Virus record (IMG/VR): IMGVR_UViG_3300028394_000083
Coordinates: 1-62,006 of that record
DNA from: a virus
Lineage: Duplodnaviria > Caudoviricetes
Direction: 5' to 3' (one strand)
Length of the DNA: 62,006 nt
Shown: positions 1-62,006 of the stretch, piece by piece
Numbering within the stretch: position 1 is the first letter of the stretch
How the letters are laid out: each line of letters opens with the position of its first letter
Position numbers and translations under genes: made by a program
The notes under the pieces: model-generated
What the model saw: the letters and a program-made list of their open reading frames with translations, nothing else
Databases searched by the model: none
Told to the model about the DNA's origin: nothing

Positions 1-69
1 TAGTTGGTATCACGTAATGAGAGAAAATTAATAATTTACACCTACAAAATATTTTACTACATTTTATTA

Positions 70-819
70 ATGAAAACTGATTGGTTATTTCAAGAACCCA
101 TAGATTTAGAGCACAAACAATATGTGCTTTTAGATTATCTACAAAAGTTAGATAAAAATCTAAATAATTTAAAATTATATCCCCAATTCCAAGAGATATC
201 GTTACACCTGGCTAGTATTAATCTTTTAATTGAAAAAGGTCAATATTTAACAATGAACAGAACGTTAAAGGATCCCGATGATGAGATATTAATATCTGAC
301 TTAATACCGGTTGATTGCCCACTCCTTACAAAAGAAGAGATACTTGAAATTTATCATATCTGTAAATATACAACCGATAAATTAAAAGACTACTTCAACC
401 ACGCAAAGGCGATATGGGACATCGTTAACGATGCGGTATCAATAGATCCGATACAAAACTCAAAAAATATTGACCCCAAACAAGGGCTTTTCTTTTTAGA
501 TTATAAAGATAAAACCTACCTATATGAGTTTATGGTTAAATTAATTAAAAAGGGTAATTTAGAAACAAAATGTCACATAAAAAAAATATGTGAATGTCCT
601 AAAGGAGATTTTAATGAAAAATTAAAAGAAGTAAAAAGACCACTTATCAAAGATCTAAAAGACGATAATATTCATAGTAAGTTAATTGTTTTTAGGGTTA
701 AACACAACAACAATTACCCCCTTAAAGAAACTTTGCTTCCTATCGCAAAAAGAAAAATAATGAATTATATGATTCAATCAAAAATTATTAGACATAAAAA
801 TTTGACTAATATATCTTAG
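70..819 (+). CDS. hypothetical phage protein
   Basis: Long ORF; ATG at 70 follows an A/T-rich stretch; no recognised motif. Confidence 0.75.
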   Translation: MKTDWLFQEPIDLEHKQYVLLDYLQKLDKNLNNLKLYPQFQEISLHLASINLLIEKGQYLTMNRTLKDPDDEILISDLIPVDCPLLTKEEILEIYHICKYTTDKLKDYFNHAKAIWDIVNDAVSIDPIQNSKNIDPKQGLFFLDYKDKTYLYEFMVKLIKKGNLETKCHIKKICECPKGDFNEKLKEVKRPLIKDLKDDNIHSKLIVFRVKHNNNYPLKETLLPIAKRKIMNYMIQSKIIRHKNLTNIS

Positions 820-845
820 TTTTTTATTATTAAAATAAAAAAGTC

Positions 846-1040
846 ATGGTAGTAAAACAAAGATCATTAAACGAGTTAAGACAAGAAAAAGAGTTTGGAT
901 ACAAACATTCAGACAATCAAAAGAAAAAAATTAATGTTGACCCACAACACATAATCAATTTGGTTAGAAAATACCCAAATGATATGGATCTTGGAAAAAA
1001 AGTAAGAGGTTATTTATTGGAATTAGGGATTTATGAGTAA
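846..1040 (+). CDS. hypothetical protein
   Basis: 64-aa ORF tightly packed between neighbouring genes. Confidence 0.65.
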   Translation: MVVKQRSLNELRQEKEFGYKHSDNQKKKINVDPQHIINLVRKYPNDMDLGKKVRGYLLELGIYE

Positions 1041-1251
1041 GGAACAAGTAAACCACCCAAAACATTATGGGGGATCGGAGAACGTATATGAAGCAATCAA
1101 GGTGATTGATGCGTGGGAACTTGGATTTAGTCTAGGAAATACTGTTAAATACATCTCAAGAGCCGGTAAGAAAGATAGTGATAAAGAATTACAGGACCTT
1201 AAAAAGGCGTTGTGGTACTTGCAACATCACATTAAAACATTGGAAAAATAA
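1033..1251 (+). CDS. DUF3310-family phage protein
   Basis: VNHPKHY...GNTVKYISRAGKK...DLKKALWYL signature. Confidence 0.85.
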   Translation: MSKEQVNHPKHYGGSENVYEAIKVIDAWELGFSLGNTVKYISRAGKKDSDKELQDLKKALWYLQHHIKTLEK

Positions 1252-1901
1252 TGAGATATCTATATTTTTGTCTAATATTATTTTTGACATCCTGTATTGA
1301 AATAATTGAAGACTTAAAGTTTAATTTGGATGGGTCGGGTACCTTTAAATATGTTATAAATCTTAGTGGTAGTAAAACCAAAGTAACATCCATACTCGCT
1401 TTAGATAGTTTATACGGAGAAAAAGTTCCAAAGGTATCAGACATTAGAACTAAGATCGGAGAGTTTAAAAGAACCTTACAAGAACAAGAAGGTATTAGTA
1501 ATGTACTAATAACGGAAGACTACACCAACTACATCATTAAATTTCAGTGTGATTTTAAAAGTGTTGAGAATTTAGAACAGGCACTCAAAAACTCAATTAA
1601 AAAACTATACCAAAACAACTATTACGAATATGATTGGGTTTCTTTTAAAGGTAAGGTATTAACAAGAAAAACGCCTATTTTTTATTTAGATGATATTAGG
1701 AAGTTTGGTGATAGAGATATTGATAAACTAAAGACGGGTACCTATACTTCAGTGACTAGGTTTCCAACTAAAATAGATACGTTTGAGAATAAAAATTCGT
1801 TAAGATCAAAAAGTAATATGGCTTTAATGATTAAAACAACACCCGATCTACTTTTAAACGACCAAACCATATTAAATAATAAAATAATATTAAAAAAATG
1901 A
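1251..1901 (+). CDS. putative lipoprotein
   Basis: Hydrophobic signal peptide ending in lipobox LTSC. Confidence 0.7.
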   Translation: MRYLYFCLILFLTSCIEIIEDLKFNLDGSGTFKYVINLSGSKTKVTSILALDSLYGEKVPKVSDIRTKIGEFKRTLQEQEGISNVLITEDYTNYIIKFQCDFKSVENLEQALKNSIKKLYQNNYYEYDWVSFKGKVLTRKTPIFYLDDIRKFGDRDIDKLKTGTYTSVTRFPTKIDTFENKNSLRSKSNMALMIKTTPDLLLNDQTILNNKIILKK

Positions 1902-2749
1902 TAGAAACAGGAAAAATAATAAATGGGGATTGTATTGAGGTAATGAAAACCTTACCGGAAGGGTCTGTGGACTTAATTTGCACATCGCCGCCATATGGCG
2001 TGGGTATTGCGTATGATGTTCACGATGATGATGTTAACTTTGAGGAATATTTGGTATTTGCAAGAAATTGGTTAACTGAGGCGTATAACGTATTGAAAGA
2101 TGACGGACGTATAGCGTTAAACATACCCTATGAAATTAACAGACAAAAGAAAGGAGGGAGAATCTTCTTTGTTTCAGAGATGTATCAGATAATGAAAGAA
2201 ATAGGATTTGGATTCTTTGGTATTGTTGATTTAGAAGAACAATCACCTCATCGTAGTAAGACCACAGCATGGGGATCTTGGATGAGTCCATCCAGCCCGT
2301 ATATCTATAACCCAAAAGAGTGTGTGATATTGGCTTACAAAAAACTACACATCAAAAAGGTTAAAGGAGAACCACAATGGAAAGGAGTTCCTACTGACAT
2401 AGAACAAGAAGATGGGACATTTAAGAAAAAAGTAGTATACGAGGAACAAGACAAGAAAGAATTTATGGAGTTAGTCTTTGGTCAGTGGAACTATTTTGCA
2501 GATACAAAGAGTTTAACTAAGGCTACTTTTAGTTTAGACATACCCTTAAAGGCGATTAAAATTTTATCATATAAAAATGATATTGTCCTTGATCCTTTCG
2601 CTGGTAGCGGAACTAGTTTAGTTGCTGCGGAAATCTTGGGAAGACGGTGGTTGGGGATAGAACTATCACCAAACTACACTGAAGTTGCAAAAACAAGGGT
2701 TGAATATTTTAAAACACTACAAGAAGTATCAGAAGAAAACCAACAGTAA
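1898..2749 (+). CDS. site-specific DNA methyltransferase (beta class, N4-C/N6-A)
   Basis: TSPPY catalytic motif precedes the DPFAGSGT SAM-binding motif. Confidence 0.93.
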   Translation: MIETGKIINGDCIEVMKTLPEGSVDLICTSPPYGVGIAYDVHDDDVNFEEYLVFARNWLTEAYNVLKDDGRIALNIPYEINRQKKGGRIFFVSEMYQIMKEIGFGFFGIVDLEEQSPHRSKTTAWGSWMSPSSPYIYNPKECVILAYKKLHIKKVKGEPQWKGVPTDIEQEDGTFKKKVVYEEQDKKEFMELVFGQWNYFADTKSLTKATFSLDIPLKAIKILSYKNDIVLDPFAGSGTSLVAAEILGRRWLGIELSPNYTEVAKTRVEYFKTLQEVSEENQQ

Positions 2750-2763
2750 AATGTTGGTTTTTT
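2736..2763 (+). terminator. intrinsic terminator
   Basis: aaaaccaaca-gtaaaa-tgttggtttt hairpin followed by a T run. Confidence 0.7.
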
Positions 2764-2787
2764 AGTTTTATGTGGTATTTATTTATT

Positions 2788-4701
2788 ATGAGAAGATTAA
2801 TAAATGAATCAGGTATCCGTGACATAAATAATATCGCAAAAAGATACAAAAAAGCAAAAATATACTTTCATCAGGATTTGGATGGTGTCACAACCGGATT
2901 GGCAATGAAAAACTACCTTGAAAAATACGGTATTGAAGTTGTTGATGCTGAAGTAATACAATATGGATCTAAAGAATTTGCCATTAAAAAACCGGAAGGT
3001 GAAGGTGAAGTAATGCCGGTTCTTGTTGATTTTGCTCACGGAAAACCAATGTTTGTTATTCATACCGATCACCACGATACACAAGCTGGTGTTGAAAAAG
3101 ATACAGCAACGAATTTTAAATCATCAAGATCAAACGTGGAAACTATATCACAAGTGGTATCACCGAAAGAGATTTTTCCATCCGACGACATTTTATTAAT
3201 ATCAACTGTAGATTCAGCAAACTTTGCGGTAAATCAAATAACACCAGAAATGGTTATGAATTACCTATACAAATACGATAAAGATAGTTCACTAAAAAGA
3301 AACAAAATGTTAATGGGGTTAGTTGTAAACAAACTATTATTAGCCTATAAAAACAAACCAAGATTTTTGGAAAACCTTGTGTTAAACTCACAACCATCTC
3401 TTTTAAGTATTTTAAATAATATTAAAAAAGAAGCGATTGAAAAGGGGTATGCCGATCCTGAACAACTAACAAAAAACAAGGAAAATTACATACAAAGTAG
3501 AAAAGAAAAGGGTGTAGAAACTCTTGGTAATATTATCTCTCAATATGGATTTGGTAGCACAACAAAGTCAGGTGCTTATGATAGATACACACCATTTAAA
3601 AACAATCCAGATTCCGATTTCCTTGTAACGGGAATGCCGATGGGTATGGTTCAGGCATCCTGCAACCCATTTAAAGAAGATAGAGCACTCAAAGGGGTAA
3701 ATTTAGGTGAAATAAAAGATGAGGTATTAGATGTATTTAGAAAAGAATTTGAAGGTTTAAAAATAACCTTTGGTGTTATAAAAAGGGTTGCGGAACAAGA
3801 AGCTGATTTTAGTTCAGTTGGTTTTACCTTTAAAGATATGGAGGCGATCTATGGTGAAAGCCCATCTTATAAAATAGACGGAGGAGAAAACTTAAAAGAG
3901 ATTTTAAACAACATATCCTCCAAACTTTATAGGGGATTATCTCAAAAACAAAAAGAATTATTGGATAAAGTTTCTGTTAATGGGTTTGACGTTATAAGAG
4001 CAAACTCAGGAGGACACAAATGTATAACCAACATTTCAGGTATAAATTTTTTATATAGGGATAATAAAGGAGGTAAAACAGATAAAATTTCTAGTGAGTT
4101 ATTACCAATCGCTAACTATTCAGGAAAAAATTCATTTTTAAATGACATTAAGTCAAAATTGTTAACTTACGGTAGATTGTCAGACAAACAAATTGAGATG
4201 GCAATGAATCAGATTAAAAAGGAAGGGGGATCATCGACATCAACTGAAACAGTCGATTCACAATCAAACAAAACTTTTGTTGATGTTGTAAAACAGATCC
4301 AACAGGAATTTGTGAATATTTTAAATAATAAAATAAAATCACAATCCGAAAACATAACCGAAAGTGTTGTTAAGAATAAAAACGTGGAGTCACTATTAAA
4401 GAACCACATCAAGGGACACAATGTTCTTTCAGAACAAGACTGGAAATATGTTATGTCTAAACTTAGTTGTGTTACCGATAATAGAGGACAATGGGATCAC
4501 CCAGAAAAATGCACAATGATTGAGAGTGATAGAATAACAATGAAAAACGTAAATTATCCTTTGGTTGGTATTGACAATACGGGACATTTAAAGTTGATGC
4601 TACCTGAAAATGATTATAAATTTCCAGGAAAAAAAGTGTTTGAAATACCACTTAAAGGGAAATATAAAAATTTAGGTATAAAATTATTAAAATTTTTATA
4701 A
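2788..4701 (+). CDS. DHH-family phosphoesterase-like protein with short N-terminal leader
   Basis: HQDLDG, VDF, TDHHD and late GGH motifs; TATTTAT at 2776; MRRLINE start. Confidence 0.7.
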   Translation: MRRLINESGIRDINNIAKRYKKAKIYFHQDLDGVTTGLAMKNYLEKYGIEVVDAEVIQYGSKEFAIKKPEGEGEVMPVLVDFAHGKPMFVIHTDHHDTQAGVEKDTATNFKSSRSNVETISQVVSPKEIFPSDDILLISTVDSANFAVNQITPEMVMNYLYKYDKDSSLKRNKMLMGLVVNKLLLAYKNKPRFLENLVLNSQPSLLSILNNIKKEAIEKGYADPEQLTKNKENYIQSRKEKGVETLGNIISQYGFGSTTKSGAYDRYTPFKNNPDSDFLVTGMPMGMVQASCNPFKEDRALKGVNLGEIKDEVLDVFRKEFEGLKITFGVIKRVAEQEADFSSVGFTFKDMEAIYGESPSYKIDGGENLKEILNNISSKLYRGLSQKQKELLDKVSVNGFDVIRANSGGHKCITNISGINFLYRDNKGGKTDKISSELLPIANYSGKNSFLNDIKSKLLTYGRLSDKQIEMAMNQIKKEGGSSTSTETVDSQSNKTFVDVVKQIQQEFVNILNNKIKSQSENITESVVKNKNVESLLKNHIKGHNVLSEQDWKYVMSKLSCVTDNRGQWDHPEKCTMIESDRITMKNVNYPLVGIDNTGHLKLMLPENDYKFPGKKVFEIPLKGKYKNLGIKLLKFL

Positions 4702-4862
4702 TATTTTTAGTCTTTACGTAATTTAAGGTATATTTATATACTACCTCTGATAAAATTTCTATATTTTTTATTAATTTACTTGATTAAATAAAAATAAATT
4801 TATAAATTTGTAAAACAATTAGGAAACGTTCTAATTTGTATAAAAAATTGATTTATTAATAT

Positions 4863-5006
4863 ATGTCTGAAATTACAAACGAAGTAGTTGAGATCTATGC
4901 CTACTTTGATGACAAAGGTCAAAAAGTGTACACACCAAACGTAGAGTTTGCTGAGATAATGGCTAAGAAATACGGAACAAACGATGTTTACGTAGAAAAA
5001 AACTAA
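4863..5006 (+). CDS. small hypothetical protein (47 aa, not in ORF track)
   Basis: MSEITNEVVEIYAYFDDKGQKVYTPNVEFAEIMAKKYGTNDVYVEKN, translated by hand. Confidence 0.65.
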   Translation: MSEITNEVVEIYAYFDDKGQKVYTPNVEFAEIMAKKYGTNDVYVEKN

Positions 5007-5024
5007 AAAAAAACAACAAAGGAC

Positions 5025-5055
5025 TTGTCTAATTGAAAAAAAAGACTTAACTTTG
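5025..5055 (+). promoter_or_regulatory. Bacteroidota-type housekeeping promoter (-33 TTG / -7 TAnnTTTG)
   Basis: TTG at 5025 and TAACTTTG at 5048-5055, upstream of the large ncRNA. Confidence 0.75.
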
Positions 5056-5083
5056 TAAAACAAATCAGGAAAAGACCTGAAAC

Positions 5084-5094
5084 GTTCTTTGAAA
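5084..5094 (+). promoter_or_regulatory. boxA-like antitermination element
   Basis: GTTCTTTGAAA; recurs at 15119, 20832 and 21312, with a variant at 23892. Confidence 0.65.
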
Positions 5095-5169
5095 ATCTAA
5101 ATCCGACCGAAACAGTCGTCACAGTTAAAAAAAGCGAAGTAACACCTCCCTTTCTTTATATGTGAAACT

Positions 5170-5990
5170 AAATTAAGTCATTGGGCCGTGTATGGTCCAT
5201 TAAAATAAACCACGAAAGTGGGATAAAGTGAACCCTTAGTGTGTTGGGTTTGCGTCTTGGTGAGTTTTCGGACTTGTCGAGATTGAGTACACAAGCGGGA
5301 TACCGTTTAACCTTTAGTACCGAGGGCAACGCTGTAGGGAAAGTGGTTATACGAACTGGCAATGTGGGTTGTCAGTTTGAGATGGGAACATCAATAGGAA
5401 TAACCCGTAGGAATATTGCAAAAAATAAGATTATCCGATTTTATTATTGCGTGTTCCATTATGATAGGATACTTAAAACCGAAAGGTATGTTAACGTACA
5501 AGTGGTGTTGTTATTAACCTTGACCGTTCCCTACCAAGGGTTCGATCTCGAAGTAGTCTTGAAATATGGAAATGGGGACATTTCACGGGGTAGTTTGGTA
5601 TTTCGTTGTTCAAAAGATAACGAATCTAAAGACGGACCACTACTTCGATCAATCCACAACACCAAACTTATGGAGATTTAATTCCAATTAAAATTACATT
5701 AAGCAAAAGTGTCCGTCACGATATAACGGAAGTTACCCACCTATTCACTGGCAGTCAGTGGAACGTGATAACCGCAAGTTTGACCGTATTTTTATGAAAA
5801 ATCTCTAAGTCGTCGAAGACTGAATCAGGACGCAATCTTGAGGAGACAGGAGTAGTAAGAGAGTAGTTATGTCGTCAAGAAGTGATTGGTCTAACCAATC
5901 GGTAATGAGTGTTACAGGACAAAATCCTGTGGATAAGAGTAGAATCAATAATGACTCGAAAGACACTTACAAAAACTGTAATCTCAGGTT
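5170..5990 (+). ncRNA. large structured ncRNA (GOLLD/ROOL-like candidate)
   Basis: About 0.8 kb, GC-richer than flanks, no credible CDS; GNRA-capped hairpins (ccac-gaaa-gtgg, acc-gaaa-ggt); agtcatt (5176) complementary to aatgact (5950); own promoter, boxA and terminator. Confidence 0.7.
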
Positions 5991-6031
5991 TTTATTTTTT
6001 AAATGAAACTTATTAAGTTAAAAAAATTAAT

Positions 6032-6056
6032 GGGACAATTTATTGTCCCTTTTTTT
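6032..6056 (+). terminator. intrinsic terminator
   Basis: gggacaa-ttta-ttgtccc followed by a T run. Confidence 0.8.
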
Positions 6057-6059
6057 GTT

Positions 6060-6737
6060 TTATAATATTTTGTTACTCTTTTTTAAATTATCTTCAGCCC
6101 ATAATGGTTGGAGATTTGTGTAATGACATAAACCGTATAATTCTTCTTCTGTTTTTGCCGATGATAATGGAATTATGTGATCAATATGCCACTCACTCCT
6201 GTTATCCCAACTCATACCAACAACAAATTGGGTTTCTAAATGTTCTTTAAGGGATTCCGGTGAACAACCAACAATATCAAAGGTTTTACAATTTTTATTG
6301 TGTTTAGTTATTTTTAAAAATGAGTTTAATCTATTTCTAACATTTTGTGATAATTTAAAAATAATATCATTTTTATATTTTTCTTTTCGTTTGGTGTAAA
6401 ATAATTCTTTATTTCTTTTTTGCCAAGATTCTGTAGATTTAATTTTTTTTGATAAAGAATTGTTTGTTAGTTTTTTTTCTTTATGTAACCTGTTCCTTAA
6501 CAGTTCTTTATCTCTATTATTTAAATAATATTGTCTTTGATTTTCGTTTAATTTAGTTCTATTTTTTTCTCTATAGTTTCTATGACACTCATTTAAAATG
6601 TCTTTAGACTTTAATTTATTATTTTTTTTTGAACATTCAGAACACTCACTGCGATAACCATCCTTTGAATATTTGTTTTTCTGAAAACCACAAAGGTCCT
6701 TAGATTCCTTACATTTAGAACATATTTTTGTCTCCAT
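6060..6737 (-). CDS. HNH endonuclease with N-terminal Zn finger
   Basis: CSKC...CSEC; WHIDHIIPLS...HYTNLQPLWAEDNLKK; paralogue of 51841-52608. Confidence 0.85.
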   Translation of the reverse strand: METKICSKCKESKDLCGFQKNKYSKDGYRSECSECSKKNNKLKSKDILNECHRNYREKNRTKLNENQRQYYLNNRDKELLRNRLHKEKKLTNNSLSKKIKSTESWQKRNKELFYTKRKEKYKNDIIFKLSQNVRNRLNSFLKITKHNKNCKTFDIVGCSPESLKEHLETQFVVGMSWDNRSEWHIDHIIPLSSAKTEEELYGLCHYTNLQPLWAEDNLKKSNKIL

Positions 6738-6870
6738 AGTAATTTGATAAAAGTTTCTCAATTAGTTTTGATTTATTAACGATATCTTTTTCTAATCTTT
6801 TATTAATTTCTTGACTGAGAGTTATTGATATTTTAACCCTCTTTTCGTTTTCTTTTAATTTTGGTCTCAT
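6715..6870 (-). CDS. ribbon-helix-helix DNA-binding protein (51 aa, not in ORF track)
   Basis: MRPKLKENEKRVKISITLSQEINKRLEKDIVNKSKLIEKLL: beta-helix-helix pattern; overlaps the HNH start. Confidence 0.65.
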   Translation of the reverse strand: MRPKLKENEKRVKISITLSQEINKRLEKDIVNKSKLIEKLLSNYYGDKNMF

Positions 6871-6952
6871 AAAAATAAATATTCATAAAATACGTAAAAT
6901 ACTGATTTTTATATTTTTTTGTGCGTTAAATTTTTTTGCATATCTTTGTTGT

Positions 6953-7363
6953 ATGAAAAATGATAACAAAATAGGTAAAGCGATTACAGACAAACACATT
7001 AAGATTGTTAAAAAAATCACTAAAGATATGGTGATTAGTGTATATACAAATCACAACTATTATGTGGATAGAGACCTATTAGATTCAGTCATTAAAATCT
7101 CATCAATTAGAAAATATAAACACGAAAAAACACAGTGGTCTGATAATAAAGAACTATATACATATGAGATAGATGTGATTGTTGATATGCGTTCTAATAT
7201 GAGTTGGAAAAATAACAATTATTGTCAACGAAATTCAAGAAAATATAATAGATATTATAGTAGTAGTATCCATAATTCAGTTTTAGAATATTTAAAATAT
7301 TTTGGAATTGATAGAACAGATAACCCCACTATTTCAAAAATACAGTACAAAGATATTGTCTAA
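6953..7363 (+). CDS. hypothetical protein
   Basis: ORF preceded by TATCTTTG at 6941. Confidence 0.75.
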   Translation: MKNDNKIGKAITDKHIKIVKKITKDMVISVYTNHNYYVDRDLLDSVIKISSIRKYKHEKTQWSDNKELYTYEIDVIVDMRSNMSWKNNNYCQRNSRKYNRYYSSSIHNSVLEYLKYFGIDRTDNPTISKIQYKDIV

Positions 7364-7400
7364 TTAAAAAAAAAGTATTACATTTGTATAAATAAAAGAT

Positions 7401-7667
7401 ATGGCAACACTAAAACACATAATGATCGTCCACCCTAAGTTTGGTGAAGTTTTAAATGAAACTTTTATGGATGAGGTACAGTTTAAAATATTTTTGAATA
7501 TGGTCCACTCATCTATTGAGTTGAATCAAAACCTATCAACGTTTAATGGTAAAGACTTTTTAGTTCACGTACCAAGTTCAATATTAAAAGAATGTTTGGT
7601 TATTGGTAATAGTAAAGAGATGTCAATGGCTGAGGTTGTTATGGCAAAATCTAAGTTGGAGGGATAG
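7401..7667 (+). CDS. hypothetical protein
   Basis: ORF preceded by TACATTTG at 7379. Confidence 0.75.
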   Translation: MATLKHIMIVHPKFGEVLNETFMDEVQFKIFLNMVHSSIELNQNLSTFNGKDFLVHVPSSILKECLVIGNSKEMSMAEVVMAKSKLEG

Positions 7668-7780
7668 TTTCTTTGTTTCTCTTTAAAACAAAGTGGTGGC
7701 AGTTTGTATCACAATCCGTGATCGACCCAAATTAGGTGAGGGTTTCCTCACCTTTTTTTATTTAGCGTATATTTATTAGT

Positions 7781-8167
7781 ATGAAGATACAATTAACCGA
7801 ATCTGAACTAATATCGTTGATAGAATCCATAATTGGTAAATCAAACGATTTTTTATATGAAGACATTTACGGATCAGTAGAATCCGTTGATAATTACCTA
7901 AACGAGGCTGAGTATCAGGGAAGAAAAGTTCAACTTGGAAAAATAATGCAAGGAGACATTAAAAAATTCAAAGTTTATGTCAAAAACGATAAAGGGAAGG
8001 TCGTTAAGGTAAATTTTGGTTTTGGAGGTAAATCGGCTAAAGGGAAAAGAATGGTTATTAAAAAAAATAATCCTGAAAGAAGAAGATCTTTCAGAGCAAG
8101 ACATAATTGTGATAATCCTGGACCAAGATGGAAACCAAGATTTTGGAGCTGTAGGACTTGGAATTAA
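7781..8167 (+). CDS. leader-bearing basic protein (putative virion-internal)
   Basis: MKIQLTESEL leader, YLNE-AE site, basic C-terminus RRSFRARHNC; TATTTAT at 7770. Confidence 0.75.
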   Translation: MKIQLTESELISLIESIIGKSNDFLYEDIYGSVESVDNYLNEAEYQGRKVQLGKIMQGDIKKFKVYVKNDKGKVVKVNFGFGGKSAKGKRMVIKKNNPERRRSFRARHNCDNPGPRWKPRFWSCRTWN

Positions 8168-9057
8168 AATTTTATCACCCAGTCTCTATATGATTTAAAT
8201 CTCCCTTTAATCATTCTTAAAAAAGTAGAATAATTATAATTTTCAGAAACACAAAACGAATAAACTTCTGATTTTTTTAATTTTTTTATTTCATTAGTAA
8301 CTCTGTTATAAATTTTTATTTCACTATTATAATGATTATCTAGTTCCGTGATTAATTTTAATATATCATTATCGCTTTGACCTTTATCTGTAAAACAATA
8401 ATATCCATAGTATCTTTTTATTTTTTTACCATTATCTAAATTTTTACTAATACGACTAAAATTACCACTACATAAACCTAAAGTTTTAAAATATTCATCT
8501 TTACCTGTCACCCTAATGATATTATTATCGTTATTAACGATTATCCATTTTTTCTTAGAGTTTTCATTGTATAAAAGTACCCGATCTTTATTTTTTTCCC
8601 ATATCTTATCCTTATGTTCTTGAGTAAATTTTTTACCCTTACCCCAACCACTAAAATTACTTTTCATTTTTTTCTTATACTCTTCACTATTTATTATTTT
8701 ATTCCATTTTTCGGAGTTTTTTAAACCTTCTGAAATTCTTAATCTTAATTCTTTAGTTGATATTAATTTTTTACCTTGACCCCCACCCGTTAAGTTATAT
8801 CCGTTAGGTGATACTGAATTATAGAAATTAATCCAAAATATTTCTTTTTCATTTAATTCTTCTAAATTACTTGCCGAATCAATTACCTCAAAAATAAAAT
8901 TATCTAAACCATATTTTTTTAATGACATTAAAAATGGTCGTTTTATGTTATTTTTAGATTCCTTTAGATGGTTTTTTATTCTTTTATCTAAATCTTGTGT
9001 AGTTTGACCTATATAAATTTTTTTGTCAATTTTATTGGTGGATTTATAAATAATCAT
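8164..9057 (-). CDS. GIY-YIG homing endonuclease
   Basis: IIYKSTN...YIGQT...R...E..WI...GYN motifs followed by NUMOD3-like segment. Confidence 0.88.
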   Translation of the reverse strand: MIIYKSTNKIDKKIYIGQTTQDLDKRIKNHLKESKNNIKRPFLMSLKKYGLDNFIFEVIDSASNLEELNEKEIFWINFYNSVSPNGYNLTGGGQGKKLISTKELRLRISEGLKNSEKWNKIINSEEYKKKMKSNFSGWGKGKKFTQEHKDKIWEKNKDRVLLYNENSKKKWIIVNNDNNIIRVTGKDEYFKTLGLCSGNFSRISKNLDNGKKIKRYYGYYCFTDKGQSDNDILKLITELDNHYNSEIKIYNRVTNEIKKLKKSEVYSFCVSENYNYSTFLRMIKGRFKSYRDWVIKF

Positions 9058-9149
9058 ATTTTACTTTTTAATATAAATATTTCTATTTTTATTATTGGAC
9101 TTATTAATTATGGTGAAATTTATTTTATTTTTAATTATATTTATATGTT

Positions 9150-9449
9150 ATGAGCAAAATTATAGTAACAGAAAAACAGTTAGAGGATATCGTTAAAATG
9201 GTAAAAGAAAATAACGAGCAAGGTTCTTATATGGCAAAACAACAGTTGTTTACCATCGCAACACTAGCATATAAAATGTGGGAAATGATGGAAGACGGAG
9301 AACAATTGGAAGATTGGATGGAAACAAAGATCGCACAATCAGAGCAATCTGTAACTGCGGTTGTTAAGTCTTTTATGTACGATGATGTTGAGGATAGAAT
9401 GAAAGGTAATGGTGGTGTTGACTTAGATAGTTTAATTATTGGAATGTAG
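9150..9449 (+). CDS. leader-bearing hypothetical protein
   Basis: MSKIIVTEKQLEDIVKMVKE leader; TATTTAT at 9138. Confidence 0.75.
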   Translation: MSKIIVTEKQLEDIVKMVKENNEQGSYMAKQQLFTIATLAYKMWEMMEDGEQLEDWMETKIAQSEQSVTAVVKSFMYDDVEDRMKGNGGVDLDSLIIGM

Positions 9450-9527
9450 CCAAACAAAATTTACATTAAACCCCCCTTTCTTAGTTGACTGGGGGATTTT
9501 TATTTTATATCATTATTAAAAAAAGAT

Positions 9528-9707
9528 ATGTACGTAATAATTAAACACATCAAAATGAATGATAACAAAAAAAGAGTTCCTGTTATCATATTAAATAGTG
9601 AGTCTGAAATATTGGAATTTGATTCACTTGAAAATGCCGAAAAAATGAGAGACATTTTTGAATTAAATTCAGATTCGGGTCACACTTACGAGGTTAAGAA
9701 GATATAA
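9528..9707 (+). CDS. small hypothetical protein (59 aa, not in ORF track)
   Basis: MYVIIKHIKMNDNKKRVPVIILNSESEILEFDSLENAEKMRDIFELNSDSGHTYEVKKI. Confidence 0.65.
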   Translation: MYVIIKHIKMNDNKKRVPVIILNSESEILEFDSLENAEKMRDIFELNSDSGHTYEVKKI

Positions 9708-9713
9708 TAATAT

Positions 9714-9786
9714 GGTCCTATGATGTAAATGGATAACATATTTCTCTTCTAAAGAAATTTTTCAGGTTCAAACCCTGATAGGACTA
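9714..9786 (+). tRNA. tRNA-Arg(TCT)
   Basis: Cloverleaf; anticodon arm tttct-cttctaa-agaaa. Confidence 0.85.
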
Positions 9787-9848
9787 CAAAAAAAATTATA
9801 GATATTGGTTCGTTTTTACTTATATGTGATATTTATAAATAAAAGACC

Positions 9849-10487
9849 ATGGCTATCGATGACAAATACAAAAAAGAGGATCTTATTAGATTAATTTTTA
9901 CTGAAAATAAATCATATAGAGAGATTGGTAGGATTTACTCGGTTAGTGACACATATATAAAAAAAGTCGCTAATAAATTAGGTATTAGTTTAAAAAAAAG
10001 AAAAAATTTACCTGATGGGTTTAAACCACACAATTATGGAAATTTAAAAAAAAATAATTGTAAAAATTGTAACAAAGAATTTATACCTTACAATAAAAAA
10101 CATTTATCCTGTTCAATGGCATGCGATAATGAACATAAGGTTTTAAAAAAATATGAAGATTATTTAGAAAACCAAGAAAAGTATTGTTATGATAGGGACA
10201 TGAGGTTTTTAAAAAAACACATACTAAATGAACAAAATAGTGGTTGCGGTGTTTGTGGTATAAAAAATATATGGAACGAAAAAGAATTAATTTTTGTGTT
10301 GGATCATATAGATGGAGACGCATCAAATAATATGAGAAATAACTTACGTTTAGTTTGTCATAATTGTGATTCACAATTAGATACATATAAATCAAAAAAT
10401 AAAAACTCAGCAAGGAAAGATAGATATATTAAAAATTATAAAAACAATGGAAAACACCTTAGAACAATTACACCAAGAATTTATTAA
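9849..10487 (+). CDS. HNH endonuclease
   Basis: CGVC...LDHIDGDASNN...NLRLVCHNCDS. Confidence 0.88.
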   Translation: MAIDDKYKKEDLIRLIFTENKSYREIGRIYSVSDTYIKKVANKLGISLKKRKNLPDGFKPHNYGNLKKNNCKNCNKEFIPYNKKHLSCSMACDNEHKVLKKYEDYLENQEKYCYDRDMRFLKKHILNEQNSGCGVCGIKNIWNEKELIFVLDHIDGDASNNMRNNLRLVCHNCDSQLDTYKSKNKNSARKDRYIKNYKNNGKHLRTITPRIY

Positions 10488-10565
10488 TTCAGAAGAGTAT
10501 ATAAAATATTTAAAAGAACTTGATGAATATTCGGAAAAATATGTATCTTTGTAAAAACAATACAT

Positions 10566-10865
10566 ATGAACAAAGAAATGATCTCCCTATTTTTCTCAAT
10601 GACTCACGAATCTGACGAACTACTTGAAGTATTCAATAAGAAACAACTATTAGATTTTTACATCAATGGATGTGAGTTAAGACTTCGTATGGAAGGTCGT
10701 TTGGAGAATTTTGAAAAGTTTAATAAAGAAACGGGTGTTGAGTTCAGTGCTTTGATCTCAAACAAATTTCACTTGGCAAAACAACTTAACGTTTTAAAAA
10801 ACGCATTAGAAAAACTTGGAGTAAAAGGAATTGAAGAAAACCAATACATAATATTAAATAATTAA
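10566..10865 (+). CDS. hypothetical protein
   Basis: ORF preceded by TATCTTTG at 10544. Confidence 0.7.
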   Translation: MNKEMISLFFSMTHESDELLEVFNKKQLLDFYINGCELRLRMEGRLENFEKFNKETGVEFSALISNKFHLAKQLNVLKNALEKLGVKGIEENQYIILNN

Positions 10866-11155
10866 TGAAAACATTCAAAGACATAGAATTTAAACCACAC
10901 TCTTTTGGTGAAGGGTTACACGGACTATTATTTTTTCCTAATGGATACGGTGTATCTGTTGTTAGGTATAAAAATCCAATAAGCGAAACGTATAGTTCAT
11001 ACACATCCAACGAGGATGAATGGGAAGTTGCCGTATTATACGGAGACGAAAACGAATGGAATATCACTTACAATACACATATAACAGATGATGTTATAGG
11101 TCACTTATCGGAAGGTGGGGTTGAACAAATAATTACGTTAGTTCAGGATTTATAA
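10865..11155 (+). CDS. hypothetical phage protein
   Basis: Stop/start overlap with upstream gene; FPNGYGVSVV...WEVAVL motif. Confidence 0.75.
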   Translation: MKTFKDIEFKPHSFGEGLHGLLFFPNGYGVSVVRYKNPISETYSSYTSNEDEWEVAVLYGDENEWNITYNTHITDDVIGHLSEGGVEQIITLVQDL

Positions 11156-11271
11156 ATTAAGATATTTATAAATAACCTCTCAGGGATTTTGATATTTTTA
11201 CCCTTTTGTCTAATACTCGGCCGTAAAAGCAATAAAGAAAAAATAGATCGGTAGTTGAGAACAACAAAGGA

Positions 11272-11332
11272 ATCCGTGTGGTGTAATTGGTTAGCATAAT
11301 TTTTGGTGTGGGTTTGATTCCCGCCACGGTTT
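11272..11332 (+). pseudogene. tRNA-like element lacking the anticodon arm
   Basis: Acceptor ccgtg/cacgg, D arm, and T arm gtggg-tttgatt-cccgc; only about 10 nt between D and T arms. Confidence 0.55.
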
Positions 11333-11363
11333 CTTTTTTTAGTCTTTGATGTATTTATTATGT

Positions 11364-12323
11364 ATGGGATTAGAGTTTAAACAAATATGGAAGACCTCAA
11401 GGACATTAGCGGGGATAGTTAAAGAAGAATCTAACGATAAAGTCATTACAAAAGGTAAAATTAAATCAATTGCAACCTCTGACCATTTCGGTCAAGTCTT
11501 ATTATCAACAGCCAAAACTTTAGCTGATAAAATAAAAATCCTACAAACAACTTGGTTTATAATCAATAGACCGAATTACACGCCAGAAAAAATATATAAA
11601 ATCATAAACGACTTCTATGTTTTAGAGGTTGATTTCTATGTTGAAGAAACAACAAAAACTGAAACGTGTGGTGAATGTGATAATGGGTATGTTGAATGTA
11701 ATAGTTGTGACGGGGATGGTAAACAAGATTGTAGGTATTGTGATGGTGAAGGAACTCTAGAGTGCGATACTTGTGATGGTGAAGGAACCCAAGACTGTAG
11801 GTATTGTGATGGTAAAGGAACTGAAACTGAAACAGAAGAAGATGATGAAGGTGAAGAAGTTGAAGTTGAAGTAGAATGTGTTCATTGTGATGGTGGAGGT
11901 AAGGAATACTGTCGTGATTGTGGTGGACAAGGAAATTTTGAATGTGATACTTGTGACGGTGAAGGAACCGAAGGATGCGATGAATGTGGAAGTACAGGGT
12001 TCGAAGGATGTGGTGAATGTGGTGGAAGTGGAGACGTTGAAAGTTATGAATCATATTATAGTATTGAAAGAACCTTTATGGTTGTGAATGGAGATTCTAT
12101 GCAGAAATACATAGACAAACCATTAACAAAAGATGTGTTTGATGATATTGAAGGCGAAGATCCGGCTTTTGATTTTTATATGATATTAAAAAGACAAGAT
12201 TATATGAGTGATAATACGGCAGAAGATGAAAGGGAGAACAACGAAATGGAAGATGATTTTGTAATAGTACAAGATTTGATAAAACTTGAAGATTCAAATC
12301 TAAGAGTACCCGGACTTTCCTAA
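11364..12323 (+). CDS. DnaJ-type cysteine-rich zinc-finger protein
   Basis: Ten CxxC motifs, most CxxCxGxG; no J domain or HPD motif. Confidence 0.8.
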   Translation: MGLEFKQIWKTSRTLAGIVKEESNDKVITKGKIKSIATSDHFGQVLLSTAKTLADKIKILQTTWFIINRPNYTPEKIYKIINDFYVLEVDFYVEETTKTETCGECDNGYVECNSCDGDGKQDCRYCDGEGTLECDTCDGEGTQDCRYCDGKGTETETEEDDEGEEVEVEVECVHCDGGGKEYCRDCGGQGNFECDTCDGEGTEGCDECGSTGFEGCGECGGSGDVESYESYYSIERTFMVVNGDSMQKYIDKPLTKDVFDDIEGEDPAFDFYMILKRQDYMSDNTAEDERENNEMEDDFVIVQDLIKLEDSNLRVPGLS

Positions 12324-12353
12324 CCATTAACATATTTATTAATAAAAACAATA

Positions 12354-12851
12354 ATGAAAAGAATAATTAGACTTACAGAATCAGATTTAGCAAGAATTGT
12401 TAGACGTGTGATTAAAGAAAACGAAGAAGAATTTGACACACAAAGTTTTTTTGATGCTCAGTTTATAATTTTAAAAGAGTTTTTAACAAATTTGGGTTAT
12501 ATTTACATGGATGGTGAAAAACCACCTTATTCTAAAAAAGGAAGATTAGGTGTTTTTGAAAAAATTTCACATACGGAATCCGGCGAAAATGAACCTGGAA
12601 CAAGTGGGTTAAAAGATGACTATTTATTTAGGGTAAAAATAGAGTTGGATTATAATATTTACGGAACAAGAGAAAATAAGTCGTCTATTTCTATATCTAA
12701 GTTTACATATGGTGATTCTGATTGGAAAGTTTTAGTCAATTCAAATGTACCTTGGGTATTAGGTAAACCTAATTATACAAAAATATTACAAGAGTTCAAA
12801 AAAATGGGTGAAGAAGCGCCAGGACTTTATTGTGAATTTAATAAATGTTAA
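12354..12851 (+). CDS. leader-bearing hypothetical protein
   Basis: MKRIIRLTESDLARIVRRVIKE start; TATTTAT at 12333. Confidence 0.8.
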   Translation: MKRIIRLTESDLARIVRRVIKENEEEFDTQSFFDAQFIILKEFLTNLGYIYMDGEKPPYSKKGRLGVFEKISHTESGENEPGTSGLKDDYLFRVKIELDYNIYGTRENKSSISISKFTYGDSDWKVLVNSNVPWVLGKPNYTKILQEFKKMGEEAPGLYCEFNKC

Positions 12852-12861
12852 TAAAAAAATA

Positions 12862-13101
12862 ATGAAAAAAACCATAAGACTTACAGAATCAGATTTAGCA
12901 AGAATTGTTAGACGAACATTAAAAGAAGACAAGGATAAAAATCCACTTTATAACGATATAAAAGATCTTTTACGGGATTCATACGAATCAAAAGAATCTA
13001 AAGTTTATATGTTAAGACAAATTGCTGACGAAATAGAAAGTGATATGAAATTAAGAAACGATGTTTCAAAAAGATGGTCAAAAGAAAAAGAGGGCCGATA
13101 A
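12862..13101 (+). CDS. leader-bearing hypothetical protein
   Basis: MKKTIRLTESDLARIVRRTLKE start. Confidence 0.8.
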   Translation: MKKTIRLTESDLARIVRRTLKEDKDKNPLYNDIKDLLRDSYESKESKVYMLRQIADEIESDMKLRNDVSKRWSKEKEGR

Positions 13102-13121
13102 ATAGATTTTAATAGATAATA

Positions 13122-13655
13122 ATGAAAAGAATAATTAGACTTACAGAATCGGATTTAGCAAGAATTGTTAGACGAGTGATTAAAGAAAACGAAGAAGAAT
13201 GGATTTCACAATCTGAAGATATGGAATCGGATGTCGATTTTTCAAAAATGGAACTTGAACAAAGTAGTAAAGAGGCTACAGAACAATTAAGTCCTGAAGA
13301 GCAAGATATGTTACGTGATTTTATAGAAAGTAACGGCATTGAATCTTTACAATCAATAGTTAAAGATTCTTTGGAGTCTGTATTGACGGAAGAGGATGAA
13401 AATGAAATGGGTGATAATGAATACGAAATAAGAAGTATTATTGATAAAATTATTGGTTATAGTTCAGTTGGTGCCGCATTAGCGATTGTTCCGGCAGCAA
13501 TGTTTATAAGTGGTGGAATTGCTGCTGCTTTAGGTGTTTATGCTTTAGCAAGTAATACTCTTAGAGACGCAGCTTGGTTTAAAAGAAAAGGTTATGATAA
13601 ATACCAATCAGGACACCATTACGGAAAGTCCGATAAAAGTAGAAATAATAGATAA
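13122..13655 (+). CDS. leader-bearing protein with hydrophobic hairpin
   Basis: Same leader; acidic middle; Ala/Gly-rich hydrophobic segment. Confidence 0.8.
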   Translation: MKRIIRLTESDLARIVRRVIKENEEEWISQSEDMESDVDFSKMELEQSSKEATEQLSPEEQDMLRDFIESNGIESLQSIVKDSLESVLTEEDENEMGDNEYEIRSIIDKIIGYSSVGAALAIVPAAMFISGGIAAALGVYALASNTLRDAAWFKRKGYDKYQSGHHYGKSDKSRNNR

Positions 13656-13657
13656 TC

Positions 13658-14005
13658 ATGAAAAGAATAATTAGACTTACAGAATCAGATTTAGCAAGAA
13701 TTGTTAGACGAACCATTAATGAAAACATGGATAACGACACCGCATTAAATGTTTATAGAAAATTAAAACATAACGGTGAAATTATGGACGAAACGTATAA
13801 AAAAATTAAAAATATTAGAGAAGATCTTGATATGTTGGTAACGAGACATGTTAGAGGTGGAACTGCTGATACTATATTTGATAATAACAAAAGAACGCCT
13901 AGAGAAGTTTCTGATAATGTCCAACAACTATCTAGAAAAATAAATGAACTTGAAGGACTTTTAGATCAATACAAAAGATTTGTTAAAGGATCGATATCTA
14001 ATTAA
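13658..14005 (+). CDS. leader-bearing hypothetical protein
   Basis: MKRIIRLTESDLARIVRRTINE start. Confidence 0.8.
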   Translation: MKRIIRLTESDLARIVRRTINENMDNDTALNVYRKLKHNGEIMDETYKKIKNIREDLDMLVTRHVRGGTADTIFDNNKRTPREVSDNVQQLSRKINELEGLLDQYKRFVKGSISN

Positions 14006-14024
14006 AATATTAAATGAAAAAATA

Positions 14025-14750
14025 ATGAAAAGAATAATAAGACTTACAGAATCGGATTTAGCAAGAATTGTTAGACGTGTGATTAAAGAAAACGAATATG
14101 AAGAAGATGAATATGACGAAGATGACGAAGATTATAAAGCATTTATAGATTCATATAGTGATGAACCTATAAATACCCCTAAAACACGAATGGCCGATTT
14201 TAATGAACCATACGATTCAATTGGAGGACATTCCGTAAACGATTTAAAAAGGGCGTTTAATAAGACGAAGAGGGAAGATGAAGAGTGGGGACAAACAGAC
14301 GCAGGTAAACAACAATCACAGGACTTAATTAATATGGCAATAGATATATTAGAAGACGAATACGGTTATGATGGGGATGAACTTAACGAAATGAATGAGA
14401 TGGATATTGTTGAATCTTTATATGAAGAGGGCGAAGACGATTTGGCATCACAAATAGAATACCTATTAGATGAAGAAGGTATTGGTGAAAGAAGTGGAGG
14501 TGAATTAGGTGAGGGTTTTGATGATGATCTTACCAAACGTAGATTTAAAGATTATAATCCGGCTAACTTTAGAAGAATACCAAAAGACGCATTAAGAACA
14601 GGAATGAGAGACTTTGAAGGAACGGAGTTAATGGGTGCTGAAGAAGATCCATTTGACGACTATAAAGATCTAAGTATGTATAACCCATATTATGGTACGA
14701 ATGATGATGATTTTGAAGATGAAGACTTTGACGACGAAGAATTTGTATAA
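14025..14750 (+). CDS. leader-bearing highly acidic protein
   Basis: Same leader; D/E-rich body. Confidence 0.8.
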   Translation: MKRIIRLTESDLARIVRRVIKENEYEEDEYDEDDEDYKAFIDSYSDEPINTPKTRMADFNEPYDSIGGHSVNDLKRAFNKTKREDEEWGQTDAGKQQSQDLINMAIDILEDEYGYDGDELNEMNEMDIVESLYEEGEDDLASQIEYLLDEEGIGERSGGELGEGFDDDLTKRRFKDYNPANFRRIPKDALRTGMRDFEGTELMGAEEDPFDDYKDLSMYNPYYGTNDDDFEDEDFDDEEFV

Positions 14751-14769
14751 TTAAAAATAATAAAAACAC

Positions 14770-14838
14770 TTGTCAATTTAAAAAAAATACCTATATTTGT
14801 AGGGTAATTAAAACTTTTAGAAAAAACTATATATTTAT
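14770..14838 (+). promoter_or_regulatory. tandem promoters for leader 1 and tRNA array 1
   Basis: TTG at 14770 with TATATTTG at 14792-14799 (host type); TATTTAT at 14832 (phage type). Confidence 0.65.
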
Positions 14839-14844
14839 AACAAG

Positions 14845-14955
14845 ATGAAAACAACTAATAAACATATGAACATTTGTAACCCGAGCATTCAGTGGTCGTT
14901 TAACGTGTATCGTACGCTTAAGTCGCATATTAGGGCATTTTCATTTATGAGTTGA
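14845..14955 (+). CDS. putative attenuator leader peptide 1 (36 aa)
   Basis: MKTTNKHMNICNPSIQWSFNVYRTLKSHIRAFSFMS; lies between promoter and terminator; codons mirror the downstream tRNAs. Confidence 0.75.
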   Translation: MKTTNKHMNICNPSIQWSFNVYRTLKSHIRAFSFMS

Positions 14956-14986
14956 TAAAGATTAACAAAAATAAAAAGGAATATAA

Positions 14987-15017
14987 GACCCGAACTAAAA
15001 ACAGTTCGGGTTTTTTT
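14987..15017 (+). terminator. attenuator terminator upstream of tRNA array 1
   Basis: gacccgaact-aaaaac-agttcgggtt with T7, ending 14 nt before tRNA-Thr. Confidence 0.88.
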
Positions 15018-15031
15018 ATACCCAAAAATTT

Positions 15032-15104
15032 GGTTCCTTAGTATAGTTTGGTAATATCCCGGCTTTGTAACCCGGAGTCATCAGTTCGACCCTGATAGGA
15101 ACCT
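15032..15104 (+). tRNA. tRNA-Thr(TGT)
   Basis: Cloverleaf; loop tttgtaa. Confidence 0.85.
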
Positions 15105-15118
15105 CAAAAAAAGAAAAA

Positions 15119-15130
15119 GTTCTTTGACAT
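15119..15130 (+). promoter_or_regulatory. boxA-like element
   Basis: GTTCTTTGACAT. Confidence 0.65.
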
Positions 15131-15144
15131 ATTGGCTTCATTAA

Positions 15145-15228
15145 GGAGAGATAATCACAGCGGCTTGTGACACCGTCTTGAAAACGGTTGGTACTGAAAG
15201 GTATGGGGATCGGCACCTCATCTCTCCT
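15145..15228 (+). tRNA. tRNA-Ser(TGA)
   Basis: accgt-cttgaaa-acggt; long variable arm. Confidence 0.85.
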
Positions 15229-15236
15229 CTGTAAAT

Positions 15237-15321
15237 TGCGGGGTAGACGAATTAGGCAAAGTCACCAGGTTTTGACCCTGGAGGTAAATTACCATTGGAG
15301 GTTCGATCCCTCCCCCCGTAG
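15237..15321 (+). tRNA. tRNA-Gln(TTG) with long variable arm
   Basis: ccagg-ttttgac-cctgg; extra arm ggt-aaatt-acc. Confidence 0.82.
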
Positions 15322-15332
15322 CAAAAAAATAA

Positions 15333-15403
15333 CGAGTGTGTGGTGTAATGGTTGCACAGGATGTTTGGGACATTCGGGAGACGTTCGATTCGTACACATT
15401 CGA
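15333..15403 (+). tRNA. tRNA-Pro(TGG)
   Basis: ggatg-tttggga-cattc; short T stem. Confidence 0.75.
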
Positions 15404-15465
15404 CAATCGTATAAAAAGATTTTGACTAAAAGTGATTTTTACGACAAATACAAATATTTATTAAT

Positions 15466-15999
15466 ATGGAGATAGATATTATAAAAAACAGTAAAACAAA
15501 ATCACAAGCAGTTCGTTCTATATATGGATACGATAATGGGACATCAAGAAGAAAGTTTGAAAAACTTATTAAAGAAAATGAGATTGATATTTCACATTTA
15601 ACTAAACAACCTTTTATCTATGAAAGAAAAATAAAAGATTGTCCTGTTTGCGGAAATAAATTTGAAACAATGGTTAATCATAAACGAGAAAAAACTACCT
15701 GTTCATACTCTTGTTCAAACACGTATTTTAGATCAGGAGAAAATAACCCAAATTATGGTAATTTGTCAGGGGAAAAAAATCATTACAGAAGAATCTGTTT
15801 TGAATACCATAAAAAAGAATGTGTTGTCTGCGGAGAAAATAAAATAGTTTCAGTACATCATTATGATGAAAACCATAATAACAACTCAATTGATAATTTA
15901 ATACCTTTATGTCCGACACATCATCAGTACGTTCATTCAAGATATAAAGATGAGGTTATAGAAAAAATTGATGATTATAGAAATAAAATAAACAAATAA
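15466..15999 (+). CDS. HNH endonuclease
   Basis: CVVC...VHHYDENHNNN...NLIPLCPTHH. Confidence 0.88.
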   Translation: MEIDIIKNSKTKSQAVRSIYGYDNGTSRRKFEKLIKENEIDISHLTKQPFIYERKIKDCPVCGNKFETMVNHKREKTTCSYSCSNTYFRSGENNPNYGNLSGEKNHYRRICFEYHKKECVVCGENKIVSVHHYDENHNNNSIDNLIPLCPTHHQYVHSRYKDEVIEKIDDYRNKINK

Positions 16000-16039
16000 A
16001 AATAAGTGTTATGGAAAGTGACAAGTATGACAAACAGAA

Positions 16040-16112
16040 CCCCTCGTAGCTTAGTCGGGAAAGCACCATACTTTTAATATGGGGAGAGTCGGATCGTAAC
16101 CGGCCGGGGGGA
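16040..16112 (+). tRNA. tRNA-Lys(TTT)
   Basis: ccata-cttttaa-tatgg. Confidence 0.88.
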
Positions 16113-16182
16113 CAAAAAAAATTTAGTAAAAAAGAACGATAATTACCAAAAAATGGTTATCTTCGTTCCAAGAAACTAAAAC

Positions 16183-16256
16183 ACACTCTTAGCTCAGATG
16201 GTAGTAGCGGTAGTATTACAAACTACAGGTCACAGGTTCGATCCCTGTAGAGTGTA
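16183..16256 (+). tRNA. tRNA-Val(TAC)
   Basis: gtagt-attacaa-actac. Confidence 0.88.
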
Positions 16257-16260
16257 CAAA

Positions 16261-16341
16261 GGGTACCAAAAGTCGTTCGGATACGGCAGCGAAACTGTAA
16301 ATTTCGTCCTCACGGGAGTGGTTCGAGTCCACTGGGACCCA
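16261..16341 (+). tRNA. tRNA-Tyr(GTA)
   Basis: cgaaa-ctgtaaa-tttcg; variable arm present. Confidence 0.82.
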
Positions 16342-16349
16342 CAATAAAT

Positions 16350-16422
16350 GGACAAGTAGCTCAATTGGTAGAGCAATCGGCTGTTAACCGATAGGTTGTA
16401 GGATCGTACCCTTCCTTGTCCG
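16350..16422 (+). tRNA. tRNA-Asn(GTT)
   Basis: atcgg-ctgttaa-ccgat. Confidence 0.9.
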
Positions 16423-16428
16423 CAATAA

Positions 16429-16501
16429 GTTCACGTAGCTCAATTGGTAGAGTGTTTGTCTGATACGCAAAAGGTAATGGGATCGTAACCCGTCGTGAAC
16501 A
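16429..16501 (+). tRNA. tRNA-Ile(GAT)
   Basis: tttgt-ctgatac-gcaaa. Confidence 0.9.
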
Positions 16502-16558
16502 CAAAAAGGGGAGTAACTTGTGTGGGTGCCCTAACTACTGCAGGAGTACCACACTCTA

Positions 16559-16645
16559 TGGAAGATAAACCTTGATGGAGATAGGGTCCGCCTGCTAAGC
16601 GAGACGTACCCGTAAGGGTATTTGGTTCGATTCCAATGTCTTCCT
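16559..16645 (+). tRNA. tRNA-Ser(GCT)
   Basis: Loop ctgctaa; variable arm taccc-gtaa-gggta. Confidence 0.82.
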
Positions 16646-16751
16646 CGATTAAAATCCGGAAATTTTCCGGATAGGATGACTTTTTTTCCGGATAGACATC
16701 TACAATTGAATAATCTATTAGGAAAATTTCCGGATAGATATAAAACAACAA

Positions 16752-16819
16752 CCCGTATGATCAGGGATCAAAGTTGGCTCATATCCGACTTGAGGTTGGT
16801 TCAAGTCCAACATACGGGA
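16752..16819 (+). tRNA. tRNA(CAT), elongator Met or Ile2, with minimal D arm
   Basis: gttgg-ctcatat-ccgac; perfect acceptor and T arms; 68 nt. Confidence 0.75.
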
Positions 16820-16826
16820 CTTATAT

Positions 16827-16900
16827 GGTGTATGTAGCTCAGTTGGTAGAGTGCCGTTCTGTGAAAGCGGAGGTCGTGGGATCGTGACCCATCATACACA
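16827..16900 (+). tRNA. tRNA-His(GTG)
   Basis: G-1 present; ccgtt-ctgtgaa-agcgg. Confidence 0.9.
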
Positions 16901-16901
16901 C

Positions 16902-17074
16902 AAAAGATGATAAGAAGCGTAGAATGACAGACGTGGAGAGACGTGTCGTAAGGGTACACACTAAGGATAGGTGTCCAATCTTAATTGTATTGATGTAATA
17001 ACCCAACTCTCTAATGGTGTGTGAAGCTTTGATAGAAGTAGCGGGATTCCTGATAAAGTCATTCATCATCTTTT
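16902..17074 (+). ncRNA. unidentified structured ncRNA within tRNA array 1
   Basis: Closing stems aaaagatgat/atcatctttt and gaatgac/gtcattc. Confidence 0.55.
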
Positions 17075-17116
17075 TTTGACATCCGAAGTCGGTCCCGAGC
17101 TAGGTCGGGCACTACT

Positions 17117-17188
17117 GCAAGACTAGTGTAATGGCTAACACGGATGATTCCAAACCATCAAATTTCTGTTCGACTCGGAAGTTTTGCG
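17117..17188 (+). tRNA. tRNA-Trp(CCA)
   Basis: Loop ttccaaa; cloverleaf. Confidence 0.82.
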
Positions 17189-17260
17189 CAAATTTTTCAA
17201 AAAAAATACATTAGAGTTCGATTTTGTTAAAGTGTGTGATATTTATATATAAAGGGTATT

Positions 17261-18169
17261 ATGTTTATATATAATTGTAAATTTTGTGGGGAAGTTGAAA
17301 TCAAAAGTTCTAAGCACGCGGGATCTCACGTAACTAATTGTTTAAAAAACCCAAATAGAGGTAAGTCATTTGAAAAACTTAAAGTTGCTGGAAAAACTAA
17401 TTCAATCGAAAAAAGAAACGATGCAATTATTAAATACAACAAAAACCCAAAAAAATGTAAGAATTGTGAATTACCAATATCTTACGACAAAAAAAATAAT
17501 AACTACTGCGGACATTCTTGTAGTGCTTCATATACAAATAAAAATAGAAAAACAAAAAAATATCAATTATCTGAAAAGGGATTGGAAAGTTTAAAACTTT
17601 CAGCAGAGAAGAGAAGAAAAAAATTAATAGAATTTTATAAAAAAAATCCAGAAAAGAAAAAACAGATAATAAAAAATTTAATAGAAAAAAACACCAAAAC
17701 AAGAGTTGAATTTATTTGTCCTGTTTGTGGTAAAATCTTAATGGTAACTGAAAATGAATTTAAAAAACGAAAATACTGTGGAGGTACTTGTAGAAATAAA
17801 ATAAATAATAAACAAATTTTTGGTACAAGATCGAAAGCTGAAGTTTATTTGGAAGAAACTTTGAAAAACAAATTTCCAAATTTAATGATGATGTTTAATG
17901 ATAGGGAACTATTAAATGGTAAAGAACTTGATGTTTATATCCCAAGTTTAAATTTAGCAATAGAATGGAATGGAATTTATCATTATAAAAAAATAAGGGA
18001 TGATGAATCTTTTGAAAAAACCACAAATAAAGACAAACAAAAAATATCTGATTGTGTCAAATTGAATATTGAACTATATGTGGTTAAAGATTTAACAAGT
18101 GGTAAGAAATTTATTAAAGAAGAAACAGAAAAAATTATTAAATTTGTAAAACAAAAAATACAAGAGTAG
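17261..18169 (+). CDS. Vsr/DUF559-like PD-(D/E)xK homing endonuclease with Zn fingers
   Basis: SKAE...ELDVYIP...AIEWNGIYH...D; several CxxC motifs. Confidence 0.8.
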   Translation: MFIYNCKFCGEVEIKSSKHAGSHVTNCLKNPNRGKSFEKLKVAGKTNSIEKRNDAIIKYNKNPKKCKNCELPISYDKKNNNYCGHSCSASYTNKNRKTKKYQLSEKGLESLKLSAEKRRKKLIEFYKKNPEKKKQIIKNLIEKNTKTRVEFICPVCGKILMVTENEFKKRKYCGGTCRNKINNKQIFGTRSKAEVYLEETLKNKFPNLMMMFNDRELLNGKELDVYIPSLNLAIEWNGIYHYKKIRDDESFEKTTNKDKQKISDCVKLNIELYVVKDLTSGKKFIKEETEKIIKFVKQKIQE

Positions 18170-18243
18170 TATAATGGTAAAACATTGGGGCCCGCGACCC
18201 CGAAGATACGACGTAGAGTTTGGTTCGATTCCCGTCTCTTGTG
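18160..18243 (+). tRNA. atypical tRNA (anticodon ambiguous CCG/CGC/GCG; possibly Arg)
   Basis: Acceptor acaagag/ctcttgt; arm tgggg-cccgcga-ccccg; weak T stem. Confidence 0.5.
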
Positions 18244-18249
18244 CAAAAA

Positions 18250-18325
18250 GGAACTATGGTGTAAGCATGGTGTGTCACGCTGGACTGAAAATCCAGAGGT
18301 TAGAGTTCGACTCTCTATGGTTCCG
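18250..18325 (+). tRNA. tRNA-Phe(GAA)
   Basis: ctgga-ctgaaaa-tccag. Confidence 0.88.
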
Positions 18326-18341
18326 CAAACAAATAGAAATA

Positions 18342-18797
18342 ATGAACAGAGTATTTAGAACGGTTAACGGTGAAACAATTCCTGATGTGGTAAAACATAC
18401 CTTAGATGTTCTGAAAGAATGTCCCTGGGTGGAAGTACACATCGGTACAGACTCACAAAACCACAGAAGAAGTACCGTGTATGTTACGGTAATAGCTTAT
18501 AGGTATGGGAATAGAGGTGTCCATTATATTCTTCACAAACAAAAAGTGAAAAAAATAAGAGATAAGTGGACACGTCTTTGGAATGAAGCCGATTATTCAA
18601 TTGAGGTTGCCGAATGGTTAACCAAAAAAGTAAAGGTGCAAGTTGAGATTGACTTAGATTATAATAGTCAAGAAAAACATTTCAGTTCAAAATTGGTTCA
18701 ACCAGTTGTTGGGTGGGCAACATCGTTGGGGTATAAAACAAACATTAAACCCGACAATCAAATTGCAACAAAGGCGGCAGATCACCACTGCCGTTAA
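18342..18797 (+). CDS. RNase H-like YkuK/DUF458 family protein
   Basis: IGTDSQ...RLWNEADYS...EIDLDYN...IKPD..ATKAADH; true start at 18342. Confidence 0.8.
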   Translation: MNRVFRTVNGETIPDVVKHTLDVLKECPWVEVHIGTDSQNHRRSTVYVTVIAYRYGNRGVHYILHKQKVKKIRDKWTRLWNEADYSIEVAEWLTKKVKVQVEIDLDYNSQEKHFSSKLVQPVVGWATSLGYKTNIKPDNQIATKAADHHCR

Positions 18798-18802
18798 TAT
18801 AA

Positions 18803-18874
18803 GGACCTATGGCCGAGAGATTTAGGTGCCGGTCTGCAAAACCGGTTAGATTGGTTTGATTCCAATTAGGTCCT
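18803..18874 (+). tRNA. tRNA-Cys(GCA)
   Basis: ccggt-ctgcaaa-accgg. Confidence 0.9.
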
Positions 18875-18883
18875 CAATAAAAT

Positions 18884-18964
18884 GCCTTCGTGGTGGAATG
18901 GTAGACACATCCGGCTTAGACCCGGATTCCGAAAGGAGTGAGAGTTCGAGTCTCTCCGAAGGTA
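18884..18964 (+). tRNA. tRNA-Leu(TAG)
   Basis: tccgg-cttagac-ccgga; variable arm present. Confidence 0.9.
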
Positions 18965-18975
18965 CAAAAAAGATT

Positions 18976-19014
18976 AATCCGTTATATGTTGTGAAACATT
19001 TGACGGATTTTTTT
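18976..19014 (+). terminator. terminator ending tRNA array 1
   Basis: aatccgtt...gacggatt followed by a T run. Confidence 0.65.
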
Positions 19015-19049
19015 ATATATTGATATATTTATATATAAAATAAAAAATT

Positions 19050-19556
19050 ATGAGAAAAATTATTAAATTAACAGAATCAGATTTAACAAGGATTGTTAAA
19101 CGTGTAATGAATGAAGGTGGGTACGCATCTATTGAAAAAGAAATGAAAACAAGCAGAATGGCATCTAAAGGGGTTACAGGTCTTTTTGGAATGATTGGTA
19201 AACTAATGATTGGGTTTGGTAAATTGAAAACAATGTTAAAAGGAGATTCATTTGAACATGCACAATATGAAATTGCTAGTGAATTAATGGATGATTGTTT
19301 AGATCTTAGAGAAACTTTGAGTATTTTAAAACAATTGGTTTCTTCATTTGAAAAAAGAGATATGAAATTACACAAAAGTGATTTTGAAGATTATGGTATT
19401 GATCTTGAATTTTTGTTAAATAGTTTAGAAAAAATCTACGATAAAGTTAGAGAGTTAGAAGAAATGGCTGAAGACGACGCAACAATAAAAAATCTTGGAG
19501 TGTTAGAAAGATCGTTGGATAAAATAGTAGATTTACTTGATAGTATTGAAGACTAA
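19050..19556 (+). CDS. leader-bearing hypothetical protein
   Basis: MRKIIKLTESDLTRIVKRVMNE; TATTTAT at 19026. Confidence 0.8.
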   Translation: MRKIIKLTESDLTRIVKRVMNEGGYASIEKEMKTSRMASKGVTGLFGMIGKLMIGFGKLKTMLKGDSFEHAQYEIASELMDDCLDLRETLSILKQLVSSFEKRDMKLHKSDFEDYGIDLEFLLNSLEKIYDKVRELEEMAEDDATIKNLGVLERSLDKIVDLLDSIED

Positions 19557-19567
19557 AATAAAATATT

Positions 19568-20023
19568 ATGAATAGAAGTTTCAGTAAAATAAGACACATC
19601 CAAGAATCCAATCTTAGATTAGAAAAAAGACTATTAAAAGAAGAGACTGATGAATTAAAAGATGATAAGTTGCAACAGATTATTGACATGGACCAAGAGT
19701 TTGATAACGACCCAACCTATAAAAGATACGAAAAGGTTTATACCAATAATAAATTAATGGGTATGATGAAAACTAGAATGGGTATGAGTTTAGATGATAT
19801 GGATGAAGACCAACTACTATCAATGCTCAAAACGGTTACATCGATGATGGGTGGTCGTGAAAAGAAAGAAAAACCTGAAATGACTCGTGAAATGATACTT
19901 AATCGTAAAGAAAGTATAATGGATATTGTAAGTCAGATAGAAGAAATGGCCGTTGAGGACAATGAGTTTGAATTGGCATCAAAATTAAGGGATTATAATA
20001 ATTTACTACAAAATTATAATTAA
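19568..20023 (+). CDS. leader-bearing protein with C-terminal UVR-like helix pair
   Basis: ...ESNLRLEKRLLKEE start; MAVEDNEFELASKLRD. Confidence 0.75.
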   Translation: MNRSFSKIRHIQESNLRLEKRLLKEETDELKDDKLQQIIDMDQEFDNDPTYKRYEKVYTNNKLMGMMKTRMGMSLDDMDEDQLLSMLKTVTSMMGGREKKEKPEMTREMILNRKESIMDIVSQIEEMAVEDNEFELASKLRDYNNLLQNYN

Positions 20024-20041
20024 TAAAATAAAAACAAAATT

Positions 20042-20305
20042 ATGAATAGATTAACAGAAAGAGACTTGTCAAGAATTGTTAGACAAGTTATTAAAGAAGA
20101 CAAAGATAAAAAAACTATGAATGACATACCTGATAGTTTTTTTAAAAGTTTTTTATCAAAAACTAGTGATATAATGACAAGTGAGGAGTTTTCTGAAATT
20201 GAAGATATTTTAGGAAAGAGAGTTGGTGCTAATGGTCAAGGTATGGGAGATGTTTTTGAAAAAATATTCATAGAAGCAAGAACAAGAACAAGAAGAAGAG
20301 ATTAA
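20042..20305 (+). CDS. leader-bearing hypothetical protein
   Basis: MNRLTERDLSRIVRQVIKE. Confidence 0.78.
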   Translation: MNRLTERDLSRIVRQVIKEDKDKKTMNDIPDSFFKSFLSKTSDIMTSEEFSEIEDILGKRVGANGQGMGDVFEKIFIEARTRTRRRD

Positions 20306-20306
20306 T

Positions 20307-20645
20307 ATGAAAAAAATAGTAAGACTAACAGAATCACAATTGATTAATGTGATTGAAAAAGTAATTAAAGAAGGGTCAATAGATAAATCAACAAAAGAAA
20401 AAGATCTTGATGTTAAAATGGAAAATATTAGAGATAAGATCAAAAATTTTATTAAATCAAAAGACTGTAAAGTAAAACAAGTTGGGACCGATTTTGAGAT
20501 ACATTGCGATGGAGAACATGTAGGACAAGTTATGTTTAGAAGAAATGCAATCACAATCAAAAAAGAAGGTAATAAATTCGGAAAAGATTTTAAATTCAAC
20601 GAAATGGGTGAAATTAAATCCGAACTTTCAAAAATTATTAAATAA
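20307..20645 (+). CDS. leader-bearing hypothetical protein
   Basis: MKKIVRLTESQLINVIEKVIKE. Confidence 0.78.
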   Translation: MKKIVRLTESQLINVIEKVIKEGSIDKSTKEKDLDVKMENIRDKIKNFIKSKDCKVKQVGTDFEIHCDGEHVGQVMFRRNAITIKKEGNKFGKDFKFNEMGEIKSELSKIIK

Positions 20646-20701
20646 AACTTGACACTTTTAAAAAGTATCATATATTTATAACAAAACAAATAAAAACGCA
20701 A

Positions 20702-20776
20702 ATGAAAAATTTACATATCATACTATTAGGCGGATTGGCGATAGCTGAGGATCGTTCCTTTAGGGAGGTGGTATGA
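20702..20776 (+). CDS. putative attenuator leader peptide 2 (24 aa)
   Basis: MKNLHIILLGGLAIAEDRSFREVV; TATTTAT at 20673; 3' end complementary to the terminator 5' arm. Confidence 0.75.
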   Translation: MKNLHIILLGGLAIAEDRSFREVV

Positions 20777-20800
20777 TAATTTAATACATAATAAATTTTG

Positions 20801-20831
20801 AAACCCATCTCCAAAAGAGGTGGGTTTTTTT
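20801..20831 (+). terminator. attenuator terminator upstream of tRNA array 2
   Basis: aaacccatctc-caaaa-gaggtgggttt with T run, then boxA at 20832. Confidence 0.88.
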
Positions 20832-20917
20832 GTTCTTTGAAATATTGGTGGAAAAAAGTTTAAAAAAGATTTGGCAGATCAAAATAGATTACATATCTTT
20901 GTAGAAATAAAAAACAT

Positions 20918-21271
20918 ATGGGGATTTATATCTATACTTACAAGAAAAAATTTGATAAAAACGCAACACTCAATGGTGAGAAGGTTGTTGTTGGAGTGGC
21001 GACATTTCTTTGCAAATCAACTATGGGTGGTAACTACACACCGGCTGAGAATCGTGAGATGAATAGAGCATGGAATCTTACAAAGGATTTCCAACCTGAG
21101 TATATCACGTTTGATGGTGAGAACGTATACAAAAACAACAAGTTCGGTATGTGGAATGATGGTTCAGGTTTTTATGGTGGTATTAATCACGAAAATGATT
21201 TTGTTGGGGTATTAAAAAAAATAGGTAGAAAATATGTTGTAAAAAATCTTACAAAAGTTTTGGCAAATTAA
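20918..21271 (+). CDS. hypothetical protein with own host-type promoter
   Basis: TATCTTTG at 20894. Confidence 0.75.
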   Translation: MGIYIYTYKKKFDKNATLNGEKVVVGVATFLCKSTMGGNYTPAENREMNRAWNLTKDFQPEYITFDGENVYKNNKFGMWNDGSGFYGGINHENDFVGVLKKIGRKYVVKNLTKVLAN

Positions 21272-21322
21272 AAGAGATTACATATCTTTGTAAGACAAAT
21301 AAGGAAAAAAGGTTCTTTGAAA
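21258..21322 (+). promoter_or_regulatory. host-type promoter plus boxA
   Basis: TTTG...TATCTTTG (21283), then GTTCTTTGAAA (21312). Confidence 0.7.
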
Positions 21323-21434
21323 TATTAAAAATATGTGGTTGTAAGAAACGGGAAACTCGTAAAGTGCATTAACCTGTTGACTCAAGATGGTGAAACGAGA
21401 GTTTGAGTCAACTACTAAACTACAAATGGTATAT

Positions 21435-21506
21435 CGCAGGATAGAGCAGTGGTAGCTCGCAAGGCTCATAACCTTGAGGTCGGAGGTTCGAACCCTTCTC
21501 CTGCAA
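21435..21506 (+). tRNA. tRNA-fMet(CAT)
   Basis: C1:A72 mismatch; caagg-ctcataa-ccttg. Confidence 0.9.
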
Positions 21507-21589
21507 CAACTAATAGCCAACCAAGCTTTACTACGATACGGGTAATACCTGTGGGTTAGGGGTGACGGTCAGGAGAGACTGACGATTAC

Positions 21590-21670
21590 GCTGACGTACC
21601 GGTGGATGCTTATATCATCTATGCCCGTAGAGGAAAGTTTTAAACGTTGGTTCGAGTCCAACCGTCAGTA
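21590..21670 (+). tRNA. atypical tRNA-Ile(TAT): no D arm, long variable region
   Basis: Acceptor gctgacg/cgtcagt; tggatg-cttatat-catcta; T arm gttgg-ttcgagt-ccaac. Confidence 0.6.
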
Positions 21671-21886
21671 CGGGAGTGTATACAGTAGAGTTCAACTTGA
21701 GAAGGATGTTAACACACTTAAAAGGGGGTAACAAGAGATCAGGTCGTTTAGTAGTTTTGACGAGAAAAACTGACGTTTTGTGGAGATAGTTTGTCGGACA
21801 AACTTACACCCGTGATGTTAGTAGGTTTGATCACCTCATTCACGTAAACAGTGACGAAACAAATCCCAACGAAGTAGTCACACTTT

Positions 21887-21958
21887 GCAGGTATCGTATA
21901 ATGGTTATTACTCCAGACTTCCAATTTGGAGATGAGTGTTCGATTCATTCTACCTGCA
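21887..21958 (+). tRNA. tRNA-Gly(TCC)
   Basis: ccaga-cttccaa-tttgg. Confidence 0.88.
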
Positions 21959-22053
21959 CGATGAGTAATATCCTATTGGTTATTTTTTTTAATATTTAAC
22001 TAAAAGTTTTGGTTATAAACTGATTTTTAACTCATTTCCAGATATTTATATAT

Positions 22054-22881
22054 ATGAGATGGGATAAAAATAAAGAAGAAATTTTGAAGAAATTAATTTC
22101 AGATGGTAAAACATATAAAGAAATTAGTGAAATAATGGTTACCACATTTAGATCTATAACTAATAAATGTCTTAGGCTAGGTATTAAAAGTAAGAAAGTA
22201 GAATCTAATGAGATTGTTAATTGCAATAACTGCGGTAAAAGTTTTATATCATATAAAAGAGATAATAGAAAATTTTGTAATTATAGTTGCAGTGCTCAGT
22301 TTAATAATACCGGTAGAGTTTTATCCAATGAAACTAAAAATAAAATCACTGATGGTGTAAAAAAATATAATAAAGAAAATAACATTGAAAAAGAAAGGTC
22401 AAGTTGCTTGACTTGTGGTAAAAAAGTTAATAAACCACACAACATATATTGTTCTCGTGAATGTAAAGACAAATGCCCAATTTATAAAGAAAAATTGAGT
22501 AAAAATATGAGGGATAAATTTAAATTAAATCCTGAATTACATCCGAATAGGTTGTGTGCTGGAATTAAGGAGTCTTACCCCGAACAATTTTTTAGGGAGT
22601 TTTTAGAAAAAAATGGACTTGTAAAAAATTTAGATTTTATACAACAATATAAAATTAGTTTATATTACGTTGATTTCTTTTTTCCGAAATTGAATCTATG
22701 TGTTGAAATTGATGGTGAAAGATTTCACGATGAGAAAAATGTTAAGGAAATTTTAAGAGAAAAGTACATAAAAGAAAAATACGAACTTAAAAGATATAAA
22801 GTTAAAATTTTACTAAAAAAAGAATATGAAAATGATATTTTATATATCATTAATAATGTAAAAAAAGATTTGGTAGATTGA
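22054..22881 (+). CDS. DUF559/Vsr-like homing endonuclease with Zn fingers
   Basis: ESYPE...YVDFFF...VEIDGERFH. Confidence 0.8.
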   Translation: MRWDKNKEEILKKLISDGKTYKEISEIMVTTFRSITNKCLRLGIKSKKVESNEIVNCNNCGKSFISYKRDNRKFCNYSCSAQFNNTGRVLSNETKNKITDGVKKYNKENNIEKERSSCLTCGKKVNKPHNIYCSRECKDKCPIYKEKLSKNMRDKFKLNPELHPNRLCAGIKESYPEQFFREFLEKNGLVKNLDFIQQYKISLYYVDFFFPKLNLCVEIDGERFHDEKNVKEILREKYIKEKYELKRYKVKILLKKEYENDILYIINNVKKDLVD

Positions 22882-22904
22882 AATAAAATACCTATCTTTG
22901 TATT

Positions 22905-23085
22905 ACAAATAAACCTTACAGAAGTCCGAATAGCGCGGATGAAAGGAACCTTGGCTCTCATAGGATCGCAACCTTTACGGAGAGTTTGAATGTCCCAAAG
23001 TACTCTGTTTAGGACCCTGCTCTGATGTGCACGTCAACAGGTGATGGGGAACAAACCATCAGTAAAATCCGTAAAAACGTTTTAT
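22905..23085 (+). ncRNA. unidentified ncRNA candidate
   Basis: GC-richer non-coding tract with hairpins after the TATCTTTG promoter at 22893. Confidence 0.4.
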
Positions 23086-23092
23086 TTTTTAT

Positions 23093-23162
23093 GGGCCTGA
23101 TGCCGACGGCAGGCTGACTGATTTGCGATCAGATCATTTGGGTTCGATTCCCACAGTGTCCA
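23093..23162 (+). tRNA. tRNA-Ala(TGC), atypical
   Basis: G3:U70 pair; ctga-tttgcga-tcag; bulged acceptor, tiny D loop. Confidence 0.7.
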
Positions 23163-23234
23163 CAAAAAAAGTTTGAAAAAGATTTGGCAGATTGAAATAG
23201 ATTACATATCTTTGTAGAACAAAAATAAAGAACT

Positions 23235-23516
23235 ATGACAAACACAGAGACAATTAAAACCGTAGGTTTAAAAATTACAAAAATTGAAGGATACGATTAT
23301 TGTTTGACAGGGTACCCAAACAAAAACACAATCCGTAATTGGGAAGATGCGTATGAGTTTGAAAGTTTTGTACAAGATGTTTTAAAGATTGAAGGTGAGT
23401 TTGATTCTGAAAGTGGTCAGTTCTACGTGTACTTCAAAACTAAACAAAAGGCAACTGCCGCTTTGAATAAGATTGAAAAACATTTCAAAAAAGTTGGTGA
23501 AATGTTAGGTTTGTAA
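23235..23516 (+). CDS. hypothetical protein with own host-type promoter
   Basis: TATCTTTG at 23207. Confidence 0.75.
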   Translation: MTNTETIKTVGLKITKIEGYDYCLTGYPNKNTIRNWEDAYEFESFVQDVLKIEGEFDSESGQFYVYFKTKQKATAALNKIEKHFKKVGEMLGL

Positions 23517-23524
23517 GAGTTAAT

Positions 23525-23598
23525 CGCCCGTTGGACAAGTGATTGAAGTCGCTTCCCTTTCACGGAAGAGATCATGGGTTTGAATCCCATACGGGTGA
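23525..23598 (+). tRNA. tRNA-Glu(TTC)
   Basis: cttcc-ctttcac-ggaag. Confidence 0.9.
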
Positions 23599-23599
23599 C

Positions 23600-23810
23600 A
23601 ATGAGTGAGAGATACTCAAGATGTTTTTAAGTTCATACAAAACTTAACGGAGCTGGTACTATCCACGTTAAGGGGTACTCTTTGGGAATCAGGCTGGAAG
23701 ATCCTCCTCGCCCCCAAGTAAGGGTTGACTTTTAAGTGGTAAGACACGTTGGGTTTTCAAATAGAAAAACTGTGAATATCTACTCACCATTAATCTCAGG
23801 TGGGGAAACT
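23600..23810 (+). ncRNA. unidentified ncRNA candidate
   Basis: Non-coding tract between tRNA-Glu and tRNA-Asp; ends in taatctcaggt like the large ncRNA. Confidence 0.45.
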
Positions 23811-23812
23811 TT

Positions 23813-23883
23813 GGTCCATTGGTGAAATATTATCATATCTGACTGTCTATCAGAAGTCCTCGGAGAGTAACCGGGATGAACCG
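23813..23883 (+). tRNA. tRNA-Asp(GTC)
   Basis: tctga-ctgtcta-tcaga; divergent T loop. Confidence 0.8.
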
Positions 23884-23905
23884 CACAAAGTGTTCTTTTA
23901 AAATA

Positions 23906-24046
23906 TTGATAGTGGTTTTCCCCACCTCAACGGATGTCGACAATCCAGAGTGGATCAGGAATTCATCACCCTTTCTGCCGGGGCCCTGATAAAAGTCAGA
24001 AGAAGCAGTTAAGATTGGAGCGAGAAGGGTACTCCATCACTATCAA
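23906..24046 (+). ncRNA. unidentified structured ncRNA
   Basis: 9-bp closing stem ttgatagtg/cactatcaa; shares cctgataaa(a)gtca with 16902-17074. Confidence 0.55.
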
Positions 24047-24053
24047 AATATTT

Positions 24054-24168
24054 AGTCAGGTGGCGGAATGGTAGACGCTAAGAAAGAGATGAACTTTGTA
24101 TCTAAGTGTAAACACATGATGATACGCTAAAGCATAATCTCATACAGGTTCGAGTCCTGTCCTGACTA
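24054..24168 (+). ncRNA. tRNA-Leu-like shell with ~60-nt insert replacing the anticodon and variable arms
   Basis: agtcaggtggcggaatggtagacgc ... acaggttcgagtcctgtcctgacta. Confidence 0.7.
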
Positions 24169-24204
24169 CGTGGGAAAGATCTATCCCGAAAACAGAACAT
24201 GGAT

Positions 24205-24305
24205 CACAAACACGTAAACCTAAGTACCTGTACAGCGGTGAGTAACGGGCTAAGTTATATACAATTCCTCGGAGCTGGGAGTAGAATGCTTAGGAGCGTG
24301 TTTTT
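24205..24305 (+). ncRNA. unidentified structured RNA candidate
   Basis: Nested stems aaacacg/cgtgttt and cctaagta/tgcttagg. Confidence 0.45.
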
Positions 24306-24394
24306 AAAATATAAAAAACTATGACACCATTATTGTTTCTATTATTTATTATGTTTATCTTTTTAGTAAGAAAACGAAGATAAAATTATTGGTT

Positions 24395-24510
24395 GGTCAG
24401 GAGTGTAATGAGGCACGGTGCCGAGTCCCCAAGACCAATAGTCCCAGACACTTGTGGGTTCTATGGAGTCGTAAGGTTGCTCATTGTGGGTTCGACTCCC
24501 ACCCTGACAA
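24395..24510 (+). ncRNA. tRNA-like shell with long insert
   Basis: gtcagg/cctgac acceptor, D arm, perfect T arm gtggg-ttcgact-cccac, ~65-nt insert. Confidence 0.6.
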
Positions 24511-24549
24511 CACTTGACATTATTAAATTAATGCCTTATTATTATACAA

Positions 24550-24623
24550 AACCGGGTAGCTCAGCTGGTAGAGCAATCCTTTTTAAACAGGACGTGTCAT
24601 TGGTTCAATCCCTTTCCCGGTTT
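24550..24623 (+). pseudogene. degenerate tRNA (anticodon unclear)
   Basis: Good acceptor and D arm; 8-nt anticodon loop; broken T stem. Confidence 0.55.
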
Positions 24624-24647
24624 TTTTATTTATAAAATTAAAATATT

Positions 24648-24854
24648 ATGAAAAAGTTTCTTTTATTGGTTTTGTCTTATGTTCTGTCATTCAGTATTGT
24701 TTGGATTGGTTTGGGGTTGTTCAAATACTATTTGGAATCAGAATCATCAATCGGAACTTTTTTAATTGGATTAGTTGGTTTTTTCGTTGCCATTAATCCC
24801 GCGATGGATGTTTGGGAAAAATTATTCAAACGCTGGTTTAAAATCAAAGAATAA
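24648..24854 (+). CDS. small two-TM membrane protein
   Basis: Two hydrophobic segments. Confidence 0.65.
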   Translation: MKKFLLLVLSYVLSFSIVWIGLGLFKYYLESESSIGTFLIGLVGFFVAINPAMDVWEKLFKRWFKIKE

Positions 24855-25011
24855 TAATTTAATAGTATGATCCACTCAAGAGGAGTGTTGGAACGGAGTT
24901 TGTTAATCTATTTATTAAAAAAAACATTATGGAAGTAATTATCGCATGTTTAGTACCGATCGCGTTGATAGGTATTATGGTAGTATCTTATTTGACCTAC
25001 AAGGGGAGATA

Positions 25012-25035
25012 AAAAAAGGGACCGAAGTCCCTTTA
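25012..25035. terminator. bidirectional terminator
   Basis: A7-gggac-cgaa-gtccc-ttt between convergent genes. Confidence 0.75.
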
Positions 25036-25037
25036 TG

Positions 25038-25646
25038 TTATTTGATATCTGTTGACTCTATTAGAGTATATGAAAACTTGTTTCCGTGAATTTTAGATGC
25101 CTTCTTACATAAAGACATAAACACATCAAAGTCTTTTACTCTTTTAAATACTTGACAACCCTCACTCCAATTTTCAACCCAAGTTGAGTCTTGACCTGCT
25201 TTGTGAATGTTAATACCAAACATACCCGTATCTTTAAGTATTTCATCAAAAGTAAGATCTTTATTACCGTCTCTCCAAACAGTCACATTACCTAATCTTT
25301 GACAAAGAGCGTCATACTTACCTTGATGTTTATCAATCGCCCATACACTTCTGTACTGACCCGGTACTAATCTAGCAACCCCCTTTTTGTTATGGAATTG
25401 TTGAACCCCTTTTTTACCAGGATCGGTGGTTGCCATCCAACAATAGAATTGTTCTACACCTTTCTCATCTTTAAATGTTAATGTAAGACAATCGTCAAAC
25501 ACATTTGTTACTTTTTTTGCAACTGACGGTGAGTTATTTCTTACCCCTACGATATTCACATCGTAACCTTTGTTTGCGGTATCTTCAAACCATTTATATC
25601 CTTTGGATTTAACTGACGTTTCAATTTGTTCTTTTGTATAACACAT
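25038..25646 (-). CDS. YkuD/L,D-transpeptidase-fold peptidoglycan enzyme
   Basis: GINIHKAG...WSEGCQV (H...S-x-G-C motif). Confidence 0.7.
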   Translation of the reverse strand: MCYTKEQIETSVKSKGYKWFEDTANKGYDVNIVGVRNNSPSVAKKVTNVFDDCLTLTFKDEKGVEQFYCWMATTDPGKKGVQQFHNKKGVARLVPGQYRSVWAIDKHQGKYDALCQRLGNVTVWRDGNKDLTFDEILKDTGMFGINIHKAGQDSTWVENWSEGCQVFKRVKDFDVFMSLCKKASKIHGNKFSYTLIESTDIK

Positions 25647-25849
25647 AATAATTAATTTTACTATAAATATTATCTATTTTGAAAAGTAAAACATATTTAT
25701 TAAGTAAAGATTATATATGTCTAGTTGGGTTGAGTTAGGTGTTGATTATACAAAAAATAAAACACAATTAGACGATGATGTGATAAATAATGTTATGATT
25801 CATGTGTCATCGATAGGTGGAGTTTTAACTAACCACTTAGAACATTAAA

Positions 25850-26728
25850 TTATAGACTTAATAACATATCTATTAACTCCTGTTGAGGGAACATATCCAC
25901 CTTACCACGAATAACGTTTGTGTGTGAATACATACCTGGTGTTGAGTTGGCTTTTGCTAAATCTAAAACATCAAATCCGTCAGCCCCTTTTTCTTTTACC
26001 CATTGGACTAACCCAACTCTTGGATCTATGTTATATTTATTAGCACAATATAAAATCCAATTTCTTAATACTCTAATTTGTTCGTCTGAGTAACGGTGCC
26101 AAAATTGAAAACCTCTAAACGGTTTTGCTAATTTTACGATTTGTGATGGATCTGCTGGTGTATTTACATATGTCTTACCATTTACAATCTGACCCATATT
26201 ACATACTTCGATAGCCACAGAATTTCTGTGCATTACTGAGTTACCTGTACCGGTGTGCCATCCATATCCTCCTTCAGGAAAACATTGGATTAACTCACCA
26301 TCAAATTTTATATCTCCATTTTTAACCGATTGACCACCTAATATAAATTCTGTAGCGACATTACCTCTATTATCTCTTGCCCACATATCAGCGACTTGAT
26401 ATGGGTTTTCCCATCCTGCCGTGTGGTGTAAAAATATCCATTGTTTTTTAACTGGACCTTTAAAGTACGTGTCTTCAGGCATGTAATGTTTAATAATTTG
26501 TAATGCGGATTGTACTTCACTATTTTCAGCATTATCTGTATTTAAAATTCCCATAACCAACCACGTATTTTTTCCTACAACACCATCTACTGTTAACCCC
26601 GATTTCTTTTGAAACGATTTAACCGCAGTTTCAGTTTTTGATCCAAAGTCACCATCAACCGTGATTTTTAAAAATTCTTGTAAGGTTCTTACGGATTCCC
26701 CTTTACTCCCTTTTTTTAATACTTCCAT
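25850..26728 (-). CDS. endolysin: peptidoglycan-binding domain plus N-acetylmuramoyl-L-alanine amidase
   Basis: LKKGSKG...VDGDFG...FQ...VDGVVG; IFLHHTAG, SVAIEVC, SH...KVD. Confidence 0.88.
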   Translation of the reverse strand: MEVLKKGSKGESVRTLQEFLKITVDGDFGSKTETAVKSFQKKSGLTVDGVVGKNTWLVMGILNTDNAENSEVQSALQIIKHYMPEDTYFKGPVKKQWIFLHHTAGWENPYQVADMWARDNRGNVATEFILGGQSVKNGDIKFDGELIQCFPEGGYGWHTGTGNSVMHRNSVAIEVCNMGQIVNGKTYVNTPADPSQIVKLAKPFRGFQFWHRYSDEQIRVLRNWILYCANKYNIDPRVGLVQWVKEKGADGFDVLDLAKANSTPGMYSHTNVIRGKVDMFPQQELIDMLLSL

Positions 26729-26817
26729 AATAATAAGTTTTTATATAATTATCTATTATTTTAAAATTTTATAAAGAGTCAATATTTATTAATAAATAAA
26801 CTTTTAAATTTTCAATT

Positions 26818-26985
26818 ATGAAACTTACAAAAGAACAAGTATTAGGGATCGTTAGACACACATTAACATTTGTTGGTGGTATTGTTGTAATGAAAGGTCT
26901 TGTTGATGAGACGGTCGTTACTGAAATCATCGGTGGTGTTATGACGTTAGTCGGAACTATTTGGTCAGTTATTAACAAAAAATAA
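26818..26985 (+). CDS. putative small holin (55 aa, not in ORF track)
   Basis: MKLTKEQVLGIVRHTLTFVGGIVVMKGLVDETVVTEIIGGVMTLVGTIWSVINKK; two TM segments; next to endolysin; TATTTAT at 26783. Confidence 0.7.
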   Translation: MKLTKEQVLGIVRHTLTFVGGIVVMKGLVDETVVTEIIGGVMTLVGTIWSVINKK

Positions 26986-27057
26986 TTTTGTTAAATTAAT
27001 ACTTAACCCCCATAAATAGTGGGGGTTTTTTAATTTATAATATATTTATTAATTAGT

Positions 27058-27666
27058 ATGGAAAATTATGTAGGAATAGTGATCGCATTTATAACAGGTG
27101 TGATAGGACCAATCTTGGTTCTTTATATAAAGAGTAAGTTGGAGAAGAAGGAGAAACCTGATATGGTTAAGGAAACTTTAAGGGTTTCGGAGTTGGTTAC
27201 AAACAAAATAGAACATATAAAAGAAGAGTTTAATGCCGATAGAGTTTGGATAACTCAGTTTCACAACGGAGGAAATTTTTATCCAACAGGTAAATCAATG
27301 GCAAAGTTTTCAATCATGTATGAAACGGTACATCCAGGTGTTCAATCAGTACAAAGTAACTTTCACAATATACCCGTTAATTTATTTTCAAAATCAATCA
27401 ACCAACTATTAAGTAACGACGTTATAGAAATACCGGACTATAAAGACGAGACAATTGCGACTTATGGTTTAAAATATATTGCAGAAGATACTGGATGTAA
27501 ATCAGGTTATTTATTTGCTATTAAAACTATTGATGATAGATTTATTGGGACTTTAGGTGTTGAATATACAAAAAGAAAAACGAAATTAAATATTGAATCA
27601 ATAAATCATTTATTAGTACACGCAACATCACTTGGTGGTGTTTTAATGACTCACTTACAACAATGA
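27058..27666 (+). CDS. N-terminal TM plus GAF-like domain protein (T4 holin T-like architecture)
   Basis: Single TM; ADRVWITQFHNGG...FIGTLGVEY; within lysis cluster. Confidence 0.6.
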   Translation: MENYVGIVIAFITGVIGPILVLYIKSKLEKKEKPDMVKETLRVSELVTNKIEHIKEEFNADRVWITQFHNGGNFYPTGKSMAKFSIMYETVHPGVQSVQSNFHNIPVNLFSKSINQLLSNDVIEIPDYKDETIATYGLKYIAEDTGCKSGYLFAIKTIDDRFIGTLGVEYTKRKTKLNIESINHLLVHATSLGGVLMTHLQQ

Positions 27667-28316
27667 GACAACAAATTATAGAATCACTTATTGGTAGAAT
27701 TACAAACCGGTTAATCAACGAAAGAAAGTCAGATGAGTTATCAATAAAACTTTCCCGAATGGTTATCAAGCAATTTAAAAAAGATGAGGACTTTGAGTTG
27801 TATGATTTAAGATTTGACAGGGGAGATGAGTATGCGGTCTTTGATTTCAAGTGTTATTTTTTGGAGGATATTGATTTGGACGATCCATTCTCAATACATG
27901 CTGAAGCAGATATGGAAGAGATATATATGGAGATTACATTCAACCCACAACATTTTCCTGAGAGTATGAGTGATTTGGTTGCTGAAGTGAAAGAAACCAT
28001 TGAACACGAGTTAGAACACGTTGAGCAACAAAATTTTGAGGATATGGAATTTGAACGTGAAGATGATATTGAGGACGATGAAGAATACAATTTTAAATAC
28101 CTGACATCTAACATAGAAATACCGGCATATGTAAGAGGGTTAATCAAAAGAGCCAACACCAAAAAAATATCATTATCTGATGCTATGGAAGAATGGTTTA
28201 AAGAAAACAAAAGAAATTTTAAAGAGTCTAAAAAAGATTGGCCAAGAGTTAAAAAAGTTTGGATGAAATATGCTTCTGAAATGAGAGGAAAAGAAAAAAT
28301 CAAAAAATTTAAATAA
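27663..28316 (+). CDS. leader-bearing HExxH metallopeptidase-like protein
   Basis: ...RLINE start; EHELEH...EIPAY. Confidence 0.65.
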   Translation: MRQQIIESLIGRITNRLINERKSDELSIKLSRMVIKQFKKDEDFELYDLRFDRGDEYAVFDFKCYFLEDIDLDDPFSIHAEADMEEIYMEITFNPQHFPESMSDLVAEVKETIEHELEHVEQQNFEDMEFEREDDIEDDEEYNFKYLTSNIEIPAYVRGLIKRANTKKISLSDAMEEWFKENKRNFKESKKDWPRVKKVWMKYASEMRGKEKIKKFK

Positions 28317-28369
28317 TATTTGTTTATTCAAAAAAGGTTTTATATATTTGTTATAATAAAAAAAATCAT

Positions 28370-31300
28370 ATGACAAAGTTTAAAAAATGGGTAAGACGCA
28401 AAATCAAAAGGTTAAAGGTTAAATACCTTATTTGGTGTAGAGGATATAAGTGGTTTAAAACTCCTGAAGATATTACGGGGTATGAAAACATCACAACCGC
28501 AATCATTAGAAAAATGATTAATCACCCCGATTCTAAATTTACAATTGCACCACTTTCCGGTAAAAGATACATTGTAAATAAAACGTTAGACATATTTGTT
28601 ATAATGGAAGACAGTAAAATAGAAATTACTAACCACGTCTATCACTATGTCTCTACTTTAGGACAAAGAGACGTTGAAAAAATTACAAAACTTTATGACA
28701 CGAAAGTTGAAGATCAAAGAATCAGCTATGAATATCAAATCAAGTCTCAAATATCAAACACCTTACAATCAATTTATGACAAAATATCCAAATAATCTTC
28801 CGGTAATTAATACACCAAAGGGTGTTGGGCAAATTGAAAATCTTTACGTGTCTGAACTTGGATTTTTGATGGTAAGGGTTTATTTTGATAACGGCACGTA
28901 CACAACCTATAATATGGGAAAACACGATATTCAAAACAACCTGATCACCAACCAATTATTTGAAGATGAAAGTAGAACTTTTGATTGATAACGAGATCAT
29001 TGAGGGAGTCGTTGAGATTGATGAAAGATTTTATGGTGGTAAAAAAGTAATTTATCAAGATAAAGAAAAAAGAATGTGTGTTATATCAATAAATTTAGTT
29101 ACTATTGTATTATGAAGAAAATTATTTATATATTTGTTCTGTGGTTGGTAACGAGTTGTTCTAACTGGGAATATAAGGAATTTACATATTTAAGATGTAA
29201 AAAGTTGGATAAAGTTCACGTTCATTTGTATTATCACGAAACGTGTGAGTGGAATTGTTTGACTATGAGTGAAACCCACTCTATTGTTTTTGACACAGCA
29301 AATGTTAAATATAAAACAGATAAAAAAGGAAATATTAAACAAATAAAGATAATAAAATGAAGAAAGTATTTTTGGCGATTTTAATGGGTGTTATGGTAAC
29401 ATCTTGTACAGAAAACGAAAGAGTGAAGAGTTTTGGTGGAGAAGGAACTATCAACTTACCAAAAGGTCGTAAATTAGTGACCGTTACTTGGAAAGAAACT
29501 CAGGTTTGGTATTTGACACGTCAGATGGATTCTAACGATGTGGCACAGACATACCAATTCCACGAAGAATCATCTTGGGGTGTAATTGAAGGAACTTATA
29601 ACATTGTAGAGACTAAATAATATGACAGAAAGAGAATTAATACTTTTAGGGTTTAAAAGTGAGGAAATGAGGGAACACGATGAAGACGAGTCTTATTACT
29701 ACGTTCTTGATATCGTTGACGGATTAACCTTTATTACGACATCCAATGAGGAGATAAAGGAAGACAATTGGTATGTTGATTTTTTCAATACTGATCCACT
29801 TGTTAGATTTCACGATTTCGGAGAAGTTCAAGGACTGATAAACCAACTAACAAAAGCAATAGTAAAAAATGGAAAATAAAAGATTATTATACGATAGTTT
29901 GTCAAACCAACATAGATTAATTACTAATCAAATTGGTGATATAAAGGCAAAAAACTTTGAACTAACTGAGGAAGACAAGAAAGAAATCCAAAAGTTAGAA
30001 ACAAGAATGATTGAGATAACGAACCAACTTAAAAGTTTGTTTTAAGATGAGAAGTATACCAACACACGATCCACAGACCGGAGAGCTTAATCCCTATTAC
30101 GAAGAACTAACCGGTGAGAAAAATCCATTATCAAAAGATGTAGAAAATGAAAGTTTTGATATTCCAAGATTTGTCGGTAGAAAATTTAGGTATAATGGAA
30201 AATACGGGTTATCAACATGGACCGACACAGTTAAAAGGATATCATATAGACAAGGGATAGTATTTGATCCACCATTTGATTTAAAAGCAATAGGAATAGG
30301 TAAAAACTTTAAGGCGGAAAAATTAAACATTATAGGATATAACATTGAATTAGATGTAATCTCTTCAAGATCCGGACAAGTTTATGAGTTTGATAAGTGT
30401 GTATTTATTAACGATTAAAATATGGAAAAAAGAAGTACACACTACGGAGACGTATCAAAATGGATTAAAAAAATAATTGATTCTTGCGAGACGTATCAAC
30501 AGACATTTACTGCTAAAAAATTGATTAGTAATTTTGCAAAACAATTAAGGACTAAATCTTCAGATAAATACTGGAACAGTTATCAATACACAGTTATTGA
30601 CCCACTTAAAGAGAGGGTAGAAAATAAAAGAAAAGAATTATCAAAATTATAAAAGAAAAGAAAATATGAACAACAACCCATTTGATCCAAATATGTTTAA
30701 AAATTTGGAAAACGTAATGAAAGGTTTTCAACAACCACAAAACAATAACGGATTTTTTAATTTTAATAAGATTAAAAAATATTTAATAACATTTATTGTT
30801 TCAATATTTGTGTCAGGATTTGCGTTAGGATTGGCGATTGGATTATTATTTTAAACGATGTTAGATAATATAGTAGAATATTACCAAGACGAGGAGATCT
30901 TAAAGGCTGATGGGTTTGATGATGCGGTTATTGGTATTGAAGGTGGTACTATGAGACTAATATATTCTGTACGAATGTGTATTGAAATATTGGTATTGGA
31001 TGGTATGGATATGGTTGATGCTATAGAACATTTTGATTATAATGTTAGAGGATCATATGTGGGCGAAAAAACACCAATATGGTGCGATGATATGTTTGAA
31101 ATTTAATATGAAAAAAAATGAAAAAAGAAAAAGTAATTGAGGTGAATTTAGGGGTTGGAATGAATATGTTATTCCCCGAAACAGTAAAGATCGTTATTGA
31201 AGACGATACAGATTATGAAAAACTTAAAAAATCTTATGAAAGATATCTTGAGTTTTGTAAAACATTGGAAGAACCAGATTATGATTATTTGATGGACGAC

Positions 31301-32115
31301 CCAAACGAGCATAAAGTAAGAGAATTTACATTGGAAGAATTTATTGAAATCATTGAAAAAGATAAAAAGTTTCAAGAAAAATTTGCATCTAAAAAATCAA
31401 GTAAGGTTAAACCTGAAATAGAAATTGAGAAAGAATAATATATGTCATTTTACAGAATTAAAATAGAAGAAAAAAATAACGGAGAAAAACGTTATATACC
31501 ACAAGTTGGGACACCTAAGTTGAGAACGGGTAGAACCATTTGGTTGTACACCAATTGGGAAAATATACTTACACATCACAATCGTTATATAGCATTAAAT
31601 GGTATGACAGAATCACATAATACCGAAGAAGGAGCTCTTAATGTGATTGAAGGGTTTAAAAAAAGTATTTTAGAAGAGGAGGGTAATAAAGTTAAATCCA
31701 CAACTTATAAAACAATTGACTGATGAAAAAAGTTTATATATTTTTTTGGTGGTTACGGAATTATCCAGAAATAGTTTGGATGAAAATTAAATCAAAATTT
31801 AAAAGATGACGGAAGAAGAAAAGGATATTAGAATAAAAGAACTTGAGGAATTTCTTGAAGATGTTATTGAACATCCTTATATGTACGGATCACCAATATG
31901 GGAAGAAGGTTGTAAATTACTAAACAAAGATGAAGATGACGAATAAAATGAAAGAGTTTCTTGATAAAGTGGATAAAATTTGTTATGAATATCGTTATGA
32001 AATAAAACCCACCCATCCTGTTCCAGATGATGAATATCCCACTTTAACAATTATAGGTGATGGTGAAACGGTAAAGTTAACATACATTGACGGAGAGGGA
32101 ATTGGTATTAAATAA
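28370..32115 (+). other. block of about 15 small co-oriented hypothetical CDSs, including lipoproteins at 29112-29360 and 29357-29620
   Basis: Tightly packed ORFs after TATATTTG at 28343; VTSC lipoboxes. Confidence 0.7.
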
Positions 32116-32139
32116 CAAAATCAAATCAATTGGAACATT

Positions 32140-32970
32140 ATGAATAAAGCCGATAAATATTATATCCAAAATCTATCAAATATTATGTCAGATGGATCTT
32201 GGGATGAAAATCCAAGACCAAAATATCCTGATGGAATACCGGCAAATTCAAAATTTATTACAGGAGTTTTTGAAGAGTATGACATATCAAAAGAAGAATT
32301 TCCAATTCCAACATTAAGAAATACTGCAATTAAAACCGGTATTAAAGAAATTTTATGGATATATCAAAAACAAACTTCATCATTGAGTGTGGCTCGTGAA
32401 ATGGGTATTAACTGGTGGGAAGAATGGAATATTGGTGATGATACAATCGGACAAAGATATGGCGCAACAATCGGAAGATACAATCTAATTGATAGATTAT
32501 TGGTGGGATTAATTGATGATCCGTTTGGTAGAAGACATATCATCAATATGTTTCAGTATCACGATTTATTTGAAACAAAAGGTTTATTTCCTTGTGCGTA
32601 CGAAATACTATTCTCGGTAAGAAGAAATAATGGAGAATTAACTCTTGATATGACACTTATCCAACGTAGCAACGATTTTATTACTGCCGGCTATATTAAC
32701 AAAATTCAATATACGGCACTTTTAATGATGGTTGCGGGACATTGTGGTTATAAAGTTGGTAAGTTTTGTCATTTGGTTCAGAATCTACATATATACGATA
32801 GACATTTTGATGGTGTTTCAGAACTATTAAACAAGGAACCATTAGACATACAACCAAAGTTAATTTTAAAAGAAAATAAAAACTTCTACGACTACACAAT
32901 TGATGATTTTGAGATTACCGGAATTGACAGTATAACTAAAATAAATTCAAAATTAGAGTTGGCAATTTAG
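32140..32970 (+). CDS. thyA: thymidylate synthase
   Basis: LFPCAY, QRSND and NLHIYDRH motifs. Confidence 0.95.
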   Translation: MNKADKYYIQNLSNIMSDGSWDENPRPKYPDGIPANSKFITGVFEEYDISKEEFPIPTLRNTAIKTGIKEILWIYQKQTSSLSVAREMGINWWEEWNIGDDTIGQRYGATIGRYNLIDRLLVGLIDDPFGRRHIINMFQYHDLFETKGLFPCAYEILFSVRRNNGELTLDMTLIQRSNDFITAGYINKIQYTALLMMVAGHCGYKVGKFCHLVQNLHIYDRHFDGVSELLNKEPLDIQPKLILKENKNFYDYTIDDFEITGIDSITKINSKLELAI

Positions 32971-33078
32971 TATTTACACCGATTCCCGTAGGGGTTTACC
33001 CCCATTTTAACTAAAAATACTTTTCAAATCAAAATAAATTGTTTAAGTTTGTATAAGAAATTAAAAAATAAAAAAAAT

Positions 33079-35723
33079 ATGAAAACAGCAGTAGAATGGT
33101 TGGTTGAGCAGTTGAATTTACATGAATATGAAGATGTAATTGAACAAGCCAAAGAAATGTTTGAAGATCAGATAATGGAGGCTTTTAATGATGGAGTAAA
33201 TGATGAATGTATAGGAGGGAATAAAACTCCTGAACAATACTACAAAGAAACCTTTAAATCAGAATAGAATCAAAATAGTCAGGTGGCGGAATGGTAGACG
33301 CACTAGAAGAAACACTTGGTAGATTCCAAAACTGTTTAATTCAGTTATGTACTTGGAATTGTACGGAATACAGGTTCGAGTCCTGTCCTGACTACAAAAA
33401 TTAAAAAAGTAGAATATGAAAACAGAAGAATTAGTAAAAAAATGTCAGGACAGAATGAAGTCCATAAGAGATAAAATTGAAACTAAAAGAAAATCTAAAA
33501 AAGTGTACAGTGAGGAAGAAGTGTTAGAATTTGCTAATTGGTTAAAACAATCATTAACTGCTAAACAATTCTATTCTACTGATACAGAATATTTACTTGA
33601 ACAATTTAAAAAGAAGTAGTATGGAAGGAAAATACCTAATAACAACAGAAAAATACTTTACAGCACCAGATGGATTATCCTATCAAGCGGTTTGGGGTGA
33701 TGTTAAAATCGTGGAAGACGCAATCCTTGGAGTTAAAACCAACAGGAATAGTGCCAACTGGTATGCGGTTGTTGGTGGAAATGGTAAAGAAATTATAATT
33801 GCGGGATGTCAGATCTTTTATGCGATTAAATGTGAAGAGAAACCAAACACCGGTAGAGTAATGGAATGGCACAGTTCAGACAACGGAAGTGTTGTTGAGA
33901 ATGAAAGACCAACTAAAATTTATATTGCCCAATAATATGATACACCAAATAAAAACCTTTGATGATAAGACCCTTGTGGAACTGAAAATTATTGATCACG
34001 GAACAGAATTTTATACTTCAAACGAACTTTCCGTTCTTAAACAAAAAATTATGGATGCAAACCAAGAACACGGTTTACAATTTGAGAATGACTTCTCATA
34101 TTTAAATGGAATTAAAGAAGAAACAATAAACGATAAATTCACTGAGATAAGTGAAAAATGGGGATTAACTTACGAAAAGGTTTAACTATGAAAGAACTAT
34201 CAAATAGACATAAAAACGCACTTAAAAACACATTTCCTGACCTTGAAATTCAAAAGGAAGTTGAACCACAAACACAACTTGATGAACTAAACGACTATTT
34301 GAGGTTATTAGCCGATATGGATAATATTGGTATTAGAAGAAAACTTTTTCTTCTTGAGGGATATATGAATAAAGTTATAAATAAATTAAAAAATAAATAA
34401 AATGAACAGAAGACAAAGAGAACGATTAGAGGAGCTAGGAAGGGCATTTCACGACGCAGTTGAAAGTATTATTAACCTAGAAGAATCTATCCTGGTTGAA
34501 GAACCCGCACTTAAAGCATATGATAGAGAAGAAGATTGCAGACCAATGCCTGTTGTAGACATGAATGATAAATTAGCTCAATATGATGTAACCATTAAAC
34601 ACGTACATAATGGGTTTATTGTTAGTGTTGGTTGTCAAACATTTGTATTTGAATCATTTGATAAATTGGCAAAGTATATGGCAATATATTATGATAATCC
34701 AAGTGAGGTTGAGGATAAACACCGAAAAGGAACATTCATTATTTAAATAAAATTAAAAAATAAATAAAATGAAACTAGGAGAATTTATAGAAAAATTTAG
34801 TCATAATAATTTGATTAGATTACATTACAAGATAAAAGGTGGAAACCGACTTGTTTTAGAAGATTGGAATGATGTATCAATGGACTGGGAAGTTAATAAA
34901 GCAAAAGGAAAATTTAGACATTATGTAAACAATGAAGTTTTGGGGTTAGCATCAATACTTCTTTATGGTACTAAAGGTCAATCCTACCCAGAAGCAATTA
35001 ACATCGTAATTGAAGAATTGGGAAATCAACCTATGATTGATGAGGTTGAAGACGATATAACAAATATGTGTGAATCAGTAGAGTAATATGAAAAAACTAT
35101 TCAAATTTTTAGGTTGGTTAGAACAACAAAGAATAAACGCGATGTCACAATCAAGTAGAGGGTGGGGATAAAAAGAATACACGTTAACCAACACAACGTC
35201 AGGTCCAATAAAACAAAGGACACAGATCTTCCAGTTATTACAATTAAGGAAGGTAAAACAAATACGTACTGCAATGAAGTTGAAATACTTGGACCGAGTA
35301 TAATAAAGTATTGTGGTAGCGGAGATAAGAAACCATTATTAAGTTGTGGAGCAAGAGTGGTTATTGAAACAGAAAGTGAGATAAAAATAATAAGTTAATA
35401 TGACAGATAAAGACATTTTAAAATACGGAGAAATACAATATCTTAAAGGTAGATTAGATGAATTATTCAAAGCATTACCAACGGTTTCCGATTTAAGTAG
35501 AAGTAGGAAATTAGACCAAAGAGTTGAAAAATATTTACACAAACTTAAAAATGTGGATGAGGTTGCGTATTACTCGTACCAAGTGGAATTACAATCAAGA
35601 CATAAATCCAAAGATAGGTCCAAAAGAGAAATTAAAGATCTTTTAGATCAAATTTTAATTAATGAAAATATAATGAATGAAGATATTCTTGAAAGAATCA
35701 AACAACAAATTGATAAATATTAA
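33079..35723 (+). other. block of about 10 small hypothetical CDSs
   Basis: Tightly packed co-oriented ORFs of 60-115 aa. Confidence 0.7.
33277..33394 (+). ncRNA. second tRNA-Leu-like shell with a different insert
   Basis: Ends identical to 24054-24168; insert holds aactg-tttaatt-cagtt within attccaa/ttggaat. Confidence 0.7.
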
Positions 35724-35746
35724 AATAAAATTTGTATCTTTGTATT

Positions 35747-36451
35747 ATGAAAATGAGAATCACATTTATTAGCGACACACATACTAAACACGATAAATTA
35801 AATGGTTTTTTACCTGGCGGTGATTTGTTACTGCACTCTGGAGATTTATCTAGTAGAGGTTATATCACTGAACTTGAAGCCTTCTTCAAATGGTATGATA
35901 AAATAGATAACTACGACACAAAGGCTTTCATATGTGGTAATCACGACTTTGGTTTTCAAGATGATGCTGAAAAAGTAAAAGGATTACTTACTGGTTATAA
36001 AACCATAGATTATCTACAAGATGATTGGATGGGTGTTGGTGAAGATATGGATAACATGGTTAAAATATGGGGTAGTCCTTGGCAACCTGAGTTTCATAAT
36101 TGGGCATTCAATCTTCCTCGTGGTGAGAAATTAAAAGAGAAGTGGGATATGATACCTGCTGATGTTGATATATTGGTGACTCACGGACCACCTTTTGGTA
36201 AATTGGACTACATACCGTATGATGGAAAAAATGTTGGATGTGAAGAATTATTGTTAAAAGTCCAAGAAATCAAACCTAAAATCCACGTTTTTGGGCACAT
36301 CCACGAAGGTTACGGATATGTGTTTGATGGAAATACCCACTACATCAATGCTGCGGTCTTAAACGGACGATATGAGTTCCGAAACAAACCAATAACTGTT
36401 GATTGGGATCCTGAAACAAATGAGTTGGAATTTGTTGATAATGCAGGTTAA
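35747..36451 (+). CDS. calcineurin-like metallophosphoesterase
   Basis: SDTH, GD, GNHD, THGPP and GHIHE motifs. Confidence 0.92.
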   Translation: MKMRITFISDTHTKHDKLNGFLPGGDLLLHSGDLSSRGYITELEAFFKWYDKIDNYDTKAFICGNHDFGFQDDAEKVKGLLTGYKTIDYLQDDWMGVGEDMDNMVKIWGSPWQPEFHNWAFNLPRGEKLKEKWDMIPADVDILVTHGPPFGKLDYIPYDGKNVGCEELLLKVQEIKPKIHVFGHIHEGYGYVFDGNTHYINAAVLNGRYEFRNKPITVDWDPETNELEFVDNAG

Positions 36452-36906
36452 TTGATCTGCATTATTTCTATTACGTCAACACCAAACCCTTTATTCTTTA
36501 ATGTGACCTCCTGTTCGTTAGGATATAAAATGTTATTCTTTATTGATTCGTAATTATCTATTAGTTGTTTTTGTGCTTTAACTTTTATCACATAACAATT
36601 ATCACCATAACTACTACCCCTTAAAGATGTGTAGTGACTATCTAATAAATCTTTCTTATCCATCGCGAAGTGTGAACCTGGATATTGAGTATCAATTTCA
36701 TCTTTACTACCGGCAAATAATATTCTGTAAAGTAATATTGTTTCAGGTAAATTATCGTAGAAATCTGTAATGTCGTTTAGTTCATATAACGCATCATCAT
36801 TATCAAAACCCATCTCATATAAATAACCAAGTAAATTATCGGTGTTGTCCTCACTTAATCTTATATAACTCTCTTCTTTTAATATTTTTCTAATTAGTTC
36901 TTTCAT
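36448..36906 (-). CDS. leader-bearing putative ADP-ribosyltransferase-fold protein
   Basis: MKELIRKILKEE; LYR...GSHF...EQEV resembles the R-S-ExE triad. Confidence 0.5.
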   Translation of the reverse strand: MKELIRKILKEESYIRLSEDNTDNLLGYLYEMGFDNDDALYELNDITDFYDNLPETILLYRILFAGSKDEIDTQYPGSHFAMDKKDLLDSHYTSLRGSSYGDNCYVIKVKAQKQLIDNYESIKNNILYPNEQEVTLKNKGFGVDVIEIMQIN

Positions 36907-37367
36907 AAAAATGCTTTAACAAGTGGTTCAAAAACTTTATCTAATATATAGTCAGGTAATCTTCTAAGTGGTGCAAGATAGTCATCATACATATCATCAA
37001 GCATATTACCATCTTCGTCAAATTCAAAAACCCTTACTTTTACAAATCCCTCACTAACAGAAGTAATAAATTCCTCATAGGTATAATTATCATCTGCATT
37101 ATAACTATCAACAGGACCTAATGAAATATCATCTCCAAGTATTTCATAAAAATGTATATGACCATCAGGATCATTATCATTAACAAGTTCATTAATCAAA
37201 TCTATTTTATGTTCGTTACTATCAAAGTAATTGGGTAATATCTCATTAAAAATATCAAAACCACCAATCATTTTTATTGTTTCCAGAACTCCAAGTTCAG
37301 GAATATAATCCATTATAGTTTGTTTTAAACTTTCTTCTTTTAATATTTTTTTAATCAGTCGCTTCAT
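36903..37367 (-). CDS. leader-bearing hypothetical protein
   Basis: MKRLIKKILKEESLK. Confidence 0.78.
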   Translation of the reverse strand: MKRLIKKILKEESLKQTIMDYIPELGVLETIKMIGGFDIFNEILPNYFDSNEHKIDLINELVNDNDPDGHIHFYEILGDDISLGPVDSYNADDNYTYEEFITSVSEGFVKVRVFEFDEDGNMLDDMYDDYLAPLRRLPDYILDKVFEPLVKAFL

Positions 37368-37918
37368 TTTGTTTCTAACTTATCTATAATTTTTTGAACA
37401 TCATCTTTTTCCATTCTTCCGTAAAAGGTGGGTGCATTATTCATATTTATACCATTGATTTCTACTAAGGTAAGATAATTATCAGATCCTTTTTTTTCTA
37501 ATTCGGGACAATCAAAATGAGCAATCTCAAAAGAACCTGATATTTCAAAACTATCTATTATATATGCGTTGAAGAAGTTTATTTCTTCTTCTGTTAGTTT
37601 AGACTCATCGTATTTAACATTTATATCTGCCCAACTGTTAGTTCTCCATTTGTTCCAATGTTCATTTATAATATCAAAATCTAAAGTTATACAAGGACAA
37701 TTTTCAAGAGTATAATTAATATTAACTTTTCCGTTTGCACCTCCGATTCTTTTTAAAATATTTGGATTATCCTTGAATATGGTTTTTAAATTATCAACTC
37801 CTCCAACATATACTAACACAGAAAACAACCCATCTTCTTTAATCATATCATAAAGGCTTTGTTGAATGCTTTTTTTTAAACTTTCCTCTTTTAATATTTT
37901 TCTAATTATACTTTTCAT
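37364..37918 (-). CDS. leader-bearing hypothetical protein
   Basis: MKSIIRKILKEESLK. Confidence 0.78.
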   Translation of the reverse strand: MKSIIRKILKEESLKKSIQQSLYDMIKEDGLFSVLVYVGGVDNLKTIFKDNPNILKRIGGANGKVNINYTLENCPCITLDFDIINEHWNKWRTNSWADINVKYDESKLTEEEINFFNAYIIDSFEISGSFEIAHFDCPELEKKGSDNYLTLVEINGINMNNAPTFYGRMEKDDVQKIIDKLETK

Positions 37919-37919
37919 A

Positions 37920-38333
37920 TTACACGTAAATACCAAATAAAGTTTTTATTTCAATCCCGTGACGATCAAACAACCAATCTTTAAGTACCCGTTTTGCGCC
38001 ATTCGGACTAAGTTTAAATCCATTAAATAAAAACATAGAAAGTTCATAGTCAACCTCAACTACCTTTAGATTAAAAGGTATATCTAAAAATGGTCTACCT
38101 TCATTATTAGAAAAATAAATGGAAGTCCTACCATAATGTCTTCTTAACCCCAGCGAATCAATAAATTCCATTGGATCATTGTTAAACGCAAGTTTTGCCA
38201 AATCTTTAGGACCATTAACTAAATCTGCAGCAAATTCCCACCCATCTTCTTTAACGGTTTGTTTTAAAGTTTGTTTTAGATTTTCTAGTTTTAAACTCTC
38301 TTCTTTTAATATTTTTCTAATCAGTTGTTTCAT
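37920..38333 (-). CDS. leader-bearing hypothetical protein
   Basis: MKQLIRKILKEESLK; TATTTAT on minus strand near 38343-38349. Confidence 0.78.
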   Translation of the reverse strand: MKQLIRKILKEESLKLENLKQTLKQTVKEDGWEFAADLVNGPKDLAKLAFNNDPMEFIDSLGLRRHYGRTSIYFSNNEGRPFLDIPFNLKVVEVDYELSMFLFNGFKLSPNGAKRVLKDWLFDRHGIEIKTLFGIYV

Positions 38334-38385
38334 AATAATATTATAAATAGTTTGATTAAATAAAAAAATAAACATATCTTTGACT

Positions 38386-39345
38386 ATGGAAAAAATGAAG
38401 CGGATATTGTTTGAAGAATTGGATTACCAAATACAAGGTGCGGACATATACAACACCAAAACGTCTAAATGGTTGATATTTACCGATAGTAAAAAATGGG
38501 TTTTAGAATATACAAACTCAAATACTCTTTGGTATAATTATACGTTTTTTAACAACACTCTTATTTTTTTTGGTATGGATTGTGCCGATGCCGATTCAAA
38601 AGATATGATTAAAGAATGGTTTGAATCAAGATTTTTAGAAAAAAATATTGCTCATGTTGCTGCTGGAACATCTTATATACCGTACTCAATAGTTGAAAAC
38701 GTAGTTCAAAATGGGGTGAAGCACACCTACAAAAAGAAAATTACGCGATTAAATGAAGTTGAAGATACCATTCAAAATGGAGTTAAATTAACGTTGGATT
38801 TATACAATCGGCGTGAATTTGAGGTTGAAGACACAGTTCAAAATGGGGTGAAATTAACTGAATTATACAAAGGAGTTAGACCATCCGCAGTTGAAGATAC
38901 CATTAAAAATGGTGTTAAAACTATGATGTCAGGAAGTGAGTGGTATCATAAAGATGAAGTTGAAGAGATTATTCAAAAGGGTGTAAAGGAGACTATTGGA
39001 ACACTACGACGAACTAAACTTGGGGTCGATGATATTATTAAAAATGGAGTAAAAGACACAGGTGCTAGACATCTTCGTATAAATCGTAAAGTTGATGATG
39101 CTATTGAAAATGGTGTTAAAGAAGTTAAAACACCCGGTGATGGGGACATTGAATCTACAATGGATTTTATGAACGAAAATAATACATTGGATGTCCAAAA
39201 ATTACTTGATGATGTAATTGAAAATGGTGTTAAAGAAGTTAAACATAGGTTGATAGAAAGTTATGAACAAAAAGATCATCAAGTAACCACATTAGAAATA
39301 TCACAGAATATTAAAAACGCAATTGAAAACGGAGTAAAAGAATAA
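38386..39345 (+). CDS. tandem-repeat protein (9 x VEDxIxNGVK)
   Basis: Mostly ~22-aa period with variable linkers. Confidence 0.8.
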   Translation: MEKMKRILFEELDYQIQGADIYNTKTSKWLIFTDSKKWVLEYTNSNTLWYNYTFFNNTLIFFGMDCADADSKDMIKEWFESRFLEKNIAHVAAGTSYIPYSIVENVVQNGVKHTYKKKITRLNEVEDTIQNGVKLTLDLYNRREFEVEDTVQNGVKLTELYKGVRPSAVEDTIKNGVKTMMSGSEWYHKDEVEEIIQKGVKETIGTLRRTKLGVDDIIKNGVKDTGARHLRINRKVDDAIENGVKEVKTPGDGDIESTMDFMNENNTLDVQKLLDDVIENGVKEVKHRLIESYEQKDHQVTTLEISQNIKNAIENGVKE

Positions 39346-39366
39346 AAAAATTATTATATTTGCATT

Positions 39367-39759
39367 ATGGAAAAAATATTATACTGTGTTAGAGGGGTTG
39401 CAGGATCAGGAAAATCAACATTTGCTAAAACATTAGGTGGGAGACACTACGAAGCTGATATGTTTTTTATTGATCCAATTTCGGGAGAATATAAATTTGA
39501 CGGATCCAAAATTAAACTAGCACACGAATGGTGTCAAAACCGAGTAGAGGGGGATATGATATTAAATATGGATAAAATTGTTGTTTCAAACACCTTCACA
39601 CAGTTCTGGGAAATGGAACCATACTTTGAACTTGCAAAGAAGTATGGGTATAAAACTTTCAGTATTGTTGTGGAAAACAGACACGGAGGTGTAAACCAAC
39701 ACGGAGTACCTGAAGAAAAAGTAGAGCAAATGCGTAATCGTTTTGAAATAAAATTATGA
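39367..39759 (+). CDS. P-loop kinase (polynucleotide-kinase-like)
   Basis: RGVAGSGKST...EAD...AHEWCQ...VSNT...HGVP. Confidence 0.8.
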   Translation: MEKILYCVRGVAGSGKSTFAKTLGGRHYEADMFFIDPISGEYKFDGSKIKLAHEWCQNRVEGDMILNMDKIVVSNTFTQFWEMEPYFELAKKYGYKTFSIVVENRHGGVNQHGVPEEKVEQMRNRFEIKL

Positions 39760-40409
39760 GTTTTAAAAAATTATTAACAACAGGAAAAGTGTGGATTACA
39801 AGTGATAATCACTACGGGCACAAAAACATTTGTCGTGGTGTAACAAACTGGCGAACACAAGATGGTGAAATACCTGTTGATTCAACAAGGGACTTTCAAA
39901 CAATTGAACAGATGAACCAAAGACTTGTTGATGGTATTAACCACTTTGTTGGTCAAGATGATACTTTAATTATGTTGGGTGATGTTTCATTTGGAGGATT
40001 TGATAACATTGGTATTTTTCTTGAAAGACTGGTATGTCATAACATTCATTTAATACTTGGAAATCATGATACGCATATTGAGAGAGACCGCGATTTTGTT
40101 AGAGGAAGATTTTTAAGTGTTCAACACTACTTGGAAGCAAATATTGAAGGTCGTGACTTTGTATTATGTCATTATCCTTTACAAAGTTGGCACGGACTTA
40201 ACAAAGGTGTGATCCACCTTCACGGGCACGTACATTTACCACCACACCGTAGATTTGGTAACGGAAAAAGGATGGATGTTGGTGTGGATGGAAACGGAAT
40301 GGATCCATACAGTATTTCTGAAATAATCAAAATTATGGATAAAATACCTGTTGGTTCTGATATGTCAGGTGATCACCATTTGGACGGGTTAGTTGGTGTT
40401 GTAGGTTAA
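39756..40409 (+). CDS. calcineurin-like metallophosphoesterase
   Basis: SDNHYGH, LGD, GNHD, HYP and HGHVH motifs. Confidence 0.9.
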   Translation: MSFKKLLTTGKVWITSDNHYGHKNICRGVTNWRTQDGEIPVDSTRDFQTIEQMNQRLVDGINHFVGQDDTLIMLGDVSFGGFDNIGIFLERLVCHNIHLILGNHDTHIERDRDFVRGRFLSVQHYLEANIEGRDFVLCHYPLQSWHGLNKGVIHLHGHVHLPPHRRFGNGKRMDVGVDGNGMDPYSISEIIKIMDKIPVGSDMSGDHHLDGLVGVVG

Positions 40410-40435
40410 ATTACAACACCAATATATTTATTATT

Positions 40436-41662
40436 ATGAAAATCATTATAACAGAAAGTCAATTAAAGTTAATCAAAGAAGCGGTAGGTGTGCCAGAAGG
40501 AATTATGGACGCAGCCGAAGAATTATATGAGGTAATCTCAAATCACCTTAAAACAATTGAAGATAGGGAAGATGAATATAAATTTGTGACGGATGATATT
40601 AATTTAACTATTTCTGATTTTAATTTAGAAAGGATGAATCTAACTGTTGGTACTCAAGTCTATGATGGTTATGATGGTGATCCGGTTATTGCATCAATGG
40701 GTGTTGGTAATAGTTTTCGTTTTGACGATTCAATCTTAATGCAAGTTAATTTTCAGGACAATGAGTTGGATATTATGGTTAATTACGTGGTATCTGAAGA
40801 TTGGGAACCTGAAGAGTTATACGATACATTCACCAACGACGAAAACCACGTTATATCTGTTATGGCTCACGAATTAAAGCATAGGTTTGATAGATCAAAG
40901 AAAAGAACAAGTTTGGTTGGTAACTCCGCTCAATATCAAGCATTTTCTTCAGGAAGGTTAGATTTTGGTATTCCGGTAATCAGTGATTTTATGAGATATA
41001 GTTATTATATTCAATTAACAGAAAATTTGGTTAGACCAACGGAAGTTGCAACAAGAATGATAAAAAAGGGCATCACAAAAGAAAAATTTTATGATTTTAT
41101 AATGAATGATGAGGCGATGGTTGAGTTAAAGAAAATACAAAATTTTTCATATGATTATTTGATTGAACAATTATATGAACAAATGGATAGAATTAATGCG
41201 TTAATTAGTTACGCAGGAGGCAATCCAAATGAAATGGGAGATCAAGAAAAAGTAGTAAAAATATTGGAATTGGTGTATATTAATATAGCAAACCTCAAAG
41301 TAGATATATTTGATGAGTATATTGACAACAATAATGACAGTTTTGAAAGTGCGATTAGTCGTTTGTTTGGTGGTAGTATTACCAGTAAAAGAAATGAAGA
41401 AAAAGATAATGTTAGACGAAAATTTGTTAACTTTGTATCAAAATACCAAAATAGAGAAATAGACTTCTTTAAAGACGAATGTGAAAGATTTAATTACGAA
41501 GCAACAAAACTTATGAAAAAAATATCCAAAATATACTCATTGATTCCTGATGAGAAAGAACAAACAAACGAATCTATATTAAATTGGGACCTACACCAAA
41601 AACTTATGGAAAAAAGATATGGTAAAAGACCAATAGAAACTTCCTATAAATACAAAAAATAA
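40436..41662 (+). CDS. leader-bearing HExxH protein
   Basis: MKIIITESQLKLIKE; AHELKH; TATTTAT at 40425. Confidence 0.7.
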   Translation: MKIIITESQLKLIKEAVGVPEGIMDAAEELYEVISNHLKTIEDREDEYKFVTDDINLTISDFNLERMNLTVGTQVYDGYDGDPVIASMGVGNSFRFDDSILMQVNFQDNELDIMVNYVVSEDWEPEELYDTFTNDENHVISVMAHELKHRFDRSKKRTSLVGNSAQYQAFSSGRLDFGIPVISDFMRYSYYIQLTENLVRPTEVATRMIKKGITKEKFYDFIMNDEAMVELKKIQNFSYDYLIEQLYEQMDRINALISYAGGNPNEMGDQEKVVKILELVYINIANLKVDIFDEYIDNNNDSFESAISRLFGGSITSKRNEEKDNVRRKFVNFVSKYQNREIDFFKDECERFNYEATKLMKKISKIYSLIPDEKEQTNESILNWDLHQKLMEKRYGKRPIETSYKYKK

Positions 41663-41855
41663 TTTGTTTAATCAAATTTAATTTCCTACCTTTGTAAGGT
41701 GAAAAAACCCTGTAAAGAATGTCCCCACTTTATTCGTAATCGTCACAACGATACTATTGTTGATTTTGCCAACAGAACCGGTAAGAAACACAATTGTCAT
41801 ATGACAGAAGGAAAAAAAGATTTGTGGAATGTTAAAGATAAAAAATTAGAATGTT

Positions 41856-42218
41856 ATGGATCAAGAAAAAATAACTAAATTTGGAACTTACGTGGAAACT
41901 GAAAGTGCAACAAAAATAACCGGTGATAAGATCACAAGGTTTGTTGAGAGATTGAAAAAAATTGGTATTGATGTAAAACTATCAGGAAACTTTCCTTGGG
42001 TTTATATTGATGAAATCTGTGGTAAAAGAGTAACTGAAAAGTTTGAGGCAAATCACGGATTTACTTTAATATTTCTTCCAGGAAGAAACGATAGTCCACC
42101 ATCTGAATTTACGGATATTACAGAGATATTCAAACTTATACGAAAGTATTCAAGAGAAGCAAGATTGATTCAAATGATGAAAGATGATGAAGAAAATGGA
42201 TTTTATGAAGAATTGTAA
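41856..42218 (+). CDS. hypothetical protein
   Basis: ORF in a packed operon. Confidence 0.7.
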   Translation: MDQEKITKFGTYVETESATKITGDKITRFVERLKKIGIDVKLSGNFPWVYIDEICGKRVTEKFEANHGFTLIFLPGRNDSPPSEFTDITEIFKLIRKYSREARLIQMMKDDEENGFYEEL

Positions 42219-42618
42219 ACTTTTTTTAGATGATGTGCGTTCACCAAAAGACGCAATAGGATTGGTTCCTGATAAACATAATAAGTTTTATTGGGAGAAT
42301 GATTGGGATGTAGTAAGAAACTATGATGAGTTCGTACAATACTTAGAAGTTAATGGTGTTCCTGAGTTTGTATCGTTTGATCACGATCTTGGTGATACTG
42401 CAATGGATGAATATTTTAGAAATGTTGCAACCAAAGGAACTTTGGACTACGACAATATCAAAGAGAAAACCGGTTTTGACTGTGCAAAATTCCTTGTTGA
42501 ATATTGTATGGACGAAAACCAACCATTACCAGAGTATTTAATTCATAGTGCAAATCCTGTTGGTAAAAAAAATATTGAATTATTTTTGGAAAACGCAAAA
42601 AAACATTTATCTTTGTGA
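42205..42618 (+). CDS. cyclic-phosphate-processing receiver-like domain protein
   Basis: LFLDDVR...SFDHDLG...TGFD...HSANPVG. Confidence 0.75.
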   Translation: MKNCKLFLDDVRSPKDAIGLVPDKHNKFYWENDWDVVRNYDEFVQYLEVNGVPEFVSFDHDLGDTAMDEYFRNVATKGTLDYDNIKEKTGFDCAKFLVEYCMDENQPLPEYLIHSANPVGKKNIELFLENAKKHLSL

Positions 42619-42619
42619 T

Positions 42620-43808
42620 ATGAAACTAATTAAATTAACATCCCATAAAGACGATAGTTTCATTTACGTTAATATTAATGAAATTGGACATTTTTACGAA
42701 GTAAAGGAAAGTCAAATGTGGCATCAAGGAGAACCAACAACAAAAAAACATACTGTGGTTGGTGTAACAACACATAATAACGGAGGATTCAAAGTTAAAG
42801 AAACACCAGAAGAAATAATTGAAAAAATTAGAATGATACGTAATCTTTCACCAACATACATAATAATATGAACTTAGATAAACTAACAATGGACGAACTT
42901 ATTTCACTACGAAATAAAATTGAATATAAAATAAATTCTTATGAAGATGGGTATTTGTATATCTGTTCTGTCCGTCAGTTCGGTAGTGTCTGGGAAGAAA
43001 GACCAAGTAATATATATGCTTTAAGAGAACTTTGTGATTCATATTATGGTGACAATGGTATTGTTGATGTCTATACCAACAATCCAAATTTAGAATTTCC
43101 TGAAATGGAGTTTGAAAACTATGGTGATGTTATGTTTATTAAATCTGAGGATGATTACAGAGAGTGGATTAAACACACTAAGGCTAAAAATCTTATTGAA
43201 GATGTAACACAACGACTTGATGAGTGGGATGAAAGTAAAAATTTACCATTTAAGTACCGTCCTTCTTTTGCTCCACATTGGACAAGAGAAGATGTTAGTG
43301 AATGGGTTACAGAGTTTGAAAGTAAGAAGTGGGATTTTACTGAACCAAGATCTATGAAGATAAATTATCTTGAAGACGACGTTGAATAATTAAAAAATAA
43401 TTATTATATTTGTGATATGAAATATTTAGGAATTGGTTTGATTTATTTAGGGTTCTTTGGATTGATAGGAACCGCAATTTACTTTACAGGAAGTGGACAC
43501 TGTCTTTGGGCTTTATTATTAACACCTAGTTTAAAAATGAATGACTGATGGAATTAGAAAAATTTGAACAAGCAAAAAAAGTTAAAGAAACCCTTGATAG
43601 GTTGGAAACACAAAAGTCTAAATTAGAATATGCACTCAAATCTTGTTCTTTGGGTGCAACAATAACATACTCAAGAGGTGGAGAATTCCGAAGTAAAGGT
43701 GAAGTTAATATTTATAACACAGGATCAATTAGGGAGATGTTAACTAAAGAACTTGAGAGATTGAAAGAAGAAATGGATTTAGTAAAAGAAGAATTTGAAA
43801 ATATATAA
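42620..43808 (+). other. block of small hypothetical CDSs (42620-42871, 42868-43389, 43548-43808)
   Basis: Packed ORFs with host-type promoters at 42608 and 43405. Confidence 0.7.
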
Positions 43809-43810
43809 AA

Positions 43811-44938
43811 ATGGAAAATCAAAATAGCGTAGCATACGTAGGAATAATAGGTTCAGTATCTGAAATACCAGGTGCTGACAACATAGAATTAGTTACTGTT
43901 GGTGGATGGAACGCCATAACTAAAAAAGGCGAATATAAAGTTGATGACCTTGTTATTGTTGCGACTACTGATGCGGTAATACCACAAAAATTATCTGATG
44001 GGTTAGGTGTTACTTCTTATTTAAGGAAGGGACAAAGAGTACGTACTGTTAAACTTCGTGGTGTTTATAGTGAGTGTTTAATAATACCGATGACTTCCTT
44101 GTCAGGTAAAGGGGCTAAATACATACCTGGCACTGATTTAATGCAAACACTGGATATAACTAAATACGAACCTCCAGTTAAAACCGTACAGTTAAGTGTC
44201 GGTGGACGTAAAGTAAAATACCATCAAAATCCTAACTTCAAAGTTTACTACAAGTTTCCTAACCAAAAGAATGTACCGGATATGTTCAGTGAAGAAGATG
44301 AGGTTGTTATAACTCGTAAGTTACACGGAACAAATACCAGATATGGAATAGTTAGAAAGAAGAGACTATCATTGTGGGATCGTGTTAAAATGTTATTTGG
44401 AAATCAGTGGGCGGCATTTGAATACGTTTTGGGTAGCCATAATGTTGAGAAAGGATCTGATTCACAAGGTTTTTATGATACCAACGTATGGGAAGAAGTG
44501 GCTATAAAATACAACATACGTCAAAAATTGTGGGATCACGTAAAAGATACTTACGAACCATTTGACTTGAGTGAAGGTGTTGTTATATACGGTGAGATAT
44601 ATGGTGCTGGTATACAAAAAAATTATGATTACGGATTAACCGATATAAAATTTGCCGGATTTGATGTCCAAGTTGATGGGGCATACCAACCGTACATAAA
44701 TGAAACTGTACATTTTGATTGTCTTCAATTACCACAAGTTGAGTTACTATACCAAGGTAATTGGTCCAAAGAGGAGCAAGATAAATATGTGTTTAATAAC
44801 AACATAGAAGGCACCAAAGTACCACACGAAGGTGTTGTTGTTAAATCGGTATCAGGTAACCGAGGAAAGGTGTCAAAATGTATAAATCCTGACTACAGCA
44901 TATTCAGTGAAAAAAATAACGTAGGTGACTCTCATTAA
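43811..44938 (+). CDS. ATP-dependent RNA ligase (DRB0094/Rnl2-like) with N-terminal OB/tRNA-binding domain
   Basis: IPGADNIE...KLRGVYSE; motif I RKLHGTN; YGEIYG; FD; EGVVVK. Confidence 0.88.
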   Translation: MENQNSVAYVGIIGSVSEIPGADNIELVTVGGWNAITKKGEYKVDDLVIVATTDAVIPQKLSDGLGVTSYLRKGQRVRTVKLRGVYSECLIIPMTSLSGKGAKYIPGTDLMQTLDITKYEPPVKTVQLSVGGRKVKYHQNPNFKVYYKFPNQKNVPDMFSEEDEVVITRKLHGTNTRYGIVRKKRLSLWDRVKMLFGNQWAAFEYVLGSHNVEKGSDSQGFYDTNVWEEVAIKYNIRQKLWDHVKDTYEPFDLSEGVVIYGEIYGAGIQKNYDYGLTDIKFAGFDVQVDGAYQPYINETVHFDCLQLPQVELLYQGNWSKEEQDKYVFNNNIEGTKVPHEGVVVKSVSGNRGKVSKCINPDYSIFSEKNNVGDSH

Positions 44939-44961
44939 CTTGATGGAGTCACTTTTTTTTA
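44926..44961 (+). terminator. intrinsic terminator
   Basis: gtgactc...gagtcac followed by a T run. Confidence 0.7.
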
Positions 44962-45899
44962 TTAACTTTATAAAAAATTAAATTATGCCTTACATAAATG
45001 TAAAAGTGGATTTGGATGAGGTTTACGACCAAATGGGTACGTACGATAAACACGATATGGCTGAATGGTTGTACGAAGATGGAATATTAGACAAACACCC
45101 AAACTCTGAAATAAGAAAAATGGTTAGGGGTAACGAAGAATCAAATGGAGAAAAAGAGTTAAGAGATAACCTAAGTAAATTATGGAACTCCCATTACCAA
45201 CTAACAAATGAAGAAGAATTATTAATAAAACAAATAGCAAATAGATTATGATACAACCAGCAAGGGAAATTATTTATGGGGTATGTGATAAAACAGGAAA
45301 TTGTGATTCATACTTCGGATTCTTCAAAAGTTATGAAGATGCCCAAAAAGAAGTTAAAGTACAATCCGATAGATTAAAAGAGGATCTTGGATTGATGGAA
45401 ATTGAAGTTAAAGAAGATCGTGCGGTCTTAATGAAAACGGATAGGGTAGAAACGGTAGTAATAATAATTCACAGTTATGTCCTTAGATAAAGAAAAAGAC
45501 CCAATAGGGTTAAAGATCACAAAGTTTATAGTTGCAAACGTTTTTTGGTATTTGTTATTTTCTATAATTTATTGGAATATTGATTGTACTGAATGGTGGT
45601 TAGCTAAAGGTGCTTGGGGTAGATTTGTGCTTGTGGTATTAGAATTATTAATTTATGGAGGTATATTTTTAAATGGAAAAAAAAGTTGAAGTTTTAGTTA
45701 GATTTGCTAACGAAAGTGTTTATTATAGTAAAATACTAATAGATCCATTAAAAATAGAAGATCCAATGATTTTTATTGATGAGGTGTTCTTTACTATAGA
45801 CGGTATTAGGGTAGCAATGAAAAAAGAAGATTGGAATACGTTAGAACAATGGAAAGAAACTGGAGAAGAGAATTAAAAGAAATATTAAAAAAAAATAAT

Positions 45900-46877
45900 A
45901 TGAGTGAAGAATATATTGAAGATACGGTAGAATATACTGATGACGAAAGAATGGATGAGCCTATTATCAGTACTATCGGTAAAATGCTTGTGGAGAAAGA
46001 AGTTGATAGTGATATTCCTTCTTGTTGGAGTAATTTAAAAAATAATGAATACGCCCCTGCGTACCCGACAGTACCAAAGGTTCCTGCTGGTGTTTATGAA
46101 ATAGGGTGGAATGCTAGTCTATCAACATATACAGTTAAGAAACAACCATTCAAGACAGATGAGTTATACCACTTACCATCATATGAAATTACAGACATTT
46201 TAAAAGACATTGATAATTTTTGGGATAGGGCTGACAACTATAAGAAGTATAACTACATCCACAAAAGAGGGATTTTAATGTATGGTGAACCAGGTTGCGG
46301 TAAATCAGGTATCATCCAATTAATATCACAACAAATAATTGAAAAAGATGGTATTGTAATCAATGTTAAAGATGAAGAAGATGTTGAAAGGTTTACATCA
46401 TTCATTGCAACATTCAGAAAAGTTGAACCTAAAAGACCATTAATTGTTTTATTAGAAGATATTGATTCACTTGCTGGTGAAGGTAGAAGTCAGACCGCAA
46501 GACTATTAAACATTTTAGATGGTGTAAAACAAATTGAGGGTGTTGTTTATATCGCAACAACAAACTACCCTGAAAAACTACAGGAACGTATTACAAACAG
46601 ACCGTCTCGTTTTGATAGAAGATACAAAGTAGAACTACCAAATGAGGATATCAGAAGAGCTTACATCCAACATAAATTAAATGACGATGATTTAGATAAT
46701 ATCAATATTGAAGAATGGATTGAAAAAACTGAAGGAATGTCTTTGTCACATCTAAAGGAAGTTGTGATTTCGGTTATTGTTATGGGTAGAACGTTTGAGG
46801 AAACGATTGACAACCTTGAAGGATTGAAGACCGCACCAAGAATTAAAGGATCAAATAGTATGGGGTTTGGAAAATAA
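45900..46877 (+). CDS. AAA+ ATPase
   Basis: GEPGCGKS; LLEDID; TTNYPE...RPSRFD. Confidence 0.92.
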   Translation: MSEEYIEDTVEYTDDERMDEPIISTIGKMLVEKEVDSDIPSCWSNLKNNEYAPAYPTVPKVPAGVYEIGWNASLSTYTVKKQPFKTDELYHLPSYEITDILKDIDNFWDRADNYKKYNYIHKRGILMYGEPGCGKSGIIQLISQQIIEKDGIVINVKDEEDVERFTSFIATFRKVEPKRPLIVLLEDIDSLAGEGRSQTARLLNILDGVKQIEGVVYIATTNYPEKLQERITNRPSRFDRRYKVELPNEDIRRAYIQHKLNDDDLDNINIEEWIEKTEGMSLSHLKEVVISVIVMGRTFEETIDNLEGLKTAPRIKGSNSMGFGK

Positions 46878-47063
46878 AATTATGAAAACATATAAAAAAG
46901 TTACTTGGGAATGTTTAAGTTGTAATAAACAACACGAATCACAATCTAATAAAAGATGGGATATGCAAGTTTGTGAATGTGGTAAAAGTGGTTATGACTT
47001 GGAGGAGTATTACTCAAGAACAATGGGGGAAATAAAGATAATAAAAGAAGAAGTGTTTGAAAA

Positions 47064-47492
47064 ATGAGACATCACGCAAATTTTTATACAAACAGATTGG
47101 TTAAGGAATGGTTAAAGAACGGTAAGATAATAATTGCTTGTGATCTTGACGACACCATCATACCTTACAACGAAGAAATCAAAGAGAATTGTAAAAAAAT
47201 GGTTAATTTGATTTTGGACTGTCAAAAAGAAGGTATTATATTTTTGGTAAACACCGCAAGAAGCGAACACCAATTAGAGAAAGCAAAACAACAAGTTGAA
47301 GAACTTGGTATTGTTGTTCACGGAGTAAATGAAATGCACCCTGAATGGGATAAACCTTACGGTATTAATGGAAAGTTATATGCCAATATATTCCTTGATG
47401 ATAGGGGAGGTTTTTGGGACACGTATTGGACTTTATCAAATGCTTTAAGTATTGTTAGACACCAAAGAAAAGATGGGAGTAAGGATGAATGA
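47064..47492 (+). CDS. HAD-superfamily phosphatase
   Basis: DLDDTI, NTAR, K...FLDDR. Confidence 0.82.
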   Translation: MRHHANFYTNRLVKEWLKNGKIIIACDLDDTIIPYNEEIKENCKKMVNLILDCQKEGIIFLVNTARSEHQLEKAKQQVEELGIVVHGVNEMHPEWDKPYGINGKLYANIFLDDRGGFWDTYWTLSNALSIVRHQRKDGSKDE

Positions 47493-48387
47493 TAATCATA
47501 GAACCGATCAGGAGTTTGAAAACTTTTTAAACACAATCAGTGGAGTTACGATTTCACACAAACCACATTTGGGACCAATTACAGAAAGAAGATATTTTGG
47601 TGTTGGTAATGGATGGTTGGGAATTGTTCAGAGATTATTTGAAACGCTGATTGATCTTGGTTGGGATAAGAGTTTCATCAATGTTAAAGAAAAGTTTGGC
47701 GGTATGAGTATTTTTATTGACAACATACCTGAAAATGGGTTTAATTTTATAATAGAAGCAGAACGAGAAACATTCCAAGTATGTGAAGTTTGTGGTGAAG
47801 ATGGTGGGCAACATAATATAAACGGTTGGATCCATACACTTTGTGACGAACATAAAGACGAAAAACTATATGTTGAATATCAGGGAAAAACATATTTGAC
47901 AAAATTATTGGAACCAATTAATAACGGTGATTTATATTATAACGCCAAAACTAATGAGATTATGGTTTGTGATGTTAATAATTTTTTTGATCCCTGGTCT
48001 CTAAAAGTGGTTGAAGTTATAAAAAATAATGATTAAATTTTTTGTATGAGTAAGTTTGAAAAAAAGATTATTGAAAAAGAAAATGAAAGACTTTCAAAGA
48101 TGAAGGAAAGAATTATAGACCTTTCATATTTTACAAGTGAGGAAACCGCAAAAAAATACCAAGAAAAAAAAGAAGTTGATGACAATTTTGTACCAATGAC
48201 ATTTAAAATTAACCCAAAGGAGGTTGAAAAACTTAATAAATGGATGGGAAATATTATAGGTGTTTATGGTAAATACGGTAACTTTGAATATACATTTAAA
48301 TCAACCGGTGGTTTAGGTTGGGATATTTGGGTTTATAACGATTTAGCAAAAACAGAAATATGTTTAACGGAAGACGCTGACTATTAA
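47485..48387 (+). other. two hypothetical CDSs (47485-48036, 48046-48387)
   Basis: Packed ORFs; first has KEKFGG...CEVCG...CDEH. Confidence 0.7.
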
Positions 48388-48472
48388 ATTTTTAACTAAA
48401 CTATATTAAGCCCCACCCACAAAGTGGGGTTTTTTGGTATTGTAATTGTATTCCATAACGAAAATAATAGTT

Positions 48473-49174
48473 ATGGAAAAGAAAAGTAATCACAATTTAG
48501 AAGAAAAAAAATTTAGTAATTTTATGGTTGGGTTTTGTTTTATGAGTGCAGTTGTTTTAGCTGCGGTTTCATACGGAAAAACAGAACCAATAGAAAAAAA
48601 ATTCAAAAGATCATCACCCGAAAACACCAATTTATTGGTTGACGCAACCGAAAAACCACCAGTCGTTGAACCACCAAAAGAACAACCACAACCACAATCA
48701 GCAACACAAAAAGATGAGACTTTGGATTTAAATAGTGATGTTGACACTACATCAAATACGGGTCCCATTAACAATAACCCATTTGTTGATTTAGGACTAC
48801 CAAAGGGAGATACAACCATACTTACTAAGGTTGATCCTGTACCTGTTGTTGTTCCTGATAAGGTTGAAGATTTCCCTGATATTGAAGCAGAATTTCCAGG
48901 GGGTTATGATGGTTGGAAACAATACCTTTTAAACGAATTAAAATACCCTGAAATTGCAATTCAAAATGGAGATCAAGGGACTGTTTATGTTGTATTCATA
49001 ATTGAAATGGACGGTAGTATTGGCGATGTTAAAATAACAAGGGGTGTTAGTTTTGAAGTAGATAGAGAAGCAAGAAGAGTAATTAAAAATTCACCTAAAT
49101 GGATTCCAGGTAGAATTAATAAAATGAATGTTAGAACAAGATTGAATATACCGATTAAGTTTAATATCTATTAA
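48473..49174 (+). CDS. TonB-like protein (TM anchor, Pro-rich linker, TonB C-terminal domain)
   Basis: FPGG...LKYPEIA...GTVYVVFII...DREARRVI...WIPG...IPIKF. Confidence 0.85.
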   Translation: MEKKSNHNLEEKKFSNFMVGFCFMSAVVLAAVSYGKTEPIEKKFKRSSPENTNLLVDATEKPPVVEPPKEQPQPQSATQKDETLDLNSDVDTTSNTGPINNNPFVDLGLPKGDTTILTKVDPVPVVVPDKVEDFPDIEAEFPGGYDGWKQYLLNELKYPEIAIQNGDQGTVYVVFIIEMDGSIGDVKITRGVSFEVDREARRVIKNSPKWIPGRINKMNVRTRLNIPIKFNIY

Positions 49175-49211
49175 TTTGTAAAATCAAATTTAATTTATTA
49201 TCTTTGTTATT

Positions 49212-49757
49212 ATGAAAGTTTTATTTTTAGATTTTGATGGAGTTTTGGCTCTATCTTCTGAATGGGGTGGACGACACAAGAAAAAAGGGTTTGACTCAAA
49301 TCCTGAAACTCCTATGGACATACGAATGGATAACTTCAATCAAAAAGCGGTTAAAGTATTAAATGAGATCATAGAAAAAACCGGTTGTGAATTAGTTATT
49401 TCATCTGATTGGAAACGACATGGAACTTTGGACCAAATAAAAGAAATGTTTGTTACTCGTGGAATTAAACCACCAATTGATATAACACCATTTTGTAGGG
49501 TTTTATTTCGTGAAGGCAAATTACCAGATGATTTTGTTTTACCACATTTTAATAAAACAGAGTATGAACGACATATTGAAATTTTACATTGGTTAAAAGA
49601 ACATCCTGAAGTAACTCATTGGGTTGCGGTTGATGATCTTGATATGTCAAAACGAGATGGTTGGGGACTTGAAAACTTTGTTCACTGTAAACGACCTAAT
49701 CTTGAGGGAATTAAACAATCTGGACTTAAAGAAAAAATATTAAAGTTTTTGGAATGA
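49212..49757 (+). CDS. HAD domain protein (RNA-repair-associated type)
   Basis: FLDFDGVL, ISSDWK, WVAVDD. Confidence 0.8.
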   Translation: MKVLFLDFDGVLALSSEWGGRHKKKGFDSNPETPMDIRMDNFNQKAVKVLNEIIEKTGCELVISSDWKRHGTLDQIKEMFVTRGIKPPIDITPFCRVLFREGKLPDDFVLPHFNKTEYERHIEILHWLKEHPEVTHWVAVDDLDMSKRDGWGLENFVHCKRPNLEGIKQSGLKEKILKFLE

Positions 49758-51811
49758 AAAACATAAAACAACTATTTCGTAGACGACCTGATCTTCTTGA
49801 AAAACCTGAAGTTCAAGAACTTATTGGATATACCCAAGAACTTGAAGGTCAGGTAATGGAAAGAAAAGTTGAAGACACATACAACAAAGAACATATGTTA
49901 AGATCAATGCTTTCAGACATCCTCTCAAGTTGTAGGGAGTATGAAGAGAATAAACTACTTCAAGATAGATATCCAGAATTATATGAAAAAGTTGATGCCG
50001 ATTCTTTAGTTAAAAATTTAATGGATTATATTTTAACTATGAACGCTAAAAACGATTTGAGGTTATGAAAGAATTAATATTAATGGAGAATTGTTTCGGA
50101 CCTGACGTGATTATTGACGGTGAGTCATTATTTATCCACGAGTATGATAACAGAGACCCAAAGGTTATTGAAGACATACAAGATAACCTAATTACAAAAC
50201 TACACGAATTAAAAGGTGGAATGGGGATGAATGATTGGTACGCAATTGTTGAAATGATTACTCAACTATCCAACGAATACGAATATCAAGTTGATCAATC
50301 TGATGAAGGAACATCTTGCGATGAGTGTGGAAACTATAATCATAAGTATGTATATAAAAAAATAAAAAATGGAACAGACGTTTAAGATATTTGTAATACA
50401 AAATGAACCATATCTAACAATAAATGAGGATGTTAAAGTTGGGGACAAGGCGATTGTTACCGTTGGAGAGTTATATCCGACATTGGTTGAATGTATAAAC
50501 GAAGACCAAATTAATTTATTTCAGAAACCAAAAACATCAATGACCAAAAGACATAAGGTTGTTATGATGGGTGAAGACCTTGTTTTAGAAAATGAAATTT
50601 TATCATTATTAAGTGAAAAGGAAGGACCATTAACTGTAACATACGAAAACGGTAATATGAAAGTCGTTACAGAAATGTAATATATTTATTTGTATGGGAA
50701 TTACAAGTCCAATTAAAGAGTTCATAAAGGAGTTTTATGTTGTTAGTTATAACCCAAAACAAAAACAAATAACACTCCACGACCAATTAGACCGACTCCA
50801 CAATAAAAATACGTATATTGATATTGGTAGGGTTGGTAAAGTAAAGATCACATTATGTTGGGGGATTGTTGAGGAATTTACAGGTATTCAATATCACCAC
50901 AAAGAATACCAATCTGAACTATCAAAATTCTTTTTTGAATTGATAACGGAAAAAAAATCAAAAGAATTTTTTAAATTACTATTAGAGGAAAACATTAAAG
51001 TTGATTTTTTGTTAAACGAGGTTATTGAACAATTTCCATTATTGGGTTAGTATATATTTATAGATATGAAAAGATTTTTAATTACAGAAGATGAAAAAAC
51101 CAATATCTCTGATCAACACGATGATATAGATAGAAAACTTATGAACTTTTTATTAAGACGTGTTGAAAAAAAAGAAAGACAAATAGGTTACGGAGACGAG
51201 TACGCATTTACTGTTATTGAAATATCCTTCAGCGATTTACCCGGTTATGGATTTAACACGTTCAGTAGTAGAAAGGATATGGAAAGGAAAATGTTAGAGA
51301 TGATAGAAGAAAACGACATTGTAGATGTAGGTGAATATAATCCTGGTATTTTAGATACTGACAGACAAAAATTAGTCAAAACTGTAAGAGCATTTTTAAA
51401 TTTCATAATGCCAAGAAAATGATAAACACCGACACAAAATTAATAAATACATTAAAAAGACTATATGAAGGTCAAGAATACTCAACAACTTTTGAGGATG
51501 AGGTAACTTCTTGGGACGAAGATGTTGAGGTGTATTTTGAAGAATGGGAAATAAAGTATTATTTAAAGTTAAACCAAGTGTTAGGTGAAGGGTTAAAGGC
51601 AATAGTGAGTTTTGATGTTATCATTACCGATATTATTGTTGATGGAGATAGTAGATACTATATTTGGAAAGAAGCCGATTATTATCAAGATGAATGGTAT
51701 CTTTTAAAGGTTGAAAAAGATTTATATAACACGATAGGTAACGATTTTCCTTTGTCATTTTATTTTAATTTTTATGGTGAAGAGGAATACAATAATTTAC
51801 CTTCTGCATAA
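49754..51811 (+). other. block of six hypothetical CDSs (51066-51422 carries the leader)
   Basis: Packed ORFs; TATTTAT at 50683 and 51055. Confidence 0.7.
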
Positions 51812-51840
51812 AAAGCCTTATAATTAAATCAAAAAATATT

Positions 51841-52608
51841 ATGCAAACAAAAGTATGTAGTAAGTGCAAACTTGAAAAAGATGTTTGCGAATTTCATAAA
51901 GAACCAAAAAAAATAGGTACTTATCGTGCTAAATGTAAACTTTGTATAAATGAGGAAAGTAGAAACTATTCTAAAAATAACAGAGAAAAAAGAAACCAAA
52001 TACAAAAAAATTGGAGAAAAGAAAACCAAGAAAAAGTAAAAAATTATAGAAAAAAATATTATGATATAAATCCTAAAAAATTTATTTTAATAAGTAGAAA
52101 TTATAGATTACATAATAATGAAAAAATAAAAATTCAGTTAAGAAACTATTATATAAAAAATTTAAATTATCATAAAGAAAGATTAAAAAAATGGAAAGAG
52201 ATAAATAAAATATTTAATAAAGAAAGATTAAAAAAATGGAGAGAGATAAATAAAGAGAATATTAAAAAATACAAAAAATTAAGATATGAAAATGATTTGT
52301 CATATAAATTAGTGACTAATTGTAGAAATAGAATTAATGGGTTTTTAAAAACTAAAAATCTATCAAAATATAATAAAACATTTGAATTTATAGGTTGTAG
52401 TACCGAAGATCTTAAACTTCATTTAGAAAAACAATTTAAACACGGTATGAGTTGGGATAATAGGGGTGAGTGGCATATTGACCATATAATACCATTATCT
52501 TCTGCAAATACAGAAGAAGATGTATTTAAACTTTGTCATTACACTAACTTACAACCACTATGGGCTAAAGAAAATTTACAAAAATCAAATAAAATAATTA
52601 AAAATTAA
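51841..52608 (+). CDS. HNH endonuclease with N-terminal Zn finger
   Basis: WHIDHIIPLSSA...HYTNLQPLWAKENLQKSNK; paralogue of 6060-6737. Confidence 0.85.
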   Translation: MQTKVCSKCKLEKDVCEFHKEPKKIGTYRAKCKLCINEESRNYSKNNREKRNQIQKNWRKENQEKVKNYRKKYYDINPKKFILISRNYRLHNNEKIKIQLRNYYIKNLNYHKERLKKWKEINKIFNKERLKKWREINKENIKKYKKLRYENDLSYKLVTNCRNRINGFLKTKNLSKYNKTFEFIGCSTEDLKLHLEKQFKHGMSWDNRGEWHIDHIIPLSSANTEEDVFKLCHYTNLQPLWAKENLQKSNKIIKN

Positions 52609-52612
52609 AATT

Positions 52613-52966
52613 ATGGCACACCCTATACTTCATGCAAAAAGCTCAGCAAAAAAATTCGGAGGAAAATGGGAAGATTATATTCATCTACATAATTGGCTTG
52701 ACGAGACTAAGGGATGGCATGGTCATTCGTTTCATCGTATGTGGAGACACCACTCAGAAGGTATATTTGAAGGAGAAGAAAGGTTTGGTACACACTTTAT
52801 AAATTCTGAAGGTAAAACCGTTTATACGAGATATTGCCTTGAACAACACGTAAAAGAAGATTGTGATGGATACATACCAACGGCAAGAGAATGGTTCCTA
52901 ATTGTGGAAAATAAGCAAAGACCTCTATGGGCAACAAGAACTCAGAAGTTAGAGTTTGAGGATTGA
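52613..52966 (+). CDS. DUF6915-like protein
   Basis: MAHP..HAKSSAKKFGG...HR..RHH..G...EQHVKED. Confidence 0.7.
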   Translation: MAHPILHAKSSAKKFGGKWEDYIHLHNWLDETKGWHGHSFHRMWRHHSEGIFEGEERFGTHFINSEGKTVYTRYCLEQHVKEDCDGYIPTAREWFLIVENKQRPLWATRTQKLEFED

Positions 52967-52979
52967 TATATTTATTATT

Positions 52980-53723
52980 ATGAATCAATTAGAAAAAATT
53001 ATACAATCAGAACTATCAGGTAATTTAAGATCATCATTTAACAGATTTTGTTTACTATTACAGGCGTATTCCGACGCAACTATTTGGTCATACCAGTGTG
53101 ATTTTAATTTGGATGATACTATATATTGGCAGAATGATTTTTACGTTTATGGTGGAGGATTTGCTCAGGAAATGGATGAACCAATAAAGGATTTGGTTAA
53201 AAATACTATTCAAAAATACATAACTGTTGATTTTTTATTTGATGAAATATCTGACGACACCACTAAAGAAATAACAAATCAGGGGTGGTTTCATTTTAAT
53301 ATCTATCCATATAGTAAGAAATTAGAAATTGAGATATCATACGATATATATAATACCGAAGATAGAAACCACCAGTCGTCTATTTCAGAATTGGTTAATG
53401 AGAGTAATCTACAAGATAGAATGGTTGATCAATTGAATGATTGGGATAAACAAGGGGCGGTTTTTACCATATACTATGAAGGTGATGATGGGGAAAGTCG
53501 TTTTGATGATGTTTGTGAAAGTAACGTCGGAATTAATAAAATACCAGAGGTTTTGGCTAATTTGGGTTGGGATATGATTGATAATTATGAGAGTGGATAT
53601 TACTACGATGAGGGAGGTAGAGGATCTATGGATTTCAATTTTAAAGAAGATACTATTTATATGAACCATATTGAATACTCAACAGGGAGTGTGGATAAAA
53701 CGTTGGCAGAAGTAAAACTATGA
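52980..53723 (+). CDS. acidic hypothetical protein, paralogue of next gene
   Basis: YEGDDGES...GYYYDEGGRGSMDFNF; TATTTAT at 52969. Confidence 0.7.
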   Translation: MNQLEKIIQSELSGNLRSSFNRFCLLLQAYSDATIWSYQCDFNLDDTIYWQNDFYVYGGGFAQEMDEPIKDLVKNTIQKYITVDFLFDEISDDTTKEITNQGWFHFNIYPYSKKLEIEISYDIYNTEDRNHQSSISELVNESNLQDRMVDQLNDWDKQGAVFTIYYEGDDGESRFDDVCESNVGINKIPEVLANLGWDMIDNYESGYYYDEGGRGSMDFNFKEDTIYMNHIEYSTGSVDKTLAEVKL

Positions 53724-54472
53724 GAAAATACGAACTAACAGAAGATCAAAGAAAATATTTTAATAAGTTTAGTCTTTATTTAGATGCTATTTTTGGTAGT
53801 GACGGGATTCAATGGGAGTTGGGTCTTGGAAATGAATATTTTGACATTGAAGAGTTATACGGACCAATACCTTCAGGTCAATTTAATAGAGGTCGTGAAA
53901 AAGACATGCCAAATAACGATGATCCTGGAATGGTTTTTTTAGATACTATCGTTTCTAAATTTATTGAAGATAATATAGATGATATAACTAGTTATTTTGA
54001 TTGTGATGAATGTGGTGGTGATGGGTATATGATTGTTAAGTATAATCCAGAGAATAAAAACCTAACATTTAATTTAGGTGTTAATTTAACCTTGTCTAAT
54101 AATGAGGAACATATGTTAACGTTTAATGATTTAATAAATGCCCCACAACCACAATGGGGACGACCTTATCAGGAGTTAAAAAAATTACAATACGATGAAT
54201 TTATTAATAAATATAAATCTGAGTTAGGGAATGAAATTGTAATGGAGTATAATGGTGGTGGAGACGATGGACAAATAAATAATGATTATCCAGATGAAAT
54301 TATACATTTAGGTTACGAAATTATAGATGTTTATTATTCGGGTTGGGAAAATAACGAAGGTGCCGATGGAAGTATCGTTATTAATTTTGATGAAAAAATG
54401 GTATATCTTACCCATAATGGTTATTATGGTGATACGGATAATGTCCATATAGAAACTATAGAATTTGTTTAA
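53720..54472 (+). CDS. DUF6878-like protein
   Basis: YNGGGDDGQI...GWENNEGADGSIVINF. Confidence 0.6.
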   Translation: MRKYELTEDQRKYFNKFSLYLDAIFGSDGIQWELGLGNEYFDIEELYGPIPSGQFNRGREKDMPNNDDPGMVFLDTIVSKFIEDNIDDITSYFDCDECGGDGYMIVKYNPENKNLTFNLGVNLTLSNNEEHMLTFNDLINAPQPQWGRPYQELKKLQYDEFINKYKSELGNEIVMEYNGGGDDGQINNDYPDEIIHLGYEIIDVYYSGWENNEGADGSIVINFDEKMVYLTHNGYYGDTDNVHIETIEFV

Positions 54473-54475
54473 AAT

Positions 54476-55357
54476 ATGGCACAGATTAAATTACAAGAAA
54501 ATATAGAAAGAATTAAAGAATTGATGTTGGTTGAAAACGACGAACAACTTTCTTTATTTGTTGATGAGAGTGATCCCGTTAGTATAAACGATAGCGTGTT
54601 TACAAAAAAATTTAAAGAAAAGGTATATTTTATTTTAAGAGACTTATATAAATCAAATTGGGATAAAGATAACAGTCGAGGACCTGGAGGTGGTGGAGGT
54701 GTTGTTAACGTACATACCGTCTATGAATTGTTACAGAAAAAAGGTTTAACCGATTATGATCCACAAGGTGGGGATTGGTCAATACTAAACTACTTTGATA
54801 CAAATCCAAAAGTTAGGGAAACAATCGTTGGTCTTTATGAGACGGAAACAGGAAACGTAATAAACAATACCAACATAATGGAAGACTTTATTACGTGGAT
54901 GTCAAAAAACCGTAATAAACTATTTAAAGATGGTCCGATACTTAACCAATTGATTGAAAAAAATATAGAATCACTATATAGTGGTGAGTTAAACGAGAGA
55001 AAGGCGTATGACTACCTTACTGAAGTGTTAAAAAATTTAGATGGTTGGTCACTTAAAGGGAGATCGGTTCCAGGATCAAAAACGGATAGGGAAGGTGTGG
55101 ATTTCGTTATGGTTAATGAAAAAACAGGTAAAGAAGGTAAATTCCAAGTTAAACCACTTACGTTTTTTGTAAAAACTAAAAACGGGTATAAAGTAAAAAG
55201 TTATAACATTTCAGGATTGGATAAAAAGCCTGTTGATTATTTTGTTTTTGCTTCCAGAGATAAAGATGATGTATTTATATTTAGAAACACGAAGAATAAA
55301 TACGTAATTTTAGATAAAAACACGGTTCAGTTTGAGGAACCACCTATTAAATTTTAA
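54476..55357 (+). CDS. leader-bearing PD-(D/E)xK-like nuclease
   Basis: LQENIERIKELM start; GELNE...DREGVDF...FQVKP. Confidence 0.55.
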   Translation: MAQIKLQENIERIKELMLVENDEQLSLFVDESDPVSINDSVFTKKFKEKVYFILRDLYKSNWDKDNSRGPGGGGGVVNVHTVYELLQKKGLTDYDPQGGDWSILNYFDTNPKVRETIVGLYETETGNVINNTNIMEDFITWMSKNRNKLFKDGPILNQLIEKNIESLYSGELNERKAYDYLTEVLKNLDGWSLKGRSVPGSKTDREGVDFVMVNEKTGKEGKFQVKPLTFFVKTKNGYKVKSYNISGLDKKPVDYFVFASRDKDDVFIFRNTKNKYVILDKNTVQFEEPPIKF

Positions 55358-55359
55358 AA

Positions 55360-56394
55360 ATGGCAAACGAAACGGCTAGAGACTTATTGGACGAATTTAA
55401 TAACGGCGGATGGGACGATATAAAGGCGTATTTTGGTGATGACCTTAATACATTCTTAGATTATTTAGGTAAATACGGTTTAGATAGTGAAATTGATTAC
55501 GACAACATTGATGAAGAGTATAAAAACCTACTTCTATTATCCAATTTAGAAAAAAACCCAACAGAAACTCTAAAATATATTACCGATCAATTAATAATGG
55601 ATGTTTACCCAAGACAGGGAGGGTATTATCTTTTTTTAAGAGATAGAGACGAACTCGCAGAACTATTTAAAACATACGGAAGAGAGACTAGCCCAAGAGA
55701 TGTTGCAAAATCTATGTTAAGTGAAGATTATTGGGAACCATTTTATGATACAACATACGATGTATATAGAGACGTAATTGATGAATTGGATGAAGCAAAC
55801 AAAAATATATTATCACATTACATTATTAAAAATATCGGAAATCAAGAATTACCACTTGATGATTATGAATCCGATTTATTTAATGATTTTTCGGATGAAC
55901 AAGGAACAGAAGGTATTTTTCAAATAACAAGTGAAAATGTTATGGAATTGATTAATGACGAAGATGCGATGAATGTGTTACTAAAAGAAGACCTAAGTGA
56001 TTTAAAAAATGATCTATACTCAATTCATGATAATGCTTACAATACCGCATATTCTGATGAAATATATAAGGGAGTATGGGGAGAGCTTTCAACATACTTT
56101 AATGTGGAAGATTGGATACACGAAACAAAAGAAACTCGTGCCGGAAAAAAAGTAACACACGAATACATTAAAATTAATAATTTTTACCAAGACGTTTATG
56201 ACTTTTTATCTAATAACGCAACACCTCAATGGAGAGAACAATATTTAGGGTATAATGAAAGTTATTGTGGATTTATTGGAGGAATGATGGATGATGGTCA
56301 AAAAGAATGGTTATCTTTTAGAATACCGGACTACCCTGATTGGACAAGAACTAAGAAAAACATAAATGAAATGTTTACAGACTATGTAGGATGA
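55360..56394 (+). CDS. acidic hypothetical protein
   Basis: 344-aa ORF. Confidence 0.75.
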   Translation: MANETARDLLDEFNNGGWDDIKAYFGDDLNTFLDYLGKYGLDSEIDYDNIDEEYKNLLLLSNLEKNPTETLKYITDQLIMDVYPRQGGYYLFLRDRDELAELFKTYGRETSPRDVAKSMLSEDYWEPFYDTTYDVYRDVIDELDEANKNILSHYIIKNIGNQELPLDDYESDLFNDFSDEQGTEGIFQITSENVMELINDEDAMNVLLKEDLSDLKNDLYSIHDNAYNTAYSDEIYKGVWGELSTYFNVEDWIHETKETRAGKKVTHEYIKINNFYQDVYDFLSNNATPQWREQYLGYNESYCGFIGGMMDDGQKEWLSFRIPDYPDWTRTKKNINEMFTDYVG

Positions 56395-57050
56395 AAATAG
56401 TAATTACAAAAGACCAATTAAAAACAATAAGAGAGAACGCATCAAAAGAGTTTAATTGTGAGAAATGCGAACACAGTTGGGAAATTGAAACAAAAGACAA
56501 ACACCCATACCTTTGTCATATGTGTGGTTACGATTCAAATAAGAAAACACATAATTATGATGAGTTAGAAAACTTTTGGAAAAACTATAAAAAAGAAGAA
56601 GTCACCGAAAAGTGGTCAGAAAAATATAAAAAAAGTATTAACTGTAATTCACCAAAAGGATTTTCACAAAAAGCTCATTGCCAAGGTAAAAAGAAATCAC
56701 TAAAAGAATCAACTGTATTGTATGGCTACAACCTTGAAGAAATAAAAAAAGCATTAAAAATATTATCATCAGTTTCTGATACGATGGGTGATAAAATACC
56801 TTTAGATTTTAAACTATATGGGTATCACCCATATCAAAGTGAGTATGGGTTTAGACGATTAGAATTATACATTGATGTTGACAGTGAGGACGGAACTTAT
56901 AATAATTTACCAAGTGAGATGAGGTATAGATTCTCAATGGAACTACTTGATATTTTTGAGATGATGGGTCTTTACAGCCATAGATCAATGCATCCATCTT
57001 ATAATTTTTATTTTAATAAAAGATCATTAGAAGGTATAACAATTATTTGA
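56391..57050 (+). CDS. leader-bearing multi-module protein
   Basis: MKIVITKDQLKTIRE; Zn ribbon; VTE-KWSEKYKKSINCNSPKGFSQKAHC module; LKE junction. Confidence 0.75.
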   Translation: MKIVITKDQLKTIRENASKEFNCEKCEHSWEIETKDKHPYLCHMCGYDSNKKTHNYDELENFWKNYKKEEVTEKWSEKYKKSINCNSPKGFSQKAHCQGKKKSLKESTVLYGYNLEEIKKALKILSSVSDTMGDKIPLDFKLYGYHPYQSEYGFRRLELYIDVDSEDGTYNNLPSEMRYRFSMELLDIFEMMGLYSHRSMHPSYNFYFNKRSLEGITII

Positions 57051-57112
57051 TTATTTAAAAAAGAATATATATATTTGTACTATTATAAATCATTAAAAAA
57101 TAAACAAAAATT

Positions 57113-57364
57113 ATGGGAACAAAAACAGGAAACAAAGGACGTTACATTTGTAAAGTTGGTTATTTGGATATCTACGCTAAAGATAGTCTAAAACCTAAAA
57201 AAGAAACTAAACATAAGTTTGTTAAAGCGGATGTTAAATCAACGGTTTATAATATCCTACACGGTAAAAAATTAACCACAGTCAATTTAAAAACTAAAGA
57301 CGAGGCGGTTACCAAGGCGATAGAATTGATGGGTGACAAGGCGGCACTTTACGGGTTAATCTAA
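57113..57364 (+). CDS. hypothetical basic protein
   Basis: TATATTTG at 57070; terminator at 57389-57413. Confidence 0.7.
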   Translation: MGTKTGNKGRYICKVGYLDIYAKDSLKPKKETKHKFVKADVKSTVYNILHGKKLTTVNLKTKDEAVTKAIELMGDKAALYGLI

Positions 57365-57435
57365 ACCCATCTATTATATAATACAAAGGTCAGGATTAAC
57401 TCCTGACTTTTTTGTTTATATTGGTATTTATTATT

Positions 57436-60423
57436 ATGGAGTTTAAGAAAAAAGAATTAATGATTGAAGATAAGCGCGAGGAAGGAATCGTAAAAAAAGT
57501 CTTATCTAAAATGAAAGATATTAAAGACAGGGCAAGTTCTGAAGTAAAAGAGACTGGTGCGTTGGTTAGAATATTAACACACGCTGTTAAGTCGTATACT
57601 AAAACTAGGGGGTTTGATCTTAATGATGAAGATAGAGAATTCATAAAAGGCCAATCTGTTGACGTAGTAAGGGGATTAATATTAACGATAATCGCTATGG
57701 TACCTTTACCAATACCACTCACACCTTTTCTAATAATATTTGGTAAAAAAATTGGAATAGATTTAACACCAAAAGAACACGATATACCAAATAAAGGAAA
57801 ATCAAAAAAAGAAAAATTAGAAGAGAGTAAAAAATTAAATATTATTTTAACTGAAGATCAATATAAAAAATTAATAGTTACAAATAATAAAAACCAACAA
57901 CACAACAAAAACTATTTGAAAGAATCTACAACTGCGGTAGAAATGAATAAACCTAGTGGTAATAAATTAGAGTGGCCCAAATGTCTCGAAGGACAATACT
58001 GGGATATTGTTAAAAAAAAATGTGTTGACTATGGGTTTAGTGAGGACTTAACACCTAAAATTTATAAAGATACATATAGTGGTATAGATGATACATTTAA
58101 ACAACAACAAAAATTATTTTATCAAGAACTTAATGATAAGAAAAATTCTGATAGAATAAAAATTGCCCCATTATTAGAACAGGCAAAAGATTGGTGGAGA
58201 AAATGGTTAAACGATCCAATAACTATAAGTAAACACCAAAAACAATTTAATTTAACTGATGAACAAACTAAGGATAAATTTAAAAATTATTTAAAGGTTA
58301 TTGATAATATTGAATTAGTGGTAATGAATAGATATGGGGATAATAGAAATGATTATGCATTTATTCTAAATGCCTATATCGATTCTAATCTCAATGATTC
58401 AAGTTTGGGACATATTTTTGACAAAGAATATGATGTACTCATACAAAATGGTAGTAATGAAATCGCTGCGTGGTTAGGGGGTTTAGTTTCTACTGCTTCA
58501 GGGGGTAATAACATAAATGATTGCAGGGTTTTTGTACCATCTCCTTTAATAGGAGAAATCTCTAATTATGAACAAACTTTTGCACACGAAATACAGCATA
58601 TGTTAGAAAATAGGGTAGGACTTTTAACGTCTAAGGATGTTATGTCTAAATCATTCCCAAAGCCAATTGAAGGTGGTGTTTCAATAGACGATATAAAAAA
58701 ATCAACTAATGTGTTATATGGTGTTTCTGATTCAGATGTGGAAAATAAAGAAATAAATACCTCTGAAGAGTCAAAATTAGATTTAAATAAAGGGATAAAA
58801 GATCTTATGAAATTAACATTTTCTACTTCTAAAGGAGAGGAAAAAACCATACCAGAAAATCGTGCTAAAAATATGTTAACACAGTTATTATCCCATATGT
58901 CAGTTAATGATAAAAAAGATTATGATTGTGATCACGGAGAAAAAACGGCTAACCTTACTGAGTTAAGGAGTGAGTTAAGATTAAAACCTGGTGAAACATT
59001 AGATTGGAATGGGGTTGTTTTATCTTATTGGAATAATGGATCGGTTCCAGGAGGTAGATACATAAACACACGGCCCGTTTATAGAATTTTAGCTTGTTGG
59101 ACTTGGAATAATTTTACCCCCGATTTAAAAACTTTATTTGAAAATCTTAATAATTTTGCTATGAGTAAGGAAAATAAAGGAACAACCCCTACATCATCAT
59201 TAAATAATAAAAATTTAGAGTTATCACATTTTATAAGGAAAAATAATAAAAACTTTTTATCTGAGAGGAATAATAATTTACCGATTGAAAAAAAATTAAA
59301 AGAATCAAAATTAAATATTATTTTAACTGAAGATCAATATAAAAAACTTAATGAAATGGTGCAAAAATATGAAAGCATAATTCATAAATTATGTGTAACT
59401 CAAAAACCCGATAGCCCATTTTGTCGTTTATATAAAATGAGAGATGATTTAATAGGGGATGATAAAGTTGATTTAGATGTATCAATAGAGGTGTTAGATG
59501 ATTATTTTAGGTTTAAAAACGTTGGAATGTTTCCACGTATTGTTGAGTTAGCACTCCAAGATGAGGGTAGAACTTCAACTTATTTAAAATTAATTGCTGA
59601 CTTTATTGAAGACGATACGTTTGATAAAACAAAAACAAAAAAAGTATTAAACAAACAAAGAAACTCCGAAGAAATACCAGCGGACTTGGAAGATCTGTTA
59701 AAAATGGCAAGAACATTAGAACATCAAAAATATGAGGAGAGTTTTGTTGGTGACCATTTTGATAAACATGCAACATTTTTAAGTTTAAGGTATAGTTGTG
59801 ATGATGATATTAAGGAGACGTTATTCACGATACTAACAAAGGTGAAATCTAAAGAAAGAACACTTGATCTTGTTTTTGAGAAAATGATACAGTGTATTCA
59901 AAAATCATTAACACAAGGAATTTATTATTTAAAGTCAGATCTTGTCACTAAAAAAGATTTAGTGTTTGATGACGAAGTGATATTCCCATCAGGAACATTC
60001 TTTGAGGTTAAAAAAATGGATCCATTCATAGATAGTTATTTATCTGAGTTCTTCTCAATATTTAAACAAAGCGATAAAGCCAAATTTAAGGGAGAGTATG
60101 TTGGTATTTATAATGAACTAATACAAAGGGTATATGAATGGTTAGTAAATAGTAAGGAAGCTAAAGATTATTTAGATAAAGTAAAATTACAAATTGGTGG
60201 GATAATTTATGAGTATAACACCATAGTACCTATTGAATATATAGATCTATATTGGTCTAATAAAGGACAAAGGGGTTGTGATGAAAAACGACTATCAATA
60301 AGATTTAGAATAATGCCAGGGGTTAATGAAATAAAAACCTTTAGATTTAAAAAAGAAGACGAATTAGATGTAGTCGTTAAACCTGTAACGAATAATGAAA
60401 AAGAAAAAGTTATATGTCAATGA
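57436..60423 (+). CDS. large modular protein with two internal leader copies and an HExxH domain
   Basis: KLNIILTEDQYKKL occurs twice; AHEIQH. Confidence 0.8.
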   Translation: MEFKKKELMIEDKREEGIVKKVLSKMKDIKDRASSEVKETGALVRILTHAVKSYTKTRGFDLNDEDREFIKGQSVDVVRGLILTIIAMVPLPIPLTPFLIIFGKKIGIDLTPKEHDIPNKGKSKKEKLEESKKLNIILTEDQYKKLIVTNNKNQQHNKNYLKESTTAVEMNKPSGNKLEWPKCLEGQYWDIVKKKCVDYGFSEDLTPKIYKDTYSGIDDTFKQQQKLFYQELNDKKNSDRIKIAPLLEQAKDWWRKWLNDPITISKHQKQFNLTDEQTKDKFKNYLKVIDNIELVVMNRYGDNRNDYAFILNAYIDSNLNDSSLGHIFDKEYDVLIQNGSNEIAAWLGGLVSTASGGNNINDCRVFVPSPLIGEISNYEQTFAHEIQHMLENRVGLLTSKDVMSKSFPKPIEGGVSIDDIKKSTNVLYGVSDSDVENKEINTSEESKLDLNKGIKDLMKLTFSTSKGEEKTIPENRAKNMLTQLLSHMSVNDKKDYDCDHGEKTANLTELRSELRLKPGETLDWNGVVLSYWNNGSVPGGRYINTRPVYRILACWTWNNFTPDLKTLFENLNNFAMSKENKGTTPTSSLNNKNLELSHFIRKNNKNFLSERNNNLPIEKKLKESKLNIILTEDQYKKLNEMVQKYESIIHKLCVTQKPDSPFCRLYKMRDDLIGDDKVDLDVSIEVLDDYFRFKNVGMFPRIVELALQDEGRTSTYLKLIADFIEDDTFDKTKTKKVLNKQRNSEEIPADLEDLLKMARTLEHQKYEESFVGDHFDKHATFLSLRYSCDDDIKETLFTILTKVKSKERTLDLVFEKMIQCIQKSLTQGIYYLKSDLVTKKDLVFDDEVIFPSGTFFEVKKMDPFIDSYLSEFFSIFKQSDKAKFKGEYVGIYNELIQRVYEWLVNSKEAKDYLDKVKLQIGGIIYEYNTIVPIEYIDLYWSNKGQRGCDEKRLSIRFRIMPGVNEIKTFRFKKEDELDVVVKPVTNNEKEKVICQ
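57831..59346 (+). repeat. perfect 40-nt direct repeat (57831-57870 and 59307-59346)
   Basis: aaaattaaatattattttaactgaagatcaatataaaaaa. Confidence 0.92.
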
Positions 60424-61388
60424 AAATAATAATAACAGAAAACCAGTATAAAAAATTAATGGAGGGATTGGCGGATGATGACGTATTTAGAGATACCATT
60501 AAAGGTTATGAATCTACAGTTATAGATTCAAGTGGACAACACTATACTTTTGATGATAAAGACCCAAAAAATCCGAAGACGTTTGTTAAATCATCTGCAG
60601 ATAAAAAAGGTGGAACACTAACAATTGGTTGGGGACATACAGGAGAAAACGCAAAACCAGGTAAAAAAATTTCAAATCAAAAGGCTGAAGAATTATTAAC
60701 AAGTGATATAACAAAAGAAGAAAATAAGGCAAAAACAATTTTTCCTAAGTATACTTCATATCCACTATATGTACAAAGAGCGTTAGTAAACGCCGTTTAT
60801 AGAGGTGAGGCTAAAAGCACATATGAATGGGTTAAGTCGATAAATTCGGGTAAATGGAGTACCGCAGCAACACAATATTTAGAAGGTTGGAACATAAATT
60901 TTTCCCAAGCAAATGACCCAAAATACAAAGGAGGGGTTGCTGACAGAATGGTAACCAATCAAAAGGCCTTTAAACAATATGCGGAAGAATTAAAAAAAGG
61001 TAAAACAACCACAACCACAACCACCACAAAAAAAGAAACCACTACAACTGAATTAAAATATGAAACAGATGAATTAAGTTTTACGTATTTAGAGTTTGAA
61101 TTAGATAATCTTACTCAAAACACTACATATAAATTACATCAATTTCCTAAATCGGACCCTGTAAATTATAGATTAGAAGTAGGACCATATCCGCCAGCAC
61201 AAAGAGAAGGTAGATATTTAGTTTTTTTTAGAAATGGAAACATTAAATGGTATAATGGCAATGAGTTCTCATCTTATGTTGGCAAATGGGGATATAACAC
61301 AGAAAATGATGATTGGAAAATAATTGGTAAAAACGGTAAAATAAGTTTATCAACAGCATTAAACCAACCAGTAAATAATTTTGCATAA
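60420..61388 (+). CDS. leader-bearing phage lysozyme (GH24-like) domain protein
   Basis: MKIIITENQYKKLME; YE...D...TIGWGH...AEELLTSD...ALVNAVY. Confidence 0.72.
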   Translation: MKIIITENQYKKLMEGLADDDVFRDTIKGYESTVIDSSGQHYTFDDKDPKNPKTFVKSSADKKGGTLTIGWGHTGENAKPGKKISNQKAEELLTSDITKEENKAKTIFPKYTSYPLYVQRALVNAVYRGEAKSTYEWVKSINSGKWSTAATQYLEGWNINFSQANDPKYKGGVADRMVTNQKAFKQYAEELKKGKTTTTTTTTKKETTTTELKYETDELSFTYLEFELDNLTQNTTYKLHQFPKSDPVNYRLEVGPYPPAQREGRYLVFFRNGNIKWYNGNEFSSYVGKWGYNTENDDWKIIGKNGKISLSTALNQPVNNFA

Positions 61389-61392
61389 TAAA

Positions 61393-61962
61393 ATGAAAAT
61401 AATATTAACAGAAGACCAATATAACGAACTAAATGTGAAAACGTTTAAGGAATTTTTATATAAGTTTTGGGATAGTGAGAAAAAACGAGGAGAAGAACCA
61501 ACACTTGACGATATTGTTTACCAAATGAGTGGAGTAAAAAAAGGTAGTGAAGAGGATAACCGAACAATACGACCTATATGGTATGACTATAACGGAGGGC
61601 ATGAGAAGTTGGTTGAAAAATTAAAAAAAGAAATATTATATAAAGAATTAAGTTTTGAAGGTAACCAAAACTTAAAACTAACATTTATGGTGGATCAGAT
61701 AGAATCCTATGGTGATGGAAGATGGAAAGGTGAGGTTGATATTAGTTGTGTTTTGTTAAATGGGACTGTTGATGGGTATGTTTATAATTATAACAGTGAC
61801 GAGATGGTTATGAAACCAAATATGGATATTGGAGATCAGTACGCTGAATTGGAATATGATACACAAGATTTTGAATATTTTTTAAAAGACGAGATACAAA
61901 GTTTTTTGGATCCCATAATGGAAAGGTATGGAATACCTTATCATCTTGAAATGCTTGTATAA
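61393..61962 (+). CDS. leader-bearing hypothetical protein
   Basis: MKIILTEDQYNEL. Confidence 0.75.
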   Translation: MKIILTEDQYNELNVKTFKEFLYKFWDSEKKRGEEPTLDDIVYQMSGVKKGSEEDNRTIRPIWYDYNGGHEKLVEKLKKEILYKELSFEGNQNLKLTFMVDQIESYGDGRWKGEVDISCVLLNGTVDGYVYNYNSDEMVMKPNMDIGDQYAELEYDTQDFEYFLKDEIQSFLDPIMERYGIPYHLEMLV

Positions 61963-62006
61963 TGAAAATAATAATAACAGAGAGTCAGTATAGAATATTA
62001 CAAGAA
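61962..62006 (+). CDS. leader-bearing protein (truncated by window end)
   Basis: MKIIITESQYRILQE. Confidence 0.7.
   Translation, partial: MKIIITESQYRILQE

What the first reader, a model, noticed from the sequence alone, without database searches (positions are those of the whole stretch)
14770..18964. Codon-matched leader-peptide attenuator in front of tRNA array 1: a possible phage sensor of host tRNA failure
Seen: promoters (14792, 14832), a 36-codon ORF (14845-14955), a strong intrinsic terminator (14987-15017), then 17 tRNA genes with boxA at 15119. The ORF core is close to one codon per tRNA: TGT AAC CCG AGC ATT CAG TGG TCG TTT AAC GTG TAT CGT ACG CTT AAG TCG CAT, plus an internal ATG. 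These correspond to the array's Cys-GCA, Asn-GTT, Pro-TGG, Ser-GCT, Ile-GAT, Gln-TTG, Trp-CCA, Ser-TGA, Phe-GAA, Val-TAC, Tyr-GTA, Thr-TGT, Leu-TAG, Lys-TTT, His-GTG and CAT tRNAs; CGT matches only the atypical Arg-like tRNA at 18160. Both Ser codon boxes are represented. Gly, Glu and Asp are absent from both leader and array; the one Ala codon is in the 3' tail. Many codons are wobble or G-ending forms unusual for this AT-rich genome. The ORF tail (uuaggg...auuuu...uuuau, 14930-14948) can pair imperfectly with auaaa...ggaau...cccgaa, which includes the terminator 5' arm. Established: this is the geometry of trp/his/thr/ilv attenuators, and phage tRNAs counter host anticodon nucleases (PrrC, PARIS AriB). 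Inference: stalling at any depleted or cleaved tRNA allows read-through into the replacement tRNAs. I know of no description of a multiplex attenuator controlling phage tRNA arrays.
Basis: partly seen in the sequence, partly recalled or inferred. Interest (0 to 1): 0.95.

Follow-up and report, generated by a model that had tools for sequence, protein, structure and literature searches.

The report
Codon-matched leader gene before phage tRNAs
A tiny 36-codon gene and a transcription stop sit just before this lake phage's block of 17 tRNA genes, and the tiny gene uses the amino acids whose tRNAs follow, so it is probably a trp-operon-style switch for tRNA supply, although the RNA switch looks weak in this copy.

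Summary
The window has a conserved promoter, a 36-codon ORF (14845-14955), a strong intrinsic terminator (14988-15017) and 17 tRNA or tRNA-like genes (15032-18965).

- **The ORF is a translated leader.** All 40 complete copies in IMG/VR keep the frame despite 3-nt indels. dN/dS is about 0.7.
- **The leader tracks the tRNA block.** 33 of 34 distinct peptides keep all 16 amino-acid types of the block, against 17.6 in column shuffles. Asp, Glu, Gly and Ala are nearly excluded.
- **Unrelated leaders behave the same way.** A composition-blind search found nine leader families before other phage tRNA blocks. Each is enriched in its own block's amino acids. The true pairing was the single best of all 40,320 orderings (8 representatives), and only in the reading frame.
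- **The switch is weak here.** No convincing antiterminator is predicted in this copy: -4.3 to -7 kcal/mol against -12 for the terminator. Sister families, and module 2 of this window, have strong covarying ones.
- **Untested.** Stalling-dependent read-through and any link to anticodon nucleases remain untested.

Four literature searches found no account of such control. This scan has noted the same thing before on other DNA. Verdict: first reading partly supported; a new variant of leader-peptide attenuation.

The parts
14770..14798 (+). distal promoter-like site (TTGTCA, 16 nt, TATATT; overlaps TATATTTG, a Bacteroidota -7-like box)
   Evidence: 10 of 12 matches. A similar sequence at 22862-22923 lies upstream of the freshwater-1 RNA. 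Naming it a Bacteroidota promoter type rests on recall.
14808..14841 (+). proximal conserved promoter-like box (CTTTT, about 10 nt, TATATTTATAAC), 3 nt before the ATG
   Evidence: 9 of 12. The positions are invariant in the 28-sequence alignment. The exact 12-mer occurs only here and at 20671 in the window. The same box precedes the leaders of other families.
14845..14955 (+). leader ORF, 36 codons plus TGA (MKTTNKHMNICNPSIQWSFNVYRTLKSHIRAFSFMS)
   Evidence: The frame is kept in 40 of 40 complete copies with lengths of 34-36 codons. dN/dS is 0.72. 33 of 34 distinct peptides keep all 16 amino-acid types of the block. No Pfam or PHROG family matches.
14889..14900 (+). mid-ORF segment (codons Ile-Gln-Trp-Ser), the best predicted partner of the terminator 5' arm in this copy
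   Evidence: -7.0 kcal/mol, no better than codon shuffles (p = 0.21). The homologous segment in divergent members L063 and L084 gives -13.7 and -11.8 (p = 0.006 and 0.036).
14930..14935 (+).
   Evidence: 5 pairs of 9 and -4.3 kcal/mol in the window. It gives 6-7 pairs in relatives with other terminator stems.
14951..14966 (+). small hairpin that holds the stop codon
   Evidence: pairs at columns 162-167 with 172-177. One pair changes on both sides in 4 sequences of one clade, and G-U/A-U alternate at another pair.
14988..15017 (+). intrinsic terminator: 9-10 bp stem, 6-nt loop, T7
   Evidence: -12.0 kcal/mol. The stem covaries in homologues: 7, 1, 9 and 9 sequences have both sides changed at four pairs.
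15032..18965 (+). tRNA block 1. In order: Thr-TGT, Ser-TGA, Gln-TTG, Pro-TGG, Lys-TTT, Val-TAC, Tyr-GTA, Asn-GTT, Ile-GAT, Ser-GCT, an odd tRNA-like element (16752-16820), His-GTG, Trp-CCA, an odd tRNA (18160-18244), Phe-GAA, Cys-GCA, Leu-TAG. Three ORFs are inserted.
   Evidence: The order is syntenic in relatives. No strict TTTG-N15-22-TANNTTTG promoter lies inside.
   Evidence: It is conserved in homologues and follows the terminators of other leader families. Its likeness to rrn boxA is recalled, not tested.

Best explanation
The 36-codon ORF is the translated leader of a ribosome-mediated transcription attenuator at the head of tRNA block 1. Transcripts start at the conserved promoter just upstream and meet a strong intrinsic terminator 15 nt before the first tRNA. 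The leader holds at least one codon for nearly every tRNA of the block and almost none for amino acids whose tRNAs lie elsewhere (Asp, Glu, Gly).

Inferred working: when all these codons are read quickly, the ribosome reaches the stop codon and the terminator forms. When it stalls for want of any one of these tRNAs, an alternative pairing or loss of coupling lets RNA polymerase read through into the tRNA genes, which then relieve the stall.

Shown here: the anatomy, translation-type conservation, the leader-to-block match, and the antiterminator in sister families. Inferred: the switch itself in this copy, and what triggers it.
For: Anatomy.

Conservation:
- The module stands 72-88 nt before the first tRNA in every one of the 39 IMG/VR loci with a complete leader ORF, and 77 nt in the window itself.
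- 40 of 40 complete ORFs are in frame at 34-36 codons.
- dN/dS is 0.72 over 482 pairs. The peptide sequence is therefore free to change while the frame is kept.

Repertoire constraint within the family:
- 33 of 34 distinct peptides hold all 16 amino-acid types of the canonical block. Column shuffles give 17.6 +/- 2.4, and 0 of 5000 reach 33.
- Asp, Glu, Gly or Ala make up 5 of 122 column states (P = 5e-7).
- The one peptide without Arg (L063) precedes a block without Arg tRNAs.

Independent families:
- A finder blind to composition found 93 modules, 59 distinct peptides and 9 families.
- Block amino-acid types are present in the block's own leader in 59 of 60 cases, and the true pairing was the single best of 40,320 orderings.
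- Without this family the true pairing was again the single best, of 5040.
- Over 200 random choices of family members, the median p is 8e-6 and the maximum 1.1e-4.
- By anticodon, 63 of 66 tRNAs have a cognate codon; 17 of 40,320 orderings reached the true pairing's coverage.
- The match exists only in the reading frame: summed z is 17.3 against 2.7, -2.7, -0.7, 1.3 and 0.9 in the other five frames.

Switch in sisters:
- The ORF 3' end copies the terminator 3' arm in L112 (-14.9), L194 (-11.6) and module 2 (about -10).
- In module 2 the cognate pairing scores -9.81 against -8.24 +/- 0.44 for shuffled pairings, reached by 0 of 5000.

No strict host-type promoter lies inside the block.
Against: - In this copy no antiterminator is predicted. 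The tail/5'-arm duplex is -4.3 and the best partner anywhere upstream is -7.0 kcal/mol (p = 0.21 against codon shuffles), compared with -12.0 for the terminator.
- The 5' arm is 13% paired before the 3' arm exists.
- Across the family, the cognate tail/arm energy is no better than shuffled pairings (p = 0.30), although a base-pair count gave p = 1e-4.
- There are no runs of one regulatory codon as in trp or his leaders.
- Leaders stay unchanged where blocks have lost many tRNAs: L009/L010 begin with Trp, and L005 lacks six tRNAs.
- Asp or Gly codons occur in some leaders whose block lacks those tRNAs.
- Leader codons AGG, GCA and probably CGT have no cognate tRNA in the window's block.
- Most of the in-window significance comes from the absence of Asp, Glu and Gly, which any basic peptide would share.
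- The statistics are not corrected for phylogeny.
- There are no usable expression data: RNA-library contigs cover the leader but cannot show ends, and DNA carry-over is not excluded.
Confidence: 0.6

Rival explanations
1. The ORF is an independent micropeptide gene with its own promoter and terminator. The basic 36-residue peptide acts in trans, for example on ribosomes, RNA or a host defence. tRNA transcription comes from ordinary leakage through the terminator, and the codon match is a by-product of peptide composition.
For: - Some stretches are conserved down to silent sites: CCG, CAG TGG TCG, TAT, and the C-terminal Phe-Ser-Phe-Met-Ser.
- The antiterminator is weak in this copy.
- The leader is unchanged where the block is truncated.
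- Lack of acidic residues is common in basic peptides.
Against: - dN/dS of 0.72 is high for a functional peptide.
- Replacements keep to the block's 16 amino acids, and every type is retained in 33 of 34 variants.
- Eight other leader families with unrelated sequences each mirror their own tRNA block.
- No Pfam or PHROG family matches.
Confidence: 0.15
2. It is a general translation-rate sensor or a constitutive partial terminator. The leader and terminator set a fixed or globally modulated ratio of leader RNA to tRNA transcripts, without codon-specific sensing. The codon diversity only makes the ORF an average sample of translation.
For: - The three-segment design in sister modules (ORF tail, 5' arm, 3' arm) would give read-through whenever translation fails for any reason.
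- No single-codon runs are present.
- The weak switch here fits a mostly constitutive terminator.
Against: A general sensor needs no match between leader and block. Yet the match is specific to each block: for example, the two adjacent L194 leaders match Cys/Val/Leu and Phe/Glu/Asp/Ala respectively, and the permutation tests agree.
Confidence: 0.17
3. The region is a structured non-coding RNA (an sRNA or processing leader), and the ORF is fortuitous.
For: - The fold z-score is -2.3.
- The hairpin at the stop codon has one compensatory change.
- There is high nucleotide identity in parts of the region.
Against: - All indels inside the ORF are multiples of 3, and no copy has an in-frame stop (40 of 40), whereas the spacer after the stop has 1-2-nt indels.
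- Synonymous alternatives occur at conserved residues: Val GTC/GTG/GTT, Leu CTT/CTA/CTG, Arg CGT/AGA.
- RNAalifold finds no covarying helix inside the ORF.
- There is no Rfam match. Thr_leader scores 23.6 against 55 bits, and only over the terminator.
Confidence: 0.05

Closest known systems
Multivalent leader-peptide transcription attenuators of enterobacterial amino-acid operons (ilvGMEDA: Ile/Leu/Val; thr: Thr/Ile; also trpL, hisL, leuL, pheL). Recalled from general knowledge, not from a call.
   Same: A short translated ORF is followed by an intrinsic terminator before the regulated genes. The leader codons name what the operon supplies. In sister families the end of the ORF can pair with the terminator's 5' arm.
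   Different: The regulated genes are tRNAs, not biosynthetic enzymes. The leader samples up to 16 amino acids, mostly once each, in place of tandem runs. It sits in a phage. The antiterminator is weak in this copy. Rfam's leader models do not match.
T-box riboswitches (uncharged tRNA binds a leader RNA and prevents termination before aminoacyl-tRNA synthetase genes). Recalled.
   Same: tRNA status controls read-through of a terminator in a leader.
   Different: T-boxes sense one tRNA directly, by RNA-RNA contact and without translation. Here the sensor would be a ribosome on a coding leader. No T-box match was found in the Rfam scan.
Anabaena sp. PCC 7120 trn operon, a silent 26-gene tRNA array induced under translational stress (PMC8421152, passages read; PMC10272220, abstract read)
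   Same: An accessory tRNA array is turned on when translation is impaired.
   Different: Control there is at the promoter, by the RHH repressor TrcR binding direct repeats. The words attenuat-, leader and terminator occur 0 times in the 2021 paper. Here the element is a leader ORF plus terminator.
Antibiotic-responsive ribosome-mediated attenuators found by Term-seq (leaders before resistance genes).
   Same: A three-segment design in which a ribosome stalled in a short ORF frees an antiterminator.
   Different: The trigger there is a drug-stalled ribosome, and the leader does not mirror the product. Here the codon content mirrors the tRNA genes downstream.

Membership tests
Leader-peptide (ribosome-mediated) transcription attenuator | Short ORF in the 5' leader that is translated | tested here: met
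   By comparison only. The frame is kept in 40 of 40 copies with 3-nt indels, and synonymous alternatives occur at conserved residues. No ribosome-profiling evidence exists.
Leader-peptide (ribosome-mediated) transcription attenuator | Leader codons correspond to what the downstream genes supply | tested here: met
Family and cross-family tests agree.
Leader-peptide (ribosome-mediated) transcription attenuator | Intrinsic terminator between the leader ORF and the regulated genes | tested here: met
   Hairpin at 14988-15011 plus T7, -12.0 kcal/mol, with a covarying stem.
Leader-peptide (ribosome-mediated) transcription attenuator | Antiterminator structure that excludes the terminator and is controlled by ribosome position | tested here: inconclusive
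   Window: -4.3 (tail) or -7.0 (mid-ORF) kcal/mol, and P(paired) = 0.13. In 15 of 28 relatives P is 0.4 or more. It is strong in the sister families F2, F4 and F6 and in the divergent F1 members L063 and L084.
Leader-peptide (ribosome-mediated) transcription attenuator | Read-through rises when the ribosome stalls at the regulatory codons | not testable with these tools
   Needs Term-seq or reporter assays. RNA contigs cannot show transcript ends.
Rfam leader families (Thr_leader RF00506 and others) | Score at or above the family's gathering threshold | tested here: not met
   Thr_leader scores 23.6 bits against 55, over the terminator only. Nothing else matches in 14800-15020.
Known phage or cellular protein family for the peptide | Profile match in Pfam or PHROGs | tested here: not met
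   0 families at E up to 10.

The most novel reading that the evidence does not exclude
Large Bacteroidota-type phages split their tRNA genes into blocks. Each block is gated by its own 'test' gene written in the codons that the block's tRNAs read. A block is transcribed at full rate only when ribosomes stall for one of those very tRNAs. This would be a self-correcting supply loop, and it would also answer host tRNA cleavage or depletion during infection.
Probability: 0.45. Interest if true: 0.9.

Novelty: new variant of a known kind. Interest (0 to 1): 0.8.

Why it matters
Leader-peptide attenuation is a textbook mechanism known for amino-acid operons. Applied to tRNA genes, it would be a new way of matching tRNA supply to decoding demand.

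It would explain how and when phages express their large tRNA sets, a point that the searches found no account of. It also gives a direct, testable link between phage tRNAs and host defences that attack tRNAs.

The leaders are also a simple sequence signature. They could be used to mark the transcription units of tRNA arrays in uncultured phages.

Tried and rejected
- **Rfam scan of 14000-25000 at E up to 1.** No family matches the leader.
- **Pfam and PHROGs on both leader peptides.** Nothing. Searches failed on a coordinate slip for the second ORF and were corrected.
- **GenBank phage search with 14700-15130.** Only a 60-nt match to the tRNA in a Ralstonia phage.
- **5'/3' ORF helix (start codon paired with the ORF tail).** It appears in the single-sequence fold, but no pair changes on both sides. 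Not claimed.
- **A 'segment 1' (codons 4-6) pairing with the tail.** I saw this by eye in two clades, but the registers differ by three alignment columns. Not claimed.
- **Similarity of ORF nt 14878-14886 to the terminator 5' arm.** It does not covary with other terminator types (my reading). Rejected.
- **Leader 2 against block 2 in the window.** Full cover (6 of 6) has P = 0.24, not significant on its own.
- **Expression.** Contigs from RNA libraries of three studies (X1, X2, X4) cover 14753-14959. One X4 contig of a relative joins the leader tail to tRNA-Thr across a differing terminator. The contigs also cover the promoter, they cannot show ends or strand, and DNA carry-over is possible. 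I draw no conclusion on termination. Parts without cover (14974-15000 in all four runs) mean nothing.
- **GTDB genome scan with the leader core.** 17 hits, all G+C-rich (0.53-0.74) and none with the ORF. These are chance matches and give no host clue.
- **Chance hits dropped from the IMG/VR scans.** L023, L024, L027, L031, L032, L034 and L037, L039, L041, L045, L047, L049, L052, L053, L058.
- **ORFs dropped between module finders.** Three ORFs listed by the first finder (L006, L070, L181) overlap tRNA genes or another RNA. They did not pass the second finder's rule that the stop lie 10-60 nt before the hairpin, so they are not in the tests.
- **True relatives missed.** L132 and L159, relatives of families F6 and F4, were seen but missed. 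They are also not in the tests.
- **Supplements.** Supplementary files of papers were closed and none was needed.

Full report
**What is there.** The window is a 62-kb fragment of an IMG/VR virus record, 21% complete by CheckV.
- After the stop of an acidic protein gene at 14750 come two promoter-like sites: 14770-14797 (10 of 12 matches) and 14808-14835 (9 of 12).
- The ORF 14845-14955 has 36 codons.
- A small hairpin holds the stop codon, and an A-rich spacer follows.
- The terminator hairpin at 14988-15011 is followed by T7 and scores -12.0 kcal/mol.
- Fifteen nucleotides later tRNA-Thr begins.
It has C33 and a long arm and does not align with the Arg-ACG tRNAs of relatives.
- Rfam has no family for the leader.

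| Null model | Result |
|---|---|
| Random ORFs from the phage's codon usage | P(17 covered) = 1.6e-4; P(34 or more served) = 3e-5 |
| 36-codon windows of the long ORFs | 0 of 9808 reach it |
| Short ORFs of the window | 1 of 104 reaches it (the leader itself) |

Most of this signal is the absence of Glu, Asp and Gly, which make up 22% of the proteome. Any basic peptide would share that absence. The window alone therefore cannot decide the question.

**Relatives.**
- Four pattern scans of IMG/VR gave 42 loci with the same module. 15 further hits were chance matches and are listed under Tried and rejected.
- The ORF is complete in 39 of these loci. With the window's own copy that makes 40 complete ORFs, and all 40 are in frame at 34, 35 or 36 codons.
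- In those 39 loci the ORF ends 72-88 nt before the first tRNA of a syntenic block.
- The spacer behind the stop has 1-2-nt indels, and the terminator stem shows many compensatory changes.
- dN/dS is about 0.72 over 482 pairs with dS above 0.2. The frame matters but much of the peptide sequence does not, which fits a leader better than a working micropeptide.
- 33 of 34 distinct peptides still contain all 16 amino-acid types of the canonical block. If residues are shuffled within alignment columns only 17.6 +/- 2.4 do, and 0 of 5000 shuffles reach 33.
- Only 5 of 122 column-by-residue states are Asp, Glu, Gly or Ala (P = 5e-7).
- These tests are not corrected for shared descent.

**Points against strict tracking.** Leaders are unchanged before blocks that have lost many tRNAs (L009/L010, L005). 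A few leaders carry an Asp or Gly codon without such a tRNA in the block.

**Independent families.** A scan for the conserved promoter box followed by ATGAAAA returned other short ORFs in front of other tRNA blocks.

I then wrote a finder that ignores composition. It requires an ORF of 18-50 codons, a stop 10-60 nt before a hairpin plus T run, and a tRNA within 150 nt. It found 93 modules with 59 distinct peptides. Automatic clustering puts these into nine families.

| Locus and leader | tRNAs in its block | Leader residues (after Met) for those amino acids |
|---|---|---|
| L194, second leader | Phe, Glu, Asp, Ala | 15 of 28 |
| L194, first leader | Cys, Val, Leu, Leu | 10 of 24 |
| L154 | Pro, Asn, Asp, Gly, Gly, Thr, Ala | 17 of 33 |

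- Over eight representatives, 59 of 60 block amino-acid types occur in the block's own leader.
- The summed z-score of the true pairing (17.25) is the highest of all 40,320 pairings. Without the window's family it is the highest of 5040.
- With 200 random choices of one member per family, the exact p has a median of 8e-6 and a maximum of 1.1e-4.
- By anticodon, 63 of 66 tRNAs have a cognate codon in their own leader; 17 of 40,320 orderings reached the true pairing's coverage.
- The match is confined to the reading frame: summed z is 17.3 against 2.7, -2.7, -0.7, 1.3 and 0.9 in the other five frames. This excludes a base-composition artefact.

**The switch.**
- In several families the last codons of the leader are a near copy of the terminator's 3' arm, so they can pair with its 5' arm. 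Energies are -14.9 kcal/mol in L112, -11.6 in the first L194 leader and about -10 in module 2.
- In module 2 (window 20649-20838; ORF 20702-20776, 22-24 codons, frame kept in homologues) tail and arm covary. Cognate pairs score -9.81 against -8.24 +/- 0.44 for shuffled pairs, reached by 0 of 5000 shuffles.
- For the module under review the picture is weak. The tail TTAGGG gives only GGG:CCC plus two A-U pairs (-4.3 kcal/mol).
- The best partner anywhere upstream is the mid-ORF Gln-Trp-Ser segment at -7.0, no better than codon shuffles (p = 0.21).
- The 5' arm is only 13% paired before the 3' arm is made.
- In 15 of 28 relatives that probability is 0.4 or more. Divergent members of the same family have a strong mid-ORF partner, -13.7 and -11.8.
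- A base-pair count favours cognate tail/arm pairs (p = 1e-4), but the energy test does not (p = 0.30).

I therefore call the antiterminator of this copy unproven. The terminator may be tighter here, or read-through may depend on something else.

**Context.** The strict Bacteroidota-type promoter pattern occurs 20 times in the window against 7 expected. None lies inside 15032-18965, and four lie in the second tRNA region. As far as that motif goes, block 1 depends on the promoters before the leader.

The motif GTTCTTTGACATATTGG follows tRNA-Thr here and follows the terminators of module 2 and of other families. Its likeness to rrn boxA is my recollection only.

**Expression.** Contigs from RNA libraries of three studies cover the leader. 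One contig of a relative bridges the leader and tRNA-Thr. These contigs cannot show ends or exclude DNA.

**What is known.** Four full-text searches returned no paper on leader-peptide control of tRNA genes.

The nearest functional analogue in print is the Anabaena trn operon, which is induced by translational stress. It is controlled by the repressor TrcR at the promoter. I read passages of PMC8421152 and the abstract of PMC10272220.

The comparison with ilvGMEDA/thr leaders, T-boxes and drug-responsive attenuators rests on general knowledge.

Earlier agents of this scan reported the same kind of module, including this same 36-codon leader family, on other DNA. One of them also noted a weak switch. 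I treated these notes as leads and ran my own tests.

**Verdict.** The reading is partly supported. A translated leader matched to its tRNA block is well supported by comparison. Attenuation is supported by anatomy and by sister modules. The antiterminator in this copy, stalling-dependent read-through and the link to tRNA-targeting defences remain open.

Noticed in passing
window 20649-20838: A second promoter, leader and terminator module, paralogous at its promoter and ORF start. The ORF (20702-20776, 24 codons) keeps its frame in homologues. Its last codons copy the terminator 3' arm and covary with the stem (about -10 kcal/mol). In relatives tRNA-Leu-TAA follows directly. In this window the boxA-like motif and separate promoters follow instead.
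   Followed up: partly
window 23006-23067: freshwater-1 RNA (RF02979), 83.7 bits against a threshold of 72, between tRNA genes and behind a promoter like the one at 14770.
   Followed up: no
window 15119-15135, 20832-20848, 21312-21328: The repeated motif GTTCTTTGAMATATTGG follows terminators or the first tRNA, here and in other leader families. It may be a boxA-like antitermination or processing signal.
   Followed up: partly
window 18160-18244: An odd tRNA with anticodon loop CCCGCGA (ARAGORN calls it Ala-CGC, with C at position 33) and a long extra arm. It scores below Rfam's tRNA threshold and stands where relatives carry Arg-ACG.
   Followed up: partly
window 18174-18797: An ORF inside the tRNA block with an RNaseH_like domain (PF04308, E = 3.4e-25). 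The ORFs at 15466-15999 and 17261-18169, also inside the block, have no significant Pfam family. The first gives weak sub-threshold hits only and has Cys/His motifs.
   Followed up: partly
window 20870, 21259, 22869, 23183 (and 16 other places): Bacteroidota-type promoter pattern TTTG-N15-22-TANNTTTG: 20 matches against 7 expected. Four near-identical copies lie in the second tRNA region.
   Followed up: partly
   Followed up: no
L194 (IMG/VR locus), two adjacent modules: Two leaders stand 750 nt apart. The first is rich in Leu, Val and Cys and precedes Cys, Val, Leu, Leu tRNAs. The second is rich in Phe, Ala, Glu and Asp and precedes Phe, Glu, Asp, Ala tRNAs. This is the clearest case of block-by-block matching.
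   Followed up: yes

Follow-up and report, generated by a model that had tools for sequence, protein, structure and literature searches.

Anatomy of the leader unit

Upstream of the second block of tRNA genes in the window (the whole 62,006-nt stretch of viral DNA analysed here) lies a compact unit, hereafter unit 2, that carries a promoter, a 24-codon open reading frame (leader 2), an intrinsic terminator and the motif GTTCTTTGAAATATT, which we take to resemble rrn boxA (Table 1). This is the layout of the original prediction, including the TATTTAT that starts at 20673, inside ATATATTTATAACAA at 20670-20684. The TTGACA/TATATT promoter scores 11/12, a top score that it shares with a single other site out of 57 promoter-like sites at 14000-26000, a region with no enrichment of such sites (48 expected), and the composite ACTTTT-N9-14-TATAWTTATAA matches only at unit 2 and leader 1 (two matches vs. 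none expected). The strong terminator consists of a 12-pair stem (20800-20828), with five G-C pairs and a core of -11.9 kcal/mol, and a T-run behind it. In the minimum free energy (MFE) fold of leader 2, 12 bp join 20716-20727 with 20767-20778, and the stop codon (20774-20776) lies inside the 3' strand of this hairpin; an equivalent hairpin including the stop codon is predicted in 34/34 distinct leader RNAs. The predicted 8-bp alternative pairing was also found, between GGAGGTGG (20764-20771) and CCATCTCC (20805-20812). An Rfam scan of 20640-20840 gave no family match at E up to 1.

Table 1. Features of unit 2, its sister unit 1 and the tRNA genes downstream, in window coordinates
Feature	Position	Strand	Remarks
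Sister unit 1	14813..15018	+	promoter motif 14813-14840, 36-codon ORF 14845-14955, terminator 14988-15011 + T-run
tRNA-Thr	start 15032	+	3' of unit-1 terminator
Leader-unit promoter	20649..20681	+	TTGACA 20649-20654, 16-nt spacer, TATATT 20671-20676; within conserved TATATTTATAA
Leader 2 ORF	20702..20776	+	24 codons + TGA, MKNLHIILLGGLAIAEDRSFREVV
Region 1	20716..20727	+	5' strand of predicted ORF-spanning hairpin, codons 5-9; MFE fold
Region 2	20764..20778	+	predicted antiterminator 5' strand GGAGGUGG 20764-20771, overlapping hairpin 3' strand 20767-20778
Intrinsic terminator	20800..20835	+	5' arm 20800-20811, loop, 3' arm 20817-20828, T-run
Predicted antiterminator 3' strand	20805-20812	+	CCAUCUCC, in terminator 5' arm
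boxA-like motif	20832..20846	+	exact copies 20832 and 21312; one-mismatch copy 15119
Bypass promoter	20871..20903	+	TTGGCA, 17-nt spacer, TATCTT, plus TATCTTTGTA
117-aa ORF	20918..21271	+	between candidate attenuator and tRNAs; homologues in 12 viral contigs
Second bypass promoter and second boxA-like copy	21260..21326	+	promoter 21260-21292, then motif 21312-21326
tRNA block 2	21435..24624	+	ARAGORN / Rfam; ORFs and RNAs inserted between tRNAs
tRNA Met-CAT	21435-21507	+	ARAGORN
tRNA Ile-TAT	21578-21671	+	ARAGORN
tRNA Gly-TCC	21887-21959	+	ARAGORN
tRNA Glu-TTC	23525-23599	+	ARAGORN
tRNA with 8-nt anticodon loop	24549-24624	+	ARAGORN

In the window, the unit-2 terminator is separated from the first tRNA of block 2 by two promoters and the 117-aa ORF, which is without a family match. 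The caveat that downstream promoters might bypass the unit was well placed: TATCTTTGTA occurs at 20894, 21283, 22893 and 23207, and both promoters of Table 1 also feed the array. The promoter-plus-ORF module and the second promoter are insertions 3' of the terminator, and an attenuator at this position in the window can contribute to transcription of the tRNAs without being able to gate it. Among the tRNAs that the leader's core codons were said to match, Ile-TAT, Gly-TCC and Glu-TTC are called in the window, whereas Ala-TGC, Asp-GTC and Leu-TAA are called (by ARAGORN) only in relatives; at 23093-23162 an Ala-TGC-like element reaches 22.9 bits against the Rfam tRNA family, below the threshold of 29, and neither Asp-GTC nor a canonical Leu-TAA was called by any tool within this window.

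The first tRNA block is preceded by sister unit 1, which has the same promoter-ORF-terminator layout as unit 2, as had been proposed, but a convincing antiterminator was looked for in this window's leader 1 and not found. Against Rfam, unit 1 gave only a Thr_leader match of 23.6 bits, compared with a gathering score of 55. In all unit-1 copies a tRNA follows about 15-20 nt past the T-run.

A conserved family of leader units

An 18-nt pattern search of viral contigs, supplemented by protein-guided loci, recovered 59 instances, which amount to 38 distinct copies of 212 nt: that of the window and 37 others from uncultured viral contigs. TTGACAC and TATATTTATA vary little or not at all across the 38 aligned copies, and the terminator is kept in 37/38 (36/37 relatives). 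All 38 have a frame of 22 or 24 codons, two classes separated by in-frame indels; this count could not register copies whose start or reading frame is disrupted, since the search pattern itself specified ORF nucleotides 1-14 and frames were retained only if they opened with MKNLHI and had 22 or 24 codons. Minimum-spanning-tree edges carry 21 synonymous and 36 non-synonymous changes in the 24-codon class and 11 and 13, respectively, in the 22-codon class, and the corresponding ratio-like value is 0.30-0.49 in frame (24-codon 0.43, 22-codon 0.30) vs. 0.74-2.81 off frame.

The terminator arm has a well-defined upstream partner. In the window, region 2 pairs with it at -13.0 kcal/mol vs. -5.9 for the next best candidate, and in 32/32 correctly parsed copies the best partner starts 9-13 nt before the stop codon (-11.5 to -14.9 kcal/mol). 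The whole window holds 15 clusters of 12-mers that pair with this arm at -13 kcal/mol or better, among which the region-2 site and the 3' arm of the terminator are counted. Thirty-seven copies reduce to 15 tail/arm haplotypes, with 8/8 positions paired in seven haplotypes (25 copies) and 7/8 in the other eight (12 copies).

As had been anticipated for homologues, the pairing covaries: 94.3% of 264 cells are paired vs. 88.4 +/- 1.1 after shuffling (reached by 0/500 shuffles), the covariation score of 0.239 vs. 0.143 is likewise reached by 0/500 shuffles, and the observed mean pairing is reached in 12/10,000 trials of a tail/arm permutation test, although the copies are related and the shuffle tests therefore overstate significance. 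Both sides have changed in 4/8 pairs. A G-C to A-U change has two origins on different backgrounds (L020 and L031), and a U-A vs. G-C difference distinguishes one terminator type from the other and is seen again in L095. With the partner slid, pairing is 47-70%. For the terminator helix 98.7% of cells are paired (33 distinct rows) with a score of 0.249, which makes the antiterminator covariation about as good as the terminator helix's own; the antiterminator covariation carries less weight because facing purine and pyrimidine tracts can pair in several alternative registers. Five tail/arm haplotypes (L003, L108, L033, L035 and L029) show an apparent recombination mismatch without compensation.

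Synteny with tRNA genes and leader composition

The tRNA surroundings were compared in 36 distinct contexts (35 relatives and the window). The original prediction had proposed looking in relatives for a tRNA directly behind the terminator and boxA, and this arrangement exists: in 11/36 contexts the terminator is followed by the boxA-like motif and tRNA-Leu(TAA), which starts 26-32 nt past the T-run with no TAnnTTTG promoter between. Such a promoter lies 3' of the terminator in 24/36 contexts (13 + 9 + 2). The boxA-like motif stands between terminator or promoter and tRNA-Leu(TAA) in 20 tRNA-adjacent contexts, and the syntenic array behind Leu(UAA), namely Met, Ile(UAU), Gly, [Ala], Glu and Asp, corresponds to the residues of the leader-2 core.

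All amino acids with an ARAGORN-called array tRNA occur in the leader at 35/37 unit-2 loci and 15/15 unit-1 loci. Within the leader of the window, 12 consecutive residues all belong to the set L, M, I, G, A, E and D, a run that 0/300,000 sampled windows matched (taken from 44 ORFs holding about 11,000 distinct windows). Over the whole leader, 15/24 residues belong to this set, but 9.3% of random windows have as many or more and 14% contain all seven amino acids; leader 2 additionally uses K, N, H, S and V. Residues without a tRNA in their own array persist in leaders (e.g., W in L005), and locus by locus we found no leader/array co-variation beyond the array being a subset of the leader. The reciprocal codon partition claimed for the two leaders is one-sided. 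Leader 1 does avoid A/G/D/E, with 0-2 such residues in 15 variants from distinct relatives (under an independent-residue model, none in 36 residues has a probability of 4.9e-5), but in relatives leader 2 does not keep out array-1 residues, and its lack of T, C and Y is unconserved because relatives carry them.

Folding as a function of ribosome position

Leader RNAs were folded with a masked ribosome footprint, recording the equilibrium P(terminator). For the window this value is 0.97 in the free state, 0.21-0.29 with the A site at codons 6-11, and 0.96-0.97 from codon 15 to the stop. The modelled profile is attenuator-like, with the terminator predicted to prevail both in ribosome-free RNA and when a ribosome occupies the final codons, and the antiterminator predicted to prevail with the A site at codons 6-11, and it reproduces the logic of the mutually exclusive, ribosome-maskable switch that had been proposed. 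P(terminator) falls to 0.5 or below at some codon in 5-14 in 20/37 copies and is about 0.9 or more in 37/37 with the ribosome on the last codons; 12/37 stay at 0.9 or above for every placement under equilibrium folding, and in 3/37 the terminator is not favoured even in the free state. Dinucleotide shuffles fold in a switch-like manner in 0/80 (window), 6/80 (L004) and 0/80 (L020) cases.

Proposed mechanism and alternatives

We consider it probable that unit 2 is a ribosome-mediated (leader-peptide) transcription attenuator heading the phage's second tRNA block. Transcription would start at about 20683 from the TTGACA/TATATT promoter, and the leader would be translated as RNA polymerase nears the terminator. 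With no ribosome, regions 1 and 2 would pair, the terminator would form and transcription would stop; a ribosome reaching the last codons would cover region 2, and termination would likewise follow. A ribosome lingering with its A site at about codons 5-14 (Ile, Ile-AUA, Leu, Leu-UUA, Gly, Gly, Leu-UUG, Ala, Ile-AUA) would cover region 1 and leave GGAGGUGG free to pair with CCAUCUCC in the terminator 5' arm, and the polymerase would read through, pass the boxA-like element and enter the tRNA genes (Leu-UAA, Met, Ile-UAU, Gly-UCC, Ala-UGC, Glu and Asp in the putative ancestral array). The outcome would be negative feedback, with matching tRNAs rising when these codons are decoded slowly. We infer that the leader is translated, that ribosome and polymerase are coupled in the host, which is probably a member of the Bacteroidota, and that the unit responds to tRNA supply.

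Alternatively, the unit might be a stand-alone small gene or sRNA with a constitutive terminator, the 22-24-aa peptide or the ~150-nt transcript being itself functional; the tRNAs would then come from leak-through and their own promoters, and ribosome position would control nothing. A promoter, about 150 nt and a terminator fit such an sRNA or micro-gene too, and rnTrpL and peTrpL, an attenuator transcript and a leader peptide acting in trans, provide precedent (PMC6614838 and PMC7298713). The moderate purifying selection on the peptide, the downstream promoters in most contexts, the 12 copies with no equilibrium switch and the unclear antiterminator of the window's leader 1 also agree with it. 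However, the last four residues are unconserved as protein (R/K/M/V, E/K/R/G/V, V/M/R, V), yet their nucleotides track the terminator arm; the first tRNA has no other promoter in the 11 contexts described above, and every unit-1 copy has its tRNA close behind the T-run. A free-standing peptide does not predict the composition match to the array, nor did Rfam recognize a family here, and we regard this reading as rather unlikely.

It is improbable that the hairpin serves RNA processing or antitermination loading, in the manner of the boxB-boxA of an rrn leader, with no regulated terminator and an ORF that merely loads ribosomes or shields the 5' end of an untranslated tRNA transcript. A hairpin followed by the boxA-like motif does recur at array heads, L093 has leader and boxA with no hairpin, and in nine relatives a promoter lies between hairpin and boxA, so that boxA groups with the tRNAs rather than the hairpin. 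However, 7-9 G-C-rich pairs followed by 5-7 U have the form of an intrinsic terminator, and this reading leaves unexplained both the conserved, covarying pairing with the ORF's last codons and the composition match. Finally, although short ORFs are plentiful in AT-rich DNA (183 of at least 20 aa overlap 15000-28000) and promoter-like sites are unenriched, a chance juxtaposition of short frame, terminator and purine/pyrimidine complementarity before tRNA genes is very unlikely: 38 distinct copies retain the frame, terminator, pairing and synteny, and the shuffle and sampling controls for arm-pairing 12-mers, switch folding and composition also weigh against it.

Comparison with known systems

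Enterobacterial multivalent attenuators include the ilvGMEDA leader (Ile/Leu/Val) and the thr leader (Thr/Ile), alongside trpL, hisL, leuL and pheL. The attenuator proposed for unit 2 shares with them a short, promoter-proximal translated ORF, segments pairing 1:2, 2:3 and 3:4, an intrinsic terminator, a stop codon in or beside segment 2, regulatory codons in and just past segment 1, and the sensing of more than one amino acid. They control biosynthetic enzymes in response to amino-acid supply, whereas unit 2 would control phage tRNA genes in response to tRNA supply or decoding speed; their leaders have codon runs for one amino acid, whereas unit 2 has mostly single or double codons over 6-7 amino acids and, unlike them, a boxA-like element 3' of its terminator. 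In pheST (pheM leader) and T-box systems, too, the status of decoding or of tRNA feeds back on how genes of the translation apparatus are transcribed, by way of a choice between terminator and antiterminator, but pheM controls a synthetase whereas unit 2 precedes tRNAs, and T-boxes act by direct binding of uncharged tRNA, with no ORF required; unit 2 has no T-box features, and the Rfam scan found none. In rrn-type antitermination boxA loads NusB/NusE. The likeness to unit 2, at the level of sequence, is an GTTCTTTGA-type motif just 5' of an untranslated stable-RNA operon, but the unit-2 motif lies 3' of a terminator whereas rrn boxA lies directly 3' of the promoter. An accessory tRNA array switched on under impaired translation is described for the trn operon of Anabaena sp. 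PCC 7120 (PMC8421152; PMC10272220), which is cellular whereas unit 2 is from a phage; the terms attenuat-, leader peptide and terminator do not occur in PMC8421152, nor do attenuat-, leader peptide, small ORF and ribosome stalling in PMC10272220. Our literature searches returned no published account of a leader-peptide attenuator before phage tRNA genes.

With a leader spelled largely in the amino acids of the array and a stop that appears switchable, this lake phage probably raises the tRNAs of its second block when ribosomes read the matching codons slowly.

Organization of unit 2

The promoter, leader ORF, terminator, boxA-like motif, two pairing strands and promoter motifs on which the original prediction of a second attenuator was built are all present in the window exactly where it had placed them (see the table), in an IMG/VR virus record with an estimated completeness of 21% and a G+C content of ~31%. 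In the minimum-energy fold of the free RNA (20683-20840; z-score -2.96), 20716-20727 pairs with 20767-20778 over 12 bp and the terminator forms, with the antiterminator being absent from this fold. The 12-bp hairpin surrounds most of the ORF, holds its stop codon, and shares, on its 3' strand, 5 nt with the proposed antiterminator strand of the window. A hairpin spanning the ORF, stop codon included, is predicted for 34/34 distinct leader RNAs, with the antiterminator strand being only partly covered by it in the class of relatives with 22-codon leaders (P of 0.24-0.47). The hairpins of unit 2 are arranged as the 1:2, 2:3 and 3:4 pairings of the classical textbook attenuator.

Coordinates of the features discussed in the text (window positions)
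Feature	Position	Details
Unit 1 ORF (leader 1)	14845-14955	
Unit 1 terminator	14988-15018	
tRNA-Thr after unit 1	15032	
Weak tRNA-Sec-like match	16560-16644	35.7 bits vs. 47
Unit 2 promoter, TTGACA	20649	16-nt spacer to TATATT; score 11/12, tied for the top with one other site in 14000-26000
Leader 2 ORF	20702-20776	24 codons
Proposed antiterminator strand, ORF end	20764-20771	GGAGGTGG
Proposed antiterminator strand, terminator 5' arm	20805-20812	CCATCTCC
Unit 2 terminator	20800-20828 (stem)	12 pairs; with T-run to 20835
boxA-like motif GTTCTTTGAAATATT	20832	exact repeat at 21312; one-mismatch copy at 15119
Promoter-like TATCTTTGTA	20894, 21283, 22893, 23207	
tRNA-Ile(TAT)	21578-21671	non-canonical, 94 nt long
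275-aa ORF inside tRNA block	22054-22881 (+)	DUF559 (Vsr-like endonuclease) domain; PHROG HNH-endonuclease match
Freshwater-1 RNA (RF02979)	23006-23067 (+)	full-length match; 83.7 bits vs. gathering score 72; E 9e-19
Sub-threshold tRNA match	23093-23162	22.9 bits; loop read by eye as Ala-TGC anticodon
tRNA with 8-nt anticodon loop	24514-24624 (+), promoter included	ARAGORN anticodon 'ttaa'; Rfam tRNA 42.1 bits; own TTGACA-N17-TATTAT promoter, no leader
TATATTTATAA (up to one mismatch), examples	7768, 9136, 19024, 27041, 40423, 51053	several a few nt 5' of ORF starts

Database searches returned little for this region. An Rfam search of 14000-26000 at E values up to 1 found no family at unit 2 (20640-20840), the only match of 20300-24700 by megablast against 50,697 phage records was 60 nt of tRNA in one uncultured phage, and the ORFs at 20307-20645, 20918-21271 and 23235-23516 matched nothing above the curated Pfam cut-off and nothing in PHROG. 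Small parts of the stretch are represented in two metatranscriptome runs (shares of 0.08 and 0.06); one contig (run X23) spans 20678-20875, across the terminator, and another (run X24) extends from the DNA upstream into the leader. These contigs weigh neither for nor against attenuation since transcript ends and levels are not visible in contigs and DNA carry-over is possible.

Relatives and the leader 2 reading frame

Protein-guided searches with the two flanking ORFs provided 16 related loci in uncultured viral contigs, eight of which carry the element, and screening viral contigs for an 18-nt pattern taken from the ORF start provided 95 stretches (individual loci are given as L-handles hereafter). 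We retained those with a frame starting MKNLHI and 22 or 24 codons long, that is, 59 instances or 38 distinct 212-nt copies including the window, leaving out one further copy at a contig edge; the other matches to the pattern fall within unrelated genes. The frame is intact in 38/38 distinct copies, a result partly built into the set, since the first 14 nt were held constant during selection and only sequences with start and frame intact were admitted. The 22- and 24-codon classes are two in-frame, one-codon indels apart, and synonymous changes are common (e.g., GGA/GGT/GGC in L042, L046, and L085). Along minimum-spanning-tree edges, a value resembling the non-synonymous/synonymous ratio was 0.30-0.49 in frame (0.43, 0.30) vs. 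0.74-2.81 in the other two frames; the corresponding value for the 36-codon leader 1 was disregarded because two subfamilies were mixed in it and could not be aligned codon for codon. The indels and the substitution pattern provide moderate evidence that the leader 2 ORF is translated. A terminator separates the ORF from the downstream genes in 37 of the 38 distinct copies. The remaining copy, L093:399-610, has an intact ORF and a boxA-like motif 22 nt past the stop codon, and represents a natural, ready-made "constitutive" control.

Pairing and covariation of the antiterminator

In 32/32 correctly parsed copies (L042, L046, L085, L064, and L079 are left out of this count), the upstream segment that pairs best with the terminator arm is located 9-13 nt ahead of the stop codon, with energies of -11.5 to -14.9 kcal/mol and a weaker second-best partner in each. 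For reference, the 62 kb of the window contains 15 clusters of sites whose pairing with the arm reaches -13 kcal/mol or better. At least 7 of the 8 antiterminator positions are paired in 37/37 copies; these copies represent 15 tail/arm haplotypes, seven of which (25 copies) pair 8/8 and eight (12 copies) 7/8, the mismatched haplotypes of L003, L108, L033, L035, and L029 being singletons. There are several terminator sequence types and the last ORF codons vary along with them. For instance, U-A vs. G-C divides the two main types and recurs in L095, and a change from G-C to A-U occurred twice, on different backgrounds (L020, L031).

An alignment of 33 distinct rows (A2) quantified this pattern, and the covariation among homologues that an antiterminator excluding the terminator predicts was found: 94.3% of the 264 cells are paired vs. 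88.4 +/- 1.1 in shuffled alignments (reached in 0/500), both sides have changed in 4 of the 8 pairs (reached by 3/500 shuffles), and the covariation score is 0.239 vs. 0.143 (reached by 0/500), figures to be read with the relatedness of the copies, and the ability of purine/pyrimidine tracts to pair in more than one register, in mind. Sliding the partner by 1-3 columns dropped the paired cells to 47-70%. The terminator helix, by the same measures, has 98.7% of cells paired and a score of 0.249. The residues encoded at the last positions vary (R/K/M/V, E/K/R/G/V, and V/M/R); it is RNA pairing, not the peptide, that is conserved there.

Modelling of ribosome positions

We modelled a ribosome as a 30-nt mask (from -15 to +14 around the A site, an assumed footprint) and averaged the pairing probabilities over the terminator stem to obtain P(terminator) as the readout. 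For the full transcript of the window, P(terminator) is predicted at 0.97 in free RNA, 0.21-0.29 with the A site at codons 6-11, 0.49-0.77 at codons 12-14, and again high, at 0.96-0.97, between codon 15 and the stop. Leader 2 folding in two alternative states, as had been proposed, is thus reproduced by the model, with early stalls lowering the terminator and late positions restoring it. Across the 37 copies, the minimum over codons 5-14 is 0.5 or lower in 20 and 0.6-0.8 in 5, with P(terminator) staying at 0.9 or above throughout in 12; with the ribosome on the last codons it is about 0.9 or more in all 37, and in 3/37 the terminator is not favoured even in free RNA. Dinucleotide shuffles of the leader were switch-like in 0/80 (window), 6/80 (L004), and 0/80 (L020) cases. 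Equilibrium is a strict criterion here, since the antiterminator of an actual attenuator is formed at a time when the 3' arm of the terminator has yet to be made. With a truncated-transcript model, free and stalled unit 2 RNA could not be told apart, the arm being paired upstream in free RNA too (mean 0.86), and just 10/37 copies combined at least 0.7 when stalled with 0.3 or less at the stop.

Leader composition and the tRNA arrays

Codons 6-17 of leader 2 in the window read I I L L G G L A I A E D, and in the model stalls at codons 6-11 would free the antiterminator ahead of an array that, in the relatives, comprises Leu-TAA, Met, Ile-TAT, Gly-TCC, Ala-TGC, Glu, and Asp; by our reading of the wobble rules, ATC, CTA, and GGC are non-standard matches to the array-2 anticodons. 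Leader 2 contains every called array amino acid in 35/37 loci. In the window, its 12-residue run made up of L, M, I, G, A, E, and D was equalled by 0/300,000 windows sampled from 44 ORFs of this DNA (~11,000 distinct windows), and 9.3% of sampled windows reach its overall count of 15/24 in-set residues.

The upstream sister element, unit 1, is kept in 15 distinct relatives before an array of Thr, Gln, Pro, Lys, Val, Tyr, Asn, Ile, His, [Arg, Arg], Trp, Phe, Cys, and Leu(TAG), with unit 2 sitting 3-6 kb beyond it. Leader 1 includes each amino acid with a called array-1 tRNA in 15/15 loci, and A, G, D and E together account for just 0-2 residues in its peptides (34-36 residues, four diverged subfamilies). 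The chance of having none of these four is 4.9e-5 under an independent-residue model, and 36-residue windows without G, D or E were 0 of 300,000 sampled from the same 44 ORFs. T, C, and Y, on the other hand, are present in the leader 2 peptides of relatives. With leader 1, therefore, the reciprocal codon partition originally claimed is strong; with leader 2 it is one-sided. Leaders retain residues after loss of the corresponding tRNA, and of a locus-by-locus co-variation between leader residues and array content only the relation that the array is a subset of the leader held.

Leader 1 as a possible attenuator

Leader 1 did not qualify as an equally clear attenuator: the best partner of its terminator arm reaches only -6.7 kcal/mol in the window's subfamily, P(terminator) at equilibrium is ~1 at every ribosome position in 12/15 variants, and the truncated-transcript model gave a weak trend (0.4 vs. 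0.1-0.2). Pairing and ribosome models found no convincing antiterminator in the window's subfamily, and for these reasons we claim none for leader 1 here; the attenuator case is the weaker one for this leader. The Rfam match at unit 1, Thr_leader, scored 23.6 bits, below the gathering score of 55. Separately, the start-codon region of leader 1 (AUGAAAA) pairs with UUUUCAU near the 3' end of the ORF, enclosing the whole ORF in the window, L005, L087, L033, and others, and such a predicted pairing might gate initiation of the leader itself.

tRNA block 2 and downstream promoters

Downstream of unit 2 in the window, ARAGORN called tRNA-Met(CAT), Ile(TAT), Gly(TCC), Glu(TTC), and a tRNA with an 8-nt anticodon loop. 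Of the block 2 species originally listed, Ile-TAT, Gly-TCC, and Glu-TTC were thus borne out, Ala-TGC appeared only as a sub-threshold Rfam match, and Asp-GTC and a canonical Leu-TAA were not called; a blastn-short search of the window with the relatives' tRNAs gave few matches. The recurrent order after unit 2 in 46 distinct contexts is Leu(TAA), [Phe], Met(CAT), Ile(TAT), Gly(TCC), [Ala(TGC)], Glu(TTC), Asp(GTC), [Arg(TCT)]. The 8-nt-loop tRNA could be a frameshift or stop-codon suppressor, and similar tRNAs reported as '???' occur in relatives.

The boxA-like motif GTTCTTTGA, so called for its resemblance to boxA consensus sequences, is repeated and lies before the first tRNA. We classified 36 contexts of sufficient length by what follows the terminator. 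The arrangement anticipated for relatives, with a tRNA straight after terminator and boxA, is present in 11/36, where tRNA-Leu(TAA) begins 26-32 nt past the T-run with no promoter in between. The boxA-like motif comes after a TAnnTTTG promoter, ahead of the tRNA, in 9/36 (and in two more without a called tRNA), the motif is followed by a promoter and an inserted ORF in 13/36, including the window, and the terminator is missing in 1/36 (L093). That is, promoter modules have often been inserted behind the terminator. As the original prediction had cautioned, tRNA block 2 of the window has promoters of its own (20871-20903 and 21260-21292), and the proposed attenuator is partly bypassed in this genome. 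Different promoter-plus-ORF modules occupy one spot behind the motif in L006, L020, L024, L059, L062, L064, L079, and L088, and the site seems to be a gene-insertion hotspot.

Other features were found in or near the block. The freshwater-1 match lies within it, ~100 nt past the promoter-like TATCTTTGTA at 22893, a context that suggests a phage stable RNA co-transcribed with the tRNAs, and the 275-aa ORF looks, from its domains, like a homing endonuclease. The motif TATATTTATAA has 28 sites in the window vs. 13.9 +/- 3.7 expected (0/100 shuffles reach 28); it is distinct from the TATCTTTGTA class and represents either another class of promoter or a piece of the translation start region. The TAnnTTTG-type promoters would point to a host among the Bacteroidota.

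Discussion

Phage tRNA arrays are usually seen as passive supplements to codon usage and, lately, as substitutes for tRNAs destroyed in the host; to our knowledge, how their expression is controlled is largely unknown. Taken together, our results make it reasonably probable that unit 2 is a leader-peptide attenuator heading tRNA block 2. No account of leader-peptide attenuation of tRNA genes was found among PMC open-access papers and bioRxiv preprints, a scope that excludes subscription journals. The nearest published case found there is the trn operon of Anabaena, which is induced under translational stress (PMC8421152) and, unlike the scheme described here, is controlled via promoter repeats and a repressor (PMC8421152); attenuation and leader peptides go unmentioned in both trn papers (PMC8421152; PMC10272220).

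A leader peptide spelling out the amino acids carried by the tRNAs behind it, and coupled to a terminator/antiterminator switch, would extend attenuation of the trp/his type from amino-acid to tRNA supply. The same scheme would carry such attenuation from cells to viruses, and would also reach hosts in which transcription-translation coupling has hardly been studied, and unit 2 itself may offer a small natural device that senses how fast chosen codons are decoded. We also put forward, as a speculative and rather unlikely extension, that both leaders might be phage-encoded gauges of decoding capacity that fire when the host tRNA pool fails (for example, due to defence cleavage or depletion, or to host shut-off), with each block being switched on only when its own codons are slow. 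If this were true, the tRNA arrays would represent an inducible counter-defence with block-specific sensing rather than a constitutive codon-usage supplement.
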